Shown here one piece after another: positions 1-64,000 of a stretch of DNA of 64,000 nt. Positions within the stretch are counted from its first letter, which is position 1. Every line of letters starts with the position of its first letter. The translations under genes were made by a program, and so were the position numbers. Below the pieces are notes generated by a model. The model had not been told where the DNA came from. It worked only from the letters and a program-made list of their open reading frames with translations, and made no database searches. Source of the DNA: Pseudomonadota bacterium (GTDB lineage Bacteria > Bdellovibrionota > UBA1018 > CAIMNF01); assembly GCA_027488515.1 (NCBI GenBank), contig JAIYBN010000001.1, positions 192,811 to 256,810 of the forward strand, written 5' to 3'.

Positions 1-4
1 GAGC

Positions 5-2194
5 GTGACCCGGATCGCCCCTCCGATGGCGAGAGGAACACTGGAACGTAAGATCAGGGCCCTTGGATATTCGGTCCGGATTTCCCCACAAGAGCTTTCG
101 ATCGTTCTTCACTCGACCCGTTATCCCGATTTCCTGATTCCGGACGGACACCCGACCCTCACCCTCCGCGACAAACGGATCAACTTCCAGTTCGAGGGAA
201 AGGGGCCCACTTCGTCATTGGTCACCATCCAGACGGACAACGGTCCGATCGACGACGTGTATCTGGAGCCTGAATTCGTCGGGACCTTGAGTGCCGACAA
301 GAACCAGATCCGTGAAGTGCTCAAGTTCGACGAGTTCCCCGAACAAATCCCTTTGGCCGTGATGGCGGCCGAGGACAACCGGTTTTACGAACACTTCGGT
401 ATCGATCCGCGAGGATTCCTCAGGGCGATCTTCGTCGATTTGAAAACCCTTTCGTTGTCTCAAGGCGGAAGCACGATCACCCAACAACTGGTGAAGAATC
501 TGATGGAACGGCGGAACCGGAACCTGTTCATGAAGATCAACGAGCTCTTCCTGGCTCCCGTGCTCGAACTGAAATACACCAAGAAGCAGATTTTCGAGCG
601 TTACCTGAACGAGGTTTTCCTGGGACAAATCGGATCTTTCGAAATCCGCGGATTCTCGGAGGGCGCCAAGTACTTTTACGGCAAGAGTGTGAGCGAACTC
701 AACACCGGTGAGATCGCCCTGCTGGTGGGTCTGATCAAAGGTCCGGTCTTCTATTCCCCCCACCGTCACATGGATCGCGCCAAGACCCGGCAACGCTATG
801 TCCTCGAGCGGATGCTCGAGACGGGGAGGCTCAAGGAAGACGAGTTCCAACGTGCCCTGAAACAACCGATCCGTCTGGCCAAGGCTCCGCAGGCCGGGAA
901 CCGTGCACCGTACTTCATCGATTACGTCAAAGCCGAGCTGACCTCATTGATGAAAGACCGTTTCGAGGAAAGCGAAATCCCCGAACTCGGTCTGCAAGTC
1001 TACACGACCCTCGATCTCGGATTGAACCAGATCGCCCAAGAAGCACTCCAACGCGGTCTCGAGTCGGTCGAGACCCGCCTGAAGTTGAAGGGTGTGCTCG
1101 AGCTCCAAGGCGCTGTCGCAGCGGTGGATCACACCACCGGCGAGATCCGCACCCTGATCGGAGGGAGGAACTACGCAAAGAGCAACTTCAACCGCATCCT
1201 GAACATGAAACGTCAGGCGGGCTCCACATTCAAGCCTGTCGTGTACACCACCGCATTCCGGACTTTCGAGGACGATCGGGGCAATGCGTTCACTCCGGCG
1301 TACCCGCTTCTCGATCAGGAGTGGGGATGGAACTACGATCCCAAACAACCTGTCTGGAAACCCTCCAACTACGAAAAAGAGAAGCTCGGTTGGATTCCTC
1401 TGAAGACTTCGATCGCAAAATCGATCAACACCACCGCAGCCCGTGTGGCGAAACGGGTGGGCCTCGCCGAAGTGTCCGAAACCGCCAAACTCCTCGGCAT
1501 GTCGACCCGGGTTCCCGAAGTTCCATCGATCACCCTGGGAAGTGTCGAGGTGAACCCTCTCGAGCTGCTCGAGGTGTACATGACTTTCGCCAATCACGGC
1601 AAGGGCGGGGATCCGTTTGTGATCAAGGCCATTCAGAATCCGGACGGTTCTGAGTTCTACCGCAGCGAGTACCGGGCCTCACCGAGAATCGATCCGGGCG
1701 TGGCGGACATGATGACCTACCTCCTTCAAGGGGTTTTCGCCGACGGGACCGCGTCGTTCGTCTCACAACTCGGATTCGACCGTCCCGCCGCAGGCAAAAC
1801 CGGGACCACCAACGATTACCGCGATTCGTGGTTCGTGGGCTACACCCCCCAACTCACGGCACTCGTTTGGGCCGGTCTCGACCAGGGTCTGATCGAAGAA
1901 GCCATTACAGAGGCGAGGAAGAAGGACAAAAGCATCCCGAAACGGGTCCGACTGACCGGAGCCTCGGCCGCACTCCCGGTCTGGGTCGAGATCATGAAAC
2001 GGACGCTCCAATACGAACCCGCCCTGCCGTTTCCGGAGAGTGACCACCTGGTCGACATGAGACTCGACTCACGATCCGGTCAGAAAGCGACCGACTCCTG
2101 TCCTGAGTCCCAAGTGGTTCTGGAAAAAGTGATCGTCGGTCGCGAGCCCAAGAAATCCACTTGTCTGCCCGAATACGAGAAACCCGAAGAATGA
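5..2194 (+). CDS. mrcA: Penicillin-binding protein 1A (bifunctional transglycosylase/transpeptidase). The 5' end is probably truncated by the window edge.
   Basis: GT51 motifs (EDNRFYEHFGIDPRG, GGSTITQQLVKN) followed by a transpeptidase region with STFKP and KTGTTND. The ORF runs to the window start with no TM or signal segment visible. Confidence 0.85.
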   Translation: MTRIAPPMARGTLERKIRALGYSVRISPQELSIVLHSTRYPDFLIPDGHPTLTLRDKRINFQFEGKGPTSSLVTIQTDNGPIDDVYLEPEFVGTLSADKNQIREVLKFDEFPEQIPLAVMAAEDNRFYEHFGIDPRGFLRAIFVDLKTLSLSQGGSTITQQLVKNLMERRNRNLFMKINELFLAPVLELKYTKKQIFERYLNEVFLGQIGSFEIRGFSEGAKYFYGKSVSELNTGEIALLVGLIKGPVFYSPHRHMDRAKTRQRYVLERMLETGRLKEDEFQRALKQPIRLAKAPQAGNRAPYFIDYVKAELTSLMKDRFEESEIPELGLQVYTTLDLGLNQIAQEALQRGLESVETRLKLKGVLELQGAVAAVDHTTGEIRTLIGGRNYAKSNFNRILNMKRQAGSTFKPVVYTTAFRTFEDDRGNAFTPAYPLLDQEWGWNYDPKQPVWKPSNYEKEKLGWIPLKTSIAKSINTTAARVAKRVGLAEVSETAKLLGMSTRVPEVPSITLGSVEVNPLELLEVYMTFANHGKGGDPFVIKAIQNPDGSEFYRSEYRASPRIDPGVADMMTYLLQGVFADGTASFVSQLGFDRPAAGKTGTTNDYRDSWFVGYTPQLTALVWAGLDQGLIEEAITEARKKDKSIPKRVRLTGASAALPVWVEIMKRTLQYEPALPFPESDHLVDMRLDSRSGQKATDSCPESQVVLEKVIVGREPKKSTCLPEYEKPEE

Positions 2195-3759
2195 ACATCA
2201 GGAAACCCCACTGGCTCCGGTGTTCACTCACTTTGGGCTTCCTTTTTCTTCCGGCTCCCGGGCTCCGGGCGGAGACACTCCAAGTTCACTTGCCCGCCGC
2301 CCCGGTCAGTCTCGACTGGAACGGTACTTCGACCATGATCGACGCGCCTCTGGTCCTCACCGTTCATGAAGGCCTGTTCAAACAAGGTGCGACAGGCGAA
2401 TCCCTCGTTCCGGCATTGGCCGAATCCTTCGTCCGGGAAAACGACGGGAAGACTTACATTTTCAAAATCAGAAAATCGGCGAAATGGTCGGATGGCCGAC
2501 CCGTTTACGCCAAAGACTTCGCCGACGCGTGGATCCGGCTGATCGCACCGACCTCATCCTCCATCTACACTTACTATCTTTTTGATGTTGAGAACGCCCG
2601 GGAGTTCAACGCGGGGAAAATCCAGGATCCGAACCAAGTCGGGTTCCGGGCTCTGGACGATCACACCCTGAAGGTGAGCCTGAAGCGGTCGTCAGCGAAC
2701 TGGGAACAGAACACGGCCTTTTGGCCCCTTTTTCCTGTCCGCAAGGATCTGATCGAGAAATACGGCTCCAACTGGTGGCGCGCCGGAGTGCTCGTTTCGG
2801 CGGGACCTTTCGTTTGGGACAGTTACGAACCGGGAAAATTGGCCGTTCTGAAACGGAACCCGTATCATGCCGTCGAGGGCGGGTCGAATGTCGACCGGAT
2901 CGAGTTTCACATTCTGAGCAATCACCAGGAGGCTCTCAAGCGCTACGAGAACGGTACATTCCGGTTCTTGTGGAATCTGCCTTCTGCAATCATTCCCACG
3001 GTGAAGGACCGTACCGCTCTCGTAAAACAACCTTTGATGAGGGGGCACCTGCTCACCCTGAATGCGGCCAGATACCCGATGACCAACCGGGACTTCAGGG
3101 CCGCCATCCTCCACTCCTTCGATCCGGAAGAAATCCTTCCCGAACGATCGGAACTCTTGAAGCCACACGCATCCCTGATTCTCCCTCCCCTCCCGGGATC
3201 CGCCGGAAAGCACCGTCTCCCGAAAGACGGAAAGCTCGCACGCGAGAGACTTCAAAAGTCGAGGTTCATCGTGAGCAATCAGTTCAAACTGAGGATCCTG
3301 ACCGGCATCTCGGAACCCTACATTTCGATCGGGAAGAAACTGCAGAGCAGGATCTCTGAACAATTGGGAATCGCAGTGGAACTCGACGCCCTCCCCAGCC
3401 AGGATTACACTACGTACATGGACCTGGGTGAGTACCATGCCACGCTGATCACCTGGACGGCCAAAGTCCTCTCTCCCCAGGACTTTCTTCTCCCTTACAG
3501 TGGTGAAGCCGCACACTCCCGCGTCCGCTACCGGAATCCCTTCTTCGACCAGTACATCTTCGAGGGAATCCGTTCCAAATCACCGTCTCTGGCCGCAAAA
3601 GCATTCGATCAAGCTCAAAAGCTCCTGTGCGTGGAGGAAGCGGTGATCAGCCCCCTGTTCCAGGAAACCGCCACCCACCTCATCGGGAAGTCGATCCGGA
3701 ACCTCAGATTCAACCACATGGGGCTTCCGCTCCTCGACCGGACGGTCATTAAACAATAA
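2191..3759 (+). CDS. ABC-type solute-binding protein, family 5 (peptide/nickel, OppA-like). Orphan: no permease or ATPase genes nearby.
   Basis: About 520 aa with an N-terminal signal-like segment (MNIRKPHWLRCSLTLGFLFLPAPG) and a WSDGRPVYAKDF motif typical of SBP_bac_5. ATGA start/stop overlap with the PBP gene. Confidence 0.7.
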   Translation: MNIRKPHWLRCSLTLGFLFLPAPGLRAETLQVHLPAAPVSLDWNGTSTMIDAPLVLTVHEGLFKQGATGESLVPALAESFVRENDGKTYIFKIRKSAKWSDGRPVYAKDFADAWIRLIAPTSSSIYTYYLFDVENAREFNAGKIQDPNQVGFRALDDHTLKVSLKRSSANWEQNTAFWPLFPVRKDLIEKYGSNWWRAGVLVSAGPFVWDSYEPGKLAVLKRNPYHAVEGGSNVDRIEFHILSNHQEALKRYENGTFRFLWNLPSAIIPTVKDRTALVKQPLMRGHLLTLNAARYPMTNRDFRAAILHSFDPEEILPERSELLKPHASLILPPLPGSAGKHRLPKDGKLARERLQKSRFIVSNQFKLRILTGISEPYISIGKKLQSRISEQLGIAVELDALPSQDYTTYMDLGEYHATLITWTAKVLSPQDFLLPYSGEAAHSRVRYRNPFFDQYIFEGIRSKSPSLAAKAFDQAQKLLCVEEAVISPLFQETATHLIGKSIRNLRFNHMGLPLLDRTVIKQ

Positions 3760-3799
3760 CCGTTGAACAGGGGTTCTTCCTTTACAAGCCGGTGCCATT

Positions 3800-5839
3800 T
3801 TGATACCATGCGTCACCGCGTGTATGAAGTCGCTTCTGAACTGGCTTTCCCGCATTCCCAAGACCCGAAAACCCTGGCAAGAACTGCTTCTTCCCGGGCT
3901 GCTGTCCGTCGTGATTGCGGCAACCGCATCCACCTCTCCTCTCTCGTTTCTTGAAGCCCCTCTTTACGATCTCCGGCTCTGGCTCTCCAAGAAGCATTCG
4001 GTGGATCCCGGAATCGCCATCATCACCCTCGATGACCAGACCCTGAATCAACTGAACGAGACCTCTCCCCTCACCGTCTCCTCCCATTTGAAAGCGATTC
4101 AGGCGCTGGAATCGCACGGTGTCCGGGCGGTCGGATATGCCGTCGATTTCACCCGCGTTCAACGGATCGACGCCCTGAGTTTCGAAACCGATGCGGTCAA
4201 GGAACTCTACCGGTCGATGGTCCGGATGAATGCCAAAGGTACACCCGTGGTCCTCGGCATTCCCTATGACACGACCGGAGAAGTGCTGGCTCCCTATCCC
4301 CTGAGCCAGCTCCCGCAAGCCATGGCGATGGTCCACCGCGACGGGACCGTGTTCGGTAAAGACAAAGTCACCCGCCGTGCCCTGCTCTCCCTGTATCAAA
4401 AACCTGCGTTTGAACTGGCTCTCGCCAACCTCATCGTACCGGAACAGTCTTTTCAAGAACCGCCCGGAAGCTATGCGGCCGCGGAGACGGAAGCACGCTA
4501 CTTCCTTCTCGGACTCCATCAGTCAGCCGGGAGGATCTACGAGCCGGAATACGAATCCTTCTCCTACCCCAGGTATTCTTTCGTGGACCTGGTGGAAGGG
4601 AAGATCCCGCAGGGAACCCTCCGCGACAAAATCATCCTGGTGGGCGTCTTCCACCGGGACAACCCGAACGACTACACCCTGGTGAGCGCCCCCGGGGGAG
4701 GCACCGCGGTTCCGAAGATCCTGGTGCAAGCGAACATTCTGGACTCGATTTTGAACGGGCACGGCATCCGGGAAACTCCCCACGCCGTGGTCGCCCTGAT
4801 TTCGTTCCTGCTCTCACTCCTGGTGATCCTCGCTTCCTCACGCTTCCGTCCCAGCAGGCTGATTCTCCTGACTTTCGCCCTGATCGCAGTGACTTTCACC
4901 GGTTCACTGATCCTCCTGCAGCCGCTCCCCTGGATCGGAAACGTCTGGCTTCCGCTCGGAGCCCCGTACCTGGCGATGGCCATCAGCTTCTATCTCATGA
5001 TTCCGGTCCGGCTTTACATGGAGAATCGCAAGCGGTTCGAGCTGGAAAAACAGAACCGGGCACTCCTGCAAGTCGAGGAGATGAAAACCAACTTCCTCCA
5101 ATTGGTGACCCATGACTTGAAAACCCCCGTGGCCAAGATCCAGGGCCTCACCGAGCAACTGAAGCGCTCGCTCAGCGGGCGTCTCGAGTCCCGTGACATC
5201 GAAACGATGAATCATTTGTTCTCGGCGAACGAGGAGTTGAACCACTTCATCAATTCCCTTCTCGAGCTGACCCAGATCGACAGCCAGGGGATCCGAGTGA
5301 ACCTCCAATCCCGCGATCTCAACCAACTCCTCGAACAGGTGGTCCTGAAACACCGTTTCGGCGCCCAAGCGAAACAGATCGAGGTCAGACTCGATTTCGA
5401 GCCGCTGTTTCCGATCCGGGTCGATGCGACCCTCATCTCGAAAGTTCTCTCGAACCTGCTCGACAATGCGATCAAGTATTCACCCGAGAAGACCTCGGTC
5501 ACGCTGACCACACGGGAATCCGGCGACCACGTCGAGATCACGATCGAGGACCAGGGAATCGGGATTCCCGAGGCCGAGATCGGAAATCTCTTCAGCCGGT
5601 TCTACCGGATCAACAACGACACGACCCGGAGTGTGAAGGGCACGGGGCTCGGGCTCTACCTTTCTCGTTACTTCATTGAAGCCCATCACGGCGAGATCTC
5701 CGTGGACAGCCGTCCCGGAAAAGGAACCCGGTTCCTGATCCGCCTTCCGATGGAACTCACCCAGGCCGAAGTGGTTCGTCCCGGCCTACCCCTCGACGGA
5801 ATCCAGAAAAGAAAAAACAAGGAGATGAAAAATGCGTAA
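3800..5839 (+). CDS. Sensor histidine kinase with a periplasmic CHASE2 domain.
   Basis: N-terminal TM plus a large extracytoplasmic domain and three closely spaced TM helices (CHASE2 architecture). H-box HDLKTP. HATPase_c G-boxes GTGLGLYLSRYFIEAHHGEISVDSRPGKGTRF. Confidence 0.8.
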   Translation: MIPCVTACMKSLLNWLSRIPKTRKPWQELLLPGLLSVVIAATASTSPLSFLEAPLYDLRLWLSKKHSVDPGIAIITLDDQTLNQLNETSPLTVSSHLKAIQALESHGVRAVGYAVDFTRVQRIDALSFETDAVKELYRSMVRMNAKGTPVVLGIPYDTTGEVLAPYPLSQLPQAMAMVHRDGTVFGKDKVTRRALLSLYQKPAFELALANLIVPEQSFQEPPGSYAAAETEARYFLLGLHQSAGRIYEPEYESFSYPRYSFVDLVEGKIPQGTLRDKIILVGVFHRDNPNDYTLVSAPGGGTAVPKILVQANILDSILNGHGIRETPHAVVALISFLLSLLVILASSRFRPSRLILLTFALIAVTFTGSLILLQPLPWIGNVWLPLGAPYLAMAISFYLMIPVRLYMENRKRFELEKQNRALLQVEEMKTNFLQLVTHDLKTPVAKIQGLTEQLKRSLSGRLESRDIETMNHLFSANEELNHFINSLLELTQIDSQGIRVNLQSRDLNQLLEQVVLKHRFGAQAKQIEVRLDFEPLFPIRVDATLISKVLSNLLDNAIKYSPEKTSVTLTTRESGDHVEITIEDQGIGIPEAEIGNLFSRFYRINNDTTRSVKGTGLGLYLSRYFIEAHHGEISVDSRPGKGTRFLIRLPMELTQAEVVRPGLPLDGIQKRKNKEMKNA

Positions 5840-7259
5840 GATCCTGGTGGTTGATGACGATGCAGGCCTCCGCAGCACAGTGACCTCTGCCCTCACAGAG
5901 GGGATGTATCTGGTGGATCAGGCCGCCGACGGTGACGAGGCGGTCACCCGGGTCCGGGCCGGTGAATACGACATGGTCCTCATGGACGTGAACATGCCGA
6001 AAATGTCCGGTATCGAGGCACTGAAGGAGATCAAAGCCCACGATCCCTCAATCATGGTCATCATCCTCACCGCTTTTTCGAACATCCGGGATGCGGTGGA
6101 GGCGACCCGCCTCGGCGCCTACAATTATCTCGAGAAACCCGTACGATCCGACAACCTCGTTTACATGATCGACCAGGCTTTCCGCAGTCAGAACATGGTG
6201 AAGAAGCTCTCTTACTCCGCACCGGTGTTCAACCTTCCGAGCGGGAACGAATTCGTCGGGCAGAGCAACGAGATGAAGAAGATCTTCAGCGTCATCGACC
6301 GGCTCGCACGTGTGGAGACCGCGGTTCTGATCCGGGGCGAGAGCGGTACCGGCAAGGAATTGGTCGCCCAGTCCCTGCATTACAACGGCCCGAGAAAAGA
6401 CAACCGCTTTGTCGCCGTGAACTGTTCGGCCATTCCGGAAACCCTGATGGAGAGCGAGTTCTTCGGTCACGAGAAAGGCGCGTTTACCGGTGCCGACACC
6501 CGGAAGATCGGCAAATTCCAGTATGCCGAGGGCGGAACCCTGTTCCTGGACGAAATCGGCGAGATCCCTCCCTCCATGCAGGTGAAGCTCCTGCGCGTGT
6601 TGCAGGAAAAGAAGTTCACCCCCGTCGGCTCCAACCGTGAAATCGAAATGAATGTCCGGATCGTGGCCGCAACCAATCGTGATCTGGAATCCATGATCGA
6701 GTCGGGCTCGTTCCGTGAAGACCTCTTCTACCGCCTGAATGTGCTTCCGATCCAACTCCCGCCACTCCGGGACCGGAAGAACGACATCGAATCCCTGGCC
6801 CGGTATTTTGTCGAAAAATTCAACCAGCGCTATGCCAAAGAGGTTCGTGGACTCACGCCCGAAGCCCTTGCAGCACTCCGGGTCCACCGCTGGCCGGGGA
6901 ACATCCGGGAGCTCGAGAACGTGCTCGAACACGCTTTCGTCCTGGAATCCGGCGAATGGATCACTTTGGACTCACTCCCCGAAAAGATCCGGAGGTCGGC
7001 GCCCGCCGAGGCGGTTGCCGAGATCGGTCTCGAGGAAGGCGCCGTTCCCATGGAAGGCGAAGCCATGAGTTTCCGGATGAGCATCCAGAAATTCGATTTC
7101 CAGGCGAGCAAAGAGGAGTTCGAGAAGCAGTTCCTCATCAACGCTCTCCGTGCATTCCGGGGCAAGATCAACCAGACCGCCCTCCATGCGAACATCCCGA
7201 AGAAGACCCTTCTCAGGAAACTCGAGAAATACGGAATCACCGCCAAGGATTACAACTGA
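5832..7259 (+). CDS. Sigma54-dependent two-component response regulator (NtrC family).
   Basis: REC domain (MRKILVVDDD...DVNMP), AAA+ sigma54-interaction domain (GESGTGKELVAQSLH, GAFTGA, ESEFFGHEKGAFTGA) and a C-terminal Fis-type HTH. Start overlaps the kinase stop. Confidence 0.9.
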   Translation: MRKILVVDDDAGLRSTVTSALTEGMYLVDQAADGDEAVTRVRAGEYDMVLMDVNMPKMSGIEALKEIKAHDPSIMVIILTAFSNIRDAVEATRLGAYNYLEKPVRSDNLVYMIDQAFRSQNMVKKLSYSAPVFNLPSGNEFVGQSNEMKKIFSVIDRLARVETAVLIRGESGTGKELVAQSLHYNGPRKDNRFVAVNCSAIPETLMESEFFGHEKGAFTGADTRKIGKFQYAEGGTLFLDEIGEIPPSMQVKLLRVLQEKKFTPVGSNREIEMNVRIVAATNRDLESMIESGSFREDLFYRLNVLPIQLPPLRDRKNDIESLARYFVEKFNQRYAKEVRGLTPEALAALRVHRWPGNIRELENVLEHAFVLESGEWITLDSLPEKIRRSAPAEAVAEIGLEEGAVPMEGEAMSFRMSIQKFDFQASKEEFEKQFLINALRAFRGKINQTALHANIPKKTLLRKLEKYGITAKDYN

Positions 7260-8218
7260 GCCGGCTTATTGGCCCGCTCGAGACTTTCGATGCTCTTTTT
7301 GATCTCCACCAGACGTTGACGCTTCGGCTCGATTTCGACCAATAGGTCCTTGAACTTCAAAAGCTGGGGTGACGGAAGCCCCTTCTGTTCCGGCAGGGAT
7401 TCCTGGACTTTTTCGAACAACTCAATGGTGAGCTCGAGATGGTTCAACTCATCCCGCTGCTGGATCAATACCGCCCAAGGGCTCAGGCTCTCGTCCAGAC
7501 CTGCTTGCCGGAGGAGGTTCTGCCTACGGGTCTCCAGCTCCTGATCCCTGAGTGCAAACGCCAACAGGAGTTCTTCCTTCCGGGACTCGGACCATTCTTT
7601 CATGACCTGATCGTGGAAATATTTGCGAGCCGGATAGTTCCAATACCCGAGTTCGGAAAAAGCATTCATCCAACGGATCCGGCATTCGACCGGATGTTCT
7701 TCTTGCTTGCACAGGGGAACGGACTCCTTCTCGAGGAGCTGGAAATGACTCAGCCGACACCGGTTCCCGAGTTCAAAATCCGAAAGGGCTGCCTGCGCGG
7801 GAGTCCGTAACACCTCCTGGTAAAGGCGGAGGATCGATCGACCGGCCCTGACTCCGCAGTGACCGACCAAGTCCGAGAAATCGGCCGGTTCGTGTTTCTT
7901 CAAGAGCAACTCGCGGGTGAGAACACTCTCGGCCCGGTCCACCCCCCAGAAGAGGGGTGCCAGGAGAATGAATCCCAAACCGAATGCGGTGAGACTCCCA
8001 CCGGCACGTGCCCGCAGGCACCGGAACAGGATTCCGGAACAGATCGAAGAAACCAGCAGGAATCCGAACAGGATGAAGAACGAGGAGGAACTGTCCGCGT
8101 CAGGACGCAAAGACGCCTGGAATCGGGCGGCCAAGGCACCCAGAAAAGTGAACAAGAAACCGGAAAACGCTAGAGCGGCCTCACCCGAACGGAACGAAGC
8201 CTTCCGCTTCCGGTTCAC
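7250..8218 (-). CDS. Hypothetical integral membrane protein.
   Basis: Long ORF with three predicted N-terminal TM helices and a soluble C-terminal part. No recognisable family. Confidence 0.45.
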   Translation of the reverse strand: MNRKRKASFRSGEAALAFSGFLFTFLGALAARFQASLRPDADSSSSFFILFGFLLVSSICSGILFRCLRARAGGSLTAFGLGFILLAPLFWGVDRAESVLTRELLLKKHEPADFSDLVGHCGVRAGRSILRLYQEVLRTPAQAALSDFELGNRCRLSHFQLLEKESVPLCKQEEHPVECRIRWMNAFSELGYWNYPARKYFHDQVMKEWSESRKEELLLAFALRDQELETRRQNLLRQAGLDESLSPWAVLIQQRDELNHLELTIELFEKVQESLPEQKGLPSPQLLKFKDLLVEIEPKRQRLVEIKKSIESLERANKPAQL

Positions 8219-9000
8219 TCTTTGATTTTCGCTTTACGGCGCAATTCGGTCACAAGATTCCGCAGCAATTCACGCTGCACATCCGACCGGACTTGCTGCT
8301 CGACTTCGACAAACTCGGGTGTCTTTCCGACCTTCCGGTCCACCACTTTGATGACATGGAAACCGAACGAGGTCTTCACAGGTCCCACGATCTCACCGAT
8401 CCCGGCCGAGAATGCGGCGCGAGTGAAAGCCTCGTCGAACATGTTCCGGGAAAAGTACCCGACGTCTCCACGGGTGGTCTTCGCCGACGGATCCTTGGAA
8501 CGCTGTTCGGCCAAGCGCTGGAAATCCACACCTCTCTTGGCTTCAGCCAGAACGCTGTCCGCATCGGCCTGGGTCGCGAGCAGGATGTGCTGCGCGTGCA
8601 CCTGGTCGGTCGAATAACGGGTCTTGTTTCGCTGATAGAAGTCCTTCACGGAGGCTTCGGTGACCTTCGGAGCGAGCTTCTTCGAGACCAGGAGATTCAC
8701 CAAGGCCTGCTTCCGCATCAATTGGAGAGAGTCCTTGAACTCACGGGAGGCATCCAATTTCTCACCGGCCGCCTCCTGAACCATGAGCTCCTGATCGACC
8801 AGGTCTTGGATGATGCGCTTCTTGGTGGCCGGATCCTTTTGGGCGAGTTCCCGCTGATGCATCGGGAGACCTGCGACCAAAGCCTGAAAATCCTCGTCAG
8901 TGATGCTTTTTCCGTTCACGCTGGCCAACACTCCGGCCGAAACCGGCATGGACATCCCGACTCCCCACACAAGCAACCCCAGAAAGAATGATGATTTCAT
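8215..9000 (-). CDS. Periplasmic parvulin-type peptidyl-prolyl cis-trans isomerase (SurA/PrsA/PpiD-like chaperone).
   Basis: Signal peptide MKSSFFLGLLVWGVGMSMPVSA. PpiC-type rotamase motifs (FSRNMFDEAFTRAAFSAGIGEIVGPVKTSFGFHVIKVVDRK). Confidence 0.8.
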   Translation of the reverse strand: MKSSFFLGLLVWGVGMSMPVSAGVLASVNGKSITDEDFQALVAGLPMHQRELAQKDPATKKRIIQDLVDQELMVQEAAGEKLDASREFKDSLQLMRKQALVNLLVSKKLAPKVTEASVKDFYQRNKTRYSTDQVHAQHILLATQADADSVLAEAKRGVDFQRLAEQRSKDPSAKTTRGDVGYFSRNMFDEAFTRAAFSAGIGEIVGPVKTSFGFHVIKVVDRKVGKTPEFVEVEQQVRSDVQRELLRNLVTELRRKAKIKE

Positions 9001-9043
9001 GCTCATATTATGCATGAAATCAACGATCTCCGACAATAAAGTT

Positions 9044-9082
9044 CAAACAAAAACGGTCTGGATCCGAGCCGGATCCAGACCG
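9044..9082 (-). terminator. Rho-independent terminator of the rplM-rpsI operon.
   Basis: Perfect 13-bp stem (CGGTCTGGATCCG / CGGATCCAGACCG) followed on the minus strand by TTTTTGTTTG, immediately downstream of the rpsI stop. Confidence 0.7.
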
Positions 9083-9111
9083 CCATAAAACTGACTGTCT
9101 CGATGAATCGA

Positions 9112-9513
9112 TTAACGTTTCGAGAACTGGAAGCGACGACGTGCGCCGGCGAGGCCGTACTTCTTACGCTCAACTTCACGCGCATCGCGAGTGAGGAATC
9201 CGGCTTTCTTGAGAACCGGACGGAAAGTGAGGTCCATTGCGTTCAGAACCTTCGCGATTCCGTGACGGACCGCGGTCGCCTGGGCGGAGATGCCTCCACC
9301 GGAGACGTTCACGAACACATCGTACTGACCGTTGTTGTTGGTCAGATCGAGAGACTGCATCGCAATCTTCTGGAGGGCCGGACGTGGGAAGTAGTCTTCG
9401 AGGGAACGGCCGTTCACCTGGATCGAACCCACTTCACCCTTGCGGGGACGGAGATAGACCCGGGCCACTGCAGTCTTACGCTTACCAACCTGATGAATTT
9501 CTTTTTCCAACAT
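9112..9513 (-). CDS. rpsI: 30S ribosomal protein S9.
   Basis: GKRKTAVARVYLRP, GGGISAQATAVRHGIAKVL, C-terminal KKYGLAGARRRFQFSKR. Confidence 0.97.
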   Translation of the reverse strand: MLEKEIHQVGKRKTAVARVYLRPRKGEVGSIQVNGRSLEDYFPRPALQKIAMQSLDLTNNNGQYDVFVNVSGGGISAQATAVRHGIAKVLNAMDLTFRPVLKKAGFLTRDAREVERKKYGLAGARRRFQFSKR

Positions 9514-9521
9514 ATTCTACC

Positions 9522-10034
9522 TTACGCCTTCTTTTCGACTTTTTTGGTCAGAGCCGAGCGACGCTTGGCCGCGAGCGGGAGCTCTTCGAATTTCTGTGCC
9601 TGATGAGGATGCTCGGATCCGGCATAGATTTTCAGTTTTTTCATCTGGTGACGTGCGAGGGTCGACTTGTTCGTCATGCCCCATACCGCGCGACGGATGA
9701 TTTCCTCGGGCTTGGTCGCCAACATCTGACGGGCGGTCTTTTCTTTGAGGCCGCTGATGTATCCGGAGTAGTCCCGGTAGATCTTGGTGTCCATTTTGTT
9801 CCGGGTCAGAACGACTTTGTCGGCATTCAACACGACGACGAAATCACCGGTGTCCACGCTGGGAGTGTAGGTGGTTTTGTGCTTGCCGGTGATGATCTTT
9901 GCGATCATCGAAGAAATGCGGCCTGCAACCTGGTCCTTGACGTCCACGACGTACCATTTGGGAGCGTTGGGGCCCTTGATCTCGAAGAAATGCGCGCCCG
10001 CTTTTTTAGCTAAATAAGACTTTTGTTGAAACAT
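9522..10034 (-). CDS. rplM: 50S ribosomal protein L13.
   Basis: [27 protein letters not shown] and [18 protein letters not shown]. Classic rplM-rpsI pair. Confidence 0.97.
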
Positions 10035-10079
10035 AGCCTTGAAGGATTACCGCAGGGTGGACCCACAGTCAATTCGAAA

Positions 10080-12650
10080 CTAAATCACACCGAGGGAAAA
10101 ATAAAACACGCTGGGCGACTCACCCGGCCGAGGGTGCAACTTGAATCCCCAGTCGAAGTTGACCGGCCCGACGGGCGTCAGATAACGCATCCCGACTCCG
10201 CTTCCGAGCCTCAGGTTACCGAGAGAAAAAGCATCGATCTGGAGGTTACCCGCATCCAAAAACGGACCCACTGCCAGATTGGGGTTTGCGAAAAAATCCA
10301 TTTGAGTCCGGTAGTTTACGTAGCTCAGACTCCCCTGAACCCGACGGTCCGGGTCTTGGGCCTGGACATTGATCTCCTGCTCGGCGAATCCCCGGATGGA
10401 ATTGACCCCCCCGAGGGCGAACTGTTTGATCAACGGGACCGTGATGCGGGGATCCAAAGATCCATCCTGCCGAAGGGGGCTCACGTAGTTTTTGAGCCAC
10501 CCGCCCCGTACGCTCCAGTACCAAACCAGATTCGGGATGAGATTCAGGTAATAATCCGCACGGGCCCGGAACCTACCGTAACTCACCGGAACAGGCTCGG
10601 TCTGGGTACCCAGAAAAGAATCGGCGAATTCAAAAGAGCCTGTGGCGTAGAATCCGCGCTTCGGAGAGTAAGGATCGTCGCGCAAGTCGAGCCTCAAGGT
10701 CGGAGTGATCGAACCGATCGTGATCTGCTGGTTCTGGGTCGCGTCGATCGCATTGAACTGGCGGACCCGCTCGAGTGCGTATCCAAGTGATGCGGAAATC
10801 CTGAGCGGAGAATACAGCATCCGGTCCAGATTCATGTTGAACCCGAAGGTCTCGGCATCGAACTGGATGTACTGACGTTTCTCCGCGCTCAGACTCGGCT
10901 TGAAGGTCGTGGGTCCCAGAAACGCCCAAGGCATCGTGTAGGTGACCTGGGCCGTGTACTCCATGAACCGGTAGATCGTGAGACGCCGGTTCAGGGTCGC
11001 ATCCAGCGCCCAGGTGTGGTTGAGCCCCCAGAGGTTGGAATAGGAGACCCCACCGAAGGCCCGGACCCCGAGATCGTTCCGGAAGCCGATACCGGCCGTG
11101 CTGTTCCCCGGAACCGCTTCCTGGACCGACACTCTCAGGTCGCGCACCAGAGGACGGTCAGGATCGTTACGCGACTCGAGATTGACCTGACTGAAGATTC
11201 CGAGTCGACGGAGGTTGTCCTCGGTGGCCTGGACCTGTGCTTCCCCGAGGGTCTGCCCCGGGCGGACGAGGATTTCACGTTCGATCACCTTGCGGCGGGT
11301 GGAGTCGTTCCCGTAAATCTCGAACTTGCCGAGTGAGTACCTTCCCCCCTCGTCGAATTCGAAACTGAGGTATGCGAACTGGTTTTTTTCGGAGTAGCTC
11401 ACCAGCTGCTGATCGGTTTCGTTGGTGATGAGGAAGTCCATGTACCCGAGGTTCCGGTACTCCTGTTTGATCCGGTCGATACCGTCTTCGAGCTTGGGCA
11501 GGCTCAGTGGCTCGCCTTCCGAGAACCCGAGAAGACTCAGCAACCTGGGCTGATCGATGATCACGTTTCCGCGGAAATCGACGCTCTGGATCCGGGTCTG
11601 GACACCCTCGTTCACAAAACACCGGATCTTGACCCCCGAACCGGCCTCCAACTCTTCCGTCTTGATCGCGATCAACTTGGCGGAAAGGTAACCCCGGTTC
11701 TTCAATTCCTCGATCAATGCGGCGGCGGCCTCATCCACCATTTTTCCGTTGTAGATCCTGGCCCGGATCCGGTCGGACGATACCCGGTAGAAAACATCCG
11801 TGAGCTCACCGTCACTGAAAATCTCGTTCCCTTCGAAATCGAGTGCACGGATCCTCGCGCGGGGTCCCTCCTCGATCTTGAAAATCAGTTTCTTCGGCTC
11901 GTCCCCGGTCGCTTCGAACGTCAACGGGGTGATTTGCACCTGTCTGTATCCGTGGTCGATGTATTCGTTCCGGATCCGGTCGATCAACACCCCCACATAA
12001 TCACGCCCCAAACCGACCGCCCTCTGCGATTCGATGATCGCCATCAGCTCGGCCCGTGAGAAGGCCTCGTTGCCCTGGACGGAAAGGACCACTTTTTGCC
12101 CGAGAAAAACATCGAACCGGACAACAGGGCCCTCGTTGGCAGGTTCGATGACGATGTCGATCACCCTCGAATCGATGAAGTTCTGGGAACCGAGAACCGA
12201 GTCGACGGCCCGCCGCATGTCACGGATACGGTCCCGGTCCAGAGGCTCTCCCGGTTTCCAATCCACCGCCGCCTGTAATCGCCGTAGCAACTCGGGTTGA
12301 ATCTTCCCTTCTTTGGCATCAAAACGGATCAGGGAGATCTTGAGAGGGGCGCCGAGCTTGGCCCGGAAGACCAGATCCGCCTCACCCGAATCTCTGACGA
12401 TCTCGGCGCCCACCCGCGCATCCGGATAGCCCTTCGAAATGAAATATTCGGTCAACTTCAGGCGACTCCGCTCCGCCCGGGACGACTCGTATTCGTCTCC
12501 TGCGTTGATTCCTCCGACCACCTTGGCCTGATCGATCAGCTCGGAAGGCACTCCCTCGAAACGCACCTCGGACACCGGCACGGCGAACGCCGCATCGGCG
12601 ATGAGCAACAATCCCGACAACAGGGTGATCATGGAGCACGCACCCTTCAC
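10080..12650 (-). CDS. bamA: Outer membrane protein assembly factor BamA (Omp85).
   Basis: About 850 aa with a signal peptide, repeated POTRA-like segments and a C-terminal 16-strand barrel region ending in an aromatic-rich terminus (...VFYFSLGVI). Confidence 0.85.
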   Translation of the reverse strand: MKGACSMITLLSGLLLIADAAFAVPVSEVRFEGVPSELIDQAKVVGGINAGDEYESSRAERSRLKLTEYFISKGYPDARVGAEIVRDSGEADLVFRAKLGAPLKISLIRFDAKEGKIQPELLRRLQAAVDWKPGEPLDRDRIRDMRRAVDSVLGSQNFIDSRVIDIVIEPANEGPVVRFDVFLGQKVVLSVQGNEAFSRAELMAIIESQRAVGLGRDYVGVLIDRIRNEYIDHGYRQVQITPLTFEATGDEPKKLIFKIEEGPRARIRALDFEGNEIFSDGELTDVFYRVSSDRIRARIYNGKMVDEAAAALIEELKNRGYLSAKLIAIKTEELEAGSGVKIRCFVNEGVQTRIQSVDFRGNVIIDQPRLLSLLGFSEGEPLSLPKLEDGIDRIKQEYRNLGYMDFLITNETDQQLVSYSEKNQFAYLSFEFDEGGRYSLGKFEIYGNDSTRRKVIEREILVRPGQTLGEAQVQATEDNLRRLGIFSQVNLESRNDPDRPLVRDLRVSVQEAVPGNSTAGIGFRNDLGVRAFGGVSYSNLWGLNHTWALDATLNRRLTIYRFMEYTAQVTYTMPWAFLGPTTFKPSLSAEKRQYIQFDAETFGFNMNLDRMLYSPLRISASLGYALERVRQFNAIDATQNQQITIGSITPTLRLDLRDDPYSPKRGFYATGSFEFADSFLGTQTEPVPVSYGRFRARADYYLNLIPNLVWYWSVRGGWLKNYVSPLRQDGSLDPRITVPLIKQFALGGVNSIRGFAEQEINVQAQDPDRRVQGSLSYVNYRTQMDFFANPNLAVGPFLDAGNLQIDAFSLGNLRLGSGVGMRYLTPVGPVNFDWGFKLHPRPGESPSVFYFSLGVI

Positions 12651-15600
12651 TTGAATCTCCTGTTGAACTTGAGATCGAGTCCGAAGGATGTTCGGGTTTC
12701 ACGCGAGTTCGCTTCTTCGATGTTGTTCCAGACGCCCATCATCGACATGCCGGAGGACACCTTGTATTCCGCGTTGACCTCTCGAAGGCTTCTCGAACCG
12801 ATTCCGACCGTGCTTCCGAATGAAAAGCTGAGGTTACGCCCGAGATTCCGCTTCAGCACCAGCTTGGGTGCGGCGATGTTCTCGGAAAGGTTCTGCGGGC
12901 GGAAAATACTCGCCGCGGTCTGATTGTCGACCGCTTCCTGGACGTCGAACTGGAAGCCGGTCTTTTTCTGGACGTCTTTACTGAAGTCCATCGAGTGAAG
13001 GATCAACGAGGCGGCCTCCCCCTGGTTGACCAGACTCCGGTCACGGAACTGGAAACGTCCGGCATCTCCGGACGCACTTCCTGACGACAGGACTGAAAAA
13101 ATCTCGTTCTCCGGAAGAAACGGTGTACTGCTGAACTCCAGCTTCCACTGTGTGGACTTTCCGGAAGCGAGCACCCGGATCTTGTACTGGTTCACCTCAC
13201 TGATGGCTGTCGCGGTGAAGCGCGGGTTGATCGAGTAAGGGTCGTCGAACACCACCTTGGCGCTCTCGAACACGAAGGGTCTGTCCTTGAAGAGGACCTT
13301 CCCCTGGACCAGTTGTCCCTCACCGAGCAGTTTCGGACTTTCCGGCTCACCGATCAGACGGGCCTTACCCTTGAACTCAGCGTCCAGAATCTCGTTCCGG
13401 ATGAACACCCCTTGAGGAGCGTTGACTCCGAGATCCATCACCCACCAGCCACCCGAGGTCCGCTTCTCAAGGTCCTTCGGCATGAAGCGATCGCCCCGGT
13501 TCCCGACCACCCCGCCCTGCTTGGAAAAGCTCCGGGTCCAAAGCGCATGAACCAGATCGAGCGCCCCGGTGATGAGATAGGGAGGCTCCTTGCCCTTCAG
13601 CAACAAGGTGCCCTTCGCCTGGATCAGATCGAAAGGATCCATCTTGATCTTGTTGTTGTCGAGCTGGGCCCGGAGGTCGAACTCCGGGAATCGATCGGTG
13701 AAGGTGAGGATCCTTCCTCCGAGTGAAACAACCTCCTCACCGAGGAATCCTTCGAGATTTTCGACCAGGATGTTGCCTTGCTGGAGGCGGATGATCCCGT
13801 CCAGATCCTCGACCGGTGACTGGAGTCCACGGATGGACAGCCCTCCGGAAGCGATGGCAAGCTCTCCGTCGAGGCGCAGACTCTTCAAGGGTCCGTGAAT
13901 CCGGATGTCGGGCAGGACCTTTCCTTTTGCCGAGAGGATCATCGGACTCAGAAACTCGGCCAATGCCAGATCCGCCTTGCCCCGTATCCGGACATCGACG
14001 TCGCCTCTGCGACCTTCTCCCTCGACCTCGACCTCGGAATCGTTGAATTTGAACGCCAGTGGGGGGATCTGGAAATATCCGAGCTGGATCGGAACACTGA
14101 ATGGACGGACCAAACGCATGCCCACTCCGGTTTTGGCGAGCTCGTAGCGTTCCACCGACCACTGCCCGCGGGCGAGTTCCGCCTGGGTGCTCAGGAATTC
14201 GAGGGACAACTGCCCGCTCATCACCCCTACCAGCGACAGGTCGTCGAGGAGCTTCGGATTCAGAATCAGCAACAAGGGTGAAAAGTCGAAATCATTGACA
14301 TCGAGACGGATCGAACAGGGCTGCCTCGGGAGAAGTGAGTACTTCACCTGCGCCGCCAACTGGTCGCCGAAAACACCCGCGGATGCACGAAGGGTGTTCT
14401 CGCCGGTCTCGAGGAAGAAGCTCGAGGAGTCGAAACGCTCTCCCTTGATGCGTGTCTCGAAGAAACGCCCCTCGGTCTTCGACTTCAATCGACCCATTTT
14501 CCCGTTGCCGGAGCTCGAGATCTCGACCCTGGACTTCGCGGGGATCTCGAGCCTCTCGAGAAAGTCGATGTCCGTGAAACTGAACCCATCGGTCTTGAAG
14601 TTCCAGGTCATCTCATCCGTGGTGCTTTTGAATTCGACACCTCCTCGAATGGACCCGGATGACTTGATGATGTTCGCTTCACGCGCGTAATAGGTCCCCC
14701 GGTCGTACCCGAGTGACATCTTCACTCTCCTGGCTTTTTCCCCCATCCAGGACCAGTCCGATCCTTCGATCCGGGCGGCGATGAGCATTTCAGGGAGCTG
14801 GACCTTGCCCCCGATCTCAAGATTGCCGTGGACCTCTCCTTTGAGGGAATGCGGGAACCAACTGATTTTGGAAACAAGACTGCCCAACACCTCGGCCAGA
14901 TCCTCGATCCGACCTGAGTGGATTTCAATGGGGAGGTAAAGCTCGTCCGAACCGGACAGATCGATGGATCCTTGCGGAAGTGAGTAATAGGTGTTCTTGT
15001 GGCTGGCTTGTATGCCCGTGAATCGGAGCTCCGACAAGCCGTCGTCGTAGGTCACCCTTCCCTTCAGCTTTCCGAGCTTGAGATCCAGGTACTCGGCGTT
15101 GACGAGTCGGGTGTCGAAATCGAGAATCACCCCGTCGGACTTTCCATGAATGTGCGCTTCGAGCTCCCCTTCGCCCAGAATGCGACTGCCTGCGATCTCA
15201 TGGATCTCTTTCATGTCGACCGGGCCTTTCGCCCTGAAGTCGAAACCGGTGTCACCCCTCACTCCCCCGGTCACCTTGAAACGTGTCTTTTCGATCGAGA
15301 GTCCGAGGTCCTTGAACTCGACACCATCCGGTCCGATCTCGAGTCCACCGTCCAGGCGGATGGGTTTACGGGGTCCGAGGACTCTGACCATCGGCTTCGG
15401 ATGATCGAGTGACTGGTTGGTCAGTTGGAATCCGGCGACTGTGAGTCCCACCTTCGTCTTGAGTTTCCAGTTTTTCCGTTCAGGCTGAAACCGGGCATCG
15501 ATCTTTCCCGTGACCGAGCCCTCCAAGGGAGCCAGCGCCGCAGGGACCGCTCCACCGAGCCAGTGCAGGTCCCCGTTCTCGATCTGTAACCCGACTTCGA

Positions 15601-16813
15601 ACGCCTCTCCGAGAGACAAAGGGATTCTCGAGTGCCCGAGCCGGAGTCTGCCACCTCCACCCGACCCGTTGGCATCGAGCGCTTCGAAGTGGTCGAGTTC
15701 GATCCGGTGGTTCGCGAGATCGACCGTGCCTTTTGCCGAAACCTGATCGGCCCTCATCCGACGCCACTGGATCCCCCGCCCCTCGAGCTCGAATCCCGCT
15801 TTGAGCGTTTTCATGAAATCCGACAATTGTGCCTGAACCGATGAGGTGATCCGGAGCTCGCCGGTCCAATCCTTGGCTCCGAGATTCGAAAGGAAGAAAG
15901 TGGAAAGGTCCGCTTCGGCCCTGACTTTGGCCTGAACCTTGGGTGTGGCCGAAGGATCCAGAAGGTTTCCGTCCACGCGACCCGTCACCTCCAACCGCAC
16001 CCCGGGCAACTCGGCGGAGAATGGCTCGAGTTCGAGCCCGGCGTCGTTCAACCCGAGGTTCCACTTGAGGCTGACCGCCTCACGCACCGGCAGCGGTTTC
16101 CACCCCGAAGGCGCTTGAACCCGGATCGAGTTCACTTCCGCGCGCGAGACGATTCCGTCCCTTCCTCCGACCTTGCCCCTGCCGAGGGACAGATCCTTCA
16201 CGACGAGTTCGGCACCGAGCAAGGCATTCTCATGATCGGGCATCTCGAACTCGACATCGAGCTTGGTATCCACGAAGCGGAATCCGTCGATTTGGAGCTG
16301 GAACAGGTCCTGCCAGTCGAGCTTTCCGCCCGACGCCTTCCGGCTCTTCCCTTTCCAGACCTGGGAATGGATCAAGGCTTTCACCTTCCCTGACCTGACC
16401 TCGACCTCCGAAACGTGCAAGGTCCCGGAGAGCATCTGGATGGGAGCGAACCCCACCCTCAACTCACCCGCCTCGATTTCACCGTCGACCGGCAGTCTCG
16501 AGACGTTTTCTTTCTCGATCCGGATCCGGGGATTGACCACACCGACACCGGGTGGGAACAGATACAATTTCAGATGGGAGAAATCCCCGACGATCCCGAG
16601 CTTTCTGGGAGACCTCTCGGAAATGAGTCGCTTGACGAAGTCCCCGAAGGACTGACTTTGCAGGTAGAGGATCCCTCCGGTTGTGGCAGAGCCCACAATC
16701 AGCGCGAAGCTCAAAAACGCGATGCGGAGTTTTCGGGCCGTGCTCAAAGGAATCTCTGTCGGAATTCGGCGTCCCTGAAGGAGGGCTCTGCCTGGAGCAC
16801 CTTCCCATACCAA
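12647..16813 (-). CDS. tamB: TamB/AsmA-family translocation and assembly module protein (DUF490).
   Basis: 1388 aa with a single N-terminal TM anchor, a long beta-rich repetitive body and a C-terminal DUF490-like end (...GLDLKFNRRFK). Stop abuts the bamA start (4-bp overlap). Confidence 0.75.
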   Translation of the reverse strand: MVWEGAPGRALLQGRRIPTEIPLSTARKLRIAFLSFALIVGSATTGGILYLQSQSFGDFVKRLISERSPRKLGIVGDFSHLKLYLFPPGVGVVNPRIRIEKENVSRLPVDGEIEAGELRVGFAPIQMLSGTLHVSEVEVRSGKVKALIHSQVWKGKSRKASGGKLDWQDLFQLQIDGFRFVDTKLDVEFEMPDHENALLGAELVVKDLSLGRGKVGGRDGIVSRAEVNSIRVQAPSGWKPLPVREAVSLKWNLGLNDAGLELEPFSAELPGVRLEVTGRVDGNLLDPSATPKVQAKVRAEADLSTFFLSNLGAKDWTGELRITSSVQAQLSDFMKTLKAGFELEGRGIQWRRMRADQVSAKGTVDLANHRIELDHFEALDANGSGGGGRLRLGHSRIPLSLGEAFEVGLQIENGDLHWLGGAVPAALAPLEGSVTGKIDARFQPERKNWKLKTKVGLTVAGFQLTNQSLDHPKPMVRVLGPRKPIRLDGGLEIGPDGVEFKDLGLSIEKTRFKVTGGVRGDTGFDFRAKGPVDMKEIHEIAGSRILGEGELEAHIHGKSDGVILDFDTRLVNAEYLDLKLGKLKGRVTYDDGLSELRFTGIQASHKNTYYSLPQGSIDLSGSDELYLPIEIHSGRIEDLAEVLGSLVSKISWFPHSLKGEVHGNLEIGGKVQLPEMLIAARIEGSDWSWMGEKARRVKMSLGYDRGTYYAREANIIKSSGSIRGGVEFKSTTDEMTWNFKTDGFSFTDIDFLERLEIPAKSRVEISSSGNGKMGRLKSKTEGRFFETRIKGERFDSSSFFLETGENTLRASAGVFGDQLAAQVKYSLLPRQPCSIRLDVNDFDFSPLLLILNPKLLDDLSLVGVMSGQLSLEFLSTQAELARGQWSVERYELAKTGVGMRLVRPFSVPIQLGYFQIPPLAFKFNDSEVEVEGEGRRGDVDVRIRGKADLALAEFLSPMILSAKGKVLPDIRIHGPLKSLRLDGELAIASGGLSIRGLQSPVEDLDGIIRLQQGNILVENLEGFLGEEVVSLGGRILTFTDRFPEFDLRAQLDNNKIKMDPFDLIQAKGTLLLKGKEPPYLITGALDLVHALWTRSFSKQGGVVGNRGDRFMPKDLEKRTSGGWWVMDLGVNAPQGVFIRNEILDAEFKGKARLIGEPESPKLLGEGQLVQGKVLFKDRPFVFESAKVVFDDPYSINPRFTATAISEVNQYKIRVLASGKSTQWKLEFSSTPFLPENEIFSVLSSGSASGDAGRFQFRDRSLVNQGEAASLILHSMDFSKDVQKKTGFQFDVQEAVDNQTAASIFRPQNLSENIAAPKLVLKRNLGRNLSFSFGSTVGIGSRSLREVNAEYKVSSGMSMMGVWNNIEEANSRETRTSFGLDLKFNRRFK

Positions 16814-17598
16814 CCTTTGGCGGACGCTGCGTGACCGAGGCTCTCCTCGGCCCGGCCCATCAGGTAATAAAGGCTTGTTTTGTCCTCGTGGAGGAGTTCG
16901 GGATCCGACAACACCGGCTCCAGGACCATCTTCGCATCGAAGGCCTCATTCGAAAGAATCAAGGATTCCGCGAGCAGAGCGGTTGCCGACAGCCCTGTTT
17001 CGCCCAGCACGGACGTCTCCTGCAACACCTGTCGGATGGCGTGTTTCAATTCACGTCCCGCATCCCGAAAGCAGCCCATTTCAAAAAATGCAATTCCGAG
17101 ATCGAGCGACGACCGCGCATCGAGCTCCATGGAATGTTTCCAGATTTCGCTCCCGGCATCCGACACTCCGTCAGAGCCTTCGATCCCGAGATCGGTCTCG
17201 AGCCTCCGGATCACCTCGTCGGGGTCCTCCAGTGCCGTCTTCCCTTGAGTCCGAACCGTGGAGTCGTACAGATGCTCCATCTCGTACTTGGCAATCTGCT
17301 CGAGCAACTCACGCCCTTTGCGGTAGTGAGGACTGTGAAGCAACATCCGGTAAAGGATGCGCTTCGCCTCTTCGAGCAATCCTTCCGAGACGAGAATCTT
17401 CGCGCTCGCAAGATCATCCTCGAGCGAGGGCTTCTCCGGCGCCAGAGACTTCGGCGATGATGCGCTTTCGTCAGTATTTCCAGACACTTTGGACCCGAAC
17501 CCCCATGGATTCAGGATAAGGCCTTCAAGTCCGTTTTTGGAGGAATTCTTCAATAAAGCGTGTTGTATATTTCGACTCGACAAATTCCTGACTTGCAA
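16744..17598 (-). CDS. TPR-repeat protein (start uncertain).
   Basis: C-terminal half shows TPR-like helical repeats (LGIAFFEMGCFRDAGRELKHAIR...; YYLMGRAEESLGHAASAKGWYGKVLQAEP). The ORF overlaps both neighbours, so the true start is probably internal. Confidence 0.5.
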   Translation of the reverse strand: MQVRNLSSRNIQHALLKNSSKNGLEGLILNPWGFGSKVSGNTDESASSPKSLAPEKPSLEDDLASAKILVSEGLLEEAKRILYRMLLHSPHYRKGRELLEQIAKYEMEHLYDSTVRTQGKTALEDPDEVIRRLETDLGIEGSDGVSDAGSEIWKHSMELDARSSLDLGIAFFEMGCFRDAGRELKHAIRQVLQETSVLGETGLSATALLAESLILSNEAFDAKMVLEPVLSDPELLHEDKTSLYYLMGRAEESLGHAASAKGWYGKVLQAEPSFRDAEFRQRFL

Positions 17599-18889
17599 AA
17601 ATCTGACGGTGGACCGGAATCGTGGTTTTCACGCCCTTCACCACGAACTCGTCCAGAGCTTGACGCATTTTTGCAATCGCCTCTTCACGGGTCCGACCGT
17701 GGACGATCAGCTTCGCCAGCAGGGAGTCGTAAAATGGAACCACTTTGTATTCGTCGTAAATGAAAGAATCCACACGGACCCCGAATCCCCCGGGAACGTG
17801 GAGAGCGGTGATCTTTCCGGGACAGGGATGGAAGGTCTCAGGATCTTCCGCATTCACCCGCACCTCGAAGGCATGGCCACGCAGCTGGACCTCATCCTGT
17901 GTGAAACTCAGGCGCTCCCCTGCGGCGATGCGGATCTGCTCCTGGATGAGATCGATTCCGGTCACCATTTCGGTGACAGGGTGTTCAACCTGGATCCGGG
18001 TGTTCATCTCCATGAAGTAAAAGCTACGGTCCTCGTCGACCAGGAACTCGACAGTCCCCACCGACTCGTATGCCACGTCGGCACACAAGGCCAGGGCTGC
18101 AGCTCCCATCCGCTCACGGATCTGCGGTGTCAGAACCGGACTGGGCGCTTCTTCGATCAACTTCTGGTGTCTCCTCTGGATCGAGCAATCGCGCTCGCCC
18201 AAGAACACCCGGTTGCCGTAACGGTCACAGGCCACCTGGATTTCGACGTGTCTCGGCCGTTCACAAAATTTCTCGACATAAAGGGATCCGTCACCGAAAG
18301 CGGCACGGGCCTCCTCGCTGCAACGCTGGAATGAATCCGAAAGGTCTTTCTCGTTCCGGATGATGAAGATCCCGCGACCACCCCCTCCGGCGGCGGCCTT
18401 CAGAATGACCGGATAACCGATCTCACGCGCAGCTTCGACCGCCTCGTCCACTCCCGCCACAGCACTGAGAGTCCCGGGAAGCATCGGCACCCCGGCCTGC
18501 CTCGCGCGGGCGCGCGCGCGGGTCTTTTCACCCATCGCTTCGATATTCTCGGGTGTCGGGCCGATGAAGGTGAGCTTGCATTCCCGGACCAGGCGCGCAA
18601 ACTCCGCATTCTCGGAGAGGAATCCGTATCCGGGATGAATCGCTTCGACTCCGGTGACCTCGGCCGCCGAAAGGATGCTCATCATGTTCAGGTACGACAG
18701 CTTCGGAGCCGGAGGCCCGATACAGATCGCCTCGTCAGCGAGTTTCACATGCAGGGAGCTTTCATCCGCGCTCGAGTAAACTGCGACAGTCTTGATGTCC
18801 AATTCGCGGCAGGCGCGAATGATCCGGAGGGCGATTTCTCCGCGGTTGGCGATCAGGATTTTTTTGAATGGCGGTTTCTTCGCACTCAC
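17525..18889 (-). CDS. accC: Acetyl-CoA carboxylase, biotin carboxylase subunit.
   Basis: FKKILIANRGEIALRIIRACRELDIKTVAVYS plus ATP-grasp and biotin-carboxylase C-terminal motifs. Probable GTG start at 18889 (VSAKKPPFKKIL). Confidence 0.93.
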   Translation of the reverse strand: MSAKKPPFKKILIANRGEIALRIIRACRELDIKTVAVYSSADESSLHVKLADEAICIGPPAPKLSYLNMMSILSAAEVTGVEAIHPGYGFLSENAEFARLVRECKLTFIGPTPENIEAMGEKTRARARARQAGVPMLPGTLSAVAGVDEAVEAAREIGYPVILKAAAGGGGRGIFIIRNEKDLSDSFQRCSEEARAAFGDGSLYVEKFCERPRHVEIQVACDRYGNRVFLGERDCSIQRRHQKLIEEAPSPVLTPQIRERMGAAALALCADVAYESVGTVEFLVDEDRSFYFMEMNTRIQVEHPVTEMVTGIDLIQEQIRIAAGERLSFTQDEVQLRGHAFEVRVNAEDPETFHPCPGKITALHVPGGFGVRVDSFIYDEYKVVPFYDSLLAKLIVHGRTREEAIAKMRQALDEFVVKGVKTTIPVHRQIFASQEFVESKYTTRFIEEFLQKRT

Positions 18890-18902
18890 GGTCCCACCCG
18901 TC

Positions 18903-19340
18903 TCACGCGGTGTCGATGACGAACAACGGCTCACCGAATTCCACGGGTTGCCCGTTTTCAACCAGGACCTGGATGACCCGTCCTGCGAAATCCGCCTCGA
19001 TTTCATTCATGAGCTTCATCGCCTCCACAATGCAGAGCGAGTCTCCGGGAGAAACTCGCTTCCCGACCTCGACATAAGGAGCCGAAGTGGGCGAAGGCGC
19101 CCGGTAGAAGGTGCCGACAAACGGAGACAGGACCTTTTTGTAACTGGGTGGATCGCGCTCCTCGACCGGTGCCGAGGATTGCGCCTGAGGCACTTGGACC
19201 ACGGTCTGGGTGGTCGCTTGTGCGGAAGGCTGGGCGGCATGCCCTGTCTTCAGGACCAGACTGTTCTTGCCGTCAGACCACTCGAACTCGACAATTCCAC
19301 GCTCGCGCATGAAATCGGAAATCGGAGCGAGATCCGCCAT
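18903..19340 (-). CDS. accB: Biotin carboxyl carrier protein of acetyl-CoA carboxylase.
   Basis: C-terminal biotinyl domain [11 protein letters not shown] (biotinyl-lysine AMKL motif), immediately upstream of accC. Start taken at [10 protein letters not shown]. Confidence 0.9.
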
Positions 19341-19395
19341 GGAGAACGGAAGAACACCCCGTGCAGGGGCTTTGTCCCGGGCCGGTGGTGACTTT

Positions 19396-19968
19396 TTATT
19401 TGTTCGCTTTTTCGACATAGGAAGAATCCCGGGTGTCGATCTTCAGGACGTCACCTTCGGAAATGTGGAAAGGAACCTGGACCACCGCTCCGGTTTCCAT
19501 GGTGGCGGGCTTCGACCCACCGGTCACGGTGTCTCCGCGGAAGGAAGGATCGGTCTTGACCACCTTGAGCTCGACAAAAGTCGGCAATTCCACGGTGATC
19601 GGCTTCTCGTTGTAAAACACCACCTGGACTTGCATGTTGTCCTGCATGAACAGGGCGAGCTCACCGATTTGCTCTTCGCTGATGATGGTCTGTTCGAAAT
19701 TTTCAGTGTTCATGAAATTGAAACCGCTGCCGTCCTTGAAAAGGTACTGCATGTCTTTCACTTCCACGTTGGCGGCCGGAATGCGGTCACCCGACTTGAA
19801 GGTCCGCTCGATCACGTTCCCGTTCAAAAGGTTCTTCAACTTGGTCCGGGTGAAGGCACTCCCTTTTCCGGGGCTCACATGCTGGAAATCGACAATCTGA
19901 TAGGGGGTGTTGTCGATGTCGAGCTTGATGTTTTTCCTGAACTCATTGGTAGGGTATACAGATGCCAT
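19396..19968 (-). CDS. efp: Elongation factor P.
   Basis: [28 protein letters not shown] (KPGKG loop). 190 aa. Confidence 0.95.
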
Positions 19969-19999
19969 AGATTCTCCGGTTGCCTAGGGGTATCAAGAA

Positions 20000-20599
20000 T
20001 CAGGCTTGTTTCGCAAGCCTAAAGCGCTGGACCCGGACCAGGAGGTCCTGGAGCATCTCGATGCGGGCCATCCATTCCCGTTTCCGGACAGCCGGATCCC
20101 CGGAAATCGCAGTTTCGGCAGGCTTGACTGTGTAACTCTTCAAAGGAATCGGATCTTTTTGCAGGACCAACAGTCCGTCCTCGTAGGCCTGGGATTCGAT
20201 CTCCCGCACCAGCCGGGCCACTTCGCCGTCCTGGGGCATGAAAAAGAGCAGCATCTTGTAGGCCGAGAGCGCGTCCGCCATCCGTCCCAGGATCAAGTAA
20301 CTTTCCGCGAGCAACTTCTGGGCGACCAGATTGTCCGGAGCATCGAGCACGACCGGTTCGAGCTCCTTCACGGTCTCGGCATACTGCCCCTTGTCGAACA
20401 GCGCCCGGGCCAGGGCCACCCGCCCTCCGATGAAGTGGGGGTGAATCCGGAGCCCGTCCCGACAGATCTCGATCGCCTCTTCAAGCAAGCCCGCCTTCCG
20501 GTAGGCCTCGGCCAAAGGAGCGAACACCCTGGACCTCGGATCTTCCTGGTACTTCCTCAGGTAGTGGTAAATCTGCGGAGTTCCACGGACCTGATTCAT
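20000..20599 (-). CDS. Cytoplasmic TPR-repeat protein encoded directly downstream of pilQ.
   Basis: TPR consensus residues (AEAYRKAGLLEEAIEICRDGLRIHPH...ALFDKGQYAETVKEL). No signal peptide. 4-bp overlap with the pilQ stop. Confidence 0.6.
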   Translation of the reverse strand: MNQVRGTPQIYHYLRKYQEDPRSRVFAPLAEAYRKAGLLEEAIEICRDGLRIHPHFIGGRVALARALFDKGQYAETVKELEPVVLDAPDNLVAQKLLAESYLILGRMADALSAYKMLLFFMPQDGEVARLVREIESQAYEDGLLVLQKDPIPLKSYTVKPAETAISGDPAVRKREWMARIEMLQDLLVRVQRFRLAKQA

Positions 20600-22356
20600 A
20601 GCTTCCCGGTTTCCTTGGCATCTTCCGTCGAACCCGCCGCATCGCCCACGGTCTGGTCTTTCGCCAGGTTCTTGTCCTGGTTCACAATCCGCGGAGTCAC
20701 GAAGAACACGAGCTCGGTCTTCTTGGTGTTCCCTCCGGCCTCGCCGAACAACCAGCCGATGATGGGCATTTTACGCAAGATGGGAAACCCGCCCTCGGTC
20801 GAAGTCTCATCCACACTGTGCACTCCACCGAGCACCAGGGTGTTTCCACTCTCCACGATGACCTCGGTGTTGATGCTTCTCGGCGCCGTGACGGAGGTCC
20901 CGCTGATGGTTTCGACCGTGTCCCGGGTCAGGTTCAAGTTGAGGAACACCGATCCGTCGTTCGTCACCCGCGGAGTCACTCCGAGACTGGTGTTGTAGGG
21001 AATGAAGTTCTGGGTGATCTGGGTACCGGTCGGGGTCACCGTCGAAACCGAGTTCACGATGTTCGACCCTTGGGTGATCTGTGCGCGGCGTCCGCTCAGC
21101 ACCATCACCCGGGGAGAAGAAACGACCTTGGCGGTGTTCTGGGTCTCTGAAAAGGCCAACAAAGCGTCGAGAGTTGCCGTGTTCCCGATACCGAAACGGA
21201 AGCTGTTGCTGTTCCCGGTCGAACTGGTCGGTGCACCCGTGCCTGCAGGGACACCTCCGTTGAAATCCATCCTGTTGCGATTGTCTGAAGTGAGCGACAT
21301 GCTCAAGCGGCCACCGATGGTCTTGCTGAACGACTCCAAGGCATCGATCACTTTCGCTTCGATGATCACCTGAGGGGTCTGCACATCCAGCAACTGGATC
21401 ATCTTCTTGATCCGATCCACTCCTTCGGCCGTGTCCCGGACGATCAAGGACTGGGTGTTGGCATTGGTCAGGATGGTGGCAGGAGTCCCACCCGCCGTGT
21501 TCTGTGAATTCGCAAAGTTGGTGAGGAGGGACTGGAGGGTTCCAAGCTCGGCGTAACTCACCGGAAAAATCCTCGTGATCCGTGGAGCTGCCTGAGCCAC
21601 CACACGCTTGGCGTCGATTTCCGCTTGTTTCTCGTTGATGAGCTGGTCACGAGGCATCACCCGGAGGACACTGTCTTTTCTTTCGGCTGCAAGCCGGAGC
21701 GTGGTCAACACGACATCGAGAGCCTGATCCCAAGGCACCTGCTCCAGGGACAGCGTGAGCTTGCCGCTCACCTGCGGATGGATCACGATATTGAATCCGC
21801 TTGCATCCGAAATGAGACGGAGCACCTCGTGCACATCCGCATCCTTCAACTTCAGAGTGATGGGTGATCCCGTGAATTTTTGATCGGTCTCGGCACTCAT
21901 GATGGTGGTCAAAGGATCGAGATCCGAAGGCTTCAACTCGGGCAAGCGCTCCCGCTGGGTGGCTGCGACGTTCTTTTCGGCCGAGAGCGGAATGCGAATC
22001 GTGATTTTCCGGTCACTCGTGTCGATCTTGTATTGAATCTTCGATTTGAAATCGAGGACCACACGGGCGTCCAGATCGGTCAACGGGTAACTCGACACCT
22101 GAACCAGGGGAGAATTGGGAGTCTCGGTCGAGGGGTCGAAGGTCTGCCGGGCGGCATCCGCGACAGTCGAATCCTTGAAGGTCAGGACCAATTGCGGAGG
22201 AGACGCCTTCTCTTCTTTGGCGTAATCACCGATTCTGTTTCCGACGATTTCGATCACACTCTCGTTTCCGACAGTCTTCATCTGCATCGACTGGATCTGT
22301 CCGGCTTCGGCACCAACCGCCATCATCATCAGGAGCGCCAGCATGAATGATCTCAT
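20596..22356 (-). CDS. pilQ: Type IV pilus secretin PilQ.
   Basis: Signal peptide and a C-terminal secretin domain (VLGGVHSVDETSTEGGFPILRKMPIIGWLFG...VFFVTPRIVN). Confidence 0.9.
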   Translation of the reverse strand: MRSFMLALLMMMAVGAEAGQIQSMQMKTVGNESVIEIVGNRIGDYAKEEKASPPQLVLTFKDSTVADAARQTFDPSTETPNSPLVQVSSYPLTDLDARVVLDFKSKIQYKIDTSDRKITIRIPLSAEKNVAATQRERLPELKPSDLDPLTTIMSAETDQKFTGSPITLKLKDADVHEVLRLISDASGFNIVIHPQVSGKLTLSLEQVPWDQALDVVLTTLRLAAERKDSVLRVMPRDQLINEKQAEIDAKRVVAQAAPRITRIFPVSYAELGTLQSLLTNFANSQNTAGGTPATILTNANTQSLIVRDTAEGVDRIKKMIQLLDVQTPQVIIEAKVIDALESFSKTIGGRLSMSLTSDNRNRMDFNGGVPAGTGAPTSSTGNSNSFRFGIGNTATLDALLAFSETQNTAKVVSSPRVMVLSGRRAQITQGSNIVNSVSTVTPTGTQITQNFIPYNTSLGVTPRVTNDGSVFLNLNLTRDTVETISGTSVTAPRSINTEVIVESGNTLVLGGVHSVDETSTEGGFPILRKMPIIGWLFGEAGGNTKKTELVFFVTPRIVNQDKNLAKDQTVGDAAGSTEDAKETGKL

Positions 22357-22856
22357 TGTTTGTCCTCGTCTTTCTTGGTGAGAGAGACCAACTCTCCCGC
22401 CAACCTCAATTCGTAGATGTCAGGGACGTTGCGCCCTTTTTCGTCCTGGTAATATTCGACGACCCGGACGGCATCGGTGGTGATCTGGGTGATCTTCCCG
22501 CCGCGGACTCCGATCCGGTCACCGACCTTCACAAAATAGGTTTTTCCACCGCCGCCGATCAACATGGCCCTGACCTTACGGGGACCCGAGATGATCCCCT
22601 GGAGCTTGAAATCCTTCAGTGCGAGCGTCTCCAGCTCCGACTTGGGGATCTCTTTTTTGATGATCGCACTGGTGGGAAGCTGGAACGGATCGCGCAGGGC
22701 CCGGATCAGATCCTCGTTCAAGAGGGAGTCCATGGCAGGTTCGGGCTCAGCCAAGGCCACGGGAGCGACTGGTGGCGCCGGTGGCGGCGGAGGAGCAGGA
22801 GCCGCGAACGTGATGACCGGAAGGAAAAGCAGTATTGAAAGAATCCAGGCTCTCAT
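22353..22856 (-). CDS. pilP: Type IV pilus assembly lipoprotein PilP.
   Basis: Signal peptide, Pro-rich linker and a PilP-like beta domain (GIISGPRKVRAMLIGGGGKTYFVKVGDRIG). Position between pilO and pilQ. Confidence 0.75.
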   Translation of the reverse strand: MRAWILSILLFLPVITFAAPAPPPPPAPPVAPVALAEPEPAMDSLLNEDLIRALRDPFQLPTSAIIKKEIPKSELETLALKDFKLQGIISGPRKVRAMLIGGGGKTYFVKVGDRIGVRGGKITQITTDAVRVVEYYQDEKGRNVPDIYELRLAGELVSLTKKDEDKQ

Positions 22857-23602
22857 GGTTTGCCCGGTCCTTTCGGACGGTCACCGGTGGCCGGCACGAC
22901 GGCTTTCCGTCCGGCTTTGTCATCCAACTTCGATTTCTCGTCCAGTTTCGGCTTTTCTTGCTCTTTCTTGGCCCCGGTGTCGGTCCCGACCATGTCTTTC
23001 GGAATCTCTGCGATCTGAAGCTTGTCTTCTTTGCTGAGCGTGTACTGGTAGGCACGAACCGAAAGATTCGCCGAGAGGGTGATCGCCTTCGCTGACAAAC
23101 TGGTCGAGGCGATCCGGAGGGTGACTCCCTCGATTCTCAGGATCCTCTGGAGCTGGGAAACCCGATGGACGAAGAGCAACAGGTTTTGAAAGGTCCCCCG
23201 CACCTCGAGCTTGAACTCCTGATCCAGGTAATATTCGCGCTGGTCTTTCTTACCCGGCTCGATGCGGTCGACCTTCAGGTCCGCCCGCTTGGCCTCGGTG
23301 TCGAGCAGTCGGAGCAGAACGGGCACGTCCGGAGCCTCGGACAGTGCGCCCTGATATTCGCCCAGCTTCACGATCTGGGCCCGAATCTCTTCGCGCTTCT
23401 GATCGAGCGATTTCATGAACTTGTTACCGTCGGCGAGCTTCTTCTTCAGACCTTCCAACTCCGAGTTCGCGCTGGCCATGGCCGCGCGGTGGAGTTCCAC
23501 CTCCCCCTCGGGGGAGTAGCTGAAGGTGTAATACTGGAAGCCGAGGTACCCCAGGAAGGAGAAGAGCATGAGGTAGAACGGTGTGGACTTCAAGCCCTCC
23601 AT
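22853..23602 (-). CDS. pilO: Type IV pilus assembly protein PilO.
   Basis: Single N-terminal TM, a coiled-coil and a PilO-like periplasmic domain. Conserved pilMNOPQ gene order. Confidence 0.75.
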   Translation of the reverse strand: MEGLKSTPFYLMLFSFLGYLGFQYYTFSYSPEGEVELHRAAMASANSELEGLKKKLADGNKFMKSLDQKREEIRAQIVKLGEYQGALSEAPDVPVLLRLLDTEAKRADLKVDRIEPGKKDQREYYLDQEFKLEVRGTFQNLLLFVHRVSQLQRILRIEGVTLRIASTSLSAKAITLSANLSVRAYQYTLSKEDKLQIAEIPKDMVGTDTGAKKEQEKPKLDEKSKLDDKAGRKAVVPATGDRPKGPGKP

Positions 23603-24231
23603 CAGTCTCTCCTCGCAGTCAGATCGAAGTTGATCCGTTTTTGAGTCGGATCACTCGACGAATTCCGGAGCGCGACTTCTTTGAAATAGATCGTGCGCCC
23701 CAGGCGCGACATGAAGTCACTCACCATGCTGTATTCGATCGCCCCACCCCGGATGGTGTAGTTCTTTTCGACCTGGCTGAATTCGACGATCCAAGCGTCT
23801 TTGGGCATGGCCTGCACCAGACTGATCAGCGACTTTGCCGTGAAATCGCGACCGCGGATCAGGTTTTCGATGGTGTCCATCTTGGCACGGATCACCATCG
23901 AATTTCGCTCGAGGTCCATTTTGATCGCCTCGAAACCTTTGATCTTCTGAAGTTGCTTGTTGATCTTGTCCTTGACCTCACCGACGGCGGCCAATTCCTT
24001 GGCGTGCTCGTCCCGGATCCCCTGAATGGTCTCGTCGTAAAAGTAGTTTGCTGAAAGAGCGAAAATCGCCGGTATGCCGATTTTGTAGAACAAGGGGGCC
24101 AGGGTCTTCCCGCTCCCCTGACCGACATTCCTCAGGGCATCGAGATTGATCCTCGACTTCAAGTCATCGACCTTGCCCCCGGCGCCGGCCGCGGCGACAG
24201 TACGCTTTTTGACCAAATTGACCTTGATCAT
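23602..24231 (-). CDS. pilN: Type IV pilus assembly protein PilN.
   Basis: Short cytoplasmic N-terminus (MIKVNLVKK), single TM and a periplasmic domain. Located between pilM and pilO. Confidence 0.75.
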   Translation of the reverse strand: MIKVNLVKKRTVAAAGAGGKVDDLKSRINLDALRNVGQGSGKTLAPLFYKIGIPAIFALSANYFYDETIQGIRDEHAKELAAVGEVKDKINKQLQKIKGFEAIKMDLERNSMVIRAKMDTIENLIRGRDFTAKSLISLVQAMPKDAWIVEFSQVEKNYTIRGGAIEYSMVSDFMSRLGRTIYFKEVALRNSSSDPTQKRINFDLTARRD

Positions 24232-25334
24232 GTCTTGTCCCTCGCGCGGATGGCCAGACCGATCGGGATCACAGCCTCAGGAGCGATACTGTCTAGGTAC
24301 TCTTGACTCATTTTTTTCGGATCCCCTTGGATCCGCTCGAAGGGGTTCACGATCTGAACCGGAACTCCCACATACTCCTGGACGATGGGAATCATCCCCA
24401 GCGCCCGGGATCCCCCACCCGAGAGGTAGACGGTCGAAACCGGCGGACCGAGGTTCGAGGCATTGTAGAAATCGATCGAACGCTTCAACTCGGTTCCGAG
24501 GACATGACACATCCTCGAAACGATCTCCGAAACCTCCTGGGGAAGTGTTTCGGAGATTTTCAAGGTCTCCGCATCGACGAAGGTCGGCAGCTTCAACTCA
24601 CGCTGGATCTCGTTGGTGACATTGATGCCGCCATAAGGTGCGTCCTTGGTGAACAGCGGAGAGCCGTCGGCACAAATGGTAACCTTGGTGCTCATGGCAC
24701 CGATGTCGGCGATCAAGACCGCCTCGTTGGAAGGGATCGTGTAGTTGGATTCGAAGCAGTTCTGGAGGGCGAACACCTCCACATCCATCACTTTCGTCTG
24801 GAGTCCGGCCTCCTCGATCACTCCGAGGTACTGGTCGATGTAATCGTTCTTCACCGCCACGACGACGACTTCGAATTCGTTCTTTTTCGTCTCGCGAATG
24901 GTCTGGTAGTCGATCACGACATCGTTGATGTCGAACGGAATGTATTGCTCGGCCTCCCAGTAGACCTGATCCTCGAGCTCTTTCTTGTTGTTCACGCTGA
25001 TGGTGAGGTTCTTGATGATCACGCCGCTCCCCACCAGGGAAGAGCACACCTCTTTGGCTTTGACTTTGGTCGCCGTGAAGGCTTCTTGGATGGCGAATGC
25101 GATATTCGCCGCGTTCACCACTTCCCGCTGGTCCGAGAGGACTTCCTCGACAGGGATGTTGGCGTAGGCCGTCATCATCCAGGAGTTCGATTTTTTGCGT
25201 AATTCGACCAGCTTGACGCTCGATGCCCCGATGCTCAATCCCACATAGGAACGGCCAAGTATGAAAGAGAGGTCAATGCCCCCCTTCAAACGCGCGAGTA
25301 GACTACTTCCTGCCCTTCCTTGAGCGGATGCCAT
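24228..25334 (-). CDS. pilM: Type IV pilus assembly ATPase-like protein PilM (actin fold).
   Basis: Actin/FtsA-like fold signatures (VGLSIGASSVKLVEL; DIGAMSTKVTI; VYLSGGGS). Confidence 0.85.
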   Translation of the reverse strand: MASAQGRAGSSLLARLKGGIDLSFILGRSYVGLSIGASSVKLVELRKKSNSWMMTAYANIPVEEVLSDQREVVNAANIAFAIQEAFTATKVKAKEVCSSLVGSGVIIKNLTISVNNKKELEDQVYWEAEQYIPFDINDVVIDYQTIRETKKNEFEVVVVAVKNDYIDQYLGVIEEAGLQTKVMDVEVFALQNCFESNYTIPSNEAVLIADIGAMSTKVTICADGSPLFTKDAPYGGINVTNEIQRELKLPTFVDAETLKISETLPQEVSEIVSRMCHVLGTELKRSIDFYNASNLGPPVSTVYLSGGGSRALGMIPIVQEYVGVPVQIVNPFERIQGDPKKMSQEYLDSIAPEAVIPIGLAIRARDKT

Positions 25335-25380
25335 GAATACCAGAGTATCGGGTTCGAGTAACAATTACAATTCATTGACA

Positions 25381-25953
25381 CTAGTTTATGGAAATTTTTG
25401 CCGACTCACCGTCGAGGATCACGTAAGACGCCCGGTCCAGTCGACCGACAGTCAAGTCATTGACAGGAACCACGACCACCACACTGCGGACCGCTTGACT
25501 CATGTCGAGTCCGAATACCGGGTCAAAGCAAACTTCATCCGTCGCCAATCCCAGAGAGTACTTTGCAGCATCCGCACGCGACAGGATGACCAACTCCTCG
25601 GGCCTGAGCGTCCAGGTCCCCGGCTCGAGTTCCCTCACCACCGGCCCACCTCCGCATCGCTCGAGTACCTCCACCCGGTATTGGCCACCACCGATGAACT
25701 TCAAGCGAACCGGCCTTTTTTCCTGGATGGAGAGGGTTTTCACCCGCTCGAGCTCGGTGGAGATCTCCCTCGCAGCCCGCAGGGACCTCCACTTGGGCAG
25801 ACGCTCTTTCACCACAGGTACGGCGCATAGTGAAAGAAACAGGATGAGCGCCGACCCCAGAATGAGGAATCGCTTCCGATTCTGTCGGATCCGCACCTGC
25901 TCATAGAGCTCAAAATCCCGCCACTGTACTTCTTCTTCTAAAGGCCGATCCAT
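25381..25953 (-). CDS. Hypothetical membrane-anchored protein between pilM and pilD.
   Basis: Start at an internal Met (MDRPLEEEVQWRDF...), one TM (FLILGSALILFLSLCAVPVV) and a soluble domain with no recognisable family. Confidence 0.4.
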   Translation of the reverse strand: MDRPLEEEVQWRDFELYEQVRIRQNRKRFLILGSALILFLSLCAVPVVKERLPKWRSLRAAREISTELERVKTLSIQEKRPVRLKFIGGGQYRVEVLERCGGGPVVRELEPGTWTLRPEELVILSRADAAKYSLGLATDEVCFDPVFGLDMSQAVRSVVVVVPVNDLTVGRLDRASYVILDGESAKISIN

Positions 25954-26733
25954 GCTGACACCCCGAAAAAGAGTTCTACCAGAGCCCCGAAGACCAGGAA
26001 AGGCCCATAAGGAATCTGGGTCCGAAGGACACCCTCTGAATCCCCCCCGGCAGCCCCCTGCCTCTTGGACCACGCCGCCATCGCCAGCCCCACCAGACTC
26101 CCTGTGATGGAGCTGATCAAAATCGCTGACCAGATGCCCCCGAAGCCGAGAAAAATCCCGATGGTTCCCATGAAGTTCACGTCACCTCCACCCAAACCGA
26201 CCCGTCCGGTGACCTTTTCGTAAAGCAGACCGAACAGAAAGAAAAATCCGAACCCCGCGACCGAGGCTGCCACCAGCTCCCAGGGGCCGTGCCTGAAATC
26301 GGAAAAGCAAGTCAGGAGCCCCACCCCCCAACCTCCGAAACTGAGCGTGTGCGGGATGATCCTGTGATCGAGGTCGATGAAAGTGACTGCGATACCGATC
26401 AGAATGAAAATCCAGACCCTGAACTGGTTGACCGCCTGGATCCAGTCACCCGGCAGTCCCAGATAGGAACCCCAGAACAAAAAAGCGGTCAAGAGCTCCA
26501 CCAGTGGATAACGGGGGGAGATCCTGATCCCGCAACCCGCGCACCGCCCCCGGAGCATCAGGTAACCGAGGACCGGGACATTGTGATACCAGCGGATCGC
26601 TTCCTTGCAGGACGGACAGCGACTCCCCGGATGAACGATCGACTCCTCGAGCGGCAACCGGTGAATCACCACGTTCAAAAAACTTCCCAACACCAGACCC
26701 AGAAGGACGACTCCGATCGATTCGATCATCATA
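25938..26733 (-). CDS. pilD: Prepilin peptidase PilD (A24 family leader peptidase / N-methyltransferase).
   Basis: Tetracysteine zinc motif CPSC...CAGC and polytopic membrane topology. Start placed at MMIESIGVVLLG (internal to the listed ORF). Confidence 0.85.
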
Positions 26734-27523
26734 AGTTCTTCCTGTAGAAAACCGCATTTCCGATGAGCATGAACAACAGGGCCCACGCCAGACCGTATCC
26801 CATCCGCTGGACCATCTCGAATCCGCCGAGCGCCACGTCGTAATAGACCCGGGTGTCCATCAACAGGACCTGCCCATTCGGTGTCAGTTGCATGAGAAGT
26901 GAGAAAACCGGAGATCCGTCGCCGGCCTGCTTTTTCAAGAAATCGAGCTGGTCGTGATTGTGACTCAGAAACAGGTAAGCCATGCACACCATCACCGAAA
27001 GCCCCTGTCGGAAAAACAGGGACACCAGCATTGCGATGGCGGAAACCATCAAGGACTCAATCCAGATCAACAGTGTGGCCTGAATCAAAGCCTCATTCAC
27101 CCCACCTCCGGTCACACTGAGTGCGACCCACAGCACTCCGGTCAGAAGCATCAGATTCACACCACAAAACCACGAGATTCCGATCCACTTTCCGAAAAAG
27201 TAGCTCACCCGCGAAACCGGCCTCGACAGTGGCAGGTAAGCCACCCGTTGCTCCACTTCGGACCTGAGCAATCTGGCACCGGCACCCCCTGCGACCAGGT
27301 ACACGGAAATGGCATTGATCATGATCCCCAAGTGAAGCATGACCCTGTCCTGGTGACCGTAGACCAGCAAGGCGGCGAGGTATCCGAAGAAAAGCAGAAG
27401 CAAGGACACGAAAAAAATATTGTACAGAATCCGCTCCCGGAGCAGATCTTGAAACGCCTGGAATGCGACGAACACCGTTTGTCTCGGGTACACCCCAATT
27501 CGATTCATGGCAGCGCCCTCCAC
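26729..27523 (-). CDS. ABC-2 type transporter permease (PilI-like position in a myxobacterial-type pil cluster).
   Basis: Six predicted TM helices and no ATPase motifs. Translationally coupled to the upstream ATPase and to downstream pilD. Confidence 0.65.
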   Translation of the reverse strand: MEGAAMNRIGVYPRQTVFVAFQAFQDLLRERILYNIFFVSLLLLFFGYLAALLVYGHQDRVMLHLGIMINAISVYLVAGGAGARLLRSEVEQRVAYLPLSRPVSRVSYFFGKWIGISWFCGVNLMLLTGVLWVALSVTGGGVNEALIQATLLIWIESLMVSAIAMLVSLFFRQGLSVMVCMAYLFLSHNHDQLDFLKKQAGDGSPVFSLLMQLTPNGQVLLMDTRVYYDVALGGFEMVQRMGYGLAWALLFMLIGNAVFYRKNL

Positions 27524-28179
27524 TCCGACACCGTTCCTCTGAACCGGATCTCTCCGTCCTCCAGAATCAGCACCTCGTCGGCCAACTGCTCGACATCCTC
27601 CATGACGTGGGATGAGAAGATGATGGTCTTCCCCGCCTCACTCCATTTCTGGATCTGGGCCTTCACCGCTTCACGGGATTCGGGATCGAGTCCGCTCATC
27701 GGCTCGTCCAGAACCTTGATCTCCGGATTGCCTAGGGCAGCCTGGGCTAACACCGCCTTTTGCAACATCCCCTTCGAGAAGGTACTCAACGAATCGTCGA
27801 GATGACCGCTCAAACCGACTTCACCTGCGATCTGTTCGAAGGTGGTCCGATCCCTGGGAACACCTGCCAGACGGGCATGGTAGGTCAGGAGGGAGCCGAA
27901 TTCGTGATCCAGATTCAAATACGGGCGCTCGACCACATACCCGACCGCTGCACGGGCCCGCCAATCCTCGTTCGATTTCCCCAGAATCCTGACTTCTCCG
28001 GCGGTCTGGTACTTCAAGCCGAGCAGAATATGGAAGAAAGTGGTCTTGCCGGCGCCATTGTGACCCAATACCGCAAAGACCTTTCCACGGGGAATGCTGA
28101 AGTCGAGACCTTTCAGGATGCGCTTTTTCCCGATGACGAACTCAAGTCCGACAACCTCGATAGCCACTGGTTCATTCAT
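27505..28179 (-). CDS. ABC transporter ATP-binding protein (PilH-like position).
   Basis: Walker A GHNGAGKTT, signature LSKGMLQKAVLAQAAL, Walker B ILILDEP. Confidence 0.85.
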   Translation of the reverse strand: MNEPVAIEVVGLEFVIGKKRILKGLDFSIPRGKVFAVLGHNGAGKTTFFHILLGLKYQTAGEVRILGKSNEDWRARAAVGYVVERPYLNLDHEFGSLLTYHARLAGVPRDRTTFEQIAGEVGLSGHLDDSLSTFSKGMLQKAVLAQAALGNPEIKVLDEPMSGLDPESREAVKAQIQKWSEAGKTIIFSSHVMEDVEQLADEVLILEDGEIRFRGTVSEWRALP

Positions 28180-28864
28180 AGTGCTTCAGCTTCTCCTCGT
28201 ATTTCTTCCTGACCGGACCGGCCTCGGTCGTCGAGATCATCCACTTGAGGACCTTCACCGCGAGTTTCCGATCCCCGTCCCCCTCCTGGAGCCACTTCTT
28301 CATGCTCTGGAGGTAGGCCGGAGAGCCCGGCGAATACGCGGCCTTCAGGTAGTCATTGCGGGCTTGAGCCCAATCATTCCGCATGAACGCGTTCACATAC
28401 GCACGATGCAGGTAAAGGCTGTAAGGATGGGTCCAGAACCGCTTCGGGGGACTGGCGCGCTCGTAAATCCGGATCCCTTTGTCAATGAACTCCAGTGCGG
28501 CGAAAGGGGCGTCAAACAGACACGAGAAATTGACCGCCGCCTGATCATAAATTTCGTAAAAGTAAGGATCCAACCCGGTCGACAAGCGGTAGAACCCCAC
28601 ACTTTCATTGAGCGCGTCCGCACTGAAATTCCCGGACCCGATCAACTGAAGAGTCCGGATCCAAAGGTAGTCGTGAGCCGCGGGCCAGAATCCTCCCGAG
28701 ATCAACCTGAAGAACTGAGGGGTCAGGTGATAATCCCCGGCTTTGAGCAGATGGGGGCGGTTAAAATCAACTTCTTTAATTGATAAATAAAGAGGCAAGC
28801 AAAAAACGAGGGCGACAAGCGCCTGACTGTGAAAAACACCTCGCCATTTCATAAACTTCTCCAT
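28172..28864 (-). CDS. Hypothetical protein (PilG-like position upstream of the ABC pair).
   Basis: ORF only. N-terminal hydrophobic segment. Overlaps the ATPase start. Confidence 0.4.
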   Translation of the reverse strand: MEKFMKWRGVFHSQALVALVFCLPLYLSIKEVDFNRPHLLKAGDYHLTPQFFRLISGGFWPAAHDYLWIRTLQLIGSGNFSADALNESVGFYRLSTGLDPYFYEIYDQAAVNFSCLFDAPFAALEFIDKGIRIYERASPPKRFWTHPYSLYLHRAYVNAFMRNDWAQARNDYLKAAYSPGSPAYLQSMKKWLQEGDGDRKLAVKVLKWMISTTEAGPVRKKYEEKLKHYE

Positions 28865-28923
28865 AGAATAATGGTATGGGTGGACGTAGGGAAGCCCAAA
28901 ATACCCTTTAAGGAGGGGTTCGT

Positions 28924-29607
28924 ATGGAACGTATGTTGGGAAAAAAACTGAGTCAAATGAGGAACGCCGAGGGTTTCACCTTGGTGGAACTCATGGTGGT
29001 CGTGGCAATCATCGGGATTCTGGCAACTCTCGCGGTCCCGCAGTACAAAAAGTTTCAGGCGAAGAGCCGGCAAAGTGAGGCCAGACTCTCTCTCGGTGGT
29101 GCTTACACCATCGAACAGAGCTTCGCTGCTGAAAACGCATCTTACACCACCTGCCTCGGGCAGGCCGGGTACAACCGCGACGGTGTGAGGTTCTACTACT
29201 CCGTCGGTTTCGCAGGTCCAGCCTTGAACCAGCAGACTTGCGGCCCGAACAATACCCTCGATTGCAACTTTACGGCGTGGCAGTTCGATCCAGCCACCCA
29301 GACCTATGCGGTTCAGGGTGATGCCAAGTGCGATGAGCAGGCCCAAAACATGGGGATCTTCATGGCGACTGCGGGTGAAAACGGGCAATTGGTTCCCAAA
29401 GATGCCGATACCGCTCGGGCCCGTCTGGACAAGGTAACGGTGGACGGGGGGAATGCCGTAACTGCCATTTCCCAGCAGACGTTCACGATCGGCGCCTCGG
29501 GAAGCATCCTGACTGCAGCCGGTACCGTGGCCTTGACGAACGCGTTCGACGGTTGGACCATCGACCAGAACAAGCAGTTGAAGAACAGCCAAAGCGGTTT
29601 GTTCTGA
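28924..29607 (+). CDS. pilA: Type IVa major pilin PilA.
   Basis: Strong RBS AAGGAGG 9 nt upstream. Class-III signal with G|FTLVELMVVVAIIGILA (E at +5). 227 aa with a Cys-containing C-terminal region. Confidence 0.9.
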   Translation: MERMLGKKLSQMRNAEGFTLVELMVVVAIIGILATLAVPQYKKFQAKSRQSEARLSLGGAYTIEQSFAAENASYTTCLGQAGYNRDGVRFYYSVGFAGPALNQQTCGPNNTLDCNFTAWQFDPATQTYAVQGDAKCDEQAQNMGIFMATAGENGQLVPKDADTARARLDKVTVDGGNAVTAISQQTFTIGASGSILTAAGTVALTNAFDGWTIDQNKQLKNSQSGLF

Positions 29608-29630
29608 TCCTGAGTATTCCGATTTCAGAA

Positions 29631-29666
29631 GGCCTCGGGAAGCGATTCCCGGGGCCTTTTTGTTTT
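29631..29666. terminator. Bidirectional rho-independent terminator between convergent pilA and the sigma54-activator gene.
   Basis: GGCCTCGGGAA-GCGA-TTCCCGGGGCC hairpin followed by TTTTTGTTTT on the plus strand. Confidence 0.65.
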
Positions 29667-30616
29667 CACTTGATCAACTCGAGGGCCCGTTCGGGATCTC
29701 CCTTTGCGAACACCAGGGCCTGCGCCCGGTAAAAGGCACGCACCTGCTCGATCACTTCGGCCATCTCGACGGGGCCCAGAGTGAAGTCGGCCTTCAGAAC
29801 CAGCTCACGCAATTTTCCAGCCTCTTTACGGGCGGAGAGCACCATCTCGGGAGGCAAGGTACCCACCTGGATTTTTGACCCCGACTCCAGGGTCGAGACC
29901 CGCTCCATGACATTCTCCAGCTCCCGGATGTTGCCGGGCCAACGGTGGGCCAGAATCACCTCAAGGGCTTCGGGTGTGAATCCCTCCAAGTGACGTTGGT
30001 GCTTTTCATTGAATCGTTTCAAGAACACCGATGCGAGCTCCTCGACATCCCCTGACCGGGTTCGGAGGGGTGGAGTTTCCAGGAGGATCACGTTGAGCCG
30101 GTAATAAAGGTCTTCCCGGAAGGTGCCTTTTTTCACTGCGTCTTCGAGGTTCCGGTTCGTAGCTGCGACAATGCGGACATCGATCTTGATATTCTCGTTT
30201 CCGCCGACCCGGCGGATGGTCCGGTCCTGGAGCGACCGGAGCAGTTTCACCTGCATGGTCAATGGCAACTCACCCACTTCATCGAGAAAGAGTGTGCCCC
30301 CGTCAGCCACCTGGAAGAGCCCTTCCTTGTCCGCAACGGCTCCGGTGAAGCTTCCCTTTTTATGACCGAACAACTCGCTCTCGATCAATGTCTCGGGGAT
30401 CGCCCCGCAATTCACCGCGACAAAAGGTCCGTCCTTCACCGCACTCAGCTCGTGAAGCGCACGCGCCACCAACTCTTTTCCGGTGCCACTCTCGCCGATG
30501 ATCAGGACATTGGTCTTCGAGGGGGCGACCCGCTCGATCATCTTCTTCAGTGCCGCCACTTGGGGAGACTTCCCCAACAAAGGTCTCTTGATCTGGTCGA
30601 TTGCCGCCATGGTCAC
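29666..30616 (-). CDS. Sigma54 activator domain protein (PilR-like position) lacking a receiver domain.
   Basis: AAA+ sigma54-interaction domain only (GESGTGKELVARALH, GSFTGA variant of GAFTGA, arginine-finger region). 316 aa. The N-terminus goes directly into the AAA+ domain. No clear Fis-type HTH at the C-terminus. Confidence 0.8.
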   Translation of the reverse strand: MTMAAIDQIKRPLLGKSPQVAALKKMIERVAPSKTNVLIIGESGTGKELVARALHELSAVKDGPFVAVNCGAIPETLIESELFGHKKGSFTGAVADKEGLFQVADGGTLFLDEVGELPLTMQVKLLRSLQDRTIRRVGGNENIKIDVRIVAATNRNLEDAVKKGTFREDLYYRLNVILLETPPLRTRSGDVEELASVFLKRFNEKHQRHLEGFTPEALEVILAHRWPGNIRELENVMERVSTLESGSKIQVGTLPPEMVLSARKEAGKLRELVLKADFTLGPVEMAEVIEQVRAFYRAQALVFAKGDPERALELIK

Positions 30617-31851
30617 TCCCCGCCGCCGGCGCTGCCGGCCATTTGGAATATGGGAAGGTACATGGAAATCATGAGACCACCCACAATTCCACCCATCACC
30701 ACGAGCATCACCGGCTCAATGAGCTTCAGCATGCCTTGGATCGCATTTTCCACTTCTTCTTCATAGAACTCGGCGATCTTCTCGAGCATCTTGTCGAGGT
30801 TACCGGTGTTCTCACCCACCGAGCTCATCTGGATACACATCCTCGGAAAGAGCTTGGGGAACTTGGACATGGCTGCCGTGAAGCTGGCCCCGAGTTCGAC
30901 GTCTTTCTTCATCTCGGTGATCGCGTCTTCGAACGCGACATGGGTCGCCGCCGCTTTGCAAATTTCGAGTCCGTCCACAATCGGCACACCGGATGCGAGC
31001 AGGGTCGCCAGTGTCCGGGTGAAACGGGCGACACCGCTCTTCACGATCAAGGGACCCGTGAGGGGCAAGCCGAGAGCGATGTTCTGCATCACGATCCGTC
31101 CTTCGTTGGTACGAAGGTAAGACCTCGCCATGTAGAACCCGACCCCGAGCATCCCGAGAATGGTCACGAGGTTGTCGATCACTGCGTGGGACAGCCACAA
31201 GACCACCTTGGTCGGGGCGGGCATTTCACCACCGCTGCTCAAAATCATCGACTCGAACTTGGGAATCACCACGGTGAGCATCAAGGTGATCACCCCGAGC
31301 GCGATCACCGTCACAGAAATCGGATAAGTCATCGAGCTCTTCAAGAGCTTCTTCAGTCGATAGGAGTTCTCGAGATACTTGCCGATCCGCTTCAGCATGA
31401 CATCAAGTGTTCCCGATGACTCCCCCGCCCGCACCAGGGCCACGAACACCCTTTCGAAGGTGTTCGGGTACATCGCAAAGCACTCCCAAAGGAAACTACC
31501 CCCGTTGATCCGTTCTTTGCAGGCACCGAGAATCCGGCGGAGTGTCGGATCCGTCTCCTGTTCGTGAAACAGTTCAATGGCCTGGATCAGGGGAACCCCC
31601 GAGGTGATCATGGTCTGAAGCTGTCGGATGAAGTTCATCAAGCGCTCGACATTGACCGTGTCCGAACCGCCCGCGAGGCCCTTGATGGCCGTACCGACGT
31701 TGATCTGGGTCAGGGAGGCCTTGGCGATCTTGTTGGGACGCAGTCCCTGGCCACGCAAGGCCATGCGAACTTCGCCCTCGTTGCTGGCCTCCATCTTTCC
31801 TTCGACTTTTTTCCCCGCTTTGTCCGAGGCGACGTAGACAAACTCAGGCAT
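30613..31851 (-). CDS. pilC: Type IV pilus inner-membrane platform protein PilC (GspF family).
   Basis: Two GspF-type repeats with three TM helices and the typical length. Located between pilT and the regulator. Confidence 0.88.
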   Translation of the reverse strand: MPEFVYVASDKAGKKVEGKMEASNEGEVRMALRGQGLRPNKIAKASLTQINVGTAIKGLAGGSDTVNVERLMNFIRQLQTMITSGVPLIQAIELFHEQETDPTLRRILGACKERINGGSFLWECFAMYPNTFERVFVALVRAGESSGTLDVMLKRIGKYLENSYRLKKLLKSSMTYPISVTVIALGVITLMLTVVIPKFESMILSSGGEMPAPTKVVLWLSHAVIDNLVTILGMLGVGFYMARSYLRTNEGRIVMQNIALGLPLTGPLIVKSGVARFTRTLATLLASGVPIVDGLEICKAAATHVAFEDAITEMKKDVELGASFTAAMSKFPKLFPRMCIQMSSVGENTGNLDKMLEKIAEFYEEEVENAIQGMLKLIEPVMLVVMGGIVGGLMISMYLPIFQMAGSAGGGE

Positions 31852-31863
31852 TCACCATTCTCC

Positions 31864-32925
31864 TCAGACCATCTTCCCGAGTTCGTCGGGCATGAGACTG
31901 TACGCCATGGCGTCGGCCTTGGTCAGGTTTCCTTTGCGGACCAGCTCTGCGAGCGATTGATTCATCGTTTGCATCCCGGTGCCGGCCTGTCCGGCTTGCA
32001 TGGCGCCGTAAACCTGGTGCATCTTGTCCTCACGGATCAGGTTCCGGATGGCCGTGTTCGGAGCCAGGAGTTCGAATGCGGCGGAACGCCCGGATTTCCC
32101 GGAATTCGGAACCAATTGTTGGGTCAAGACTCCGATCAATGTTGCAGCCAGCAACTGGCGGATCTGCGGTTGCTGGTGCGGAGGAAACACGTTCACCACC
32201 CGTGCGATCGTCTGAACGGCGCTGTTCGTGTGCATCGTTCCGAACACCATGTGACCGGTCTCAGCGGCGGTCAAGGCCATCTCGATCGTTTCGAGATCCC
32301 GCAACTCCCCCACCAGAATGAAGTCCGGGTCCTGCCGGAGTGCGTGCTTGAGGGCGTCGTGGAAGGTGTGTGAGTCCGCACCGATCTCGCGCTGGTTGAC
32401 AATGCAGTTCTTGTGCTGATGGACGAATTCGATCGGGTCTTCGAACGTGAGAATGTGCCCGTTGTCTTCGCGGTTCAGCAGGTCGATGATGGCCGCGAGG
32501 GAGGTGGATTTACCCGAGCCGGTGGGTCCGGTGACCAGGAACAGTCCGTTCGGCTGTTTGACGATCTTTCTGATCGCATCGGGGAGACTCAATTTGTCGA
32601 ACTCGGGAATGTTCACCGGGATCTTCCGGAAGACAGCGCCCATCGATCCACGCTGGAAAAACAGGTTTCCCCGGAATCGGGCCACATCCTTCACACCGAA
32701 CGAGAAATCGAGTTCGTTCGCGGTTTCGAACGTCTTCTTCTGCTGTTCAGTGAGGATTTCGTAGACCAGCTCCTTTATCGAGTCCGGCGTGAGGGGATCC
32801 GTCTTGGCCTTCATGAGTTTGCCATGGATCCTGAACTGCGGTGGCGTGTTGCAGGTGATGTGCAAGTCGGACGCGTCCTGATCCACCATCGCCCGGAGCA
32901 ATGCCGTGAGTGTCAGCTTTCCCAT
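31864..32925 (-). CDS. pilT: Twitching-motility retraction ATPase PilT.
   Basis: About 350 aa secretion ATPase. Walker A GPTGSGKST, Asp box, His box and the AIRNLIRE motif characteristic of PilT. Confidence 0.92.
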   Translation of the reverse strand: MGKLTLTALLRAMVDQDASDLHITCNTPPQFRIHGKLMKAKTDPLTPDSIKELVYEILTEQQKKTFETANELDFSFGVKDVARFRGNLFFQRGSMGAVFRKIPVNIPEFDKLSLPDAIRKIVKQPNGLFLVTGPTGSGKSTSLAAIIDLLNREDNGHILTFEDPIEFVHQHKNCIVNQREIGADSHTFHDALKHALRQDPDFILVGELRDLETIEMALTAAETGHMVFGTMHTNSAVQTIARVVNVFPPHQQPQIRQLLAATLIGVLTQQLVPNSGKSGRSAAFELLAPNTAIRNLIREDKMHQVYGAMQAGQAGTGMQTMNQSLAELVRKGNLTKADAMAYSLMPDELGKMV

Positions 32926-32949
32926 TTCAACGTCCCCTTCATGAATGCC

Positions 32950-34677
32950 TCACTGTTCCGCGGTCATCGAGACCGCTTCATCGACCGAGGTCCTGCCCTC
33001 GACCGCTTTCTTGAGTGCCGAAACCCTCAGCGTTTGCAGTCCGTATTGCTCGACGGCGGTCCGCTTGATCTCGATCGCTGTCCTGCCGGCCAGGGTCATC
33101 TCCTTGAGCTCGGAGAAATATTCGAGAACTTCATAGATGGCCACCCGTCCCTTGTACCCGGTGTTGTTGCACTCTTTGCAACCCTTCGGGCCGTAGAAAT
33201 TGGCGTTCGCCGCGAATTTGTTGATCCCCAGGGACTCCATTTTGTCGGCCGGAACCTTGACCGGTTGCTTGCAGTGCTGACAAAGGGTCCGGAGCAGTCG
33301 CTGGGCCACAATGGTGTTCACGGATGCGGTCACCAGGAAGGGCTCGATGCCCATGTTCACCATCCGGGTGATGGTCGAAACGGTGTCGTTCGTGTGAAGG
33401 GTGGATAAAACCAAGTGACCGGTCAGAGCCGCCTGAACCGCAACTTCACCCGTTTCGAAGTCCCGGATCTCCCCCACCAGAACGGTATCCGGATCCTGGC
33501 GGAGCAGGGCTCTCAAAACCGCGGCGAAGGTCAATCCGACATCCTTGTTCACTTGAACCTGGTTGATGCCCTCGAGGTTGTATTCCACAGGGTCTTCCAC
33601 GGTCGAAAGATTGTCAGAAACCTGGTTCAACTCCATGAGGGCCGAATAAAGGGTGGTGGTTTTCCCGCTACCGGTCGGACCCGTGACGAGCACCATTCCG
33701 TTCGGTTGGGCGATCCCCTTGCGGAAGATCTCCAATTGGCGGTCCTCGAATCCGAGCGTCCTGAGATCGAGTTGCAGGTTGCCCTTGGAGAGAATACGCA
33801 AAACCACCTTCTCACCGAAAAGGGTCGGGAGGGTGTTCACCCGGAAGTCGACTTCCTTGTTCCCGAGCTTGATCTTGATCCGTCCGTCCTGAGGCACACG
33901 GGATTCCGCGATGTCCATCCGGCCCATGATCTTGAAGCGCGCGACCACCGCACGTTTCATCTCCATCGGAATGTGTGTGACATCGATGAGCGCTCCGTCC
34001 ACCCGGATCCGGACACGGAAATCCCGCTCATAGGGTTCGACATGGATGTCCGAAGCCCCACGGCGGATGGCCTCGGTGAGTACGCTGTTCACCACAGAAA
34101 TGACCGGAGCATCATCCCCGGTGGCATTGTTCACATCGTGAACCTGGAATTGCTCGATCTGCTGGATCTGGACTTGTTCTTCCTTGCCACCCTTCGGGCC
34201 TTGGGCGTCCTTCTTGAATTGTTCGAGTGCCCGCCCGAGGTTCTGCGTTCCGGAATAATACTTCAGAAAAGCGGCGTCGAAAGCGGTGAACGTGGTCAAC
34301 ACCGCCTCGACATTCATTTTGGTCGCGAAACGGATGTCATCGAGAAATGCGATCTGTGTCGGATCAGGAACTGCCACAACGAGGATCCCCCGACTCATTT
34401 GAATCGGAATCGCTTGTGCCTTACGGGAGAGGTCCGCACTGATGGTGGCGACCACCTCGGGCTTCACCTCGAACTTGGCAAGATTGATGCTCTGGAGGGA
34501 GAACTTCTGGTTCAGGAACAGGAGCAGCTTCTGTTCCGAGAGAACTTTCTTCTCGATGAACTGACGGATGGCATCACCGTTGCTCTTGAAGATGGCCTCG
34601 GCATCCTGGTACTGGGATTGTGTGAGGAGCTTGTCCTTGTAAAGGAGCTCGACGAGTTTCCTGGACATCCCCTCCAT
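32950..34677 (-). CDS. pilB: Type IV pilus extension ATPase PilB (GspE family).
   Basis: N-terminal GspE_N domain, Walker A GPTGSGKTT, and the tetracysteine motif CQHC...CKEC. Confidence 0.92.
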   Translation of the reverse strand: MEGMSRKLVELLYKDKLLTQSQYQDAEAIFKSNGDAIRQFIEKKVLSEQKLLLFLNQKFSLQSINLAKFEVKPEVVATISADLSRKAQAIPIQMSRGILVVAVPDPTQIAFLDDIRFATKMNVEAVLTTFTAFDAAFLKYYSGTQNLGRALEQFKKDAQGPKGGKEEQVQIQQIEQFQVHDVNNATGDDAPVISVVNSVLTEAIRRGASDIHVEPYERDFRVRIRVDGALIDVTHIPMEMKRAVVARFKIMGRMDIAESRVPQDGRIKIKLGNKEVDFRVNTLPTLFGEKVVLRILSKGNLQLDLRTLGFEDRQLEIFRKGIAQPNGMVLVTGPTGSGKTTTLYSALMELNQVSDNLSTVEDPVEYNLEGINQVQVNKDVGLTFAAVLRALLRQDPDTVLVGEIRDFETGEVAVQAALTGHLVLSTLHTNDTVSTITRMVNMGIEPFLVTASVNTIVAQRLLRTLCQHCKQPVKVPADKMESLGINKFAANANFYGPKGCKECNNTGYKGRVAIYEVLEYFSELKEMTLAGRTAIEIKRTAVEQYGLQTLRVSALKKAVEGRTSVDEAVSMTAEQ

Positions 34678-34711
34678 TTTAGGACCGAAGGAAGACTTAT
34701 CGCAATTCTAT

Positions 34712-35647
34712 TTAAGAATTTCGTGAACTTAACAGATGGCCCGCCAATTCCGTGTCGGCCCGGATCTGGTGCTTCAGTTCGTCAAGCGAGGAGAACTTCT
34801 TTTCATCCCGGATCCGTTCATGAAAGGAAACCTCGAGAATCTCACCGTAGAGTTCCAGGTCCTCGAGGAGGAGATGGGTCTCCATGCGGAGCTCGGACGA
34901 GTCAAATGTGGGCCGGGTCCCGAGATTGGTGACCGCAGGGTAAGTCTTCCCCTGCCAGAAAACTGTCGTTGCATAGACTCCGGACCGCAACGGGAACTTC
35001 GTGTCACACTTCATGTTCGCCGTCGGGAAACCGATGGTCCGGCCACGTTTGTCACCATGAACCACTTCCGCTTTATAGAAAAACGGACGCCCCAGCAACT
35101 CGCAAGCCGTGCTGACCCGCCCCTCCGAAAGGGCGGCACGGATCCTCGAGCTCGAAACCGGGAGACCGTCCACTTCGACCGGAGGCAGCGCCCGTAAAGT
35201 CACTCCTGCCGCGTCGCAAAACTGTTTCAAAACCGGAATTGTCCCTTCGCGGTTACGACCGAATGTGAAGTTCTCACCCACGACGATCACTCTCGCATGA
35301 GCCCTTCCGATCAGAATCCGGTCGAAAAACTCCCGGGCCGAAAGCCCTGCAAAAGTCGAATTGAACGGTTCCTCGATGCAATAGTCCACACCCAGGCCCT
35401 GCAAGCGGATCCGCTTTTCGTCATAGGTCATGAGGAGCCTCAAGTCCGACTCGGGCTTCAGCTCAAGCGTGGGATGGGGCTTGAAAGTGAACGCAACCAC
35501 CGGAAACCCGAGCGATCGGGAATCTTCCATGGCACGTCCGAGAATGGCCTGATGCCCCAGATGAACCCCGTCAAAATTCCCGAGCGCCACCACGGTTTGC
35601 GGCGGAAAATCGGCGTCCAGAAATTGCGAACCGAAGTAGGTTTTCAT
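34712..35647 (-). CDS. ribF: Bifunctional riboflavin kinase / FMN adenylyltransferase.
   Basis: ALGNFDGVHLGHQAIL (FAD synthetase HxGH) and a C-terminal riboflavin kinase domain. Confidence 0.9.
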   Translation of the reverse strand: MKTYFGSQFLDADFPPQTVVALGNFDGVHLGHQAILGRAMEDSRSLGFPVVAFTFKPHPTLELKPESDLRLLMTYDEKRIRLQGLGVDYCIEEPFNSTFAGLSAREFFDRILIGRAHARVIVVGENFTFGRNREGTIPVLKQFCDAAGVTLRALPPVEVDGLPVSSSRIRAALSEGRVSTACELLGRPFFYKAEVVHGDKRGRTIGFPTANMKCDTKFPLRSGVYATTVFWQGKTYPAVTNLGTRPTFDSSELRMETHLLLEDLELYGEILEVSFHERIRDEKKFSSLDELKHQIRADTELAGHLLSSRNS

Positions 35648-35719
35648 GGGGTTAAAGCCATAGTTTTACACTGGATTTGACCGGAGCGACAGGATAAAGT
35701 GGGGGCTCACTTCCCGGAA

Positions 35720-35804
35720 GCGCGCGTGGTGAAATTGGCAGACACGCCAGACTTAGGATCTGGTGCCGTAAGGTGTGGGGGTTCAAGTCCCTCCGCGCGC
35801 ACCA
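35720..35804 (+). tRNA. tRNA-Leu (anticodon TAG).
   Basis: 7-bp acceptor stem GCGCGCG/CGCGCGC, long variable arm, anticodon loop CTTAGGA, T-loop GGTTCAAGTCC, encoded 3' CCA. 85 nt. Confidence 0.85.
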
Positions 35805-35871
35805 TCTTTCCTCGTAAAAACCCGTCCGGGTCAGACTGGAGTTTTTGCGCCGGAATGACGATCCGAAGGGC

Positions 35872-36576
35872 ATGAGATGGTTCCTCATTCCCCTTCTTTA
35901 CACACTCGCCACTCCGGCCTTCGCCCGCAAAATCGACCTCGACGGCCTTTGCGTGGGACTCCGGTCCGGATTCGCCCTGAGCCCGGAAGCGAAGCGCCTG
36001 CTCGGCGACAAGTCCCTCGATCGGGAACTCGATACCTCCCTGAAGGATGCTGACCGCGTGCGAGATGCCGCCTGCATCATCGGAGAAACCAAACGTTCGG
36101 TACACTTGGGAGCGTTGCTTCAGGTGCGTAACGAGCATCTGGTGCCGGAAGTGTTCCACGCCATCACCCGCGTCGCCTCTCCCAAGAACGAGGAACAGAT
36201 CCGGAATTCGCTGAAGTCCTGGATCCAATCCCCGAACCGTGAGGATCACATCCTGAGGACCCTGGGAGCGTTGCAAGTCCTGGGTACACTCCATTGGAAA
36301 CCGGGCCTCAAAGACATGGAAGGGTTGCTCGAGTCGAGCATTCCCGAAGTGAAAATGGGGAGTCATGATTTTCTGTTTCAGCGCTTCGACCAACTGAGCC
36401 CTCAAGAGCGACAGGACCTCATGAGATCCGCGCTGAAAAGGGATCCGCTCCAGGTCCGCATCAGTGCACTCCGCACCTACCGGGCACTCAAGGACGCGGA
36501 CAAAAAGCTCCTTCAAATTGACCTGAAGGACTGCAAGAAAGATCCGGAACCCGAAGTCAGGGAGGAATGCCCATGA
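35872..36576 (+). CDS. Secreted HEAT/ARM-like repeat protein of unknown function.
   Basis: Signal peptide MRWFLIPLLYTLATPAFA and helical repeats with recurring D-P-x-V-R-x-x-A-L patterns. No family recognised. Confidence 0.45.
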   Translation: MRWFLIPLLYTLATPAFARKIDLDGLCVGLRSGFALSPEAKRLLGDKSLDRELDTSLKDADRVRDAACIIGETKRSVHLGALLQVRNEHLVPEVFHAITRVASPKNEEQIRNSLKSWIQSPNREDHILRTLGALQVLGTLHWKPGLKDMEGLLESSIPEVKMGSHDFLFQRFDQLSPQERQDLMRSALKRDPLQVRISALRTYRALKDADKKLLQIDLKDCKKDPEPEVREECP

Positions 36577-37526
36577 ATGCGGGATTGATTCTATTCGGAG
36601 CCTGGCTGATCCTTCAACTCAGCCCGTCTCATGCACTCGCGGAACCGTCCTCCGCAAGCGAGGCGACGCAAACCCTCGAACAAGTCGCGAAAATCAACCA
36701 AAAGCCTGCATGTGATCCCTGGAGCTCGATGTCCAGGCTGAAAAAATGTCAGGAAAAGATGAGGCGTTTGTACCAAGACGGTGTGGCCAACATCCACCTG
36801 TTCATGGGGTATGGAGATTCCGGAGGGAGTCCACCGGTTGCCACCGATGCGGTCGAACGGGCTTACCTGGTTCAAAAGCTTTATGCCACCTGCGGAGTCG
36901 AACCTTGTGGATTCCGTGCCGATCCGAAAAACGCAAATCACGTCAGCAAATCACTGCCCGGTGGCAAAAAAATCGTGGTGAAACTTTACACCAGCGCCCT
37001 TTCCGACCGGGACGATCTCAACCGGAAAAATCCCAAACAGGCTGAACACACCAAGTGGATGAACGAGAAGTTCAAAACAGCCCTGGGATCATCGGAAGCA
37101 GTCTTTTATGTGGGCCACTCCCGTGATGGTGGTGGTCCCGACTTCGGACCGCCGCGCCTTCTCAAAGGCGGGCACACCGACTACAGCTGGTACCGGAAGA
37201 ACCGCCCCGGACTGAAGATGATCCAGGAGAACATGAAGAAGGGCCGTCCCGAAATTTACGGATCATTTTCCTGTGACTCCCTCAAACACTTCGCCGCACC
37301 CATTCGGAAAGTGAATCCGGATGTGATCTACTTCGGAACCACCCGTCTGGCCTACTACAATTACACCAGCAAGGTGGTGAACCAAGTGAGCGTTCCCGAC
37401 CGGATCGGATACAGCGAGTCCATCGACTCCGCATTGATCGCCATCGGCGGCGTCGCGGATCAAAGATGCGAGTTCAACACGACCTTCAAAAAAATGAAAC
37501 AGCCCACTGAAGCCGATTACGAGTGA
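36573..37526 (+). CDS. Secreted hypothetical protein.
   Basis: Signal peptide MNAGLILFGAWLILQLSPSHALA. Cys-containing mature protein with no recognisable motif. Overlaps the previous gene by 4 bp. Confidence 0.4.
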   Translation: MNAGLILFGAWLILQLSPSHALAEPSSASEATQTLEQVAKINQKPACDPWSSMSRLKKCQEKMRRLYQDGVANIHLFMGYGDSGGSPPVATDAVERAYLVQKLYATCGVEPCGFRADPKNANHVSKSLPGGKKIVVKLYTSALSDRDDLNRKNPKQAEHTKWMNEKFKTALGSSEAVFYVGHSRDGGGPDFGPPRLLKGGHTDYSWYRKNRPGLKMIQENMKKGRPEIYGSFSCDSLKHFAAPIRKVNPDVIYFGTTRLAYYNYTSKVVNQVSVPDRIGYSESIDSALIAIGGVADQRCEFNTTFKKMKQPTEADYE

Positions 37527-37532
37527 TCGGAA

Positions 37533-38822
37533 TCAGAGCCCGGACTCGTGACGGATCAGATCGTTGTAGGTCTCGCGCTTCCGGATCAATTTGACTTGTC
37601 CCCGGTCCACCAGAACCTCGGCCACTCTGGGGCGGGAATTGTAAGTGCTGCTCATCGAAAAGCCGTAGGCTCCGGCCGAAAGGATGGCCAGGACTTCGCC
37701 CGGGAGACCTTCAAGGGCCAACTTGCGCGATTTAGCAAAGTAGTCCGTGCTCTCGCAAATCCCGCCGACGACATCCCAACTCACCGGTTGAGGACCCTTC
37801 TGCTCCAGAGGAAGGATCTCGTGATACGCCTCATACAATGCAGGTCGGACCAGGTCGTTCATTCCGGCATCGAGGATCAAAGTGCGGTCTTTTCCGCGCT
37901 CCTTGGAATACACCACCTGACTGACCAGCGCTCCCGCATTGGCAATCAGACTGCGGCCCGGCTCGATGAGGATCTTCGGAACTCCCTTGAAGTGCTTCAC
38001 GATCAATTCGGCGTACTCAACGAGATCGATCACCTTCTCCTGGTGGTAGCGGACCCCGATCCCACCTCCGAGATCCACATAGTCGAGCTCGCGGCCCAGA
38101 TGCTCCTCCACTTCGAACTTCAGATCCGCCAACCGCTTGAATGCCCGGTCGAAGGGCCGGATGGAGGTGATCTGGCTTCCGATGTGAATGGAAAGCCCTG
38201 CAATCCTCACGAAGTCGTCGTCGCCATACGTGACCGCCAGGTCGAGGATTTCCTCACGGGTGAGGCCGAACTTGTCGTGCTTCCGTCCGGTGGAAATCTT
38301 GTCCAAGGTTCCCGCGTCGACATCCGGATTGTACCGGAACGCGACCGACACGGGGCGCCTCATGGAATTCGCAATCAGGAGGATCATCTCGAACTCCATG
38401 ACCGACTCGACATGGACGGATCCGACACCACCTTCGGGAAGGCGGAACAGACTCTCGAGCTCGCGAGCGGTCTTGGCCACACCGGAAAGAACCCTTTTTT
38501 CACGTGGGATACCGGCCCTTTCAGCCCGATCCCATTCGCCATAGGACACCAGATCGCATCCTGCACCGAGCGAGGAAAGAAGACGCAGGATGGACAGATT
38601 GGAGTTGGCCTTCACCGCGAAACAAATCTGGACAGGTGATTTTTTGAAAGCCTTCGTCAAGGCCGCATAAGACTGGCGGATCGCCCCACCGGAATACACA
38701 TACAAGGGGGACCCGTAGCGCTCCAGGATGCCCTGGAGAGGGATGCCCTCGACAGACAGTTTGCCTTTTTTGTACTCGAAGTGGTCCCGGGGTCCGGGCA
38801 GAGCGTTCAGGGATGGTTTCAT
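37533..38822 (-). CDS. lysA: Diaminopimelate decarboxylase (PLP-dependent, fold-type III).
   Basis: LYVYSGGAIRQSY...ICFAVKANSNLSILRLL (PLP-binding Lys motif) and a C-terminal beta domain. About 429 aa. Confidence 0.8.
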   Translation of the reverse strand: MKPSLNALPGPRDHFEYKKGKLSVEGIPLQGILERYGSPLYVYSGGAIRQSYAALTKAFKKSPVQICFAVKANSNLSILRLLSSLGAGCDLVSYGEWDRAERAGIPREKRVLSGVAKTARELESLFRLPEGGVGSVHVESVMEFEMILLIANSMRRPVSVAFRYNPDVDAGTLDKISTGRKHDKFGLTREEILDLAVTYGDDDFVRIAGLSIHIGSQITSIRPFDRAFKRLADLKFEVEEHLGRELDYVDLGGGIGVRYHQEKVIDLVEYAELIVKHFKGVPKILIEPGRSLIANAGALVSQVVYSKERGKDRTLILDAGMNDLVRPALYEAYHEILPLEQKGPQPVSWDVVGGICESTDYFAKSRKLALEGLPGEVLAILSAGAYGFSMSSTYNSRPRVAEVLVDRGQVKLIRKRETYNDLIRHESGL

Positions 38823-38923
38823 GCCCTGAGTATGAACGAGAACGAGTCCCCGGTCAAAGGACCATCCTTCGACCGGGGCTCATCGAGAGAGAGATGAGGG
38901 TTGAGGGGGACAGTTGGAAAAAT

Positions 38924-39409
38924 TCAGTTACGTGTTCCGTTGATGGTGATGCTCCCGAGGCATCCGTAACCATAGGAGGAGACCGGATTGAGCACTCCTT
39001 GGATGGCGTTCCCGGACACCATCAGAACACCTTGATAAGTACAATTCGTGGGAGTGGCGCCGTACATGCCACCACCGTATCCGTACATACCTCCACCCGC
39101 CTGACCATAGGCACTGGTGGCGGCGCTGACTGGCACGAGAGAGAGGGTCACATTCATTTGCCCGTTCGCAGCCCGGGTTCCGGACAAGGTCTGGTTGAAA
39201 CACGGGTTCGAGCCCGAGCCACTGATCTGACTGCTCGATTCATTCACAGACAGACGAATGGTCGAACACTGGGCGCTCGAGAACTGGGCACCACTTTGGG
39301 TCAAGGTGTAGACATTCGTGCCCTGCATTCCGCAGCCGATCCCCGAGAGCAGGGTCAGGAACATCCAGGGTCTCAGGGATTTCAGCATTTCGAACTTCAT
39401 CTTCATCAT
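38924..39409 (-). CDS. Small secreted Gly/Tyr/Ser-rich lipoprotein.
   Basis: Start at MMKMKFEMLKSLRPWMFLTLLSGIGCG (lipobox LSGIGC). Low-complexity GYG/GGGMYG repeats. Confidence 0.4.
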   Translation of the reverse strand: MMKMKFEMLKSLRPWMFLTLLSGIGCGMQGTNVYTLTQSGAQFSSAQCSTIRLSVNESSSQISGSGSNPCFNQTLSGTRAANGQMNVTLSLVPVSAATSAYGQAGGGMYGYGGGMYGATPTNCTYQGVLMVSGNAIQGVLNPVSSYGYGCLGSITINGTRN

Positions 39410-39572
39410 CGTCTCCGTGTGATCCTGATAGAGCAAAGACGATGCCAGCCCTGAATGACCCTTGGATTCGAATAAAGAGGTTTTCAGGCCTGAACAGGCC
39501 GAAAAGAGGTGTCCAAATCCGGTACAGGCGAGAGGCCCGAGTACATCAACCCGCTCACTCAACCGATTCGAT

Positions 39573-40916
39573 TTAGTGGTGGAGAGCGAGCTCCCGGGCC
39601 AATTTCAGACGAATCCGTTCGACTTCGGCATAGATGGTGGTCGGATCGAGGGTCTGGAACTGACCTTGATCGAGCAACACCCTTCCATCGCAAATGACCG
39701 TGTCGACCTCGAGCCCCTGGCAGGCGTAAACCAACTGGCTCAGAACCGAATGCATCGGCATCAGATGAGGATGATCCGTCCGGATCAGAATGAGATCCGC
39801 CCGCTTGCCCGGCTCGAGCGACCCGACGAGGTGCCCGAGACCCAGTGCCCTGGCTCCCTCATAGGTGGCGAGATTGAGGGCATCGAGTGCGACCATGGCG
39901 GTGCTGTCGTGATGGGCGACCTTCTGTGCCTTGGTTCCGAGATCCATGGCTCCGAAAAGTGACAAATCGTTGTTCGAAGCGGAACCGTCCGTTCCCAAGG
40001 CACACTCGACTCCCGCTCTCCGGAATTTGGTGATCGGAGCGATTCCTGATCCCAGCTTGAAGTTGGAATCGGGATTGTAAATCACACTGGCCCCGGTCTC
40101 ACGGAAGAGACGGATCTCCTCATCGGTGAGATGGACCCCGTGAGCCGCGAAAAAACGGGAATGCAGGGCTCCGAGATCGTACAAGCGCTGCGCCGGAGTC
40201 TTTCCGTATTTGGACACCGACTCACGGACCTCTTTTTCGGTCTCCGAGACATGCATGTGAACCGGAACCTGGAACCTGTTGGATAAAGCGGTCACCTCGC
40301 GAATCAAATCGTCACTGCAAGTGTACGGGGCGTGAGGTCCGAGAGCGGGACGGATACGCGGGTGATTCCGGTAGCGTTCATAGAACGCCTGGAACCGGGC
40401 AGGCCTGCCCGCCAAGGCTTGATCCCCGAGATGCTTCTCGTCGGGAACCGGAAAGTCCATGAACGGCCAAGCCAACGTGGCACGCAGTCCGGCGCCATCG
40501 AGAACCTTTGCGGCCGACTCGGTGAAGAAGTACATGTCATTGACCGTGGTCGTACCGAAACGGATGCACTCCAATGCGGAGAGCGACACACCGACTTCCA
40601 CGAATTCCGAATCCACCCACTTGGCTTCAACGGGGAACACCCGCTCGAACAGCCACTTGTGGAATGGAAGATCGTCCTCGTAGCCACGCAAGAGGCTCAT
40701 CGCCAGATGGGTGTGACCGTTCACGAGTCCGGGCATGACGATCCGGCTTCCGCTGTCGATGAAGCGCGAACACTCCAGGTCCCGACCTTCTTTCCAAGGT
40801 CCGGACTCGACAATCAGCCCGTCTTTGACTCCGAGGAACTGATCCTGATGAACTTTGCCTTCTCCTCCGGTCATCGGAAGAAGCGTCCTGCAGCGGATCC
40901 CGAGATCGAAGGTCAT
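39573..40916 (-). CDS. mtaD: Amidohydrolase of the 5'-methylthioadenosine / S-adenosylhomocysteine deaminase type (MtaD-like).
   Basis: Metal-binding PGLVNGHTHLAMSLLRG, downstream HxH/D motifs, about 447 aa (TIM-barrel amidohydrolase, ATZ/TRZ-like). Confidence 0.75.
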   Translation of the reverse strand: MTFDLGIRCRTLLPMTGGEGKVHQDQFLGVKDGLIVESGPWKEGRDLECSRFIDSGSRIVMPGLVNGHTHLAMSLLRGYEDDLPFHKWLFERVFPVEAKWVDSEFVEVGVSLSALECIRFGTTTVNDMYFFTESAAKVLDGAGLRATLAWPFMDFPVPDEKHLGDQALAGRPARFQAFYERYRNHPRIRPALGPHAPYTCSDDLIREVTALSNRFQVPVHMHVSETEKEVRESVSKYGKTPAQRLYDLGALHSRFFAAHGVHLTDEEIRLFRETGASVIYNPDSNFKLGSGIAPITKFRRAGVECALGTDGSASNNDLSLFGAMDLGTKAQKVAHHDSTAMVALDALNLATYEGARALGLGHLVGSLEPGKRADLILIRTDHPHLMPMHSVLSQLVYACQGLEVDTVICDGRVLLDQGQFQTLDPTTIYAEVERIRLKLARELALHH

Positions 40917-40917
40917 C

Positions 40918-41814
40918 TCATTCCCCGCAATTCTTTTCGACAGACAACAGAACCCCTCTCAGGATTCCGGTGGACGAGGTTTTACACGCATCAAGAATCG
41001 CGAAATGGTCCAATTCTTCGGGCTCGCCGTCCGCACCATCTGAAAGGCCCGCAGCGATATTGCTGATGAGGGAGACCCCGCACACCCGGGCACCGCTGTG
41101 CTTGAGGGCGACAGTTTCCCAAACCGTGGACATACCCACCGCATGAGCACCGATTTCCTGGAAGAAACGGATCTCTGCCGGAGTTTCAAATGCGGGCCCT
41201 GCGACACCGACATAGACCCCTTCATGCACCTTCAGCTTCTCGGACTGAAGGGCGATCGACACTTCACGGGTCCATTCACGGTCGAACAGACGGGTCAGAT
41301 CCTGGAATCTCGGACCCCAGGGTGTCCCGTCCGGGCGCGACGGATTGGATCCACTCAAAGGATTCTTCCCTGAAAGATTGATCTGGTCGCGAATCAGCAT
41401 CACATCGCCGGTCGAATGAGCGGGATCCATTCCGCCGGCGGCATTGGTCAAAAAGAAATGCTCGACCCCGAGTTCACGGGGGAACATGACCGTCCGGACC
41501 ACTTCCCGGGGCTCGAGGCCCTCGTAACCGTGAAGTCGCCCGACCTGGATGATTCCGCAAAGCTTCCGGGTGCGGTGACGGATGAAAACGTATTTCCCGG
41601 AATGTCCCGGCGCTGTGGAAGGATGGATTCCCGGGATTTCAGAAAACGGGACCTCTGCGGCGACGACGAATCCCGGAGGAAGTCCCTGTTCGAGTGCGTC
41701 TTTGAAACCGGAACCGAGCACCACTTGGAACGAAGGGGAAGGAAGCCTATGGCGGGACAACAGGCTCTGGATCGCACGGGCTCCATCGGACAAAACTGGG
41801 GTCATGCCACCCAC
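40918..41814 (-). CDS. Purine nucleoside phosphorylase (PNP-I / MTAP family). Possible methylthioinosine phosphorylase.
   Basis: VVLGSGFKD phosphate-binding motif. Trimeric PNP/MTAP-type sequence. 2-bp gap to the deaminase gene. Confidence 0.8.
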   Translation of the reverse strand: MGGMTPVLSDGARAIQSLLSRHRLPSPSFQVVLGSGFKDALEQGLPPGFVVAAEVPFSEIPGIHPSTAPGHSGKYVFIRHRTRKLCGIIQVGRLHGYEGLEPREVVRTVMFPRELGVEHFFLTNAAGGMDPAHSTGDVMLIRDQINLSGKNPLSGSNPSRPDGTPWGPRFQDLTRLFDREWTREVSIALQSEKLKVHEGVYVGVAGPAFETPAEIRFFQEIGAHAVGMSTVWETVALKHSGARVCGVSLISNIAAGLSDGADGEPEELDHFAILDACKTSSTGILRGVLLSVEKNCGE

Positions 41815-41841
41815 TCTAGTCTAAATCCCCTTGAAACCAAA

Positions 41842-41873
41842 TGAAAAAGGCCCCCGGACACCAGCCGGGAGCC
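41842..41873 (-). terminator. Rho-independent terminator after ftsZ.
   Basis: GGCCCCCGG-ACACCAG-CCGGGAGCC hairpin flanked by T-runs (bidirectional capable), 20 nt downstream of the ftsZ stop. Confidence 0.6.
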
Positions 41874-41895
41874 TTTTCAAATCCGGAAAAAACGA

Positions 41896-43254
41896 TCAAC
41901 CGTTGTTCGGGTTCGACTCGTTCGAGCGGCGCATGAAGGCAGGAACATCGTAGTCCTGACCTTCGGAGCTCACCATCCCGAGGCGCTTGGCGATCTCGCG
42001 GGCCCGTGCAAGTTCGGAGTTCTCGTTCCCGGCTGCGGACAGATTCTGCACCGACTGGGGATTGAAGTTCTCTGAAACCGCCCCGATACCCTGGCTGTTA
42101 TTGGCCTGGATATTATTATTGTTATTGTTGTTGGTCTGGGCGTTATTGGCAGGAGCCGCATTTGCAACATTGCCCGCTGTGTTGATTTGGGCACTGTTTT
42201 GGGCATTGCCCAGGTTCATGTTGTTCGCATTGTTGTTGTTACGAACAGCAGGATTGGCGTTCTTCATCTCGGTGATCTGGGCCGAGGCGTCGCAACCGAG
42301 TCCGGTCGCGATCACAGTGACCTTCACCTTGTCGTTCAGAGACTCGTCGATCACGGTTCCGAAAATGATCTGGGCGTCTTCATCCGCAGCTTCCTGGATG
42401 ATCGAGGTGGCTTCGTTCACTTCGTGGAGGGTCAGATTCGAGCCCCCGGTGATGTTGATGATGATGCCGGTCGCACCGTTGATCGAGATGTCCTCGAGCA
42501 AAGGAGAGGAAATGGCGGAAGTTGCGGCTTCCACGGCACGGTGGTCACCCTGACCGAAACCGATCCCCATGAGGGCCAGGCCCTTGTTTTCCATGATGGT
42601 CCGGACGTCGGCGAAGTCGCTGTTGATGTAACCGGTGTGATTGATCAGATCGGAGATGCCCTGTACGGCGTTAAGGAGGACCTCGTCAGCCTTCCCGAAA
42701 GCCTGCATCATCGAAAGCGAGGCGCCCGAGATGTTGAGCAAGCGGTTGTTCGGGATGATGATCAGGGAATCCACGCTTTCACGCAGCTGATTGATCCCTT
42801 CGAGGGCCTGCTTCATGCGCTTTTTGCCTTCGAACAGGAAAGGCTTGGTCACCACACCGACGGTGAGTGCGCCCACTTCCTTGGCGATCTTTGCGAACAC
42901 AGGAGCGGCTCCGGTTCCGGTACCGCCGCCCATTCCGGCGGTGATGAACACCATGTCGGACCCGGAAAGCATTTCAGAAATTTGAGCGTAGTCTTCGAGC
43001 GCGGCTTTACGGCCGGTGTCCGGATTGGCGCCGGCGCCGAGACCCCGGGTCAGCTCCTGACCGATGGCGATCTTGGTCGGGGCCAGAACGCTTTCGAGCA
43101 CCTGCTTGTCGGTGTTCGCTGCGATGAACTCCACGCCGGTCAGACCTGCACGGATCATGGTGTTGACAGCGTTACATCCGCCACCGCCGACTCCGACGAC
43201 CTTGATTTTAGCACCCAGAACCTTGTTTTCTTGAATTTCGAACATATGTACCAC
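41896..43254 (-). CDS. ftsZ: Cell division GTPase FtsZ.
   Basis: Tubulin signature [11 protein letters not shown] and a conserved C-terminal peptide [10 protein letters not shown]. Unusually long Asn/Gln-rich linker. Confidence 0.97.
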
Positions 43255-43285
43255 GCCTCCTTGTGTCAGTTGTTTTCGAAAAGTT

Positions 43286-44554
43286 TCAGAACAAATCCTT
43301 CATCCAGTTTTTCATCTGTCCACCGATCTTGCTGAACACCCCGTCGTCTCCGAGCAGGCCGTCAGCCAGAAGCGACGGTCCTCCTTGATGAACGCGGTTC
43401 AGCTTGTCGGCGCCGAACTTGAGCAAACCGACTGCGGTGGAGTACTTCGGAGAGTTCACCACTTCCTTGAGCCCGCCGAGACGGATCGGTGATCCGCGCT
43501 TGAGCGGCACTTCGAACAGGAAGTCGCCATACTCGACCATTCCTTGGAGAAGGGTCGTTCCACCGGTCATCACGATGCCGGCAGCGAGCAGGTCGGCGTA
43601 TCCCGAGCGGTTGATCTCCTGTTGGATCAAAGAGAACATCTCTTCGATCCGTGGCTCGACGATTTCAGCCAGAATCTTGCGGGAAACGACACGGGACTTT
43701 CCTTCACCGACCGAAGGAACTTCGATGGTTTCGTCTTCCTTCACCAGGGACGACATGGCGCAACCGTGGGCGATCTTGATTTTCTCGGCAGCATCGAGCG
43801 ATGCGCGGACGCCCACAGAGATGTCGTTTGTGATGTGCATTCCCCCGACAGGGAGGACAGCCGTGTAAAGGAGCGCGCCTTCGCGGAAAATCGCGATATC
43901 GGTGGTTCCGCCACCGATATCCACCAGTGCGACACCCAGTTCTTTCTCGTCATGGGTCAACACTGCGGAGCTCGAAGCGATCGGCTGCAAACACAATTCG
44001 GTGACACTGATACCTGCGCGATTCACGCACTTGACCAGGTTCTGAGCGGCACTGATGGCCCCGGTCACAATGTGCACCTTGGCCTCGAGACGGACACCGT
44101 TCATTCCGATCGGATCGCGGATGCCGTCCTGATCGTCAATGATGAATTCCTGGGGGATCACATGGAGAACTTCGCGGTCCTGCGGAATCATGATGGCCTT
44201 GGCGGCCTCGATCACGCGCTGGACGTCCTGTTCGGTGATTTCCTTGTCCTTGACTGCGACCACTCCCGAGGAGTTGAAAGACTTGATGTGGGTCCCGGCG
44301 ATGCCGACATAGGCGGAGCTGATCTTGACTCCTGCCATGTTCTCGGCTTCTTTGACCGCTTTCCGGATCGCCTCGACCGTGGAGTCGATGTTGATGACCA
44401 CCCCTTTACGGAGTCCGTTCGAGGGCGCTTGGCCGAACCCGATGATATCAATAGAGGAGGATTGGGTCGGAGTCGCCGGATGGACTTCCCCGACGATGCA
44501 ACACACCTTGGTTGTCCCGATATCGAGACCGATGACTAAATCTTTTTTAGACAC
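43286..44554 (-). CDS. ftsA: Cell division protein FtsA.
   Basis: [18 protein letters not shown] actin-fold phosphate-1 motif. 422 aa. Upstream of ftsZ. Confidence 0.95.
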
Positions 44555-44632
44555 TTAACCCTCCTCCTCCCATGAGCCCGGGTACCGTTCCAGCTGCGAC
44601 AAAATTCCAACTGACGCAACTTAGCTGAAAGT

Positions 44633-45457
44633 CTATGGACCCCTTGAAAATTTGACAACGATTTTCTTTCCGTCCCCCAGCCATATTTTTGACGCCGGCT
44701 GGGAACGGGTCGAGAGGTAGTCGAACACCTGCTTGAGGTGGGCCGAGGACACCCCGTTGGCCTCCTCCAGGTTGAGCCCGAGCTCGATGACGGTTCTCAT
44801 CAGTTTCTGGTTCTTCATCGGGTAAAGCACCATGGCCTTCAGACCGGATTTTTCATCGTAACTGAGAGACGACAAACGCAGACCGGGGAGACGCTCGGAC
44901 GAAAACCAGGTCCCCATGAATTGATTCAAGGCCTTCAAGGTCGGGAGGTCTGCAGCCGGGAATCCTGTCAGAATGGGAAGATCCGCCGGGTAGACCATCG
45001 CCCGATCTTCGAAAGTGGAACCGTCCTCTTCCAGATAAAGGATGCGCCCTGTGTTTTCGCTCAGGAGGGCGACCGGGGTCCGCTCGATGATTTTCAGGGA
45101 AAGGGTTCCGGGGAACTGCTTGCCGATCACCACCCCTTTGACCCAGGGGTTCCGGATCAAGCGGGTTTCCATGGGTTCCATGTCGAGATGGAACAGGGAA
45201 ACCCGTCCGATGGGCGCCTTGGCCATTTCCAGAACCGCATCCCGACTCAGCGGGTATCCGGGGGAAAGGGACTCCACTTTGACGGCTTTCAACAAAAAGA
45301 TGGACGAGCGGGATGCTTGAAGGACGCCGAAGCCCATGGCCAGAAGCACCAAACCGGCGACGCCCGCATGAAGCAGGTTCCGGTAGGACTTTCCGTCAGA
45401 AACATAACGGAAGTTCTTCTTCTGAAATGCCGCCACGGACATGCTCGATCCCCCCAA
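44633..45457 (-). CDS. ftsQ: Cell division protein FtsQ (POTRA domain).
   Basis: Single TM (VLLAMGFGVLQA) plus a POTRA/FtsQ-like periplasmic domain. Position upstream of ftsA. Confidence 0.75.
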   Translation of the reverse strand: MGGSSMSVAAFQKKNFRYVSDGKSYRNLLHAGVAGLVLLAMGFGVLQASRSSIFLLKAVKVESLSPGYPLSRDAVLEMAKAPIGRVSLFHLDMEPMETRLIRNPWVKGVVIGKQFPGTLSLKIIERTPVALLSENTGRILYLEEDGSTFEDRAMVYPADLPILTGFPAADLPTLKALNQFMGTWFSSERLPGLRLSSLSYDEKSGLKAMVLYPMKNQKLMRTVIELGLNLEEANGVSSAHLKQVFDYLSTRSQPASKIWLGDGKKIVVKFSRGP

Positions 45458-45538
45458 TCCCGAATTTAGGCCGGCCCGAGGAACGAGTCAACACATCAAC
45501 ACTGACAATCCCGAAACAATTGAAGGATAATCCTTCCC

Positions 45539-46933
45539 ATGCGCACTCATCTGTTCCTTTTGATCTGCGGAGCCCTCCCGCTCCTGTCTTCCTGCTCCCA
45601 CACCGGACCCAGCTCCAAGAAGGAGAATCGGGACGGACCCTTCGAAACCCTCCCCTTTGCGGGAAGCTTCCAGGTGAAACGGGCGATCCTCCCGAACGGA
45701 TTGCGCCTCATGATCCAGAAAGACACTTCTTCCCCGACCTTCGCCTATCAGACCTGGTTCAATGTCGGGTCGCGGAACGAAGTTCCCGGCAAGACCGGGT
45801 TGGCCCACCTCTTCGAACACATGATGTTCAAAGGAACCTCCAAATATCCGGACGGTCGCTTCGACGCGCTTCTCGAGCAGGCCGGTGCCGAAGGCGAGAA
45901 CGCCTTCACCTCGAACGATCACACCGTCTACATCCAGGAAATGCCGAAAGAAGGATTCGACCTGATCTCCGAACTCGAATCCGACCGGATGGTGAACCTG
46001 ATCGTGAACGACGCCTCTTTCAAGACCGAGCGCGAGGTGGTCCAGAACGAGCGGCGTTTCCGGAAAGAGAACTCGGCCGAAGGGACGATGTACCAGACCT
46101 TGTTTGAAACCGCTTTCAACACCCATCCCTACCGTTGGCCCGTCATCGGCTACGAGCAGGACCTCGTCTCCATGAGCGCCCAGGACGGGCGAGATTTCTA
46201 CACCCGCTTCTACAGCCCGGACCGCGCGGTGATCGTGGTGGTCGGCGATGTGGATGAGAACCGGGTTCTGAAGCGGGTGGAACGCCTCTACGGCCACCTT
46301 CCGGCACGCAAGACCGAAAACCCCGCCTATGACCAGGAACCCGAACAGACCGCCCAACGTCGTAAGCGTCTGGAGCTGAATGTGGAGGTCGAAAAAGTCT
46401 GGCTGGCGTTCAAAATCCAGGGACTGAATTCGAGCGACACCCCGGTTTTCGAAGCGATACAAGGGCTTCTGACCGAAGGCCGGAACGGCCGCCTGAACCG
46501 GGCCCTCGTCGATGCCGGAATCGCCACCTCGGTCGGCTCGGGATCGATCGCACTTCGTGATCCGAGCCTCTTTTTGGTCGAGGCCGATCTGCAAAAAGGG
46601 AAAACCGCACTGCTCGCCGAATCGGTGATCCTACGTGAGCTCGAGCGACTCAAGAACTCCCCTGTCAAAACGGAAGAATTGAAGCGTGCGACCAACGTCA
46701 TGCGCTTCCGCTTCATGAGCCGCCTCCTCACCTCCCACGGCAGGGCCCATGTGCTCGGTCAGTTCGAAACCGAGAACGGCAGCGTCGAGGCCGGTCTTGC
46801 CCAACAGGAGCAGGTCTACTCGGTGACTCCCGAGCAGATCCAGGAAACCGCCAAGCGGGTGTTCCAGACCGCAAAACTCACTGTGATCACCGGCGTACCG
46901 AAATCCGCCACCGCAGGAAAGGACCAACCATGA
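45539..46933 (+). CDS. M16 family zinc peptidase (active subunit).
   Basis: Inverted zinc motif HLFEHMMFKGT (HxxEH) followed by E-rich region. Signal/lipoprotein N-terminus LLSSCS. Confidence 0.85.
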   Translation: MRTHLFLLICGALPLLSSCSHTGPSSKKENRDGPFETLPFAGSFQVKRAILPNGLRLMIQKDTSSPTFAYQTWFNVGSRNEVPGKTGLAHLFEHMMFKGTSKYPDGRFDALLEQAGAEGENAFTSNDHTVYIQEMPKEGFDLISELESDRMVNLIVNDASFKTEREVVQNERRFRKENSAEGTMYQTLFETAFNTHPYRWPVIGYEQDLVSMSAQDGRDFYTRFYSPDRAVIVVVGDVDENRVLKRVERLYGHLPARKTENPAYDQEPEQTAQRRKRLELNVEVEKVWLAFKIQGLNSSDTPVFEAIQGLLTEGRNGRLNRALVDAGIATSVGSGSIALRDPSLFLVEADLQKGKTALLAESVILRELERLKNSPVKTEELKRATNVMRFRFMSRLLTSHGRAHVLGQFETENGSVEAGLAQQEQVYSVTPEQIQETAKRVFQTAKLTVITGVPKSATAGKDQP

Positions 46934-48270
46934 AACCCTTCATCACCCTTCTCGCCCTTCTTTCTTTCGCACCCCGGTCGGAGGCAGCGCAGTTTTTCTT
47001 TGAAAAAGACGCTTCTTTGCCACTGGTTTATGTCACGGCGGCCTTCAAGGGCGGTGCCACCCAGGATCCGGACGGCAAAACCGGGGTATCCAGCCTCATG
47101 GGCAAAATGATGCTCCGGGGAACGAAGAACAAGACCAAACAGCAGATCGACCTCGCACTCGATGCCATGGGAGGCTCACTCGACTTTGAAACCCGTGCTG
47201 AATTCATCGCCTTCAGGGGAATGGTGCTCGCGGACCAACTGCCGAACTTCCTGTCCCTGCTGGCCGAAATCCTGACCGCACCCTCGTTCCGGGCCCAGGA
47301 ACTGGACCGACTCAAGAAAGAAGAGATCTCTTCGATCCTGAACGAACTCTCGAACGACCGGAACCTTGCACGGCTCCGCTTTGATGAGACGTTTTTCAAG
47401 GGCCATCCCTTCTCCAAGCCCTCGAACGGCAAACTCAAGGACCTGAAGGACCTGTCGATCACCGACATCCAGTCCCAGTTCCAGAAGCTGATCCATGACG
47501 AGTCGATGATCCTGCTCGCCACCGGCAGCGCGGAGGAGAACACCTTCCAACCCATCCTCCAATCCATCCGACAAAAACGACCGGGGGCCGCCAAGACCCA
47601 GAGTGTTCCGGAATTCTCAGGAGAGCCGGGTAAACTCCGCGTGGTGATTTTCGACAAGCCGGACCGCACCCAGACCCAGGTGGTGATCGGACAGAAAGGG
47701 GTCTCGATCCGCCATGCGGACCTCGACGCACTCCAATTGGCCAACCATGCCTTCGGTGCGGGCGGATTCCAAGCCCGTCTCATGGTCGAACTCAGGGTCA
47801 AACGGGGATGGACTTACGGAGCGGGAAGCAACTTCAGACTCGGAACCACCCCTCACTCGTGGAAGGTGTCCTTCTTTCCGAAGAATGCCGACACTCCGGC
47901 AGCCATCCGTGAGGCCCTCCGGATGATCGAAGACCTGGGCAAAAGCGGTTTGACCGAGCAGGAATTCGAAAACTCGAAGAAAAGCCTCCTGAACGGAGCC
48001 GGGTTCAGCTTCAACACTCCTGCCAAAAGGATGGAGAACCGTCTGACCGAAATCCTCTTCGGGCTCCCGGACGGATACTTCCGTGATTTTGCGAATCGAC
48101 TCTCGGGAATCACCCGCGAACAAGTGAACACGGCCCTGGCCGCCTTCATCCGCCCCGACCGGCTGATGGTCGGCTTGGTGGGCACCGCGAAGATCTCGAA
48201 GCCTGCCATCGCCAAAGCGCTCGAGCTCCCCGAATCCCGGATCGAGGTCCAGAACTATCAGAAAGAGTGA
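46930..48270 (+). CDS. M16 family peptidase-like protein (second, probably non-catalytic subunit).
   Basis: M16 fold-length protein with a signal peptide. Lacks an intact HxxEH motif. 4-bp overlap with the upstream M16 gene. Confidence 0.75.
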   Translation: MKPFITLLALLSFAPRSEAAQFFFEKDASLPLVYVTAAFKGGATQDPDGKTGVSSLMGKMMLRGTKNKTKQQIDLALDAMGGSLDFETRAEFIAFRGMVLADQLPNFLSLLAEILTAPSFRAQELDRLKKEEISSILNELSNDRNLARLRFDETFFKGHPFSKPSNGKLKDLKDLSITDIQSQFQKLIHDESMILLATGSAEENTFQPILQSIRQKRPGAAKTQSVPEFSGEPGKLRVVIFDKPDRTQTQVVIGQKGVSIRHADLDALQLANHAFGAGGFQARLMVELRVKRGWTYGAGSNFRLGTTPHSWKVSFFPKNADTPAAIREALRMIEDLGKSGLTEQEFENSKKSLLNGAGFSFNTPAKRMENRLTEILFGLPDGYFRDFANRLSGITREQVNTALAAFIRPDRLMVGLVGTAKISKPAIAKALELPESRIEVQNYQKE

Positions 48271-48827
48271 GCGACCTGGTAGAGGACCTTGAGGCCGACC
48301 CCGCCCACCAACAGGTAGGCGAAGGTTTCGATTCTCGGGAACCGGTTCAGAAGAGCGATCATTTTTTCGGCTGCAAATCGGATCAGGATCACTCCGAGGA
48401 TTCCCCCTACGACAATGCTCCAGTAATCCGTGGTCACCGCCACCGCCGCAAGGATGGAGTCGACCGCAAAAATGAGATCCGTGACCTCGATCCAGAAGAC
48501 CACCACCCAGAAATTGGCCGAGGTCTTCCGGGACTTCGACTCTTCTTCACCTTTCCGAAGGAAATACTTGATCGCCAACCAAAGCAGATAGGCCCCACCG
48601 ATGGCTCGCAACCAAGGGTACTTCACCACCTCCGTGGCCAACGCCACAGCGATCAGTCTCAACACCACCGCACCGATCAAACCGTAACGAAGGGCCCGCT
48701 TCTGGAGCTCCGGCTTCAACTCACGGGCCATCAAGGCCAGGATGACGGCATTGTCGATCGAGAGAAGGGCCTCCAGCAGAGCCAGGGAAAGAACGGTGAC
48801 GCCGGTTTGGATCAGGGTGGGTTCCAC
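48258..48827 (-). CDS. TerC-family integral membrane protein.
   Basis: LSIDNAVILALMA motif and multiple TM helices. 189 aa. Confidence 0.8.
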   Translation of the reverse strand: MEPTLIQTGVTVLSLALLEALLSIDNAVILALMARELKPELQKRALRYGLIGAVVLRLIAVALATEVVKYPWLRAIGGAYLLWLAIKYFLRKGEEESKSRKTSANFWVVVFWIEVTDLIFAVDSILAAVAVTTDYWSIVVGGILGVILIRFAAEKMIALLNRFPRIETFAYLLVGGVGLKVLYQVAHSF

Positions 48828-48875
48828 AGTGAAATGAGTTAATCAGGCCGGAAGTGTTTGAAATGACTTTGAAAG

Positions 48876-48951
48876 TGGTGAGTCCAGAAGGATTCGAACC
48901 TTCGACCCTTTCATTAAAAGTGAAATGCTCTACCAACTGAGCTATGGACTC
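48876..48951 (-). tRNA. tRNA-Lys (anticodon TTT).
   Basis: Minus-strand sequence GAGTCCATAGCTCAGTTGGTAGAGCATTTCACTTTTAATGAAAGGGTCGAAGGTTCGAATCCTTCTGGACTCACCA. 7-bp acceptor, D-loop AGTTGGTA, anticodon loop CTTTTAA, encoded CCA. Confidence 0.88.
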
Positions 48952-49021
48952 ATCTACATTGTGAAAGGAGCCTCAGGAATAGCAGAAGGTCGAAATCCGA
49001 TCAAGGGATTTTTCATCAAAA

Positions 49022-50893
49022 ATGGGTTATCCTGAAAGGGTGGGTATTCGTGGTCTGCCGGTGAGTCTGATCGGGTCCCTGGTGCTGCTCAGCGCCTGCA
49101 GTCTCGATTCATTCCGCTTCAAGGAACCGGCCATCGCCAGAATCTCTCCCGAGACCCCCGAAGCCGCTCCGGGAGGGGATTCCTCCCCGGGCTGCCTTTC
49201 CATGCTGAACGAATACTGCGACTCCTTGTACCAGCCGGGGGTCGAAGGGAATCTCATCATCCAGAAGAAAAAAGGGGGCTCACTCCGGGTACTTCAGGGG
49301 AAGACCGTGAACGGGTTCAGCCAGGTGTTTGTGGAGTTCGCCCGGAGCAAGCTCCGGAACCGCCGCCACCTGCCTCCCGACCTTCAACTCATCCTGAACG
49401 CCCATCAGTACTTCGAGCGCCTCGAGCAACTCCTGAACCGGACCCCCTTCGAACACATGACCTTGATGGATCGGGTGGAGGCTCACGAGGAGGAATCGGG
49501 AATCTCCCACACCTGGGATCTCGCGATCCGGGACACCCTCATCATCCGGATGAGCCGACGGTTCAAGGAATACGCCCGGACCCCGGCCGACCTCCAGCCC
49601 CCGGAAGTGATTCACGCCGAGGGGATGGAGAGAAAGATCCTCTTGGCCCAGATCTCATCTGCGATCTGGAAAGACCATCGGAACTGGAAGAAGGTCCAGT
49701 CAACATTCGAGACACTGAGGAAGAAAACCCTCCTGCTGATCGACACCTTGCCGGTCGAAGGGGGCCTCCGGAGGGAATGGAAGGAAAGGATCGCCTCGGT
49801 CAGACTCGTCCTGCCTGGAAGCCTGCCTGAGATCGTCGATCGTGACTGTTCGACCACCATGATGAACGCTTATTACTACACTCCGCTGAACGTCATCACG
49901 GTCTGTGCGGGAGACTTCAACAGCGAGGAAATCCTCCCCACCCTGGCTCACGAACTTTCGCATGCCCTCGACAACGACCGGAGCCTCCACCTCTTCTTCA
50001 AGAACAGCCGGATCAGCCGCTCCCTCGAAGAGTTCAACCGGAACATGTGCTCCCCCCGTCCGACGGACCTGTCTTGCGAACGCTGGCGTGAATTCAAGTC
50101 GGGCATTCCGGAATTGCTTTCCGAGCTCGGTTCCTACCGTCCGAACCTCCCGGAACTCCAGCGCTGCCTCAAAAAAGACCGTGACACCGAGACTCCGGGA
50201 GCCGATGCCGTCCGCAGGATCGCAACGACCACGGTCCGCGAAACCATCCGTGATCTTGCTGCCGAGGACGCCTTCATCCGGATCACCCAGGACAAGCTTC
50301 CGCTGAACAACGGGAAGCGGGTGGAGAACCCCTCCTACATGAACCCCTGCCTCTTCTTGCAAACCCACTGGAGCGACGAGACCCTCGACAGCGAGCTCTC
50401 ACTGCTGACTGCATTCGCGGCCGAATACCGTTGCAGCACCGAACGCGACAGCGGGCTCCGTCTCGAACAATCCATCCGTGCCACCCAGGTCCTTTTTGAC
50501 GGACTCCTCGAGGGAATGATCCTCTCGGAAGGCGAATTTTCGGACAGGAAGGCGATGATCGCCGAGGGGTACAGTTCTTCTCCCGCGGAGCGGTTCGCGG
50601 ACTTTTTCGGAAGCCGGCTGATCGCCTCGCAACTCGAGGACTCCCCTTCCCTTTGGGACCGACGCATGACCTTTCTCGCAGGGAACTCCTGGCAATGCCC
50701 GGGCCCCTCCCTTTCCCAGGCTTTCCCGAAGGAGAGCTCGGTCCTCAGGCGCTACCTGCTGAACGCCCACACGGACGGCCAGGACAGGCGTAAAGAATCC
50801 TTCTCCGCTCCGCTACGGGAAGTGCTCGGATGCGAAAAAGACTTCGAGTGGCCCGAGTGTTCTCTCAGCGGGAGCTCTCGCGATACGCCTTGA
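49022..50893 (+). CDS. Lipoprotein with an HExxH motif (putative zinc metallopeptidase of unknown family).
   Basis: Lipobox LVLLSACS. TLAHELSHALDND (HExxH). About 620 aa with no recognisable family otherwise. Confidence 0.5.
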   Translation: MGYPERVGIRGLPVSLIGSLVLLSACSLDSFRFKEPAIARISPETPEAAPGGDSSPGCLSMLNEYCDSLYQPGVEGNLIIQKKKGGSLRVLQGKTVNGFSQVFVEFARSKLRNRRHLPPDLQLILNAHQYFERLEQLLNRTPFEHMTLMDRVEAHEEESGISHTWDLAIRDTLIIRMSRRFKEYARTPADLQPPEVIHAEGMERKILLAQISSAIWKDHRNWKKVQSTFETLRKKTLLLIDTLPVEGGLRREWKERIASVRLVLPGSLPEIVDRDCSTTMMNAYYYTPLNVITVCAGDFNSEEILPTLAHELSHALDNDRSLHLFFKNSRISRSLEEFNRNMCSPRPTDLSCERWREFKSGIPELLSELGSYRPNLPELQRCLKKDRDTETPGADAVRRIATTTVRETIRDLAAEDAFIRITQDKLPLNNGKRVENPSYMNPCLFLQTHWSDETLDSELSLLTAFAAEYRCSTERDSGLRLEQSIRATQVLFDGLLEGMILSEGEFSDRKAMIAEGYSSSPAERFADFFGSRLIASQLEDSPSLWDRRMTFLAGNSWQCPGPSLSQAFPKESSVLRRYLLNAHTDGQDRRKESFSAPLREVLGCEKDFEWPECSLSGSSRDTP

Positions 50894-52016
50894 GAACGGC
50901 TCCGACCCCTTTACCGAACTCGACCGAATGACCGAGCTCTTGAAGGGCCAACTCGAGCGCCCCGATCCCGGTGGCGACATCGAACACGTCGCAATACCCG
51001 AAATGGGAGAGTCTCAAGATCTTTCCTTGGAGTTCATCCTGGCCTCCCATGATGATCACCCCGTATTTTTCCTGCATCAGTTTCTGGATCGCCTTGCCTT
51101 GATCGACCGAAAAAGTGGCGGGAACCCTCACCGTGGTGAGTACAGGGGATGGAGCCTTCGAGAACAACTCGAGCCCGAGAGCCGAGGCGGCCTCGCGGGT
51201 GCACTTGGCCAAAACCTCATGACGGGCGAACAGGGTCTGCAAGCCCTCTTCACGGAGGAGTCCGAGCGACTCGACTCCGCCCTCGATCAATGAAATGGCA
51301 GGAGTCCAGGCGGTCTGCTGTTTTTCCTGCATCTTCTTTTCGCGGGTGAGATCGAAATAAAAACGGGGACTCTTGGAAACGGCAACCGCCTGCCAGGCAC
51401 GGGCACTCAGGGCGATGAAGGCCAGCCCCGGCGGGAGCATGAGTGCCTTCTGCGAACCGGTGATCAGGACATCGATTCCCCAGTCGTCCATCGGCAGGTC
51501 GAGAATCCCGACGGCCGTGATTCCGTCACACACACTCAGGACCCCGTGCTCCCTGCAAAGATCCACGATGGCTTTGACCGGATTGAGGGCGCCGGTGGAG
51601 GTCTCGGAAGCTTGGAACAGGACCGCTTTCGCGGCAGGATGAGCGGTCAACAATCTTTTCACTTCGGCCGGATCGGCGGCCGAGCCACGATCCACCACGA
51701 GTTCATGAACCGTGAGACCGTAGGTCTTCGCAAGCTTGGTCCAACGTTCCCCGAACTTTCCGAGATTGAGAACGAGGACTTCGTCCGCCGGTGAAAACAA
51801 ATTGGCGACGGCGGCCTCCATGGCTCCGGAACCGGTCGCGGTCAAAGTCAACACGGGTTCCCGGGTCTGGAAGAGCCATCCCAGATGGTCTTGAAGCTTC
51901 TTGAAGCGCGCCTCGAATAACGAGGTGCGATGATGGATCACAGGCTCCGCGAACTTGGAAAGGACAGACTCGGGAATGGCGGTCGGTCCGGGCGTCAAAA
52001 GACGGATCTTCTTCAT
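50865..52016 (-). CDS. Class V aminotransferase (serine-pyruvate / alanine-glyoxylate aminotransferase-like).
   Basis: Start at MKKIRLLTPGPTAIPESV (typical AGT N-terminus). PLP-Lys region LITGSQKALMLPPGLAF. 383 aa. The listed 938-aa ORF upstream of this start is antisense to acs and is discarded. Confidence 0.8.
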   Translation of the reverse strand: MKKIRLLTPGPTAIPESVLSKFAEPVIHHRTSLFEARFKKLQDHLGWLFQTREPVLTLTATGSGAMEAAVANLFSPADEVLVLNLGKFGERWTKLAKTYGLTVHELVVDRGSAADPAEVKRLLTAHPAAKAVLFQASETSTGALNPVKAIVDLCREHGVLSVCDGITAVGILDLPMDDWGIDVLITGSQKALMLPPGLAFIALSARAWQAVAVSKSPRFYFDLTREKKMQEKQQTAWTPAISLIEGGVESLGLLREEGLQTLFARHEVLAKCTREAASALGLELFSKAPSPVLTTVRVPATFSVDQGKAIQKLMQEKYGVIIMGGQDELQGKILRLSHFGYCDVFDVATGIGALELALQELGHSVEFGKGVGAVLKAYRESSR

Positions 52017-52094
52017 GGGTCGAAGGTACCACAGTCCCCCGCGTCGGTGCACTTCCTTCTTGCCCGCTCCGGTCACCGCCCGTAACCTGAAACC

Positions 52095-54059
<1,965 letters not shown>

Positions 54060-54066
54060 ACCCGGC

Positions 54067-55308
54067 ATGAAGGCCTCGATCCTCACCATCGGCGATGAAC
54101 TCCTGATCGGACAGGTCCTGAACTCGAATGTTCAATGGATCAGTGAGCGTCTGACCGCCATCGGCGTCACGGTCACGCGGCACCTGAGTGTCGGTGACGA
54201 GATGGACGAGATCACGGGCGCCCTCCGGTTTTTACAAAGCTCCTGCGATATCTTGATCATCGGAGGGGGCTTGGGCCCCACCCACGATGACCTCACTGTC
54301 GAGGCATTGTCGCGGTACTTCAAAATCCCGCTCCGGTACGACGAAGAATGGGTCGGCAAGATCGAGGAATTTTTCAAATCGCGTGGTCGCCCGATGACCG
54401 AGAACAACAAGAAACAAGGCTACCTGCTCCGGGACGCTGTGCGGATCGACAATGACTGTGGAACCGCTCCGGGGCAATTCTTGATGGAAGGTCGGACCCG
54501 GATCTTCGTGGTACCCGGCGTGCCTCACGAAATGAAGAGCATGATGGATCGGGTGATCCTTCCCAAGCTTTTGAATGACCCCTCGCTCGGCTCGACGCGG
54601 ATCCTGAAAGAAACCCTCCTCACTTCCGGCGTCGGTGAGAGCGCACTCGCCCAGAGGATCGAAATGGATGTGGAGCGGATCCGGAACATCGAGGGAATGA
54701 GTCTCGCCTTCCTCCCTTCGAACACCGGAGTCCGGCTCCGGCTCCAAATGCGGGCCTCCACCCCCGAGGAAGAGGCCACGTTCCGAAGTGAATTCACGGC
54801 TCTCGAGAAAGCTTGCGGGTCCGATGCCTACGGTATCGAACCGGGCACGATCGAGGAGTGCGTTCATCGATTGTTGATGGATCGCGGGGAGACGCTTGCC
54901 ATTGCAGAGAGCTGCACGGGTGGACTCGTTTCACAACGGCTCACCCGGATCGCAGGAGCCTCGAAGATCTTGCGAGGCACACTGATTCCGTATCAGACCG
55001 AACTGAAGACCCGGGAACTCGGAATCCCGGCCACCCTTTTCGAACAGTCGGGAGTGGTGTCCGAGGCGAGTGCGAGAGCCATGGCCGAGAACATCCGCAC
55101 CAAATGGGGAACCACTTGGGGACTTGGAATCACCGGCTACCTGGGCCCGGAAGGGGACGCCTTCGCGCCGGGCGGGACCGTCTGGATTGCGGTGGCCCGG
55201 GAAAACCGGACCCTGGCCCGTGAGTTCCACTTCGAAAATCACCGGGAGCGGGCGCAGGAACGGGCGGCCGCTTATGCCCTTGACTCACTCCGTCGAGCCT
55301 TGACCTGA
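54067..55308 (+). CDS. cinA: CinA-family competence/damage-inducible protein (MoCF-binding domain plus CinA C-terminal domain).
   Basis: MKASILTIGDELLIGQVLNSN and CinA_C region ESCTGGLVSQRL. Confidence 0.85.
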   Translation: MKASILTIGDELLIGQVLNSNVQWISERLTAIGVTVTRHLSVGDEMDEITGALRFLQSSCDILIIGGGLGPTHDDLTVEALSRYFKIPLRYDEEWVGKIEEFFKSRGRPMTENNKKQGYLLRDAVRIDNDCGTAPGQFLMEGRTRIFVVPGVPHEMKSMMDRVILPKLLNDPSLGSTRILKETLLTSGVGESALAQRIEMDVERIRNIEGMSLAFLPSNTGVRLRLQMRASTPEEEATFRSEFTALEKACGSDAYGIEPGTIEECVHRLLMDRGETLAIAESCTGGLVSQRLTRIAGASKILRGTLIPYQTELKTRELGIPATLFEQSGVVSEASARAMAENIRTKWGTTWGLGITGYLGPEGDAFAPGGTVWIAVARENRTLAREFHFENHRERAQERAAAYALDSLRRALT

Positions 55309-55429
55309 CCCCACCCCGGTGCCAATCCGCACTGGAGAATTTCGGGGTCAAAGGGTCACCAGTGGGCCCACCCCCGGGTAGGAACCCTTTGAGTCATTGA
55401 AATCATTGACTAATCTTTTGATACGATTT

Positions 55430-55445
55430 TGGCACGTGCCTTGCT
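55430..55445 (+). promoter_or_regulatory. Sigma54 (RpoN) -24/-12 promoter.
   Basis: TGGCACGTGCCTTGCT matches TGGCACG-N4-TTGCW exactly. It lies 54 nt upstream of the lipoprotein ATG, which has a strong G-rich SD. A TCATTGA-AA-TCATTGA direct repeat sits 20 to 35 nt upstream. Confidence 0.7.
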
Positions 55446-55498
55446 ATTTGCCTGACTGACGTGAACCACACGATGCCGACACAAGGGGGGGCATCTCT

Positions 55499-56263
55499 AT
55501 GAAAACGATCTCTCAATTACTCTGCAATGCCGGACTCCTCATCTTGACCCTGTTCTCTCTGACCGCCTGCGAAACGGTGATTGTTCAAGGAGGCGGGGGA
55601 GTCTATGTCGACCCTTATCGCCGGGCTTGGTACGACGTTTATGGAAACCAATGCACCTCCTATGGATACCCGATGGCGGGTTGCAACTTCTACGCAGACG
55701 GGTCGAAGATCACGGCCAATCAAGATCCGTACGCTTCCACTCGCTCCATTTATTTCGATTATTGGACCTACACGGACTCTTACGGATTCCGCAGGGACTA
55801 CATGGGTTACGCGTGGCTGAGCAGTACCGGCATTCTCTATGACTCATTCGGAAACGCATTGAACGAAATGGACGACGGCTCTTCGCAATCCGCGGACATC
55901 ATCGCTGCCGCGGCCGAACAGGAAGAGGCCAGCTCCCGGGCAGCCGGACGCACCCTTTCCCAAAAATACGCACTGGCTGAATCGGCCGGAGTGAGCATTG
56001 CAAAAACCCTCCAGGACTGGGCGGTGCTCGGACGTGACCGCGCCAGAACCCAGGCCGATGTCGAAGACTTCAGCAAGCGCCTGTATGGCGTGAATCTGTC
56101 TCGAGCCACCCTCGCAGTGAAGGAAGCCGCAAAAGGCAACCGTCAAGCCCTCACCGAGGTCAACATCGATGTCGCGGCTCACTGGGGCACGAATCCTGAA
56201 ACCTCAAAGCAAATCTTGAGCGAATGGTACCGCGAGGAGCTTGCCCGACTCGGAGCGAAGTGA
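55499..56263 (+). CDS. Lipoprotein of unknown function (sigma54-dependent, monocistronic).
   Basis: Lipobox LFSLTACE. Gly/Tyr/Asp-rich N-terminal half. Flanked by a sigma54 promoter and a strong terminator. Confidence 0.6.
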   Translation: MKTISQLLCNAGLLILTLFSLTACETVIVQGGGGVYVDPYRRAWYDVYGNQCTSYGYPMAGCNFYADGSKITANQDPYASTRSIYFDYWTYTDSYGFRRDYMGYAWLSSTGILYDSFGNALNEMDDGSSQSADIIAAAAEQEEASSRAAGRTLSQKYALAESAGVSIAKTLQDWAVLGRDRARTQADVEDFSKRLYGVNLSRATLAVKEAAKGNRQALTEVNIDVAAHWGTNPETSKQILSEWYREELARLGAK

Positions 56264-56288
56264 ACCTTTTGACAGCTCAAACCATTGG

Positions 56289-56326
56289 CACCTGAAACAC
56301 CTTGTGTTTCAGGTGCTTTTTTTTTA
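56289..56326 (+). terminator. Rho-independent terminator.
   Basis: CACCTGAAACAC-CTT-GTGTTTCAGGTG perfect 12-bp stem followed by T9. Confidence 0.85.
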
Positions 56327-56347
56327 CCGAGCCTTTAACCTTGTAGC

Positions 56348-56959
56348 ATGGATCAAGCAAAGGAGTTCCTCCTCCAGTACCAGGGGATTCAGGCCTATCT
56401 GGTATTTTATTTCACACTGATCGGATGTGGAATCGGCATGCCGATCAACTCCGATCTCACCTTGATTGCCGCCTCGGTGCTCGCTGCACTCGGTTTCTTC
56501 AAACTGCCGATCCTGATTCCGGTCGCCTTCCTCGGTCTCCTGAGCGGAGACACGATCAATTATCTCGTCGCGCGCAAGTACGGGCCGAGAATCCTGAAGA
56601 AGGCTCCCTTCAAGTGGATCCTCACGCCAGGCAAGGTCGCCGCTGCCGAACGTTATCTCGAAAAACGGGGAACCCGGTTCCTGTTTCTGGTCCGGTTCCT
56701 TCCCTTGATCCGGACGGCACTGTACTTCACCGCGGGCTCCTTGCAAGTTCGCGCCCGGACCTTTTTCCTTCTGGATGCGATTTCGACCGTGATCTACCTG
56801 CTCGGGCTCATGAATCTCGCCCATACCGCCGGTGCGAACATCGACTCCCTGATTGAGGGCTTCAAACGCTTCCAGTTCGGCTTGCTCGGATTCCTGCTCA
56901 CCGGATCCCTTTTCATCCTCTACCGGAATCGCCGGACAAAAAGGACTCTCGCCTCATGA
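56348..56959 (+). CDS. DedA-family (VTT/SNARE-associated domain) membrane protein.
   Basis: DedA signature region LVARKYGPRILKKAP...FLFLVRFLPLIRTALYFTAGS. About 200 aa with 4 to 5 TM helices. Confidence 0.8.
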   Translation: MDQAKEFLLQYQGIQAYLVFYFTLIGCGIGMPINSDLTLIAASVLAALGFFKLPILIPVAFLGLLSGDTINYLVARKYGPRILKKAPFKWILTPGKVAAAERYLEKRGTRFLFLVRFLPLIRTALYFTAGSLQVRARTFFLLDAISTVIYLLGLMNLAHTAGANIDSLIEGFKRFQFGLLGFLLTGSLFILYRNRRTKRTLAS

Positions 56960-59316
56960 ACCGTCTCCTGCTCTGGGTCTCGGCCCTCCCCTTGGTCCTC
57001 ATCGCGGCCTTCTTCCAGATCACACTCGATCTGGGGGAGCGCGGAGAACTGGAATCCAAATTCCTTCGGGGAACCATCTATCCGATCGCACGATCGGTGA
57101 CGGGAGCGCTGACCAACATCAAGTTCCGCTTGCGCGGACCCGAGTCCGGCAACCAGAAGATCGTGATTCTTGCGGCGGATGAGGAATCAATCGTTGCACA
57201 TGGCCGCTGGCCCTGGCATCGGGAGGTCTACGCCAAGATCATCGACCGGCTCCTCGCAATGGGAGTCAAGACCATCGGATTCGACATGGTGCTCTCGGAG
57301 CCTGAGGAGCGGATCCACCAAAAGGCCTACAAGCTCGTCGAAAAACACAACCCCTCCCTCTTGAAGGATTTCCTCGAACTTGAGAGCGATCCGCAACTGG
57401 CTCAAGCGATCGCTCGAGCAAAAGATAAACTGGTATTGGGCTACGCCTACGACGGGGCCTGCCAGCCCAGGTATGAGAAAGATGAATCTTGTCCACTCTC
57501 CGCAGCTGGAACCTCGGCGAAGATCCGGAATAGCATCGGAAAGTTCGCCATCGAGCAACCCTATCCCTTTCCCAAAGAAACCCTTTGGGGGACCTCGCTC
57601 AGGAACCTGTATCACTTAATCCCGAATATCGATCTCTTCAGTGACAATGCCCGTTATGCCGGGATCTTCAACGCGGATCTTGACCCGGACGGTTACATCC
57701 GGCGCTACGGATTGTTCTCCTTTTCCGAAAACCTCATCCTTCCTTCACTTGCAGTGAAGATGGCGGAGCTCGCCCGGGATGATCAGATCCAAATCGAATT
57801 CCGTCCGGACGGTCTCATCAAGAAAGCCTATTTCAAGAAGGACCCCGCAAATCCGATTCCGGTGACCCCGCTCGGGTACATGGATATCAACTTCAAAGGG
57901 CCGAACCATTACCAGCTCGAGAAAGAGATTCCGGGATACGAACCGTACTACTACATTCCGGTCCATCATTTGCTGGACAAAAAACTCACCCCCATCGATG
58001 AAGCAGAGCTCCAAGAAATCCTCTTTGACTCACATGTGCTGTTCGGTGCGACGGCTCTCGGGGTTTATGACATGAGGGCCTTCCCCTTCGATTCGAACAC
58101 CCCCGGGGTCGAAGGTCACGCGACAGCCCTCGACAACCTGATTGCCGGCAACCAACTCCGCTCGGCCAGCGCCATCCACATGAGCTGGTTGCCTTTGACC
58201 TTGATCGTGGTCTTCGGCCTGGTTTTCATCTTTCTGTTTTCGAGCCTGGACGCCATCCCGAGCATCCTCGTCTTCATCGGATTCTTGAGCGTCTTGGGTT
58301 GGATCGACATCCGCATCTTGTTCAAGAATCACATCAACCTGTCGACTGCTTTCCTCCTGATCGAGACCTTTCTCATTTTCGTCACCCTGCTCTCGATCCG
58401 GTACATCTTGGAGGAAAAGAAGAAGAAATTTGTGAAAGAGGCGTTCTCCAAATACCTCGCCCCGCAAGTCGTGGAACTGGTCCTCGAGGATCCGAGCAAG
58501 CTCCAGGTCGGCGGTGAGCGGAAGGAAGTCACCATCCTGTTCAGCGATCTCCGTGGCTTCACGAACTTTTCGGAGAACATGGACCCGAAGGTGCTCACCC
58601 AGTTCCTGAACGAGTACCTCTCCGAAATGACCGAGATCATCTTCCAACACGAGGGGACCCTCGACAAGTACATCGGGGACGCGATCATGGCCTTCTGGGG
58701 CGCACCCATCGACCAGAAGGATCATGTGGAGCGTGCGTGGCGGGCCGCCGTGGCCATGAAAAAGCGTCTCGACGAGATCGCACCGGACTTCAAAAAACGT
58801 TACGGGATCGACGTCAGTGCCGGGATCGGCATCAACTCGGGACTGGTCAGCGTCGGAAACATGGGCTCCAAGAGGATTTTCGAGTACACCGTGATCGGAG
58901 ATCACGTGAACCTCGCATCCCGACTGGAAAGCCTGACCCGATTGTACGGTGGAGACATTCTGAGTACCGAGGTGACCCGGGAGAGGCTCCCGGAAGGGGT
59001 CCAGGGACAATTCCACACCCGGATTCTCGACTCGGTGATCGTAAAGGGGAAGACCAAGGCGGTCGATCTGATCCAGATCTCCGAAGTGGAGTTCGACCCC
59101 GAGCTGATCCGCAACTTCACCGAGGCCCGCGAAGCATTCAAACACCGGGAATGGGAAGTGGCCCGGACCAAGTTCACGCTCGCCAGTGAAATCCAGAAAG
59201 CCCGCACCGGTTCGGTTGATCCGGTCTCCGAGATCTACCTCTCGCGTTGCGTGGAGTTCGAGAAAAATCCCCCTCCGCCCGACTGGGATGGAACGATAGA
59301 AATGCGCAGGAAATGA
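56956..59316 (+). CDS. CHASE2-domain membrane-bound class III adenylate/guanylate cyclase.
   Basis: N-terminal TM and periplasmic CHASE2-like domain, three TM helices, then a cyclase homology domain (EVTILFSDLRGFT; YIGDAIMAFWGAP; VGNMGSKRIFEYTVIGDHVNLASRLES). Confidence 0.85.
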   Translation: MNRLLLWVSALPLVLIAAFFQITLDLGERGELESKFLRGTIYPIARSVTGALTNIKFRLRGPESGNQKIVILAADEESIVAHGRWPWHREVYAKIIDRLLAMGVKTIGFDMVLSEPEERIHQKAYKLVEKHNPSLLKDFLELESDPQLAQAIARAKDKLVLGYAYDGACQPRYEKDESCPLSAAGTSAKIRNSIGKFAIEQPYPFPKETLWGTSLRNLYHLIPNIDLFSDNARYAGIFNADLDPDGYIRRYGLFSFSENLILPSLAVKMAELARDDQIQIEFRPDGLIKKAYFKKDPANPIPVTPLGYMDINFKGPNHYQLEKEIPGYEPYYYIPVHHLLDKKLTPIDEAELQEILFDSHVLFGATALGVYDMRAFPFDSNTPGVEGHATALDNLIAGNQLRSASAIHMSWLPLTLIVVFGLVFIFLFSSLDAIPSILVFIGFLSVLGWIDIRILFKNHINLSTAFLLIETFLIFVTLLSIRYILEEKKKKFVKEAFSKYLAPQVVELVLEDPSKLQVGGERKEVTILFSDLRGFTNFSENMDPKVLTQFLNEYLSEMTEIIFQHEGTLDKYIGDAIMAFWGAPIDQKDHVERAWRAAVAMKKRLDEIAPDFKKRYGIDVSAGIGINSGLVSVGNMGSKRIFEYTVIGDHVNLASRLESLTRLYGGDILSTEVTRERLPEGVQGQFHTRILDSVIVKGKTKAVDLIQISEVEFDPELIRNFTEAREAFKHREWEVARTKFTLASEIQKARTGSVDPVSEIYLSRCVEFEKNPPPPDWDGTIEMRRK

Positions 59317-59317
59317 T

Positions 59318-60313
59318 ATGAGCGCCAAAGAAGTCAACCTGAAACAGAAAGACATCCTTTTCGAGGAGGGCGACCCCTCGAAAAACCTCTACTTTGTCAA
59401 AAAAGGGGCGATCCGGCTCTTCCGCAGGAAGGGGGACGGGAAGATCGAGATCGACACCGTCCGCGCAGGCTCCGTATTGGGTGAGTTGGCGTTTTTCGAC
59501 GGCCAACCCCGCTCGGCTTCGGCGGAGGCCTTGCTTCCGACCGACCTGATCGAGATCTCCAAAGGGTCTCTCGACGATGCGCTTTCCAAGATCCCCGAGT
59601 GGCTGGTGACTTTGATCAAGACCATCAGTTCGCGCCTGAGGGCCGCGAACAACAAGGTCCGGATTCTGGAGAGCCTTTCGACCGAGTACGAAGTGGACAA
59701 GCACGGGAACCGTTCGAAGGAGTACTGCTTCGTGACCACTCCCGAATTGCTGAAGTTCTCGACCGCGCTGCTCACAGTGGCCTCCCGCTACGGCAAGAAC
59801 GAGAAGCCGGACGGAATCGAGTTCACCTCCGCCATGCTCGAGCGCTTCGCGACCCAGATCCTCCAGGTTCCCTCGGCCAAAGTGTTGAGCCTGATCGAGC
59901 TCATGAAGACGGTCAAGATCCTGAAAGACGATCTCATGCTCACCGACATCCGGTTCCTCGACCAGTTCATCCAATTCGTGAATGAACAGAACCTGACGGC
60001 CCACGAGAAGAGACAAACCCTTTCGGAATCCGGATTCAAGATCCTGGGCCTCATGGTCCAGAACAGGGCTCAAGCCAAGCCTCTCGCCGACTCGGTCGAA
60101 CGTCTCAACATCGGACCCGCCATTCAACAGGCCAAGATCCCCGTGGGACAGATCCAGGAGTTGCAGGACCAGGGCTTCATCAAGAACATCACGCTTGTCT
60201 CGGCGAACGAGGTACTGCTCGACTACGAGGGAAGTAACCTGCTGTTCCTGTACCGCGTGTACTGGGTTCTGACCGAGATCGACCGCCTCAACGAGGAGAA
60301 GCGGAAGAAATGA
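59318..60313 (+). CDS. Cyclic-nucleotide-binding domain protein with a C-terminal domain of unknown function.
   Basis: N-terminal cNMP-binding cassette (ILFEEGDPSKNLYFVKKGAIRL...GSVLGELAFFDGQPRSASAEAL). About 200 aa C-terminal region without a recognisable HTH. Start 2 nt after the cyclase stop. Confidence 0.75.
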   Translation: MSAKEVNLKQKDILFEEGDPSKNLYFVKKGAIRLFRRKGDGKIEIDTVRAGSVLGELAFFDGQPRSASAEALLPTDLIEISKGSLDDALSKIPEWLVTLIKTISSRLRAANNKVRILESLSTEYEVDKHGNRSKEYCFVTTPELLKFSTALLTVASRYGKNEKPDGIEFTSAMLERFATQILQVPSAKVLSLIELMKTVKILKDDLMLTDIRFLDQFIQFVNEQNLTAHEKRQTLSESGFKILGLMVQNRAQAKPLADSVERLNIGPAIQQAKIPVGQIQELQDQGFIKNITLVSANEVLLDYEGSNLLFLYRVYWVLTEIDRLNEEKRKK

Positions 60314-60992
60314 CGACGAAGCTCTCGATCTTGCGCTTCGAGACGAGTTCCTTGCCCTTCGCTTCAGCGGCCTTGCGGGATTTGAATCCCGAAAGCACGA
60401 CCCGATAACGGGTCTCCCCGTTCACCTTTGCAGTCCGGACCTCGGTCTTCAGTCCGCGTTTGGTGAAGACCCCCGTTTTTTTACGGGCGGCCTGGATGTT
60501 GGGGTAAGAGCCCAGTTGGACCGCAAAAGTTTCAGCGGGCGCCGCGTGCTTCTCTGTGTTTTTTTCTGCAGTTTTTTCCGCGACCTCTTCCTCTTCTTCT
60601 TCCTCTTCTTCAGCGACCGGAGGATGGGTCACCGCTGTCGGGAGGGCCATGGGCGGATGCACGGTTTTCTCGGTCGGGAGCTCGACCGGCTTCGGATGAT
60701 CCAACTTGATCCCGGATTCAGCCGCAGCCTTCTCGGTGGCACCCTCGATCGCGTCTTTGGTCGCCTGATCCACGTATTGGGCACCCTGATCCAGAACCGC
60801 ACGAGGAGGAGTCGACTCATGCCCACCCTCGACCTTCGGAGCGGGAGCCTCGGCCACCGGATCGTCCACGCGGATCTGCTTTCCGTAGTGCAGTCCGAGC
60901 GTGAAGCAGAATCCGAGGGCGGTCACCACGAGAAGTCCGAGAACGAACAACTCTTTCCAGCTGAAAATGAAAAATTTCTCGCTCTTTTGCAT
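60288..60992 (-). CDS. SPOR-domain (peptidoglycan-binding) membrane-anchored protein with an acidic linker.
   Basis: Start at MQKSEKFF, TM (LFVLGLLVVTALGFCF), poly-Glu tract (EEEEEEEEEE), and a C-terminal SPOR domain (FAVQLGSYPNIQAARK...RYRVVLSGFKSRKAAEA). Confidence 0.7.
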   Translation of the reverse strand: MQKSEKFFIFSWKELFVLGLLVVTALGFCFTLGLHYGKQIRVDDPVAEAPAPKVEGGHESTPPRAVLDQGAQYVDQATKDAIEGATEKAAAESGIKLDHPKPVELPTEKTVHPPMALPTAVTHPPVAEEEEEEEEEVAEKTAEKNTEKHAAPAETFAVQLGSYPNIQAARKKTGVFTKRGLKTEVRTAKVNGETRYRVVLSGFKSRKAAEAKGKELVSKRKIESFVVISSASPR

Positions 60993-61013
60993 CAAGTTCG
61001 AGTCTACTCCCGT

Positions 61014-61029
61014 TGGCGCGGTTTTTGTA
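61014..61029 (+). promoter_or_regulatory. Possible sigma54-type promoter upstream of the Flp-like pilin gene (imperfect).
   Basis: TGGCGCGGTTTTTGTA versus consensus TGGCACG-N4-TTGCW (2 mismatches). Predicted TSS falls within a few nt of the ATG at 61042, which would imply a leaderless or near-leaderless transcript. Confidence 0.3.
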
Positions 61030-61041
61030 GACCAAAGAAAC

Positions 61042-61218
61042 ATGAATCGAATCTCTTTGAAACGTCCCGACCGGAGCGGCCAAGGCCTGAGCGAATACAT
61101 CATTCTCGTCATGCTGATCGCGGTATGTTCGATCGCCGCTTCCCGGACGGTGGGCTCCACCATCAAAACCAAGCTCGACACCATCAACCAGAAACTCCTC
61201 GAGATCCACATCCCCTGA
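61042..61218 (+). CDS. flp: Flp/Fap-family (type IVb, Tad-type) prepilin.
   Basis: 58 aa. Basic leader (MNRISLKRPDRSG) followed by QGLSEYIILVMLIAVCSIAA, i.e. the G|XXXXEY class-III signal with a hydrophobic helix, then a short polar tail. Size and motif are typical of Flp pilins. Confidence 0.55.
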   Translation: MNRISLKRPDRSGQGLSEYIILVMLIAVCSIAASRTVGSTIKTKLDTINQKLLEIHIP

Positions 61219-61577
61219 ACCGGAGATGCGGACAAAGCCTGATCGAATTCCAGTGGGCGATGTTGCTCATCCTGCTTCCATTGGCCGGGGGGGCGGTCCG
61301 GATGGGTTGGATCGAATTCGCCCGGATCCGATGCGGACTCCGTGCCTTCCAGGCCGCCCGGGAAGAACTCCTCCATACCGCCGCCCCTGTGGTCCGTCTG
61401 GAGCCCTGCGGAGGCGGAATGGAGGAGCGGATCCGTCTCCTGCCCCTGGAACGCCTCGACCGGACCGGGCGGGATTCTCCGTCCTCGGTGGAATTCTCCT
61501 TCTCATGGCTCTCAGCGGGGGAACAGGCCTCTGGATTGCCGCCCGACACCTCCGCGCCATCACGGAGCGCCAGGTGA
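61215..61577 (+). CDS. TadE-like pseudopilin candidate (start codon uncertain).
   Basis: Frame translates ...NRRCG|QSLIEFQWAMLLILLPLAGGAV...IEFAR, resembling the TadE N-terminal motif (G|xxxVEFAL... / IEFGR). The only in-frame start upstream of the Gly is CTG at 61215, overlapping the flp stop. An ATG at 61260 would remove the motif. Confidence 0.35.
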   Translation: MNRRCGQSLIEFQWAMLLILLPLAGGAVRMGWIEFARIRCGLRAFQAAREELLHTAAPVVRLEPCGGGMEERIRLLPLERLDRTGRDSPSSVEFSFSWLSAGEQASGLPPDTSAPSRSAR

Positions 61578-62038
61578 ACTTCGATCGCTGTACGGGAATG
61601 GCGGTTCTCCGCGTGCGTTCCTGGATCACCGCACACGAAAAGTCCTGGAAACGGATCGAGTCGGCGCGAAGGATCACACTGGGCTTGCTCCCGACACCGG
61701 CCGGCCCGACCGCGGTCGAATCCTTCCGGATCCTCCTGGTGGCGGAACGGGGGATCCAGGAAAAATTCCGTCTGGAATGGATTCAAAGCTCCCTGCGCTG
61801 GAATCTCCTCACCGGGGTCGGTTGCCGCTTGCGCCGGCGCCCCGAGCGGAGTGACTTCCCGGAATACGATTTGATCCTGGTGGAGCCGGATGCGGAGGCA
61901 ATGCTGACCGGTGCCGGGTCCCGGATTCCGATTCCACGCGACGAATACCGGGTCAGGATCGCCTCCCGGAATCAAAACTCTTCCGCGGTGGCATGGAGGT
62001 CTCCCGATGAAACTTGGAAGGTCCGATGGATTCCCTGA
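61505..62038 (+). CDS. Hypothetical protein with an N-terminal hydrophobic segment (frame-2 ORF, real coding part only).
   Basis: The listed 270-aa ORF has a P/R/G-rich, non-protein-like N-terminal 90 aa. Protein-like sequence begins near MALSGGTGLWIAARHLRAITERQ... and continues to the stop. It overlaps the 3' end of the TadE-like ORF by about 70 nt. Confidence 0.3.
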   Translation: MALSGGTGLWIAARHLRAITERQVNFDRCTGMAVLRVRSWITAHEKSWKRIESARRITLGLLPTPAGPTAVESFRILLVAERGIQEKFRLEWIQSSLRWNLLTGVGCRLRRRPERSDFPEYDLILVEPDAEAMLTGAGSRIPIPRDEYRVRIASRNQNSSAVAWRSPDETWKVRWIP

Positions 62039-62186
62039 ACGCCAGCGGGGATCCGTATTCCTGGAGGTGGCACTGTGGGCAGGCCTGATCGTGTTCGTTC
62101 TGGTTCTTTGTGGCAATCGCTTCGCCCGGACCTATCGGGGCTTTTATCGCGCCTTGGAGCACCAGCGGTCGACCCTGCATTACTGA
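62007..62186 (+). CDS. Second small Flp/TadE-like prepilin-type protein.
   Basis: 59 aa. Good SD (GGAGG, 7-nt spacer). Leader MKLGRSDGFPERQRG followed by SVFLEVALWAGLIVFVLVL (G|XXXXEV-AL class-III-like motif plus hydrophobic helix), then a short tail. Confidence 0.45.
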   Translation: MKLGRSDGFPERQRGSVFLEVALWAGLIVFVLVLCGNRFARTYRGFYRALEHQRSTLHY

Positions 62187-62191
62187 GACAA

Positions 62192-62614
62192 GTGCGGGCC
62201 CTGCTGGGCCTGCTCGCGGGCCTCGTTCTGGTGGCACTGGCCCATCGAGGGTCCTTCGAGGCGGGGGCACGCCGGTTTCATGAGGAACACCTCCTCCCCG
62301 GAGAGGCCTGGCGTTCCGTACTGGCCACCCGCGGATTCCGTCCTCTTGCTTTGAACCGGGGTTCTCCGGGGGACGGCAAGGTCCGGATTTCACAGGATGG
62401 CCGGATCATCGAGTTTCCCGGTGGGATTCCTGACCTACCCACGGGGGTCCACATCCGGGGGGTCCCTGCCCCCAAACCGGATTGGATCGAGCTCAGCCCC
62501 GGAATTGCCGGTTTCGAAGCCTGGATCCGGAGCCTGGAAGCCCATCCGATTCCCCGGGCAAAGTCGACGAAGCCCCAGGTCAATTCGATTGACCCCAAAG
62601 AGTTCCGCTATTAG
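62192..62614 (+). CDS. Small membrane-anchored protein at the end of the pilin-like operon.
   Basis: GTG start 6 nt after the previous stop. N-terminal TM ALLGLLAGLVLVALA followed by a roughly 120-aa soluble domain. No family recognised. Confidence 0.35.
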   Translation: MRALLGLLAGLVLVALAHRGSFEAGARRFHEEHLLPGEAWRSVLATRGFRPLALNRGSPGDGKVRISQDGRIIEFPGGIPDLPTGVHIRGVPAPKPDWIELSPGIAGFEAWIRSLEAHPIPRAKSTKPQVNSIDPKEFRY

Positions 62615-62624
62615 AATCCCGGCC

Positions 62625-63575
62625 ATGCACACACGCCCCACCCGTCCGATTCTGACCGTCGGTTCCATGGCCTTCGACTCCGTTCGCACCCCAGCCGGGA
62701 AAGCGGACCATGTCCTCGGAGGCTCGGTGAATTATTTCTCTTTGGCCGCCTCACTGTTCACGCCGATCAAGATCGTCGCTGTGGTCGGTGATGACTTCCC
62801 GAAGGAGCACCTCGGATTCCTGAAAGAACGCAATGTGGACGTCTCCGGCGTGCAAGTCGCAGCCGGCAAGACCTTCCACTGGGTGGGTGAATACGACACC
62901 AACCTGAACGAGGCCAAGACCCTCGCCACCGCTCTGAACGTGTTCGAGCATTTCGACCCCAAACTTCCGGAAACCCACACCGACTGCCCCGTGGTCTTCC
63001 TCGCGAACATCGACCCGGTCCTGCAACTGCAGGTCCTGAACCAGGTTCGCGGTCATGAGTTCGTGGCCTGCGATTCGATGAACTTCTGGATCACCGGAAA
63101 GCCTGCGGAACTCAAGGAGACCCTGAAACAGGTGGATCTCCTCTGCATCAACGAAAAAGAGGCGTTCCTGCTCTCTGACGAAAAGAGCCTCGAAAAAGCA
63201 GCCCGCAAGATCCAGTCCATGGGCCCTTCCAACATCATCATCAAACGTGGTGAATACGGCTCGGCCCTCTTCACCCCGACCGGTACTTTCCTCGCCCCTG
63301 CATTCCTGGTCGACGAAGTCATCGATCCGACCGGAGCCGGAGACAGCTTTGCCGGAGCCGTGATGGGTTATCTGGCCGAGGCCGGAGCCAATCGTGCGAT
63401 GATGAAGAACGATCCCCAAGCCTGGGATCAACTCCTCCGCCGTTCGGTCGTCTACGGAACCGTGATGGCGAGCTTCACCATCCAGGATTTCAGTATCGGC
63501 CGTCTGAAGACCCTCTCCCGCGAAGACCTGATGCACCGGAGAGAGAAATTCATGAGAATGATGAGCGTCGGATGA
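62625..63575 (+). CDS. PfkB-family carbohydrate/nucleoside kinase (ribokinase-like).
   Basis: PfkB signature DPTGAGDSFAGAVMGYL and a ribokinase-like fold. Start at MHTRPTRPILTVGSMAFD, internal to the listed ORF. Confidence 0.8.
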   Translation: MHTRPTRPILTVGSMAFDSVRTPAGKADHVLGGSVNYFSLAASLFTPIKIVAVVGDDFPKEHLGFLKERNVDVSGVQVAAGKTFHWVGEYDTNLNEAKTLATALNVFEHFDPKLPETHTDCPVVFLANIDPVLQLQVLNQVRGHEFVACDSMNFWITGKPAELKETLKQVDLLCINEKEAFLLSDEKSLEKAARKIQSMGPSNIIIKRGEYGSALFTPTGTFLAPAFLVDEVIDPTGAGDSFAGAVMGYLAEAGANRAMMKNDPQAWDQLLRRSVVYGTVMASFTIQDFSIGRLKTLSREDLMHRREKFMRMMSVG

Positions 63576-63582
63576 TCCGAAG

Positions 63583-64000
63583 ATGAGTCACGCGAACCTG
63601 ATCCGATTCGCGCTCTTCTTCACGACGATCTCCTTCCTGGTCTCCTGGCTGACCTACCGTCTGCTCCGGAGACGACTCGGTCTCACCCCTGTCGGAAACC
63701 GCAGGATGCTGGCCTTTTTCATGGCCTCAGCGGGACTCATGACCCTCGGGCCCTTTTTGTACCGCTGGCTCGAGGCACCGGCAGGATCCCTGCCCGACCT
63801 GGTGTTGCAATGGACCCAGTTCAGCCTGCTCGGCTGGATCGGATCGGTCTTCATCGTGTTTTTATTCGTCGAAGTGATCCAGTCCGCCTCAAAAAGATTC
63901 GATCCTCAAAAGCGGATCTTCCTGACCGAGGGTGTGGGACGAACCCTTCTGGCCGGCACCACCCTGACTTCGGTGGCGGGTTTCTTCGAAGCGACCTCCG
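63583..64000 (+). CDS. Integral membrane protein, 3'-truncated by the window end.
   Basis: ATG at 63583. Four or more hydrophobic helices (FALFFTTISFLVSWL; MLAFFMASAGLMTLGPFL; FSLLGWIGSVFIVFLFV). Open to the window end. Confidence 0.5.
   Translation, partial: MSHANLIRFALFFTTISFLVSWLTYRLLRRRLGLTPVGNRRMLAFFMASAGLMTLGPFLYRWLEAPAGSLPDLVLQWTQFSLLGWIGSVFIVFLFVEVIQSASKRFDPQKRIFLTEGVGRTLLAGTTLTSVAGFFEATS

Follow-up and report, generated by a model that had tools for sequence, protein, structure and literature searches.

A conserved five-gene flp module set apart from Tad machinery in a Bdellovibrionales MAG

Background

Flp-type pilins of Bdellovibrio-like predatory bacteria are not always encoded beside the Tad machinery. 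flp genes have been reported outside the tad loci in all such predators, TadV is missing from Bdellovibrio, and one of the flp genes, flp4, with expression in attack phase, is indispensable for predation (PMC5430801). Orphan pilins of this type can thus be functional, and the absence of TadV implies that a shared peptidase is needed. In B. bacteriovorus HD100 the Tad genes fall into about six loci, one of which is a lone tadG, again without TadV and with signalling genes beside tad genes, and Flp1 is processed by the type IVa peptidase PilD, the cleavage having been shown in E. coli (bioRxiv 10.64898/2026.07.08.737194). A comparable dispersal is seen in the Kil/Tad pilus of Myxococcus, which has scattered minor-pilin Tip clusters named KilLMN (PMC12075869). 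Prey invasion by Bdellovibrio requires Tad pili and orphan flp genes, but the gene companions of the orphan flp genes have remained undescribed.

In this work we focused on a 64-kb stretch of DNA (the window) from a Bdellovibrionales MAG, in which an earlier note, made from the sequence alone, had pointed to a group of small pilin-like genes with no Tad secretion machinery. We compared this locus with its relatives and with complete tad loci, and weighed the possible explanations of its gene content.

Results

Five selected genes in a fixed order

The region from 61042 to 62614 on the forward strand contains five tightly packed cistrons (Table 1), each under purifying selection in its own frame. 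Over six orthologous loci the frame-specific synonymous fraction was 0.33-0.74 in the proposed frames versus about 0.01-0.17 in the others. Because of this excess the five cistrons are real genes and not chance ORFs, selected and deeply conserved; the four to five small genes of the earlier note, described as tightly packed, are therefore settled at five. The order SPOR, flp-ORF2-ORF3-ORF4-ORF5, pfkB is fixed in relatives ranging from 46 to 61% GC. The SPOR gene adjoins the module divergently in all module loci, and SPOR and pfkB flank it in every lineage, even where ORF3 identity falls to 22%. A search for RNA families (Rfam) between 60200 and 63000 found none.

Table 1. Features of the module, its upstream neighbour and the type IVa pilus cluster (window coordinates; the arrow marks the predicted cleavage site)
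Feature	Coordinates	Strand	Description
PilQ	20596-22356		type IVa cluster
PilO, PilN, PilM	22853-25364		type IVa cluster
PilD-type prepilin peptidase	25938-26987	-	A24_N_bact E=7.4e-35, Peptidase_A24 E=1.1e-13
PilC	30613-31851		type IVa cluster
PilT	31864-32925		type IVa cluster
PilB	32950-34677		type IVa cluster
SPOR-domain membrane protein gene	60288-60992	-	divergent upstream neighbour; Pfam SPOR E=1.7e-10
Candidate sigma-54-type promoter motif	61014-61029	+	TGGCGCGGTTTTTGTA; 12 nt upstream of flp ATG
flp	61042-61218	+	58-aa Flp-type prepilin; leader MNRISLKRPDRSG, mature N-terminus QGLSEYIILVMLIAVCSIAAS
ORF2	61215-61577	+	small prepilin-like protein, (L/M)NRRCG↓QSLIEFQWAMLLILLPL...RIRC...PCGGG...RIRLLPLERLDRTG
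ORF3	61457-62038	+	about 190 aa; R-x-G↓FSVLGG, then hydrophobic helix, without Glu5
ORF4	62007-62186	+	59-aa mini prepilin-like protein, MKLGRSDGFPERQRG↓SVFLEVALWAGLIVFVLVL...; QRG↓SVFLEVALW
ORF5	62075-62614	+	single-pass membrane protein, 179 aa as called; alignment of seven orthologs

Public gene calls render the module poorly: most loci lack a call for ORF2 and every locus lacks one for ORF4, ORF3 is called 60-80 residues too long (270 aa from the ATG at 61226), and the models are inconsistent between loci. Such models, together with the lack in the window clade of a canonical start for ORF2 and of any near the conserved N-terminus of ORF3, might indicate a decaying remnant of a tad locus in which missing starts and frame overlaps reflect pseudogenisation. 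However, each frame is under purifying selection, in-frame stops and frameshifts are absent from eight independent assemblies of the window clade, a CTGA junction is invariant in eight loci, and gene content and order are kept across deep divergence. We strongly disfavour the remnant explanation, which appears extremely improbable.

The flp gene and its upstream region

The product of the first gene reads MNRISLKRPDRSG↓QGLSEYIILVMLIAV... (RSG↓QGLSEYIILVMLIAVCSIAAS) and, as proposed earlier, is an Flp-like prepilin with a G↓XXXXEY motif. This motif, here G↓QGLSEY with an adjoining hydrophobic stretch, is invariant in all relatives. In the mature protein 22 residues are invariant in six relatives, the leader being variable, and the synonymous fraction of the gene is 0.63-0.74. 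Pfam Flp_Fap (PF04964) matched the window Flp with E=2.7e-4 and 21.1 bits, which is below its gathering score of 32.2; as a calibration, the Flp of a complete tad locus, L025, reached only 17.1 bits. The two Flp proteins share 45% identity over 42 residues (E=3e-12), and the solved Tad pilins 8u1k and 8u2b gave weak profile matches with the window Flp.

Only 49 nt separate flp from the divergent SPOR gene. The candidate sigma-54-type motif in this gap is the sole match in the window to the pattern TGGCNCNNNNTTTGNA (0.10 expected) and is kept with small changes across the window clade, its -12 element being TTGTA or TTGAA and not TTGC. We regard a possible sigma-54-type promoter at this position as a lead only.

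ORF2 and ORF3

The frame of ORF2 opens at 61215 and contains the RRCG↓QSLIEFQW...IEFAR protein that had been noticed earlier. It is conserved at the protein level, with mostly third-position changes and a synonymous fraction of 0.33-0.50 in its own frame over 61210-61480. The conserved part, of about 85 aa, ends near 61472, and from there the frame runs on without conservation to its stop at 61575-61577, overlapping ORF3. Gly at -1 and Gln at +1 occur in every locus with a leader (L014 has none), and Glu at +5 and two Cys in all loci. The presumed start is the CTG at 61215, which overlaps the flp stop as CTGA; upstream of the motif the window clade has no ATG, GTG or TTG. The homologous start is ATGA in L016, L021 and L022 and GTGA in L014. 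A -1 slip on C-CCC-UGA joining Flp to ORF2 was considered and rejected, the topology being wrong and the cleavage site facing the periplasm.

The description of ORF2 as TadE-like held at the level of the motif and not as an HMM match. PF07811 (TadE) did not match ORF2 or ORF4 from five lineages at a maximal E of 10, nor did NCBIfam models, and the best Pfam match of ORF2 was just PF13400 (E=0.15). HMM searches of the small ORFs, which had been proposed as a check, thus returned Flp_Fap weakly and TadE not at all. The TadE search has low power in this lineage, as it also fails with the TadE-like proteins from L025, a complete tad locus. The class III signal of TadE/TadF is present in ORF2 (G↓QSLIEF) and in ORF4 (G↓SVFLE), with Glu+5 invariant in both alignments. 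The single-sequence AF2 model of ORF2, of low confidence (pLDDT 53), has a helix over residues 4-54 and a beta-hairpin. With about 85 conserved residues in ORF2 and 59 aa in total in ORF4, both are far smaller than known TadE/TadF proteins (about 130-190 aa in total) and lack their globular beta domain, which counts against reading the locus as a Tad structural module.

Conservation of ORF3 extends from about 61463 to 62038, and its start in Table 1 is provisional. ORF3 has two conserved Cys, in FDRC and GVGC; the Cys pairs conserved in ORF2 and ORF3 suggest export. Its synonymous fraction is 0.41-0.64 from about 61450 and merely 0.05-0.17 across the ORF2 region. The GTG at 61574 (GTGA with the ORF2 stop) was rejected as its start, 100 nt upstream being selected in the ORF3 frame. 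A programmed -1 frameshift joining ORF2 to ORF3 was likewise rejected: the junction has no conserved slippery heptamer, L004 and L007 alone having GGGTTTC or GGGTTTT, and the resulting fusion would place the Cys-bearing domain of ORF3 on the wrong side of the membrane. A search of 1.84 billion proteins placed 129 representative clusters in the ORF3 family (E<1e-3). None of 84 members matched any relevant Pfam or NCBIfam family, and PF13400 matched 0 of the 84 at E<=0.1. The TadG pattern of ORF3, RAG↓FSVLGGILLL without Glu5, is a motif-level resemblance; the TadG of L025 matches PF13400 with E=2.9e-7. At about 190 aa, ORF3 is not the large protein with a C-terminal modular domain that characterises TadG, and its AF2 model (pLDDT 82) shows two long helices, one of them N-terminal, and a 3-stranded sheet.

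ORF4, ORF5 and the family assignments

ORF4, the 59-aa pilin-like protein with QRG↓ of the earlier note, has a synonymous fraction of 0.35-0.46 in its own frame and starts at an ATG with GGAGG 7 nt upstream. It shares 32 nt with the end of ORF3 and 112 nt with ORF5 as called. Nine loci, among them the distant L014, L016 and L018, show no variation in Gly-1, Glu+5 or an LW pair, and ORF4 and ORF2 align in register (hhalign, probability 54%). In the complete tad loci L025 and L027, rcpC is immediately preceded by an analogous mini pilin (61 and 52 aa).

ORF5 has a basic N-terminus, then a TM segment (LRQVRALLGLLAGLVLVALA) leading into a periplasmic domain (about 120 aa), with IDPKEFRY at the C-terminus, and no prepilin motif was found in it. 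Its synonymous fraction is 0.35-0.52 from about 62140 and at background over 62075-62170; the selection signal starts only near 62170-62185, where the CTG at 62183 overlaps the ORF4 stop. As canonical starts are missing at the conserved N-termini in the window clade, the expression level of ORF2, and perhaps of ORF3 and ORF5, is uncertain. ORF3 and ORF5 correspond to the two further small proteins with N-terminal hydrophobic segments noticed earlier.

Gly-1 is kept in the four prepilin-like proteins wherever a leader exists. The statement that all candidates carry Glu at +5 after a Gly is correct for flp, ORF2 and ORF4, and fails for ORF3 (Gly at +5) and for ORF5. Pfam and NCBIfam scans of ORF2-ORF5 gave no relevant family, including no TadE, TadF or TadG model, and sequence-profile searches of the PDB with ORF2, ORF3 and ORF5 gave no relative.

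These findings bear on an explanation outside pilus biology, in which the operon would encode small envelope proteins of the inner membrane or periplasm, linked to the SPOR protein, which binds the cell wall, and to the sugar kinase PfkB, with uncleaved Gly...Glu N-termini. The constant SPOR and pfkB flanks, the lack of a pilin motif in ORF5 and the failure of pilin HMMs to match ORF2-ORF4 are in its favour. Yet the first gene is clearly an Flp, with an invariant motif and homology to the Flp of tad loci, and pfkB apparently has its own promoter. Moreover, Gly-1 and Glu+5 are the invariant positions of ORF2 and ORF4 across distant loci, as peptidase recognition and filament packing predict. 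We therefore consider a non-pilus operon improbable.

Genomic context and missing machinery

The large ORFs of the 64-kb window and the 10-kb flanks of relatives were scanned for Tad genes. No TadA, TadB or RcpA homologue was found within 10 kb of any module locus, so flp lies outside a tad locus here. The same probes detected RcpC-RcpA-TadA-TadB beside a related flp in two other lineages, L025 and L027 (TadA E=1e-131 to 3e-136), and Pfam confirmed the L025 neighbourhood as flp followed by TadG (PF13400), RcpC, secretin, FHA-T2SSE ATPase and T2SSF. In a Ralstonia megaplasmid tad locus just a TadG-like gene was found. The scan bears out the earlier view that Tad assembly genes are absent nearby, and a complete tad locus just outside, which would have made the locus ordinary, did not appear in the 10 kb downstream in relatives.

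To call the locus unusual was an overstatement, pilin-only flp loci being the rule in Bdellovibrionales-type predators. Its proximity to a cAMP-signalling pair, offered as an unusual feature, is synteny of one sub-clade only, absent in L018 and rearranged in L014.

One alternative that takes the missing machinery at face value is a novel minimal fibre or pseudopilus, either without a dedicated ATPase, platform and secretin or with a machine of another kind. ORF2-ORF5 stand outside described families, and the module always occurs without adjacent machinery, as this alternative would have it. To our knowledge, however, all filaments with class III signals (the type IV filament superfamily) require an ATPase and a platform protein. 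The host's group is documented to have Tad machines encoded elsewhere, and the lack of machinery near the module is explained by the scattered Tad layout of the group. A minimal fibre of this sort seems very improbable.

A type IVa pilus cluster with PilD is present in the window, as had been reported (PilQ, PilO/N/M, PilD, PilC, PilT and PilB; Table 1). Flp and the small pilin-like proteins might be processed by PilD and polymerised by this machinery (PilB/PilC/PilMNOPQ), 26-40 kb upstream, as a second fibre type on the type IVa motor. The cluster shares the window with the module and Tad genes do not, and PilD acts on Flp1 in B. bacteriovorus (bioRxiv 10.64898/2026.07.08.737194). Against this, complete tad loci encode homologues of the window Flp, and the module shares no synteny with the type IVa cluster; a stretch of about 26 kb with unrelated genes, such as ftsZ/ftsA and that of riboflavin kinase, separates the two. 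Position +1 is Gln in flp and ORF2, Ser in ORF4 and Phe without Glu5 in ORF3, unlike G↓F(T/S)LxE; no module protein has G↓F-T-L-x-E with Phe+1 and Glu+5 together. Module proteins gave no match to N_methyl or any other HMM of type IVa pilins or T2SS pseudopilins. We also know of no case in which an Flp, with about 45 aa in the mature form and no globular domain, is assembled by a type IVa motor. Assembly by this motor is accordingly quite improbable.

Discussion

We think it likely that the locus is a dispersed structural module of a Tad pilus, in which an Flp major pilin, three minor-pilin-like proteins (ORF2, ORF3 and ORF4) and a membrane accessory protein (ORF5) are matured by PilD and fed to a distant Tad machine. 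Of the three readings in the earlier note, an orphan or remnant module with its machinery elsewhere comes closest, because Tad machinery adjoins the module in none of the loci examined, its Flp is homologous to that of tad loci and these predators are documented with scattered Tad genes; the remnant part is contradicted by purifying selection and deep conservation. From a second reading, substrates of PilD and the type IVa machinery, the shared peptidase is plausible and nothing supports assembly by the type IVa motor. The third, a novel machine-free fibre, received no support.

In a dispersed Tad module the four prepilin-like products would enter the inner membrane through their N-terminal hydrophobic helix, and their short basic leaders would be cut after the conserved Gly. 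PilD of the type IVa cluster, 34 kb away, would be the likely enzyme because the Bdellovibrio-type group lacks TadV. The filament would then be assembled by a Tad ATPase, platform and secretin whose genes lie at other sites of the genome; that no such genes turned up in the 64 kb read from the source genome or in the 10-kb flanks of relatives counts against this. ORF3, lacking Glu5 like the tip-most subunits of related systems, may form with ORF2 and ORF4 a priming or tip complex for Flp polymerisation. Translation could be coupled by the stop-start overlaps (CTGA, and the ORF4 ATG inside ORF3), and weak non-AUG starts may keep the minor subunits scarce relative to Flp.

A bolder proposal, possible but doubtful, is that the locus is a self-contained, swappable "filament cartridge" that combines an Flp with three miniaturised tip or priming subunits and a membrane adaptor and competes with the tad-locus Flp for a shared Tad motor and PilD. 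Subunit ratios would be hard-wired by the overprinted operon, through termination-reinitiation at non-AUG codons (CUG in CTGA) or through long discarded leaders overlapping the upstream gene.

At least one orphan flp thus heads a conserved five-gene module, which suggests that a single motor in predators may be supplied with different filaments and tips. The locus is also a natural test case for non-AUG translational coupling, and one that public gene calls systematically mis-annotate.

Comparison with known systems

Like flp3 (bd3297) and flp4 (bd4000) of Bdellovibrio, the first gene of the module is a short G↓XXXXEY prepilin gene far from a tad locus in a member of the Bdellovibrionales (PMC5430801). 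The upstream neighbour of flp4 is an RHS protein, bd2719, whereas that of the module is a SPOR protein, and synteny with the flp4 locus of B. bacteriovorus is unmatched. Moreover, the description in PMC5430801 covers single flp genes, without the conserved downstream set of three prepilin-like genes and a membrane protein.

The window host resembles HD100 in having pilin genes away from Tad machinery, with signalling genes close by, in the lack of TadV in the group and in the presence of PilD (bioRxiv 10.64898/2026.07.08.737194). That inventory rests on recognisable TadE, TadF and TadG proteins, whereas ORF2-ORF5 escape Pfam and NCBIfam, and no Tad machine of the source genome appeared in the 64 kb covered here.

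The KilLMN clusters also group three prepilin-like genes away from the machinery, with extra Flp-type pilins associated, and are proposed to form a helix-bundle tip, predicted to be disulfide-rich, that primes and customises the Tad pilus (PMC12075869). KilL, KilM and KilN are homologues of TadE, TadF and TadG with sizeable beta domains, the distal domain of KilN being large and variable. The module proteins, in contrast, measure about 45, 75 and 190 residues when mature, lack a large variable domain and are not related to them by HMM. Unlike a KilLMN cluster, the module also encodes an Flp together with a membrane protein that is not a pilin.

The tad loci L025 and L027 share the Flp N-terminus GQGLSEYI with the window and encode a parallel set: a TadG-like protein (R-G and a hydrophobic helix, without Glu5), a protein with G↓QSLVE or G↓TALAEF, and a mini pilin of 52-61 aa. 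They run on into RcpC-RcpA-FHA-TadA-TadB, which the module lacks, their gene order differs, and their TadG-like and TadE-like proteins have 283-492 aa versus 85-190 aa in the module.

Pilin genes without machinery are expected biology for this group, and since the layout is already known there the module is a modest addition. What is new are the four unannotated protein families ORF2-ORF5, the miniaturised minor pilins and the odd translation layout, with CTGA junctions, missing canonical starts and nested frames.

Organization and coding capacity of the operon

The region under study (60993-62614) is bounded by a divergent SPOR-domain gene and by pfkB, the gene of a PfkB-family kinase. The window was aligned with five orthologous loci of other assemblies, and the share of synonymous changes among differing codons was determined for each reading frame. 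Five consecutive plus-strand cistrons were resolved, flp and ORF2 to ORF5 (see the table), where the earlier note had counted four to five small genes. Their synonymous fractions are far above those of the non-coding frames in the same alignment (~0.01-0.17), and they are therefore real genes. They are selected, co-oriented and overlapping, and four have prepilin-type N-termini; apart from the cistron count and the extent of Glu+5, the operon had been described correctly. That these selected frames form a decaying remnant is extremely improbable. In the linker of the SPOR protein, the minus-strand gene encodes a run of nine Glu (EEEEEEEEE; 60585-60615), a low-complexity segment without evident meaning.

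Features of the window and of the L025 and L027 tad loci
Feature	Locus	Position	Strand	Remarks
CHASE2 histidine kinase and sigma-54 response regulator pair	window	3800-7259		
Sigma-54 activator	window	5832-7259		
PilQ	window	20596-22356		
PilO, PilN, PilM	window	22853-25364		
PilD	window	25938-26987		both A24 domains
Sigma-54 activator	window	29666-30616		
PilC	window	30613-31851		
PilT	window	31864-32925		
PilB	window	32950-34677		
CHASE2 adenylate/guanylate cyclase, then cNMP-binding protein	window	56956-60313		
SPOR-domain gene	window	60288-60992	minus	upstream flank; Pfam SPOR E=1.7e-10
Sigma-54-like motif	window	61014-61029		just 5' of flp
flp	window	61042-61218	plus	synonymous fraction 0.63-0.74
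ORF2	window	61215 to ~61472, stop at 61577	plus	synonymous fraction 0.33-0.50
ORF3	window	~61463-62038	plus	synonymous fraction 0.41-0.64, lower in one variable stretch
ORF4	window	62007-62186	plus	synonymous fraction 0.35-0.46
ORF5	window	ends 62614	plus	synonymous fraction 0.35-0.52 from ~62140
Sigma-70-like promoter	window	62589-62617		within final ORF5 codons
pfkB	window	62625-63575		downstream flank
TadA ATPase	L025	16884-18563		N-terminal FHA domain (Pfam FHA E=1.8e-17)
TadA ATPase	L027	16236-17927		N-terminal FHA domain

Prepilin-type N-termini

A slash marks the predicted cleavage point after Gly, from which residues are numbered. The flp product, RSG/QGLSEYIILVMLIAVCSIAAS, joins a variable leader to an invariant mature part. 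In the ORF2 product (RRCG/QSLIEFQW), Glu+5 and two Cys are invariant among the aligned loci, and Gln+1 is kept in every locus having a leader. Gly-1, Glu+5 and the LW pair of the 59-residue ORF4 product (QRG/SVFLEVALW) are invariant as well, including in loci at 46% and 61% GC. Profile-profile comparison superimposes the Gly...Glu motifs of flp, ORF2 and ORF4 without offset, at probabilities that are low to moderate (33-54%). The Glu+5 previously attributed to all candidates holds for these three; ORF3 (RAG/FSVLGG followed by a hydrophobic helix, with two conserved Cys) has Gly at +5, and ORF5, with a basic N-terminus, a single TM segment and a periplasmic domain of ~120 residues, has no prepilin motif.

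In L014, a more distant locus from an 'Oligoflexia bacterium' MAG, ORF2 (10165-10425) starts at (M)TELLLALFL, with neither leader nor Gly. It would be a 'trimmed' prepilin that needs no peptidase, and resembles the trimmed Flp2 (MXXEY) of Bdellovibrio tad loci (PMC5430801).

Translation starts, candidate promoters and public gene calls

The 3' end of flp reads ...ATC CCC TGA in eight of eight loci of the window clade (the close relatives of the window locus). None of the eight has an ATG, GTG or TTG upstream of the conserved ORF2 N-terminus, and the sole candidate start is the CTG at 61215, within CTGA. At the homologous junction, L016, L021 and L022 have ATGA and L014 has GTGA, while L018 has an ATG 5 nt ahead of the flp stop. 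The nucleotide pattern points to probable reinitiation at CUG.

Selection in the ORF3 frame begins at ~61463, and the nearest canonical starts upstream (61331, 61307, 61253 and 61226) all lie within ORF2, those at 61253 and 61307 being derived from ORF2 Trp codons. The frame is open across the entire ORF2 in every window-clade locus (chance 0.12-0.25 per lineage, by simulation), and the gene calls of more than 30 divergent ORF3-family representatives have N-terminal extensions of 60-72 residues. It is possible that an extended leader of ORF3, free of constraint and overprinting ORF2, is cleaved off at G/F. ORF5 may start at GTG 62075 (ATG in relatives) or at CTG 62183, which overlaps the ORF4 stop and is TTG in two relatives; the per-frame synonymous share gave no selection signal in the ORF5 frame before ~62170. 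In the public gene calls compared (window 61226-62038; L001, L002-L005, L008-L010 and L016), ORF4 is missed everywhere and ORF2 in most loci, and ORF3 appears as a protein of 235-270 aa in which an out-of-frame reading of ORF2 supplies the first 45-80 residues. The L016 calls include a spurious 158-aa minus-strand gene across ORF3.

The clade-conserved sigma-54-like motif (TGGCGCGGTTTTTGTA) is unique in the window, against 0.10 occurrences expected, and its -12 element lacks the usual GC; two sigma-54 activators are encoded in the window. The sigma-70-like promoter (TTGACC, 17-nt spacer, TAGAAT; 10/12 matches) stops 7 nt short of the pfkB start codon, the ATG at 62625; pfkB may be expressed from a leaderless transcript. 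This stretch is nearly invariant at the nucleotide level in all relatives, so that the conserved ORF5 C-terminus IDPKEFRY may partly reflect the embedded promoter.

Conservation of the module

The source organism is a Bdellovibrionales MAG, the nearest representative genomes being 'Proteobacteria bacterium D4_MAG_00031' (89.6% nucleotide identity over 13 kb), 'Bdellovibrio sp. ZAP7' and 'Bdellovibrionales bacterium'. The order SPOR (minus strand), flp, ORF2, ORF3, (ORF4), ORF5, pfkB recurs in the window clade, in L014 (61% GC), in L016 and in L018, a 46%-GC contig in which ORF3 is only 22% identical. With local HMMs, ORF2 to ORF5 were confirmed at these loci as well as on three short contigs from metagenomes.

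The window encodes two CHASE2-domain sensors; for the cyclase with its cNMP-binding partner, synteny with the flp module is confined to the window clade and L016. L014 and L018 are the most distant of the module loci. In both, the SPOR gene adjoins genes encoding a mannose-1-phosphate guanylyltransferase and a cupin protein resembling mannose-6-phosphate isomerase (L014 7627-9088; L018 7265-8744), and the gene of the PfkB sugar kinase lies downstream. A tie to sugar-nucleotide metabolism, possibly glycosylation, is pure speculation.

Family assignment and structure prediction

Against Pfam Flp_Fap, flp scored 21.1 bits (E=2.7e-4), below the cut-off of 32.2. The TadE relationship proposed earlier was not recovered in Pfam for ORF2 or ORF4 of five lineages (best match PF13400, E=0.15), and an NCBIfam scan gave zero matches. 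The ORF3 profile retrieved 129 representative clusters from a set of 1.84 billion proteins; 0 of 84 family members matched a relevant Pfam or NCBIfam model. An AlphaFold2 model of ORF3 (pLDDT 82) has an N-terminal helix of 70 residues and contains another helix and a sheet of three strands, and ORF2 modelled alone gave a helix and hairpin at low confidence (pLDDT 53). The PDB yielded no sequence relatives save 8u1k and 8u2b, solved structures of Tad pilins that flp matched weakly. In this lineage, the missing HMM matches hardly count against an affiliation with Tad systems, since in L025, a complete tad locus of another lineage, Flp reaches only 17.1 bits and two prepilin-like proteins have no Pfam match. 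We regard a non-pilus envelope operon as unlikely.

Pilus machinery

The window contains the type IVa pilus cluster with PilD that had been reported, separated from the module by ~26 kb of housekeeping genes, including ftsZ, ftsA, ribF, acetyl-CoA synthetase and CinA. Where the pilins had been proposed as substrates of PilD and the type IVa machinery, the peptidase half is supported; their assembly by the type IVa motor is very unlikely.

All fetched loci were probed with B. bacteriovorus TadA, TadB and RcpA (PMC5430801 supplement) and with PilB, PilC and PilQ of the window. No Tad genes were found in the window, and no Tad ATPase, platform or secretin within 10 kb of any module locus, as the earlier note had stated for the 3 kb around the operon. 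The pattern GQGLSEY also recovered two distant flp loci, L025 (44% GC) and L027 (68.5% GC), which served as positive control: RcpA, TadA and TadB lie 5-9 kb downstream of flp, with TadA matches at E=3e-136 and 1e-131, respectively. For L025, Pfam identified TadG, RcpC, a secretin, an FHA-T2SSE ATPase and T2SSF, and the Flp of this locus is homologous to that of the window (45% identity, E=3e-12). Both complete loci carry a parallel trio, namely a TadG-like protein (R-G and a hydrophobic helix, without Glu5), a G/QSLVE or G/TALAEF protein, and a mini pilin of 52-61 aa immediately 5' of rcpC. The module in the window has the appearance of a reduced and detached form of their structural set. Their TadA carries an N-terminal FHA domain, whereas a TadZ-TadA fusion has been reported in B. 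bacteriovorus. An orphan pilin module with its machinery elsewhere is supported; the novel minimal fibre also suggested is not, and a machine-independent fibre is very unlikely.

Discussion

The locus is best read as one of the dispersed modules of Tad pilins and minor pilins that predatory bacteria carry. We consider it fairly probable that PilD cleaves the four prepilins after the conserved Gly, that ORF3, which lacks Glu5, would form a priming or tip complex with ORF2 and ORF4, beneath which Flp would polymerise on a Tad motor encoded elsewhere, and that ORF5 would be a membrane accessory protein. The value of the locus lies in its unannotated accessory families, miniaturised minor pilins and unusual translational layout, and not in the absence of nearby machinery.

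In B. bacteriovorus HD100, the neighbour of flp4, bd2719, encodes an RHS protein, and synteny gives no support for orthology of the window flp with flp4. Pilin genes without adjoining machinery are expected in the predator group, since flp genes lie outside the tad locus in all Bdellovibrio-like predators (flp3 and flp4 in HD100; Avidan et al. 2017, PMC5430801), the HD100 Tad system is dispersed over about six loci, a lone tadG among them, with Flp1 cleaved by PilD in E. coli (Tesseur et al. 2026 preprint, 10.64898/2026.07.08.737194), and four scattered KilLMN (TadE/F/G-like) clusters provide interchangeable pilus tips in Myxococcus, tip-like complexes being predicted in B. bacteriovorus as well (Herrou et al. 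2025, PMC12075869).

Follow-up and report, generated by a model that had tools for sequence, protein, structure and literature searches.

Same-strand genes that share long overprinted overlaps are best known from phages and viruses, and they are rare in bacterial chromosomes. The most common arrangement of translationally coupled genes is the −4 nt overlap, and long overlaps have been called rare (PMC10666635). Re-initiation works without a Shine–Dalgarno (SD) sequence when the distance is short (PMC2268962), and in E. coli the CUG codon initiates translation at roughly 0.02–3% of the level of AUG (10.1101/063800). Small Flp pilins with the motif G|xxxxEY are encoded in Tad (type IVc) pilin sets and by the extra flp genes of BALOs, flp3 and flp4 (PMC5430801; 10.64898/2026.07.08.737194), and a processing assay has been used for Flp1 with PilD (10.64898/2026.07.08.737194). 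Here, we analyze a locus that likewise begins with a small Flp pilin gene, flp, and continues with four further genes, g1 to g4. It is located in a 64,000-nt stretch of DNA, which is further referred to as the window. Sequence comparison suggests that this locus is most likely a conserved five-gene operon of a Bdellovibrionota lineage, in which the genes overlap out of frame.

Results

The locus and its relatives

The features discussed below are all located on the + strand:

flp, 61042–61218, + strand, frame 1: 58-aa Flp-type pilin, from ATG 61042 to the stop TGA 61216–61218.
g1, 61215–61577, + strand, frame 0: 120 codons, putative TadE-like pseudopilin, (M)NRRCG|QSLIEFQWAMLLILLPL..., with the stop TGA 61575–61577.
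CTG, 61215–61217, + strand: predicted start of g1, which overlaps the flp stop TGA 61216–61218 (CTGA, 4 nt) and lies in the C run 61212–61215.
g2, 61331–62038, + strand, frame 2: 235 aa, putative pilin-like or TadG-like membrane protein with a 47-aa basic leader rich in Pro, Arg and Gly (61331–61471).
ATG, 61331–61333, + strand: predicted start of g2, formed by the g1 codons CGA-TGC, where TGC encodes the conserved Cys of g1.
Frame-switch point, 61460–61473, + strand: CGGACCGGGCGGG, invariant in the three-way alignment, where frame 0 (...LPLERLD) gives way to frame 2 (G|FS...).
g3, 62007–62186, + strand, frame 0: 59 aa, small pilin-like protein, MKLGRSDGFPERQRG|SVFLEVALW...
g4, 62075–62614, + strand, frame 2: 179-aa membrane protein, with a predicted GTG start on the conserved Trp codon of g3.

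The relatives to which the window was compared were metagenome-assembled genomes (MAGs) or metagenome contigs throughout. The window clade consisted of the window, L017, L001 and L002, and the sister genomes were L004, L015, L005 and L006. The long-leader clade comprised 16 genomes, while in the 15 short-leader relatives the start of g2 was proximal. The g1 alignment contained 17 orthologues, and the g2 alignment (A1) contained 29 sequences of both leader types. The comparison of the window with L017, L001 and L002 showed no gaps or indels over 61000–62640, with 75–84% identity over 61042–62614. In L095, which belongs to the same species as the window (98.5%), there were seven substitutions and no indels over 61042–62070, and the changes at 61486 and 61489 left the protein unaltered in frame 2, but were non-synonymous when read in frame 0. 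The junction sequences of L082–L094 were identical to those of L017 and L002, and altogether more than 13 independent assemblies, which cover the species of the window, L017 and L002, had the same junction sequences. The same architecture was found in 16 genomes, down to a protein identity of ~25%.

The product of flp has the features of a Flp pilin as defined previously (PMC5430801), namely a length within 50–80 aa (58 aa) and the motif G|XXXXEY followed by a hydrophobic stretch (SG|QGLSEYIILVMLIAVCSIAA), with the processing motif SG|QGLSEYIILV. Its match to the Pfam model Flp_Fap (PF04964) had a score of 21.1 bits (E=2.7e-4), which is under the gathering cut-off of 32.2 bits, and an exact-protein look-up gave no identical record. 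Close homologues are labelled 'Flp pilus assembly pilin Flp' by JGI, and the dN/dS of flp was 0.06–0.11. The locus is placed away from any tad machinery, and its neighbors are CHASE2-cyclase, cNMP-binding, SPOR and PfkB genes. Gene callers detected g2 and g4, but missed g1 and g3, that is two of the four genes downstream of flp. The annotation of g2 also varied among genomes, with models of 235 aa, 270 aa, or 112 + 154 aa. Substitution periodicity and dN/dS values showed that all five genes are under purifying selection.

The coding frame changes at about position 61472

The open stretch of frame 2 extends over 61118–62038, and its translation is rich in Pro, Arg and Gly until G|FSVLGGILLLMALSGGTGLWIAA at 61472. 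The 419 variable columns in the ungapped alignment of three genomes clustered on third codon positions, which were those of frame 1 over 61040–61218, of frame 0 from 61215 to ~61460, and of frame 2 over ~61470–62010. For example, the counts of variable columns by position were 20/7/2 at 61220 and 5/1/15 at 61535. Over 61473–61574 the dN/dS was 0.9–2.0 in frame 0 and 0.13–0.24 in frame 2. The original prediction, which was made from the window sequence, proposed that coding character passes from frame 0 to frame 2. Substitution periodicity and dN/dS agree on this point, and the frame switch at about 61472 is real and far beyond chance. The GC3 frame plot, a check named in the original prediction, also agreed with the switch, but taken alone it was undecided, because frame 1 also had values of 0.72–0.88 over 61260–61380.

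Where g1 and g2 are constrained, the dN/dS was 0.04–0.35. For g1 the values were 0.04–0.24 in the N-terminal part, 0.12–0.35 in the middle and 0.9–2.0 in the tail, and the constrained part of this gene corresponds to 61215–61471, while 61472–61574 is an unconstrained Ser/Pro-rich tail. For g2 they were 0.13–0.24 in the transmembrane (TM) segment and 0.10–0.19 in the body. The constrained coding part of g2 overlaps the g1 ORF by 106 nt (61472–61577), and a start of g2 at ATG 61331 would extend the overlap to 247 nt. Comparison of the orthologous loci showed no fusion of g1 and g2 in any of them, with g2 consistently placed in the −1 frame relative to g1. The proposal that the locus contains two overlapping genes, including the CTG start of the first one, agrees with the comparative evidence, but the overlap is much longer than the ~70 nt given originally.

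The probable start of g2 inside g1

Sequence comparison indicates that g2 is a separate gene, which has its own ATG in distant relatives. In the 15 short-leader relatives g2 begins with its own ATG (M-x(5-25)-RG-(S/A)...), which overlaps the g1 stop by 4 or 7 nt, and the protein has the form M-x(5-25)-(E/D)RG(S/A)L..P followed by the TM helix. This form fits the N terminus expected of TadG/Tad_N-like minor pilins, in which one TM helix follows a short basic leader and precedes a larger extracytoplasmic domain, while the window form has the 47-aa leader. Downstream from this leader the window protein continues with G|FSVLGG, a predicted TM helix (61472 to about 61543), and a conserved domain containing ...QVNFDRCTG... 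and ...WKVRWIP. Two sister genomes, L015 and L006, retain the ancestral proximal ATG of g2 (MGRxG|F).

The most likely start of g2 in the window is ATG 61331, which lies within g1 in the −1 frame; gene callers also begin the 235-aa product at this codon. This site is ATG in 13, GTG in one, and CTG in two of the 16 long-leader genomes. None of these 16 genomes has a stop in the g2 frame between the start site and G|F, while stops are present in the equivalent stretch of 13 of the 15 short-leader relatives and the other two are stop-free (Fisher p=5e-7, or p=2e-5 with lineages collapsed). Across lineage representatives, 13 stops were observed in the −1 frame versus ~32 expected from synonymous-codon shuffles, while the ratio for the pfkB control was ~0.8. 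On the other hand, any TGC or TGG codon partly accounts by itself for an xTG triplet in the −1 frame, and the excess of ATG relative to the control group was marginal (13/16 vs 7/15, p=0.07). The sequence of the g2 leader varies freely, with the constraint acting on the g1 frame. The charge of the leader did not differ from that of the −1 frame of g1 in relatives not using this frame (p=0.19); hence, its basic character is not evidence of selection, because the unused −1 frame is equally basic. The leader is perhaps free to vary because it is cleaved off at G|F, but such cleavage by prepilin peptidase is a conjecture, because the +5 residue of g2 is Gly rather than Glu.

Other starts of g2, such as TTG 61307, GTG 61253, ATG 61226, or a non-canonical codon near G|F (e.g., ACG 61451), appear unlikely. 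At the equivalents of 61307 and 61253 all four species of the window clade have canonical start codons, and an SD search showed that the SD upstream of ATG 61331 is weak or absent in this clade. Additionally, the 61331 site is CTG in L001 and L005, which would therefore need another upstream start of g2; L001 has a GTG eight codons upstream. However, the triplets at 61307 and 61253 arise automatically wherever a g1 Trp codon follows a purine or T, and L017 and L001 do not have ATG 61226. Earlier starts of g2 are excluded in L003 and L010 by a stop directly before the ATG at the Cys site, and none of the near-cognate codons within 12 codons of G|F is conserved across the clade. A near-cognate start at the ancestral proximal ATG site was also considered and rejected; this codon, which is the proximal ATG in L015 and L006, is CTG in L003, ATC in L005, and elsewhere CTT, TCT, GAT, GCT, CCG or TCG. 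Likewise rejected was re-initiation at GTG 61574, which forms a GTGA overlap with the g1 stop, since it would delete the conserved TM helix and the position of the g1 stop varies between relatives.

No Pfam or NCBIfam family was found for g2 in searches with the window protein and 29 relatives, and a PDB profile search was empty. An AlphaFold model obtained with eight close homologues had a pLDDT of 50, too poor for a fold search. A metagenome scan with g2 returned one locus, which ends 41 nt upstream of G|F and is uninformative on starts. The TadG-like identity of g2 is therefore a putative one, which rests on its motif and gene position, and its topology is predicted.

The two genes further downstream repeat the arrangement of g1 and g2. 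The g3 gene overlaps the 3′ end of g2 by 32 nt and has the SD GGAGG at 61995–61999, 7 nt upstream; its dN/dS was 0.07–0.33 in the C-terminal part. As judged from the sequence, g4 is nested in g3 as g2 is in g1, with an overlap of 112 nt and with a strong SD (GGAGG at 62063–62067, 7 nt upstream). The predicted start site of g4 is ATG in L017, L001, L002 and seven more distant relatives, each with an SD-like motif of the GGAG(G/A) type. Gene callers give 179 aa for g4, and the dN/dS of its body was 0.11–0.22. Another candidate start of g4, GTG 62192, reads GTC in L001.

The probable CTG start of g1

The g1 gene adjoins flp with the 4-nt overlap, and this synteny is retained in dozens of loci. 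Its product has a short basic leader, Gly at −1, Glu at +5 and a hydrophobic helix, as expected of class III signals, and the model TIGR04205 'class III signal peptide' matched two of 17 g1 relatives at 2.3e-5. In the 17 orthologues G6, Q7, F45 and L78 are invariant, and E11, P22 and C40 are nearly invariant. The TadE profile PF07811 did not match the window protein even at E<=10, and matched one of the 17 relatives at E=0.034. Searches with the window protein and the 17 relatives gave no Pfam, NCBIfam or PDB family. The names TadE-like for g1 and TadG-like for g2 thus rest on motif and gene position, because there is no family match.

The window contains the frame-0 reading LNRRCG|QSLIEF, whose first codon is a CTG that overlaps the flp stop as C-CTG-A. 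It was also correctly noted in the original prediction that no ATG, GTG or TTG directly precedes the Gly of g1; the only one in frame is ATG 61125, which is 30 codons upstream in flp and is not conserved. In L002 the open g1 frame contains no ATG, GTG or TTG between the upstream stop and the Gly. The CTG is kept in the window, L017, L001, L002 and independent assemblies, and it is the sole conserved canonical or near-cognate codon upstream of this Gly. The low dN/dS in the N-terminal part of g1, where there is no canonical start, supports this CTG as the start. Hence, the comparison of sequences suggests that translation of g1 most likely starts at CTG 61215.

The same site is ATG in L004, L015, L005 and L006, where it forms an ATGA overlap, and also in L003, and most of the 17 g1 orthologues have an ATG 4–12 codons before the Gly. 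Normal starts at the equivalent positions in orthologues, which had been named as an argument against an unusual gene arrangement, are thus a feature of the sister clades, while the window clade lacks them. The change of ATG to CTG corresponds to a change of CCA to CCC, which is synonymous in the last Pro codon of flp, and the sequence ATC CCC TGA at the end of flp is conserved in the four species of the window clade. There is little or no SD upstream of the g1 start in both the ATGA and the CTGA genomes.

The change of CCA to CCC also created a run of four Cs before the flp stop, which is conserved in the four species and would allow perfect −1 re-pairing. It could be considered that ribosomes enter g1 when tRNA-Pro slips by −1 on C-CCC-UGA (61212–61218), which would result in a Flp-g1 fusion. 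This explanation is improbable, as the ancestral state at the same position is the independent initiation of g1 at ATG, and no RNA structure was found after the C-run site (z=+0.36). Moreover, the fusion would be expected to place the TM helix of g1 after the periplasmic C terminus of Flp, with reverse insertion and with G|Q off the cytoplasmic face.

Improbable frameshifting between g1 and g2

The synthesis of g1 and g2 as one protein by programmed −1 frameshifting near 61460–61473 is quite improbable. In its favor, the frame of g2 is −1 relative to g1 in every one of the 16 genomes of the clade, and most of these genomes have no canonical start within ~30 codons of G|F. Furthermore, 61404–61441 and 61460–61473 are unusually conserved, and SD-like motifs GGAGG/GGAGGAG are located upstream. 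However, no XXXYYYZ heptamer in the g1 frame was found in any of the four window-clade genomes over 61220–61480, and those present elsewhere were sporadic, with none conserved. RNA folds around and after the proposed frameshift site had z of about −0.2, and a search of Rfam was empty at E<=1. In four folded windows of 81–91 nt, which covered both junctions and ATG 61331, the z values were from −0.24 to +0.36, and none was stabler than shuffles. The short-leader relatives as well as L015 and L006 have an independent ATG of g2. A shift at the junction would not require the −1 frame to be open for at least 47 codons upstream, yet it is open. The g1-g2 fusion would also be expected to have a basic stretch before the second TM helix, which is the wrong orientation for a pilin-like protein. 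Hence, the proposal of a single gene interrupted by a frameshift does not hold, given the colinear species without indels, the purifying selection, the lack of a slippery heptamer, and the separate ATGs of g2.

It was also proposed that the TadE likeness is coincidental, with g1 starting from ATG 61260; the adjacent TTG 61263 was considered here as well. A canonical start is present at one or the other of these codons in all four species, but the 61260 codon reads CTG in L001 and CTC in L002. Changes in the 14 codons that precede it are mostly synonymous, as nine of them have synonymous-only variation (e.g., Arg AGA to CGG) and only four have amino-acid changes. In the 17 orthologues the motif residues G, Q and E(+5) show little or no variation, which makes a chance likeness very improbable. 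Lastly, an assembly or sequencing indel or a decaying pseudogene, as could be suspected from the missing canonical start of g1, the apparent run of one frame into another and the inconsistent gene models, is rejected by the comparative data, which include three species without an indel, the independent assemblies with the same junctions, the strong purifying selection that acts on either frame within the segment where it codes, and the retention of the architecture among distant genomes.

Discussion

The probable explanation of these data is an overlapping operon flp-g1-g2-g3-g4, in which g1 would be translated from CTG 61215 and g2 from ATG 61331. In the window clade the ancestral ATG of the ATGA overlap would have mutated to CTG, and ribosomes that end at the flp stop one base away would most likely produce small amounts of the g1 protein from CUG. 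Such re-initiation would be coupled to the termination of flp and would not need an SD. Past 61471 the translation of g1 would proceed as an unconstrained tail through the codons of the g2 TM helix. The ancestral start of g2 beside this helix would have been lost in the window clade, with translation beginning instead from the ATG on the Cys codon of g1, and the overlap would be the result of this upstream move of the g2 start together with the loss of the g1 stop. The resulting basic leader of 47 aa, overprinted on g1, is perhaps removed at G|F by prepilin peptidase.

A broader interpretation, which we put forward tentatively, is that repeated overprinting compacted this pilin operon. The starts of g2 and g4 would have moved into the preceding genes and gained disposable leaders, while g1 would depend on CUG only through coupling to the flp stop. 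The new ATG of g2 and the start of g4 would then lie on conserved Cys and Trp codons, respectively, and the SD of g4 on the Leu-Glu codons of the pilin. The out-of-frame overlaps of 247 nt and 112 nt would encode the disposable leaders, which are possibly cut by prepilin peptidase.

These findings overturn no known principle. Because g1 and g3 are missing from annotations and the g2 models vary by genome, the inventories of Tad minor pilins of predatory bacteria are likely incomplete. The change of ATGA to CTGA under strong purifying selection in four species provides a natural test of the acceptance of near-cognate codons by re-initiating ribosomes. A g1 gene started from CTG would bear on how the ratios of major to minor pilins are set, and a coupled CUG start, if true, would set a very low minor-to-major ratio. 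The g1/g2 and g3/g4 pairs, the intermediates L015 and L006, and the relatives of the ancestral type together provide a stepwise picture of the origin of long same-strand overlaps.

When compared to Tad pilin sets, the locus has the same class-III-type N termini (G|QSLIEF in g1 and G|SVFLE in g3) followed by a larger membrane-anchored protein, and, similarly to the extra flp genes of BALOs, it is a cluster away from the tad machinery. In contrast to TadE and TadG, the products of g1–g4 match no TadE or TadG model of Pfam or NCBIfam, and g2 has Gly instead of Glu at +5. The nested out-of-frame arrangement of genes is not described in the reports on those systems (PMC5430801; 10.64898/2026.07.08.737194). 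The −1 relation between consecutive coding segments and the SD-like motifs upstream resemble dnaX-type frameshifting, while the locus differs from it by lacking both a slippery heptamer and a stimulatory structure, and by the independent starts of its orthologues. The 4-nt overlap of the g1 start with the flp stop, the weak or missing SD, and the ATGA of the sister clades are shared with −4 nt coupled pairs, which have ATGA or GTGA (PMC6728339, PMC10666635, PMC2268962). On the other hand, the predicted start of g1 in the window is CTG, a codon that does not figure among the starts observed for such pairs, and it is kept in four species with a dN/dS of about 0.05 downstream. As in near-cognate initiation from CUG, AUU, AUC or AUA (10.1101/063800), this codon departs from AUG by one base, and AUG was ancestral at its position; the low output expected of it would suit a minor pilin made beside a major one. 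It differs from those cases in that its use is predicted from evolution alone, and in a re-initiation context rather than by SD-driven de novo initiation. Finally, the g2 and g4 extensions, of 47 aa and 37 aa, respectively, resemble other overprinted sequences in being placed in the −1 frame, with the older frame constrained and the new one free. They differ from overprinting elsewhere in that the added part is apparently a leader that can be dispensed with, and not a new functional domain, and in that intermediates, L015 and L006, exist.

Five genes under selection upstream of pfkB

Querying a set of genomes, one for each species, with the PfkB protein encoded next to the cluster yielded 80 syntenic loci, all of them in Bdellovibrionota MAGs; by tblastn, dozens of more distant loci also have the five genes ahead of pfkB. 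Across the cluster, three loci of the window clade were 84% (L017), 82% (L001) and 75% (L002) identical to the window, with zero gaps over 61000–62640. Junction sequences were identical in all independent assemblies, which represented the L017 species (L082–L085), the L002 species (L086–L094) and the window's own species (L095; 98.5% identical, indel-free over 61042–62070). These gap-free relatives and replicated junctions exclude an assembly error. The L095 contig differs from the window by four gap openings outside 61042–62070, which thus lie upstream of flp or just beyond 62070. The genes are best read from their sequences as follows, with all start sites inferred from evolution.

Genes of the cluster (arrows, putative processing sites; dN/dS, pairwise among four species)
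61042–61218, frame 1: flp, ATG to TGA 61216–61218; 58-aa Flp-type prepilin, MNRISLKRPDRSG↓QGLSEYIILV...; dN/dS 0.06–0.11
61215–61577, frame 0: g1, TadE-like; dN/dS 0.04–0.24 (61218–61328) and 0.12–0.35 (61332–61469)
61331–62038, frame 2: g2, most likely extent; dN/dS of body 0.10–0.19
62007–62186, frame 0: g3, ATG, GGAGG 7 nt upstream; conserved 59-aa pilin-like ORF, G↓SVFLEVALW; dN/dS of C-terminal part 0.07–0.33
62075–62614, frame 2: g4, GTG, SD GGAGG 62063–62067; overlaps g3 by 112 nt; dN/dS of body 0.11–0.22

In a three-genome alignment with 419 variable columns, third-position changes followed frame 1 over 61040–61218, frame 0 from 61215 to about 61460, frame 2 from about 61470 to 62010, frame 0 over 62010–62186, and frame 2 over 62186–62614. 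Segment by segment, this periodicity and the dN/dS values therefore indicate five genes kept by selection. The original prediction had described a frame-0 reading with CTG 61215, overlapping the flp stop, as its only in-frame initiator, and a frame-2 reading that turns protein-like farther on. Both descriptions held: from this CTG, frame 0 reads LNRRCG↓QSLIEFQWAMLLILLPL... to TGA 61575–61577, with no ATG/GTG/TTG between 61128 and the Gly codon, and frame 2 is open over 61118–62038 and protein-like from G↓FSVLGGILLLMALSGGTGLWIAA (61472 onward). The switch of coding frame was borne out by periodicity and dN/dS: over 61473–61574 the ratio was 0.9–2.0 in frame 0 and 0.13–0.24 in frame 2. The hand-over from g1 to g2 occurs inside the invariant CGGACCGGGCGGG (61460–61473), and the two within-species changes in L095, at 61486 and 61489, are silent when read in frame 2 and alter amino acids in frame 0. 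The nucleotides of 61404–61441 are unusually well conserved, third positions included, which may reflect dual-frame constraint; the SD-like GGAGG (61410–61414) and GGAGGAG (61422–61428) in this stretch are followed by no usable frame-2 start codon, and ATG 61419 (frame 0) is not conserved.

A sequencing error or pseudogene, among the readings offered originally, is contradicted by the colinear relatives, the replicated junctions and purifying selection in each segment's own frame. The frameshift considered alongside it fares no better, as the g1 frame contains no XXXYYYZ heptamer, RNA folding in four windows gave z-scores of only −0.24 to +0.36, Rfam returned no match at E<=1, and g2 has its own ATG in distant relatives.

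Gene callers output flp, g2 and g4 only; g1 and g3, the latter with a strong SD, are missing from every gene call seen for this locus. On P0003, a contig of a fifth lineage (JGI 3300059473; flp 91% identical), the g1 call begins at the codon matching 61239 (112 aa) and the g2 call at the GTGA matching 61574 (154 aa), which shows how unstable automatic annotation is at this locus.

The start and identity of g1

The flp product matched Pfam Flp_Fap with E=2.7e-4, under the gathering threshold, and its close homologues carry the JGI name Flp pilin. In the window clade no SD precedes flp (61020–61044, gaccaaagaaacATG), while AGGAG lies 6–9 nt ahead of it in most relatives.

In the nearest outgroups g1 starts with ATG, which shares bases with the flp stop (ATGA) in four loci (L004, L015, L005, L006) and lies 18 nt downstream in L003. 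Genomes of the window clade carry CTG at the homologous site, and the last Pro codon of their flp is CCC, not CCA. The 14 codons from this CTG to the first downstream ATG/TTG change almost only synonymously (for example, Arg AGA to CGG), and ATG 61260, from which the gene was alternatively supposed to start with a merely coincidental TadE resemblance, is replaced by CTG (L001) or CTC (L002); hence, frame-0 translation must begin upstream of 61218–61230. In L002 a stop at its 8468–8470 is followed by no canonical start up to the Gly codon. CTG 61215, the sole near-cognate codon conserved across all four species and homologous to the outgroup ATG, is thus the most likely start of g1.

Ribosomes might also reach g1 if tRNA-Pro slipped by −1 on C-CCC-UGA, which the sequence permits, but the product would be a Flp–g1 fusion with the g1 helix inserted backwards. 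The proposed initiation of g1 at the CUG, by ribosomes terminating on the overlapping flp stop, is supported by three literature points: re-initiation requires a short distance and no SD (PMC2268962), coupled genes are most often arranged with a −4 overlap (PMC10666635), and CUG yields roughly 0.02–3% of AUG in E. coli (10.1101/063800). Such weak expression would be appropriate for a minor pilin whose gene adjoins that of the major pilin.

Among 17 aligned g1 sequences G(−1) and Q(+1) never vary and E(+5) hardly does, a pattern that marks a class III (prepilin) signal. Searches of g1–g4 against Pfam, NCBIfam and PDB matched no family. A few g1 relatives matched profiles (class III signal peptide, 2/17, 2.3e-5; TadE, 1/17, 0.034). 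So, going by its motif and position, g1 acts as a TadE-type pseudopilin, and is not assignable to PF07811. A G7 homopolymer in g1 (61287–61293, codons for AGGA), shared by the window and L001 and absent from L017 and L002, might allow strand slippage, with no length variation in the assemblies compared.

The probable start of g2 inside g1

In all genomes of the 16-genome, long-leader clade g2 lies unfused in the −1 frame relative to g1. In distant relatives its own ATG and the g1 stop overlap in ATGGTGA, ATGGTAA or ATGA (g1 ending in ...LExxQW-stop), and a short leader, M-x(5-25)-(E/D)RG(S/A)L..P, precedes the TM helix. L015 and L006 have kept this Trp-based ATG (MGRxG↓F) and lost the g1 stop; the other 14 clade genomes, including the window, have lost the ATG as well, and neither a conserved near-cognate codon nor a slippery heptamer was found at the lost proximal start.

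At the conserved Cys codon of g1, its TG and the base just before it form ATG in 13 of the 16 genomes (ATG 61331 in the window, out of CGA-TGC), GTG in one and CTG in two. From this triplet to G↓F the −1 frame is stop-free in 16/16 genomes, and in L003 and L010 a stop stands directly ahead of the ATG. In 15 short-leader control relatives, which have no need of this stretch, the equivalent interval contains stops in 13 and the triplet is ATG in seven (Fisher p 5e-7 for stop-free clade versus control; 2e-5 with lineages collapsed). Synonymous-codon shuffles of g1 from ten lineage representatives predicted about 32 −1 stops versus 13 observed, the observed/expected ratio for the pfkB control being about 0.8. 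Gene callers independently started a 235-aa product at the Cys-site ATG in the L017 species. On these grounds g2 most likely spans 61331–62038, although ATG 61331 has no SD and the equivalent site is CTG in L001 and L005. The two overlapping genes originally suggested are thus retained as separate and out of frame, with an overlap that is most likely 247 nt, not 70.

The 47-aa leader, MRTPCLPGRPGR...PRPDRAG, is not conserved, and its apparent dN/dS of 2–4 is an overlap artefact. Its basic charge is uninformative: in the control relatives, where the −1 frame is not used, that frame is no less basic. The structure model of g2 was unusable (pLDDT 50). B. bacteriovorus has no TadV, and its Flp1 is processed by PilD (10.64898/2026.07.08.737194), which fits the putative G↓F site of g2 without proving cleavage.

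A nested start also occurs further downstream. The g3 ORF overlaps the end of g2 by 32 nt, and g4 starts on the conserved Trp codon of g3, its SD being formed on g3's Leu-Glu codons; the g4 start is ATG in L017, L001, L002 and seven distant relatives. This nested start with a strong SD supports the nested-start reading of g2.

Neighboring genes and known systems

The cluster is flanked by a minus-strand SPOR-domain gene (60288–61004), whose product has a long poly-Glu run, and by the PfkB kinase gene (62625–63575). The last codons of g4 contain a sigma-70-like promoter, TTGACC-17 nt-TAGAAT (62589–62617), ending 7 nt ahead of the pfkB ATG 62625, which suggests a leaderless pfkB mRNA. The g4 C-terminus ...IDPKE(F/I)RY-stop and its underlying DNA are kept even in distant relatives, perhaps owing to this embedded promoter. 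Genes for a CHASE2-guanylate cyclase and a cNMP-binding protein (56956–60313) immediately precede the SPOR/flp cluster, and ftsA and ftsZ lie upstream of them; the former two are retained in the L017 and L002 species, which hints at cyclic-nucleotide signaling tied to the pilin cluster.

No tad machinery lies near the cluster in the window; flp genes separate from the tad locus are known in BALOs, among them one that the HD100 annotation lacks (PMC5430801). Overlapping genes with a conserved CTG start for g1, the best reading of this sequence over frameshift, error or coincidence, would make the arrangement an unusual variant of known phenomena, namely −4 coupling overlap, near-cognate initiation and overprinting.
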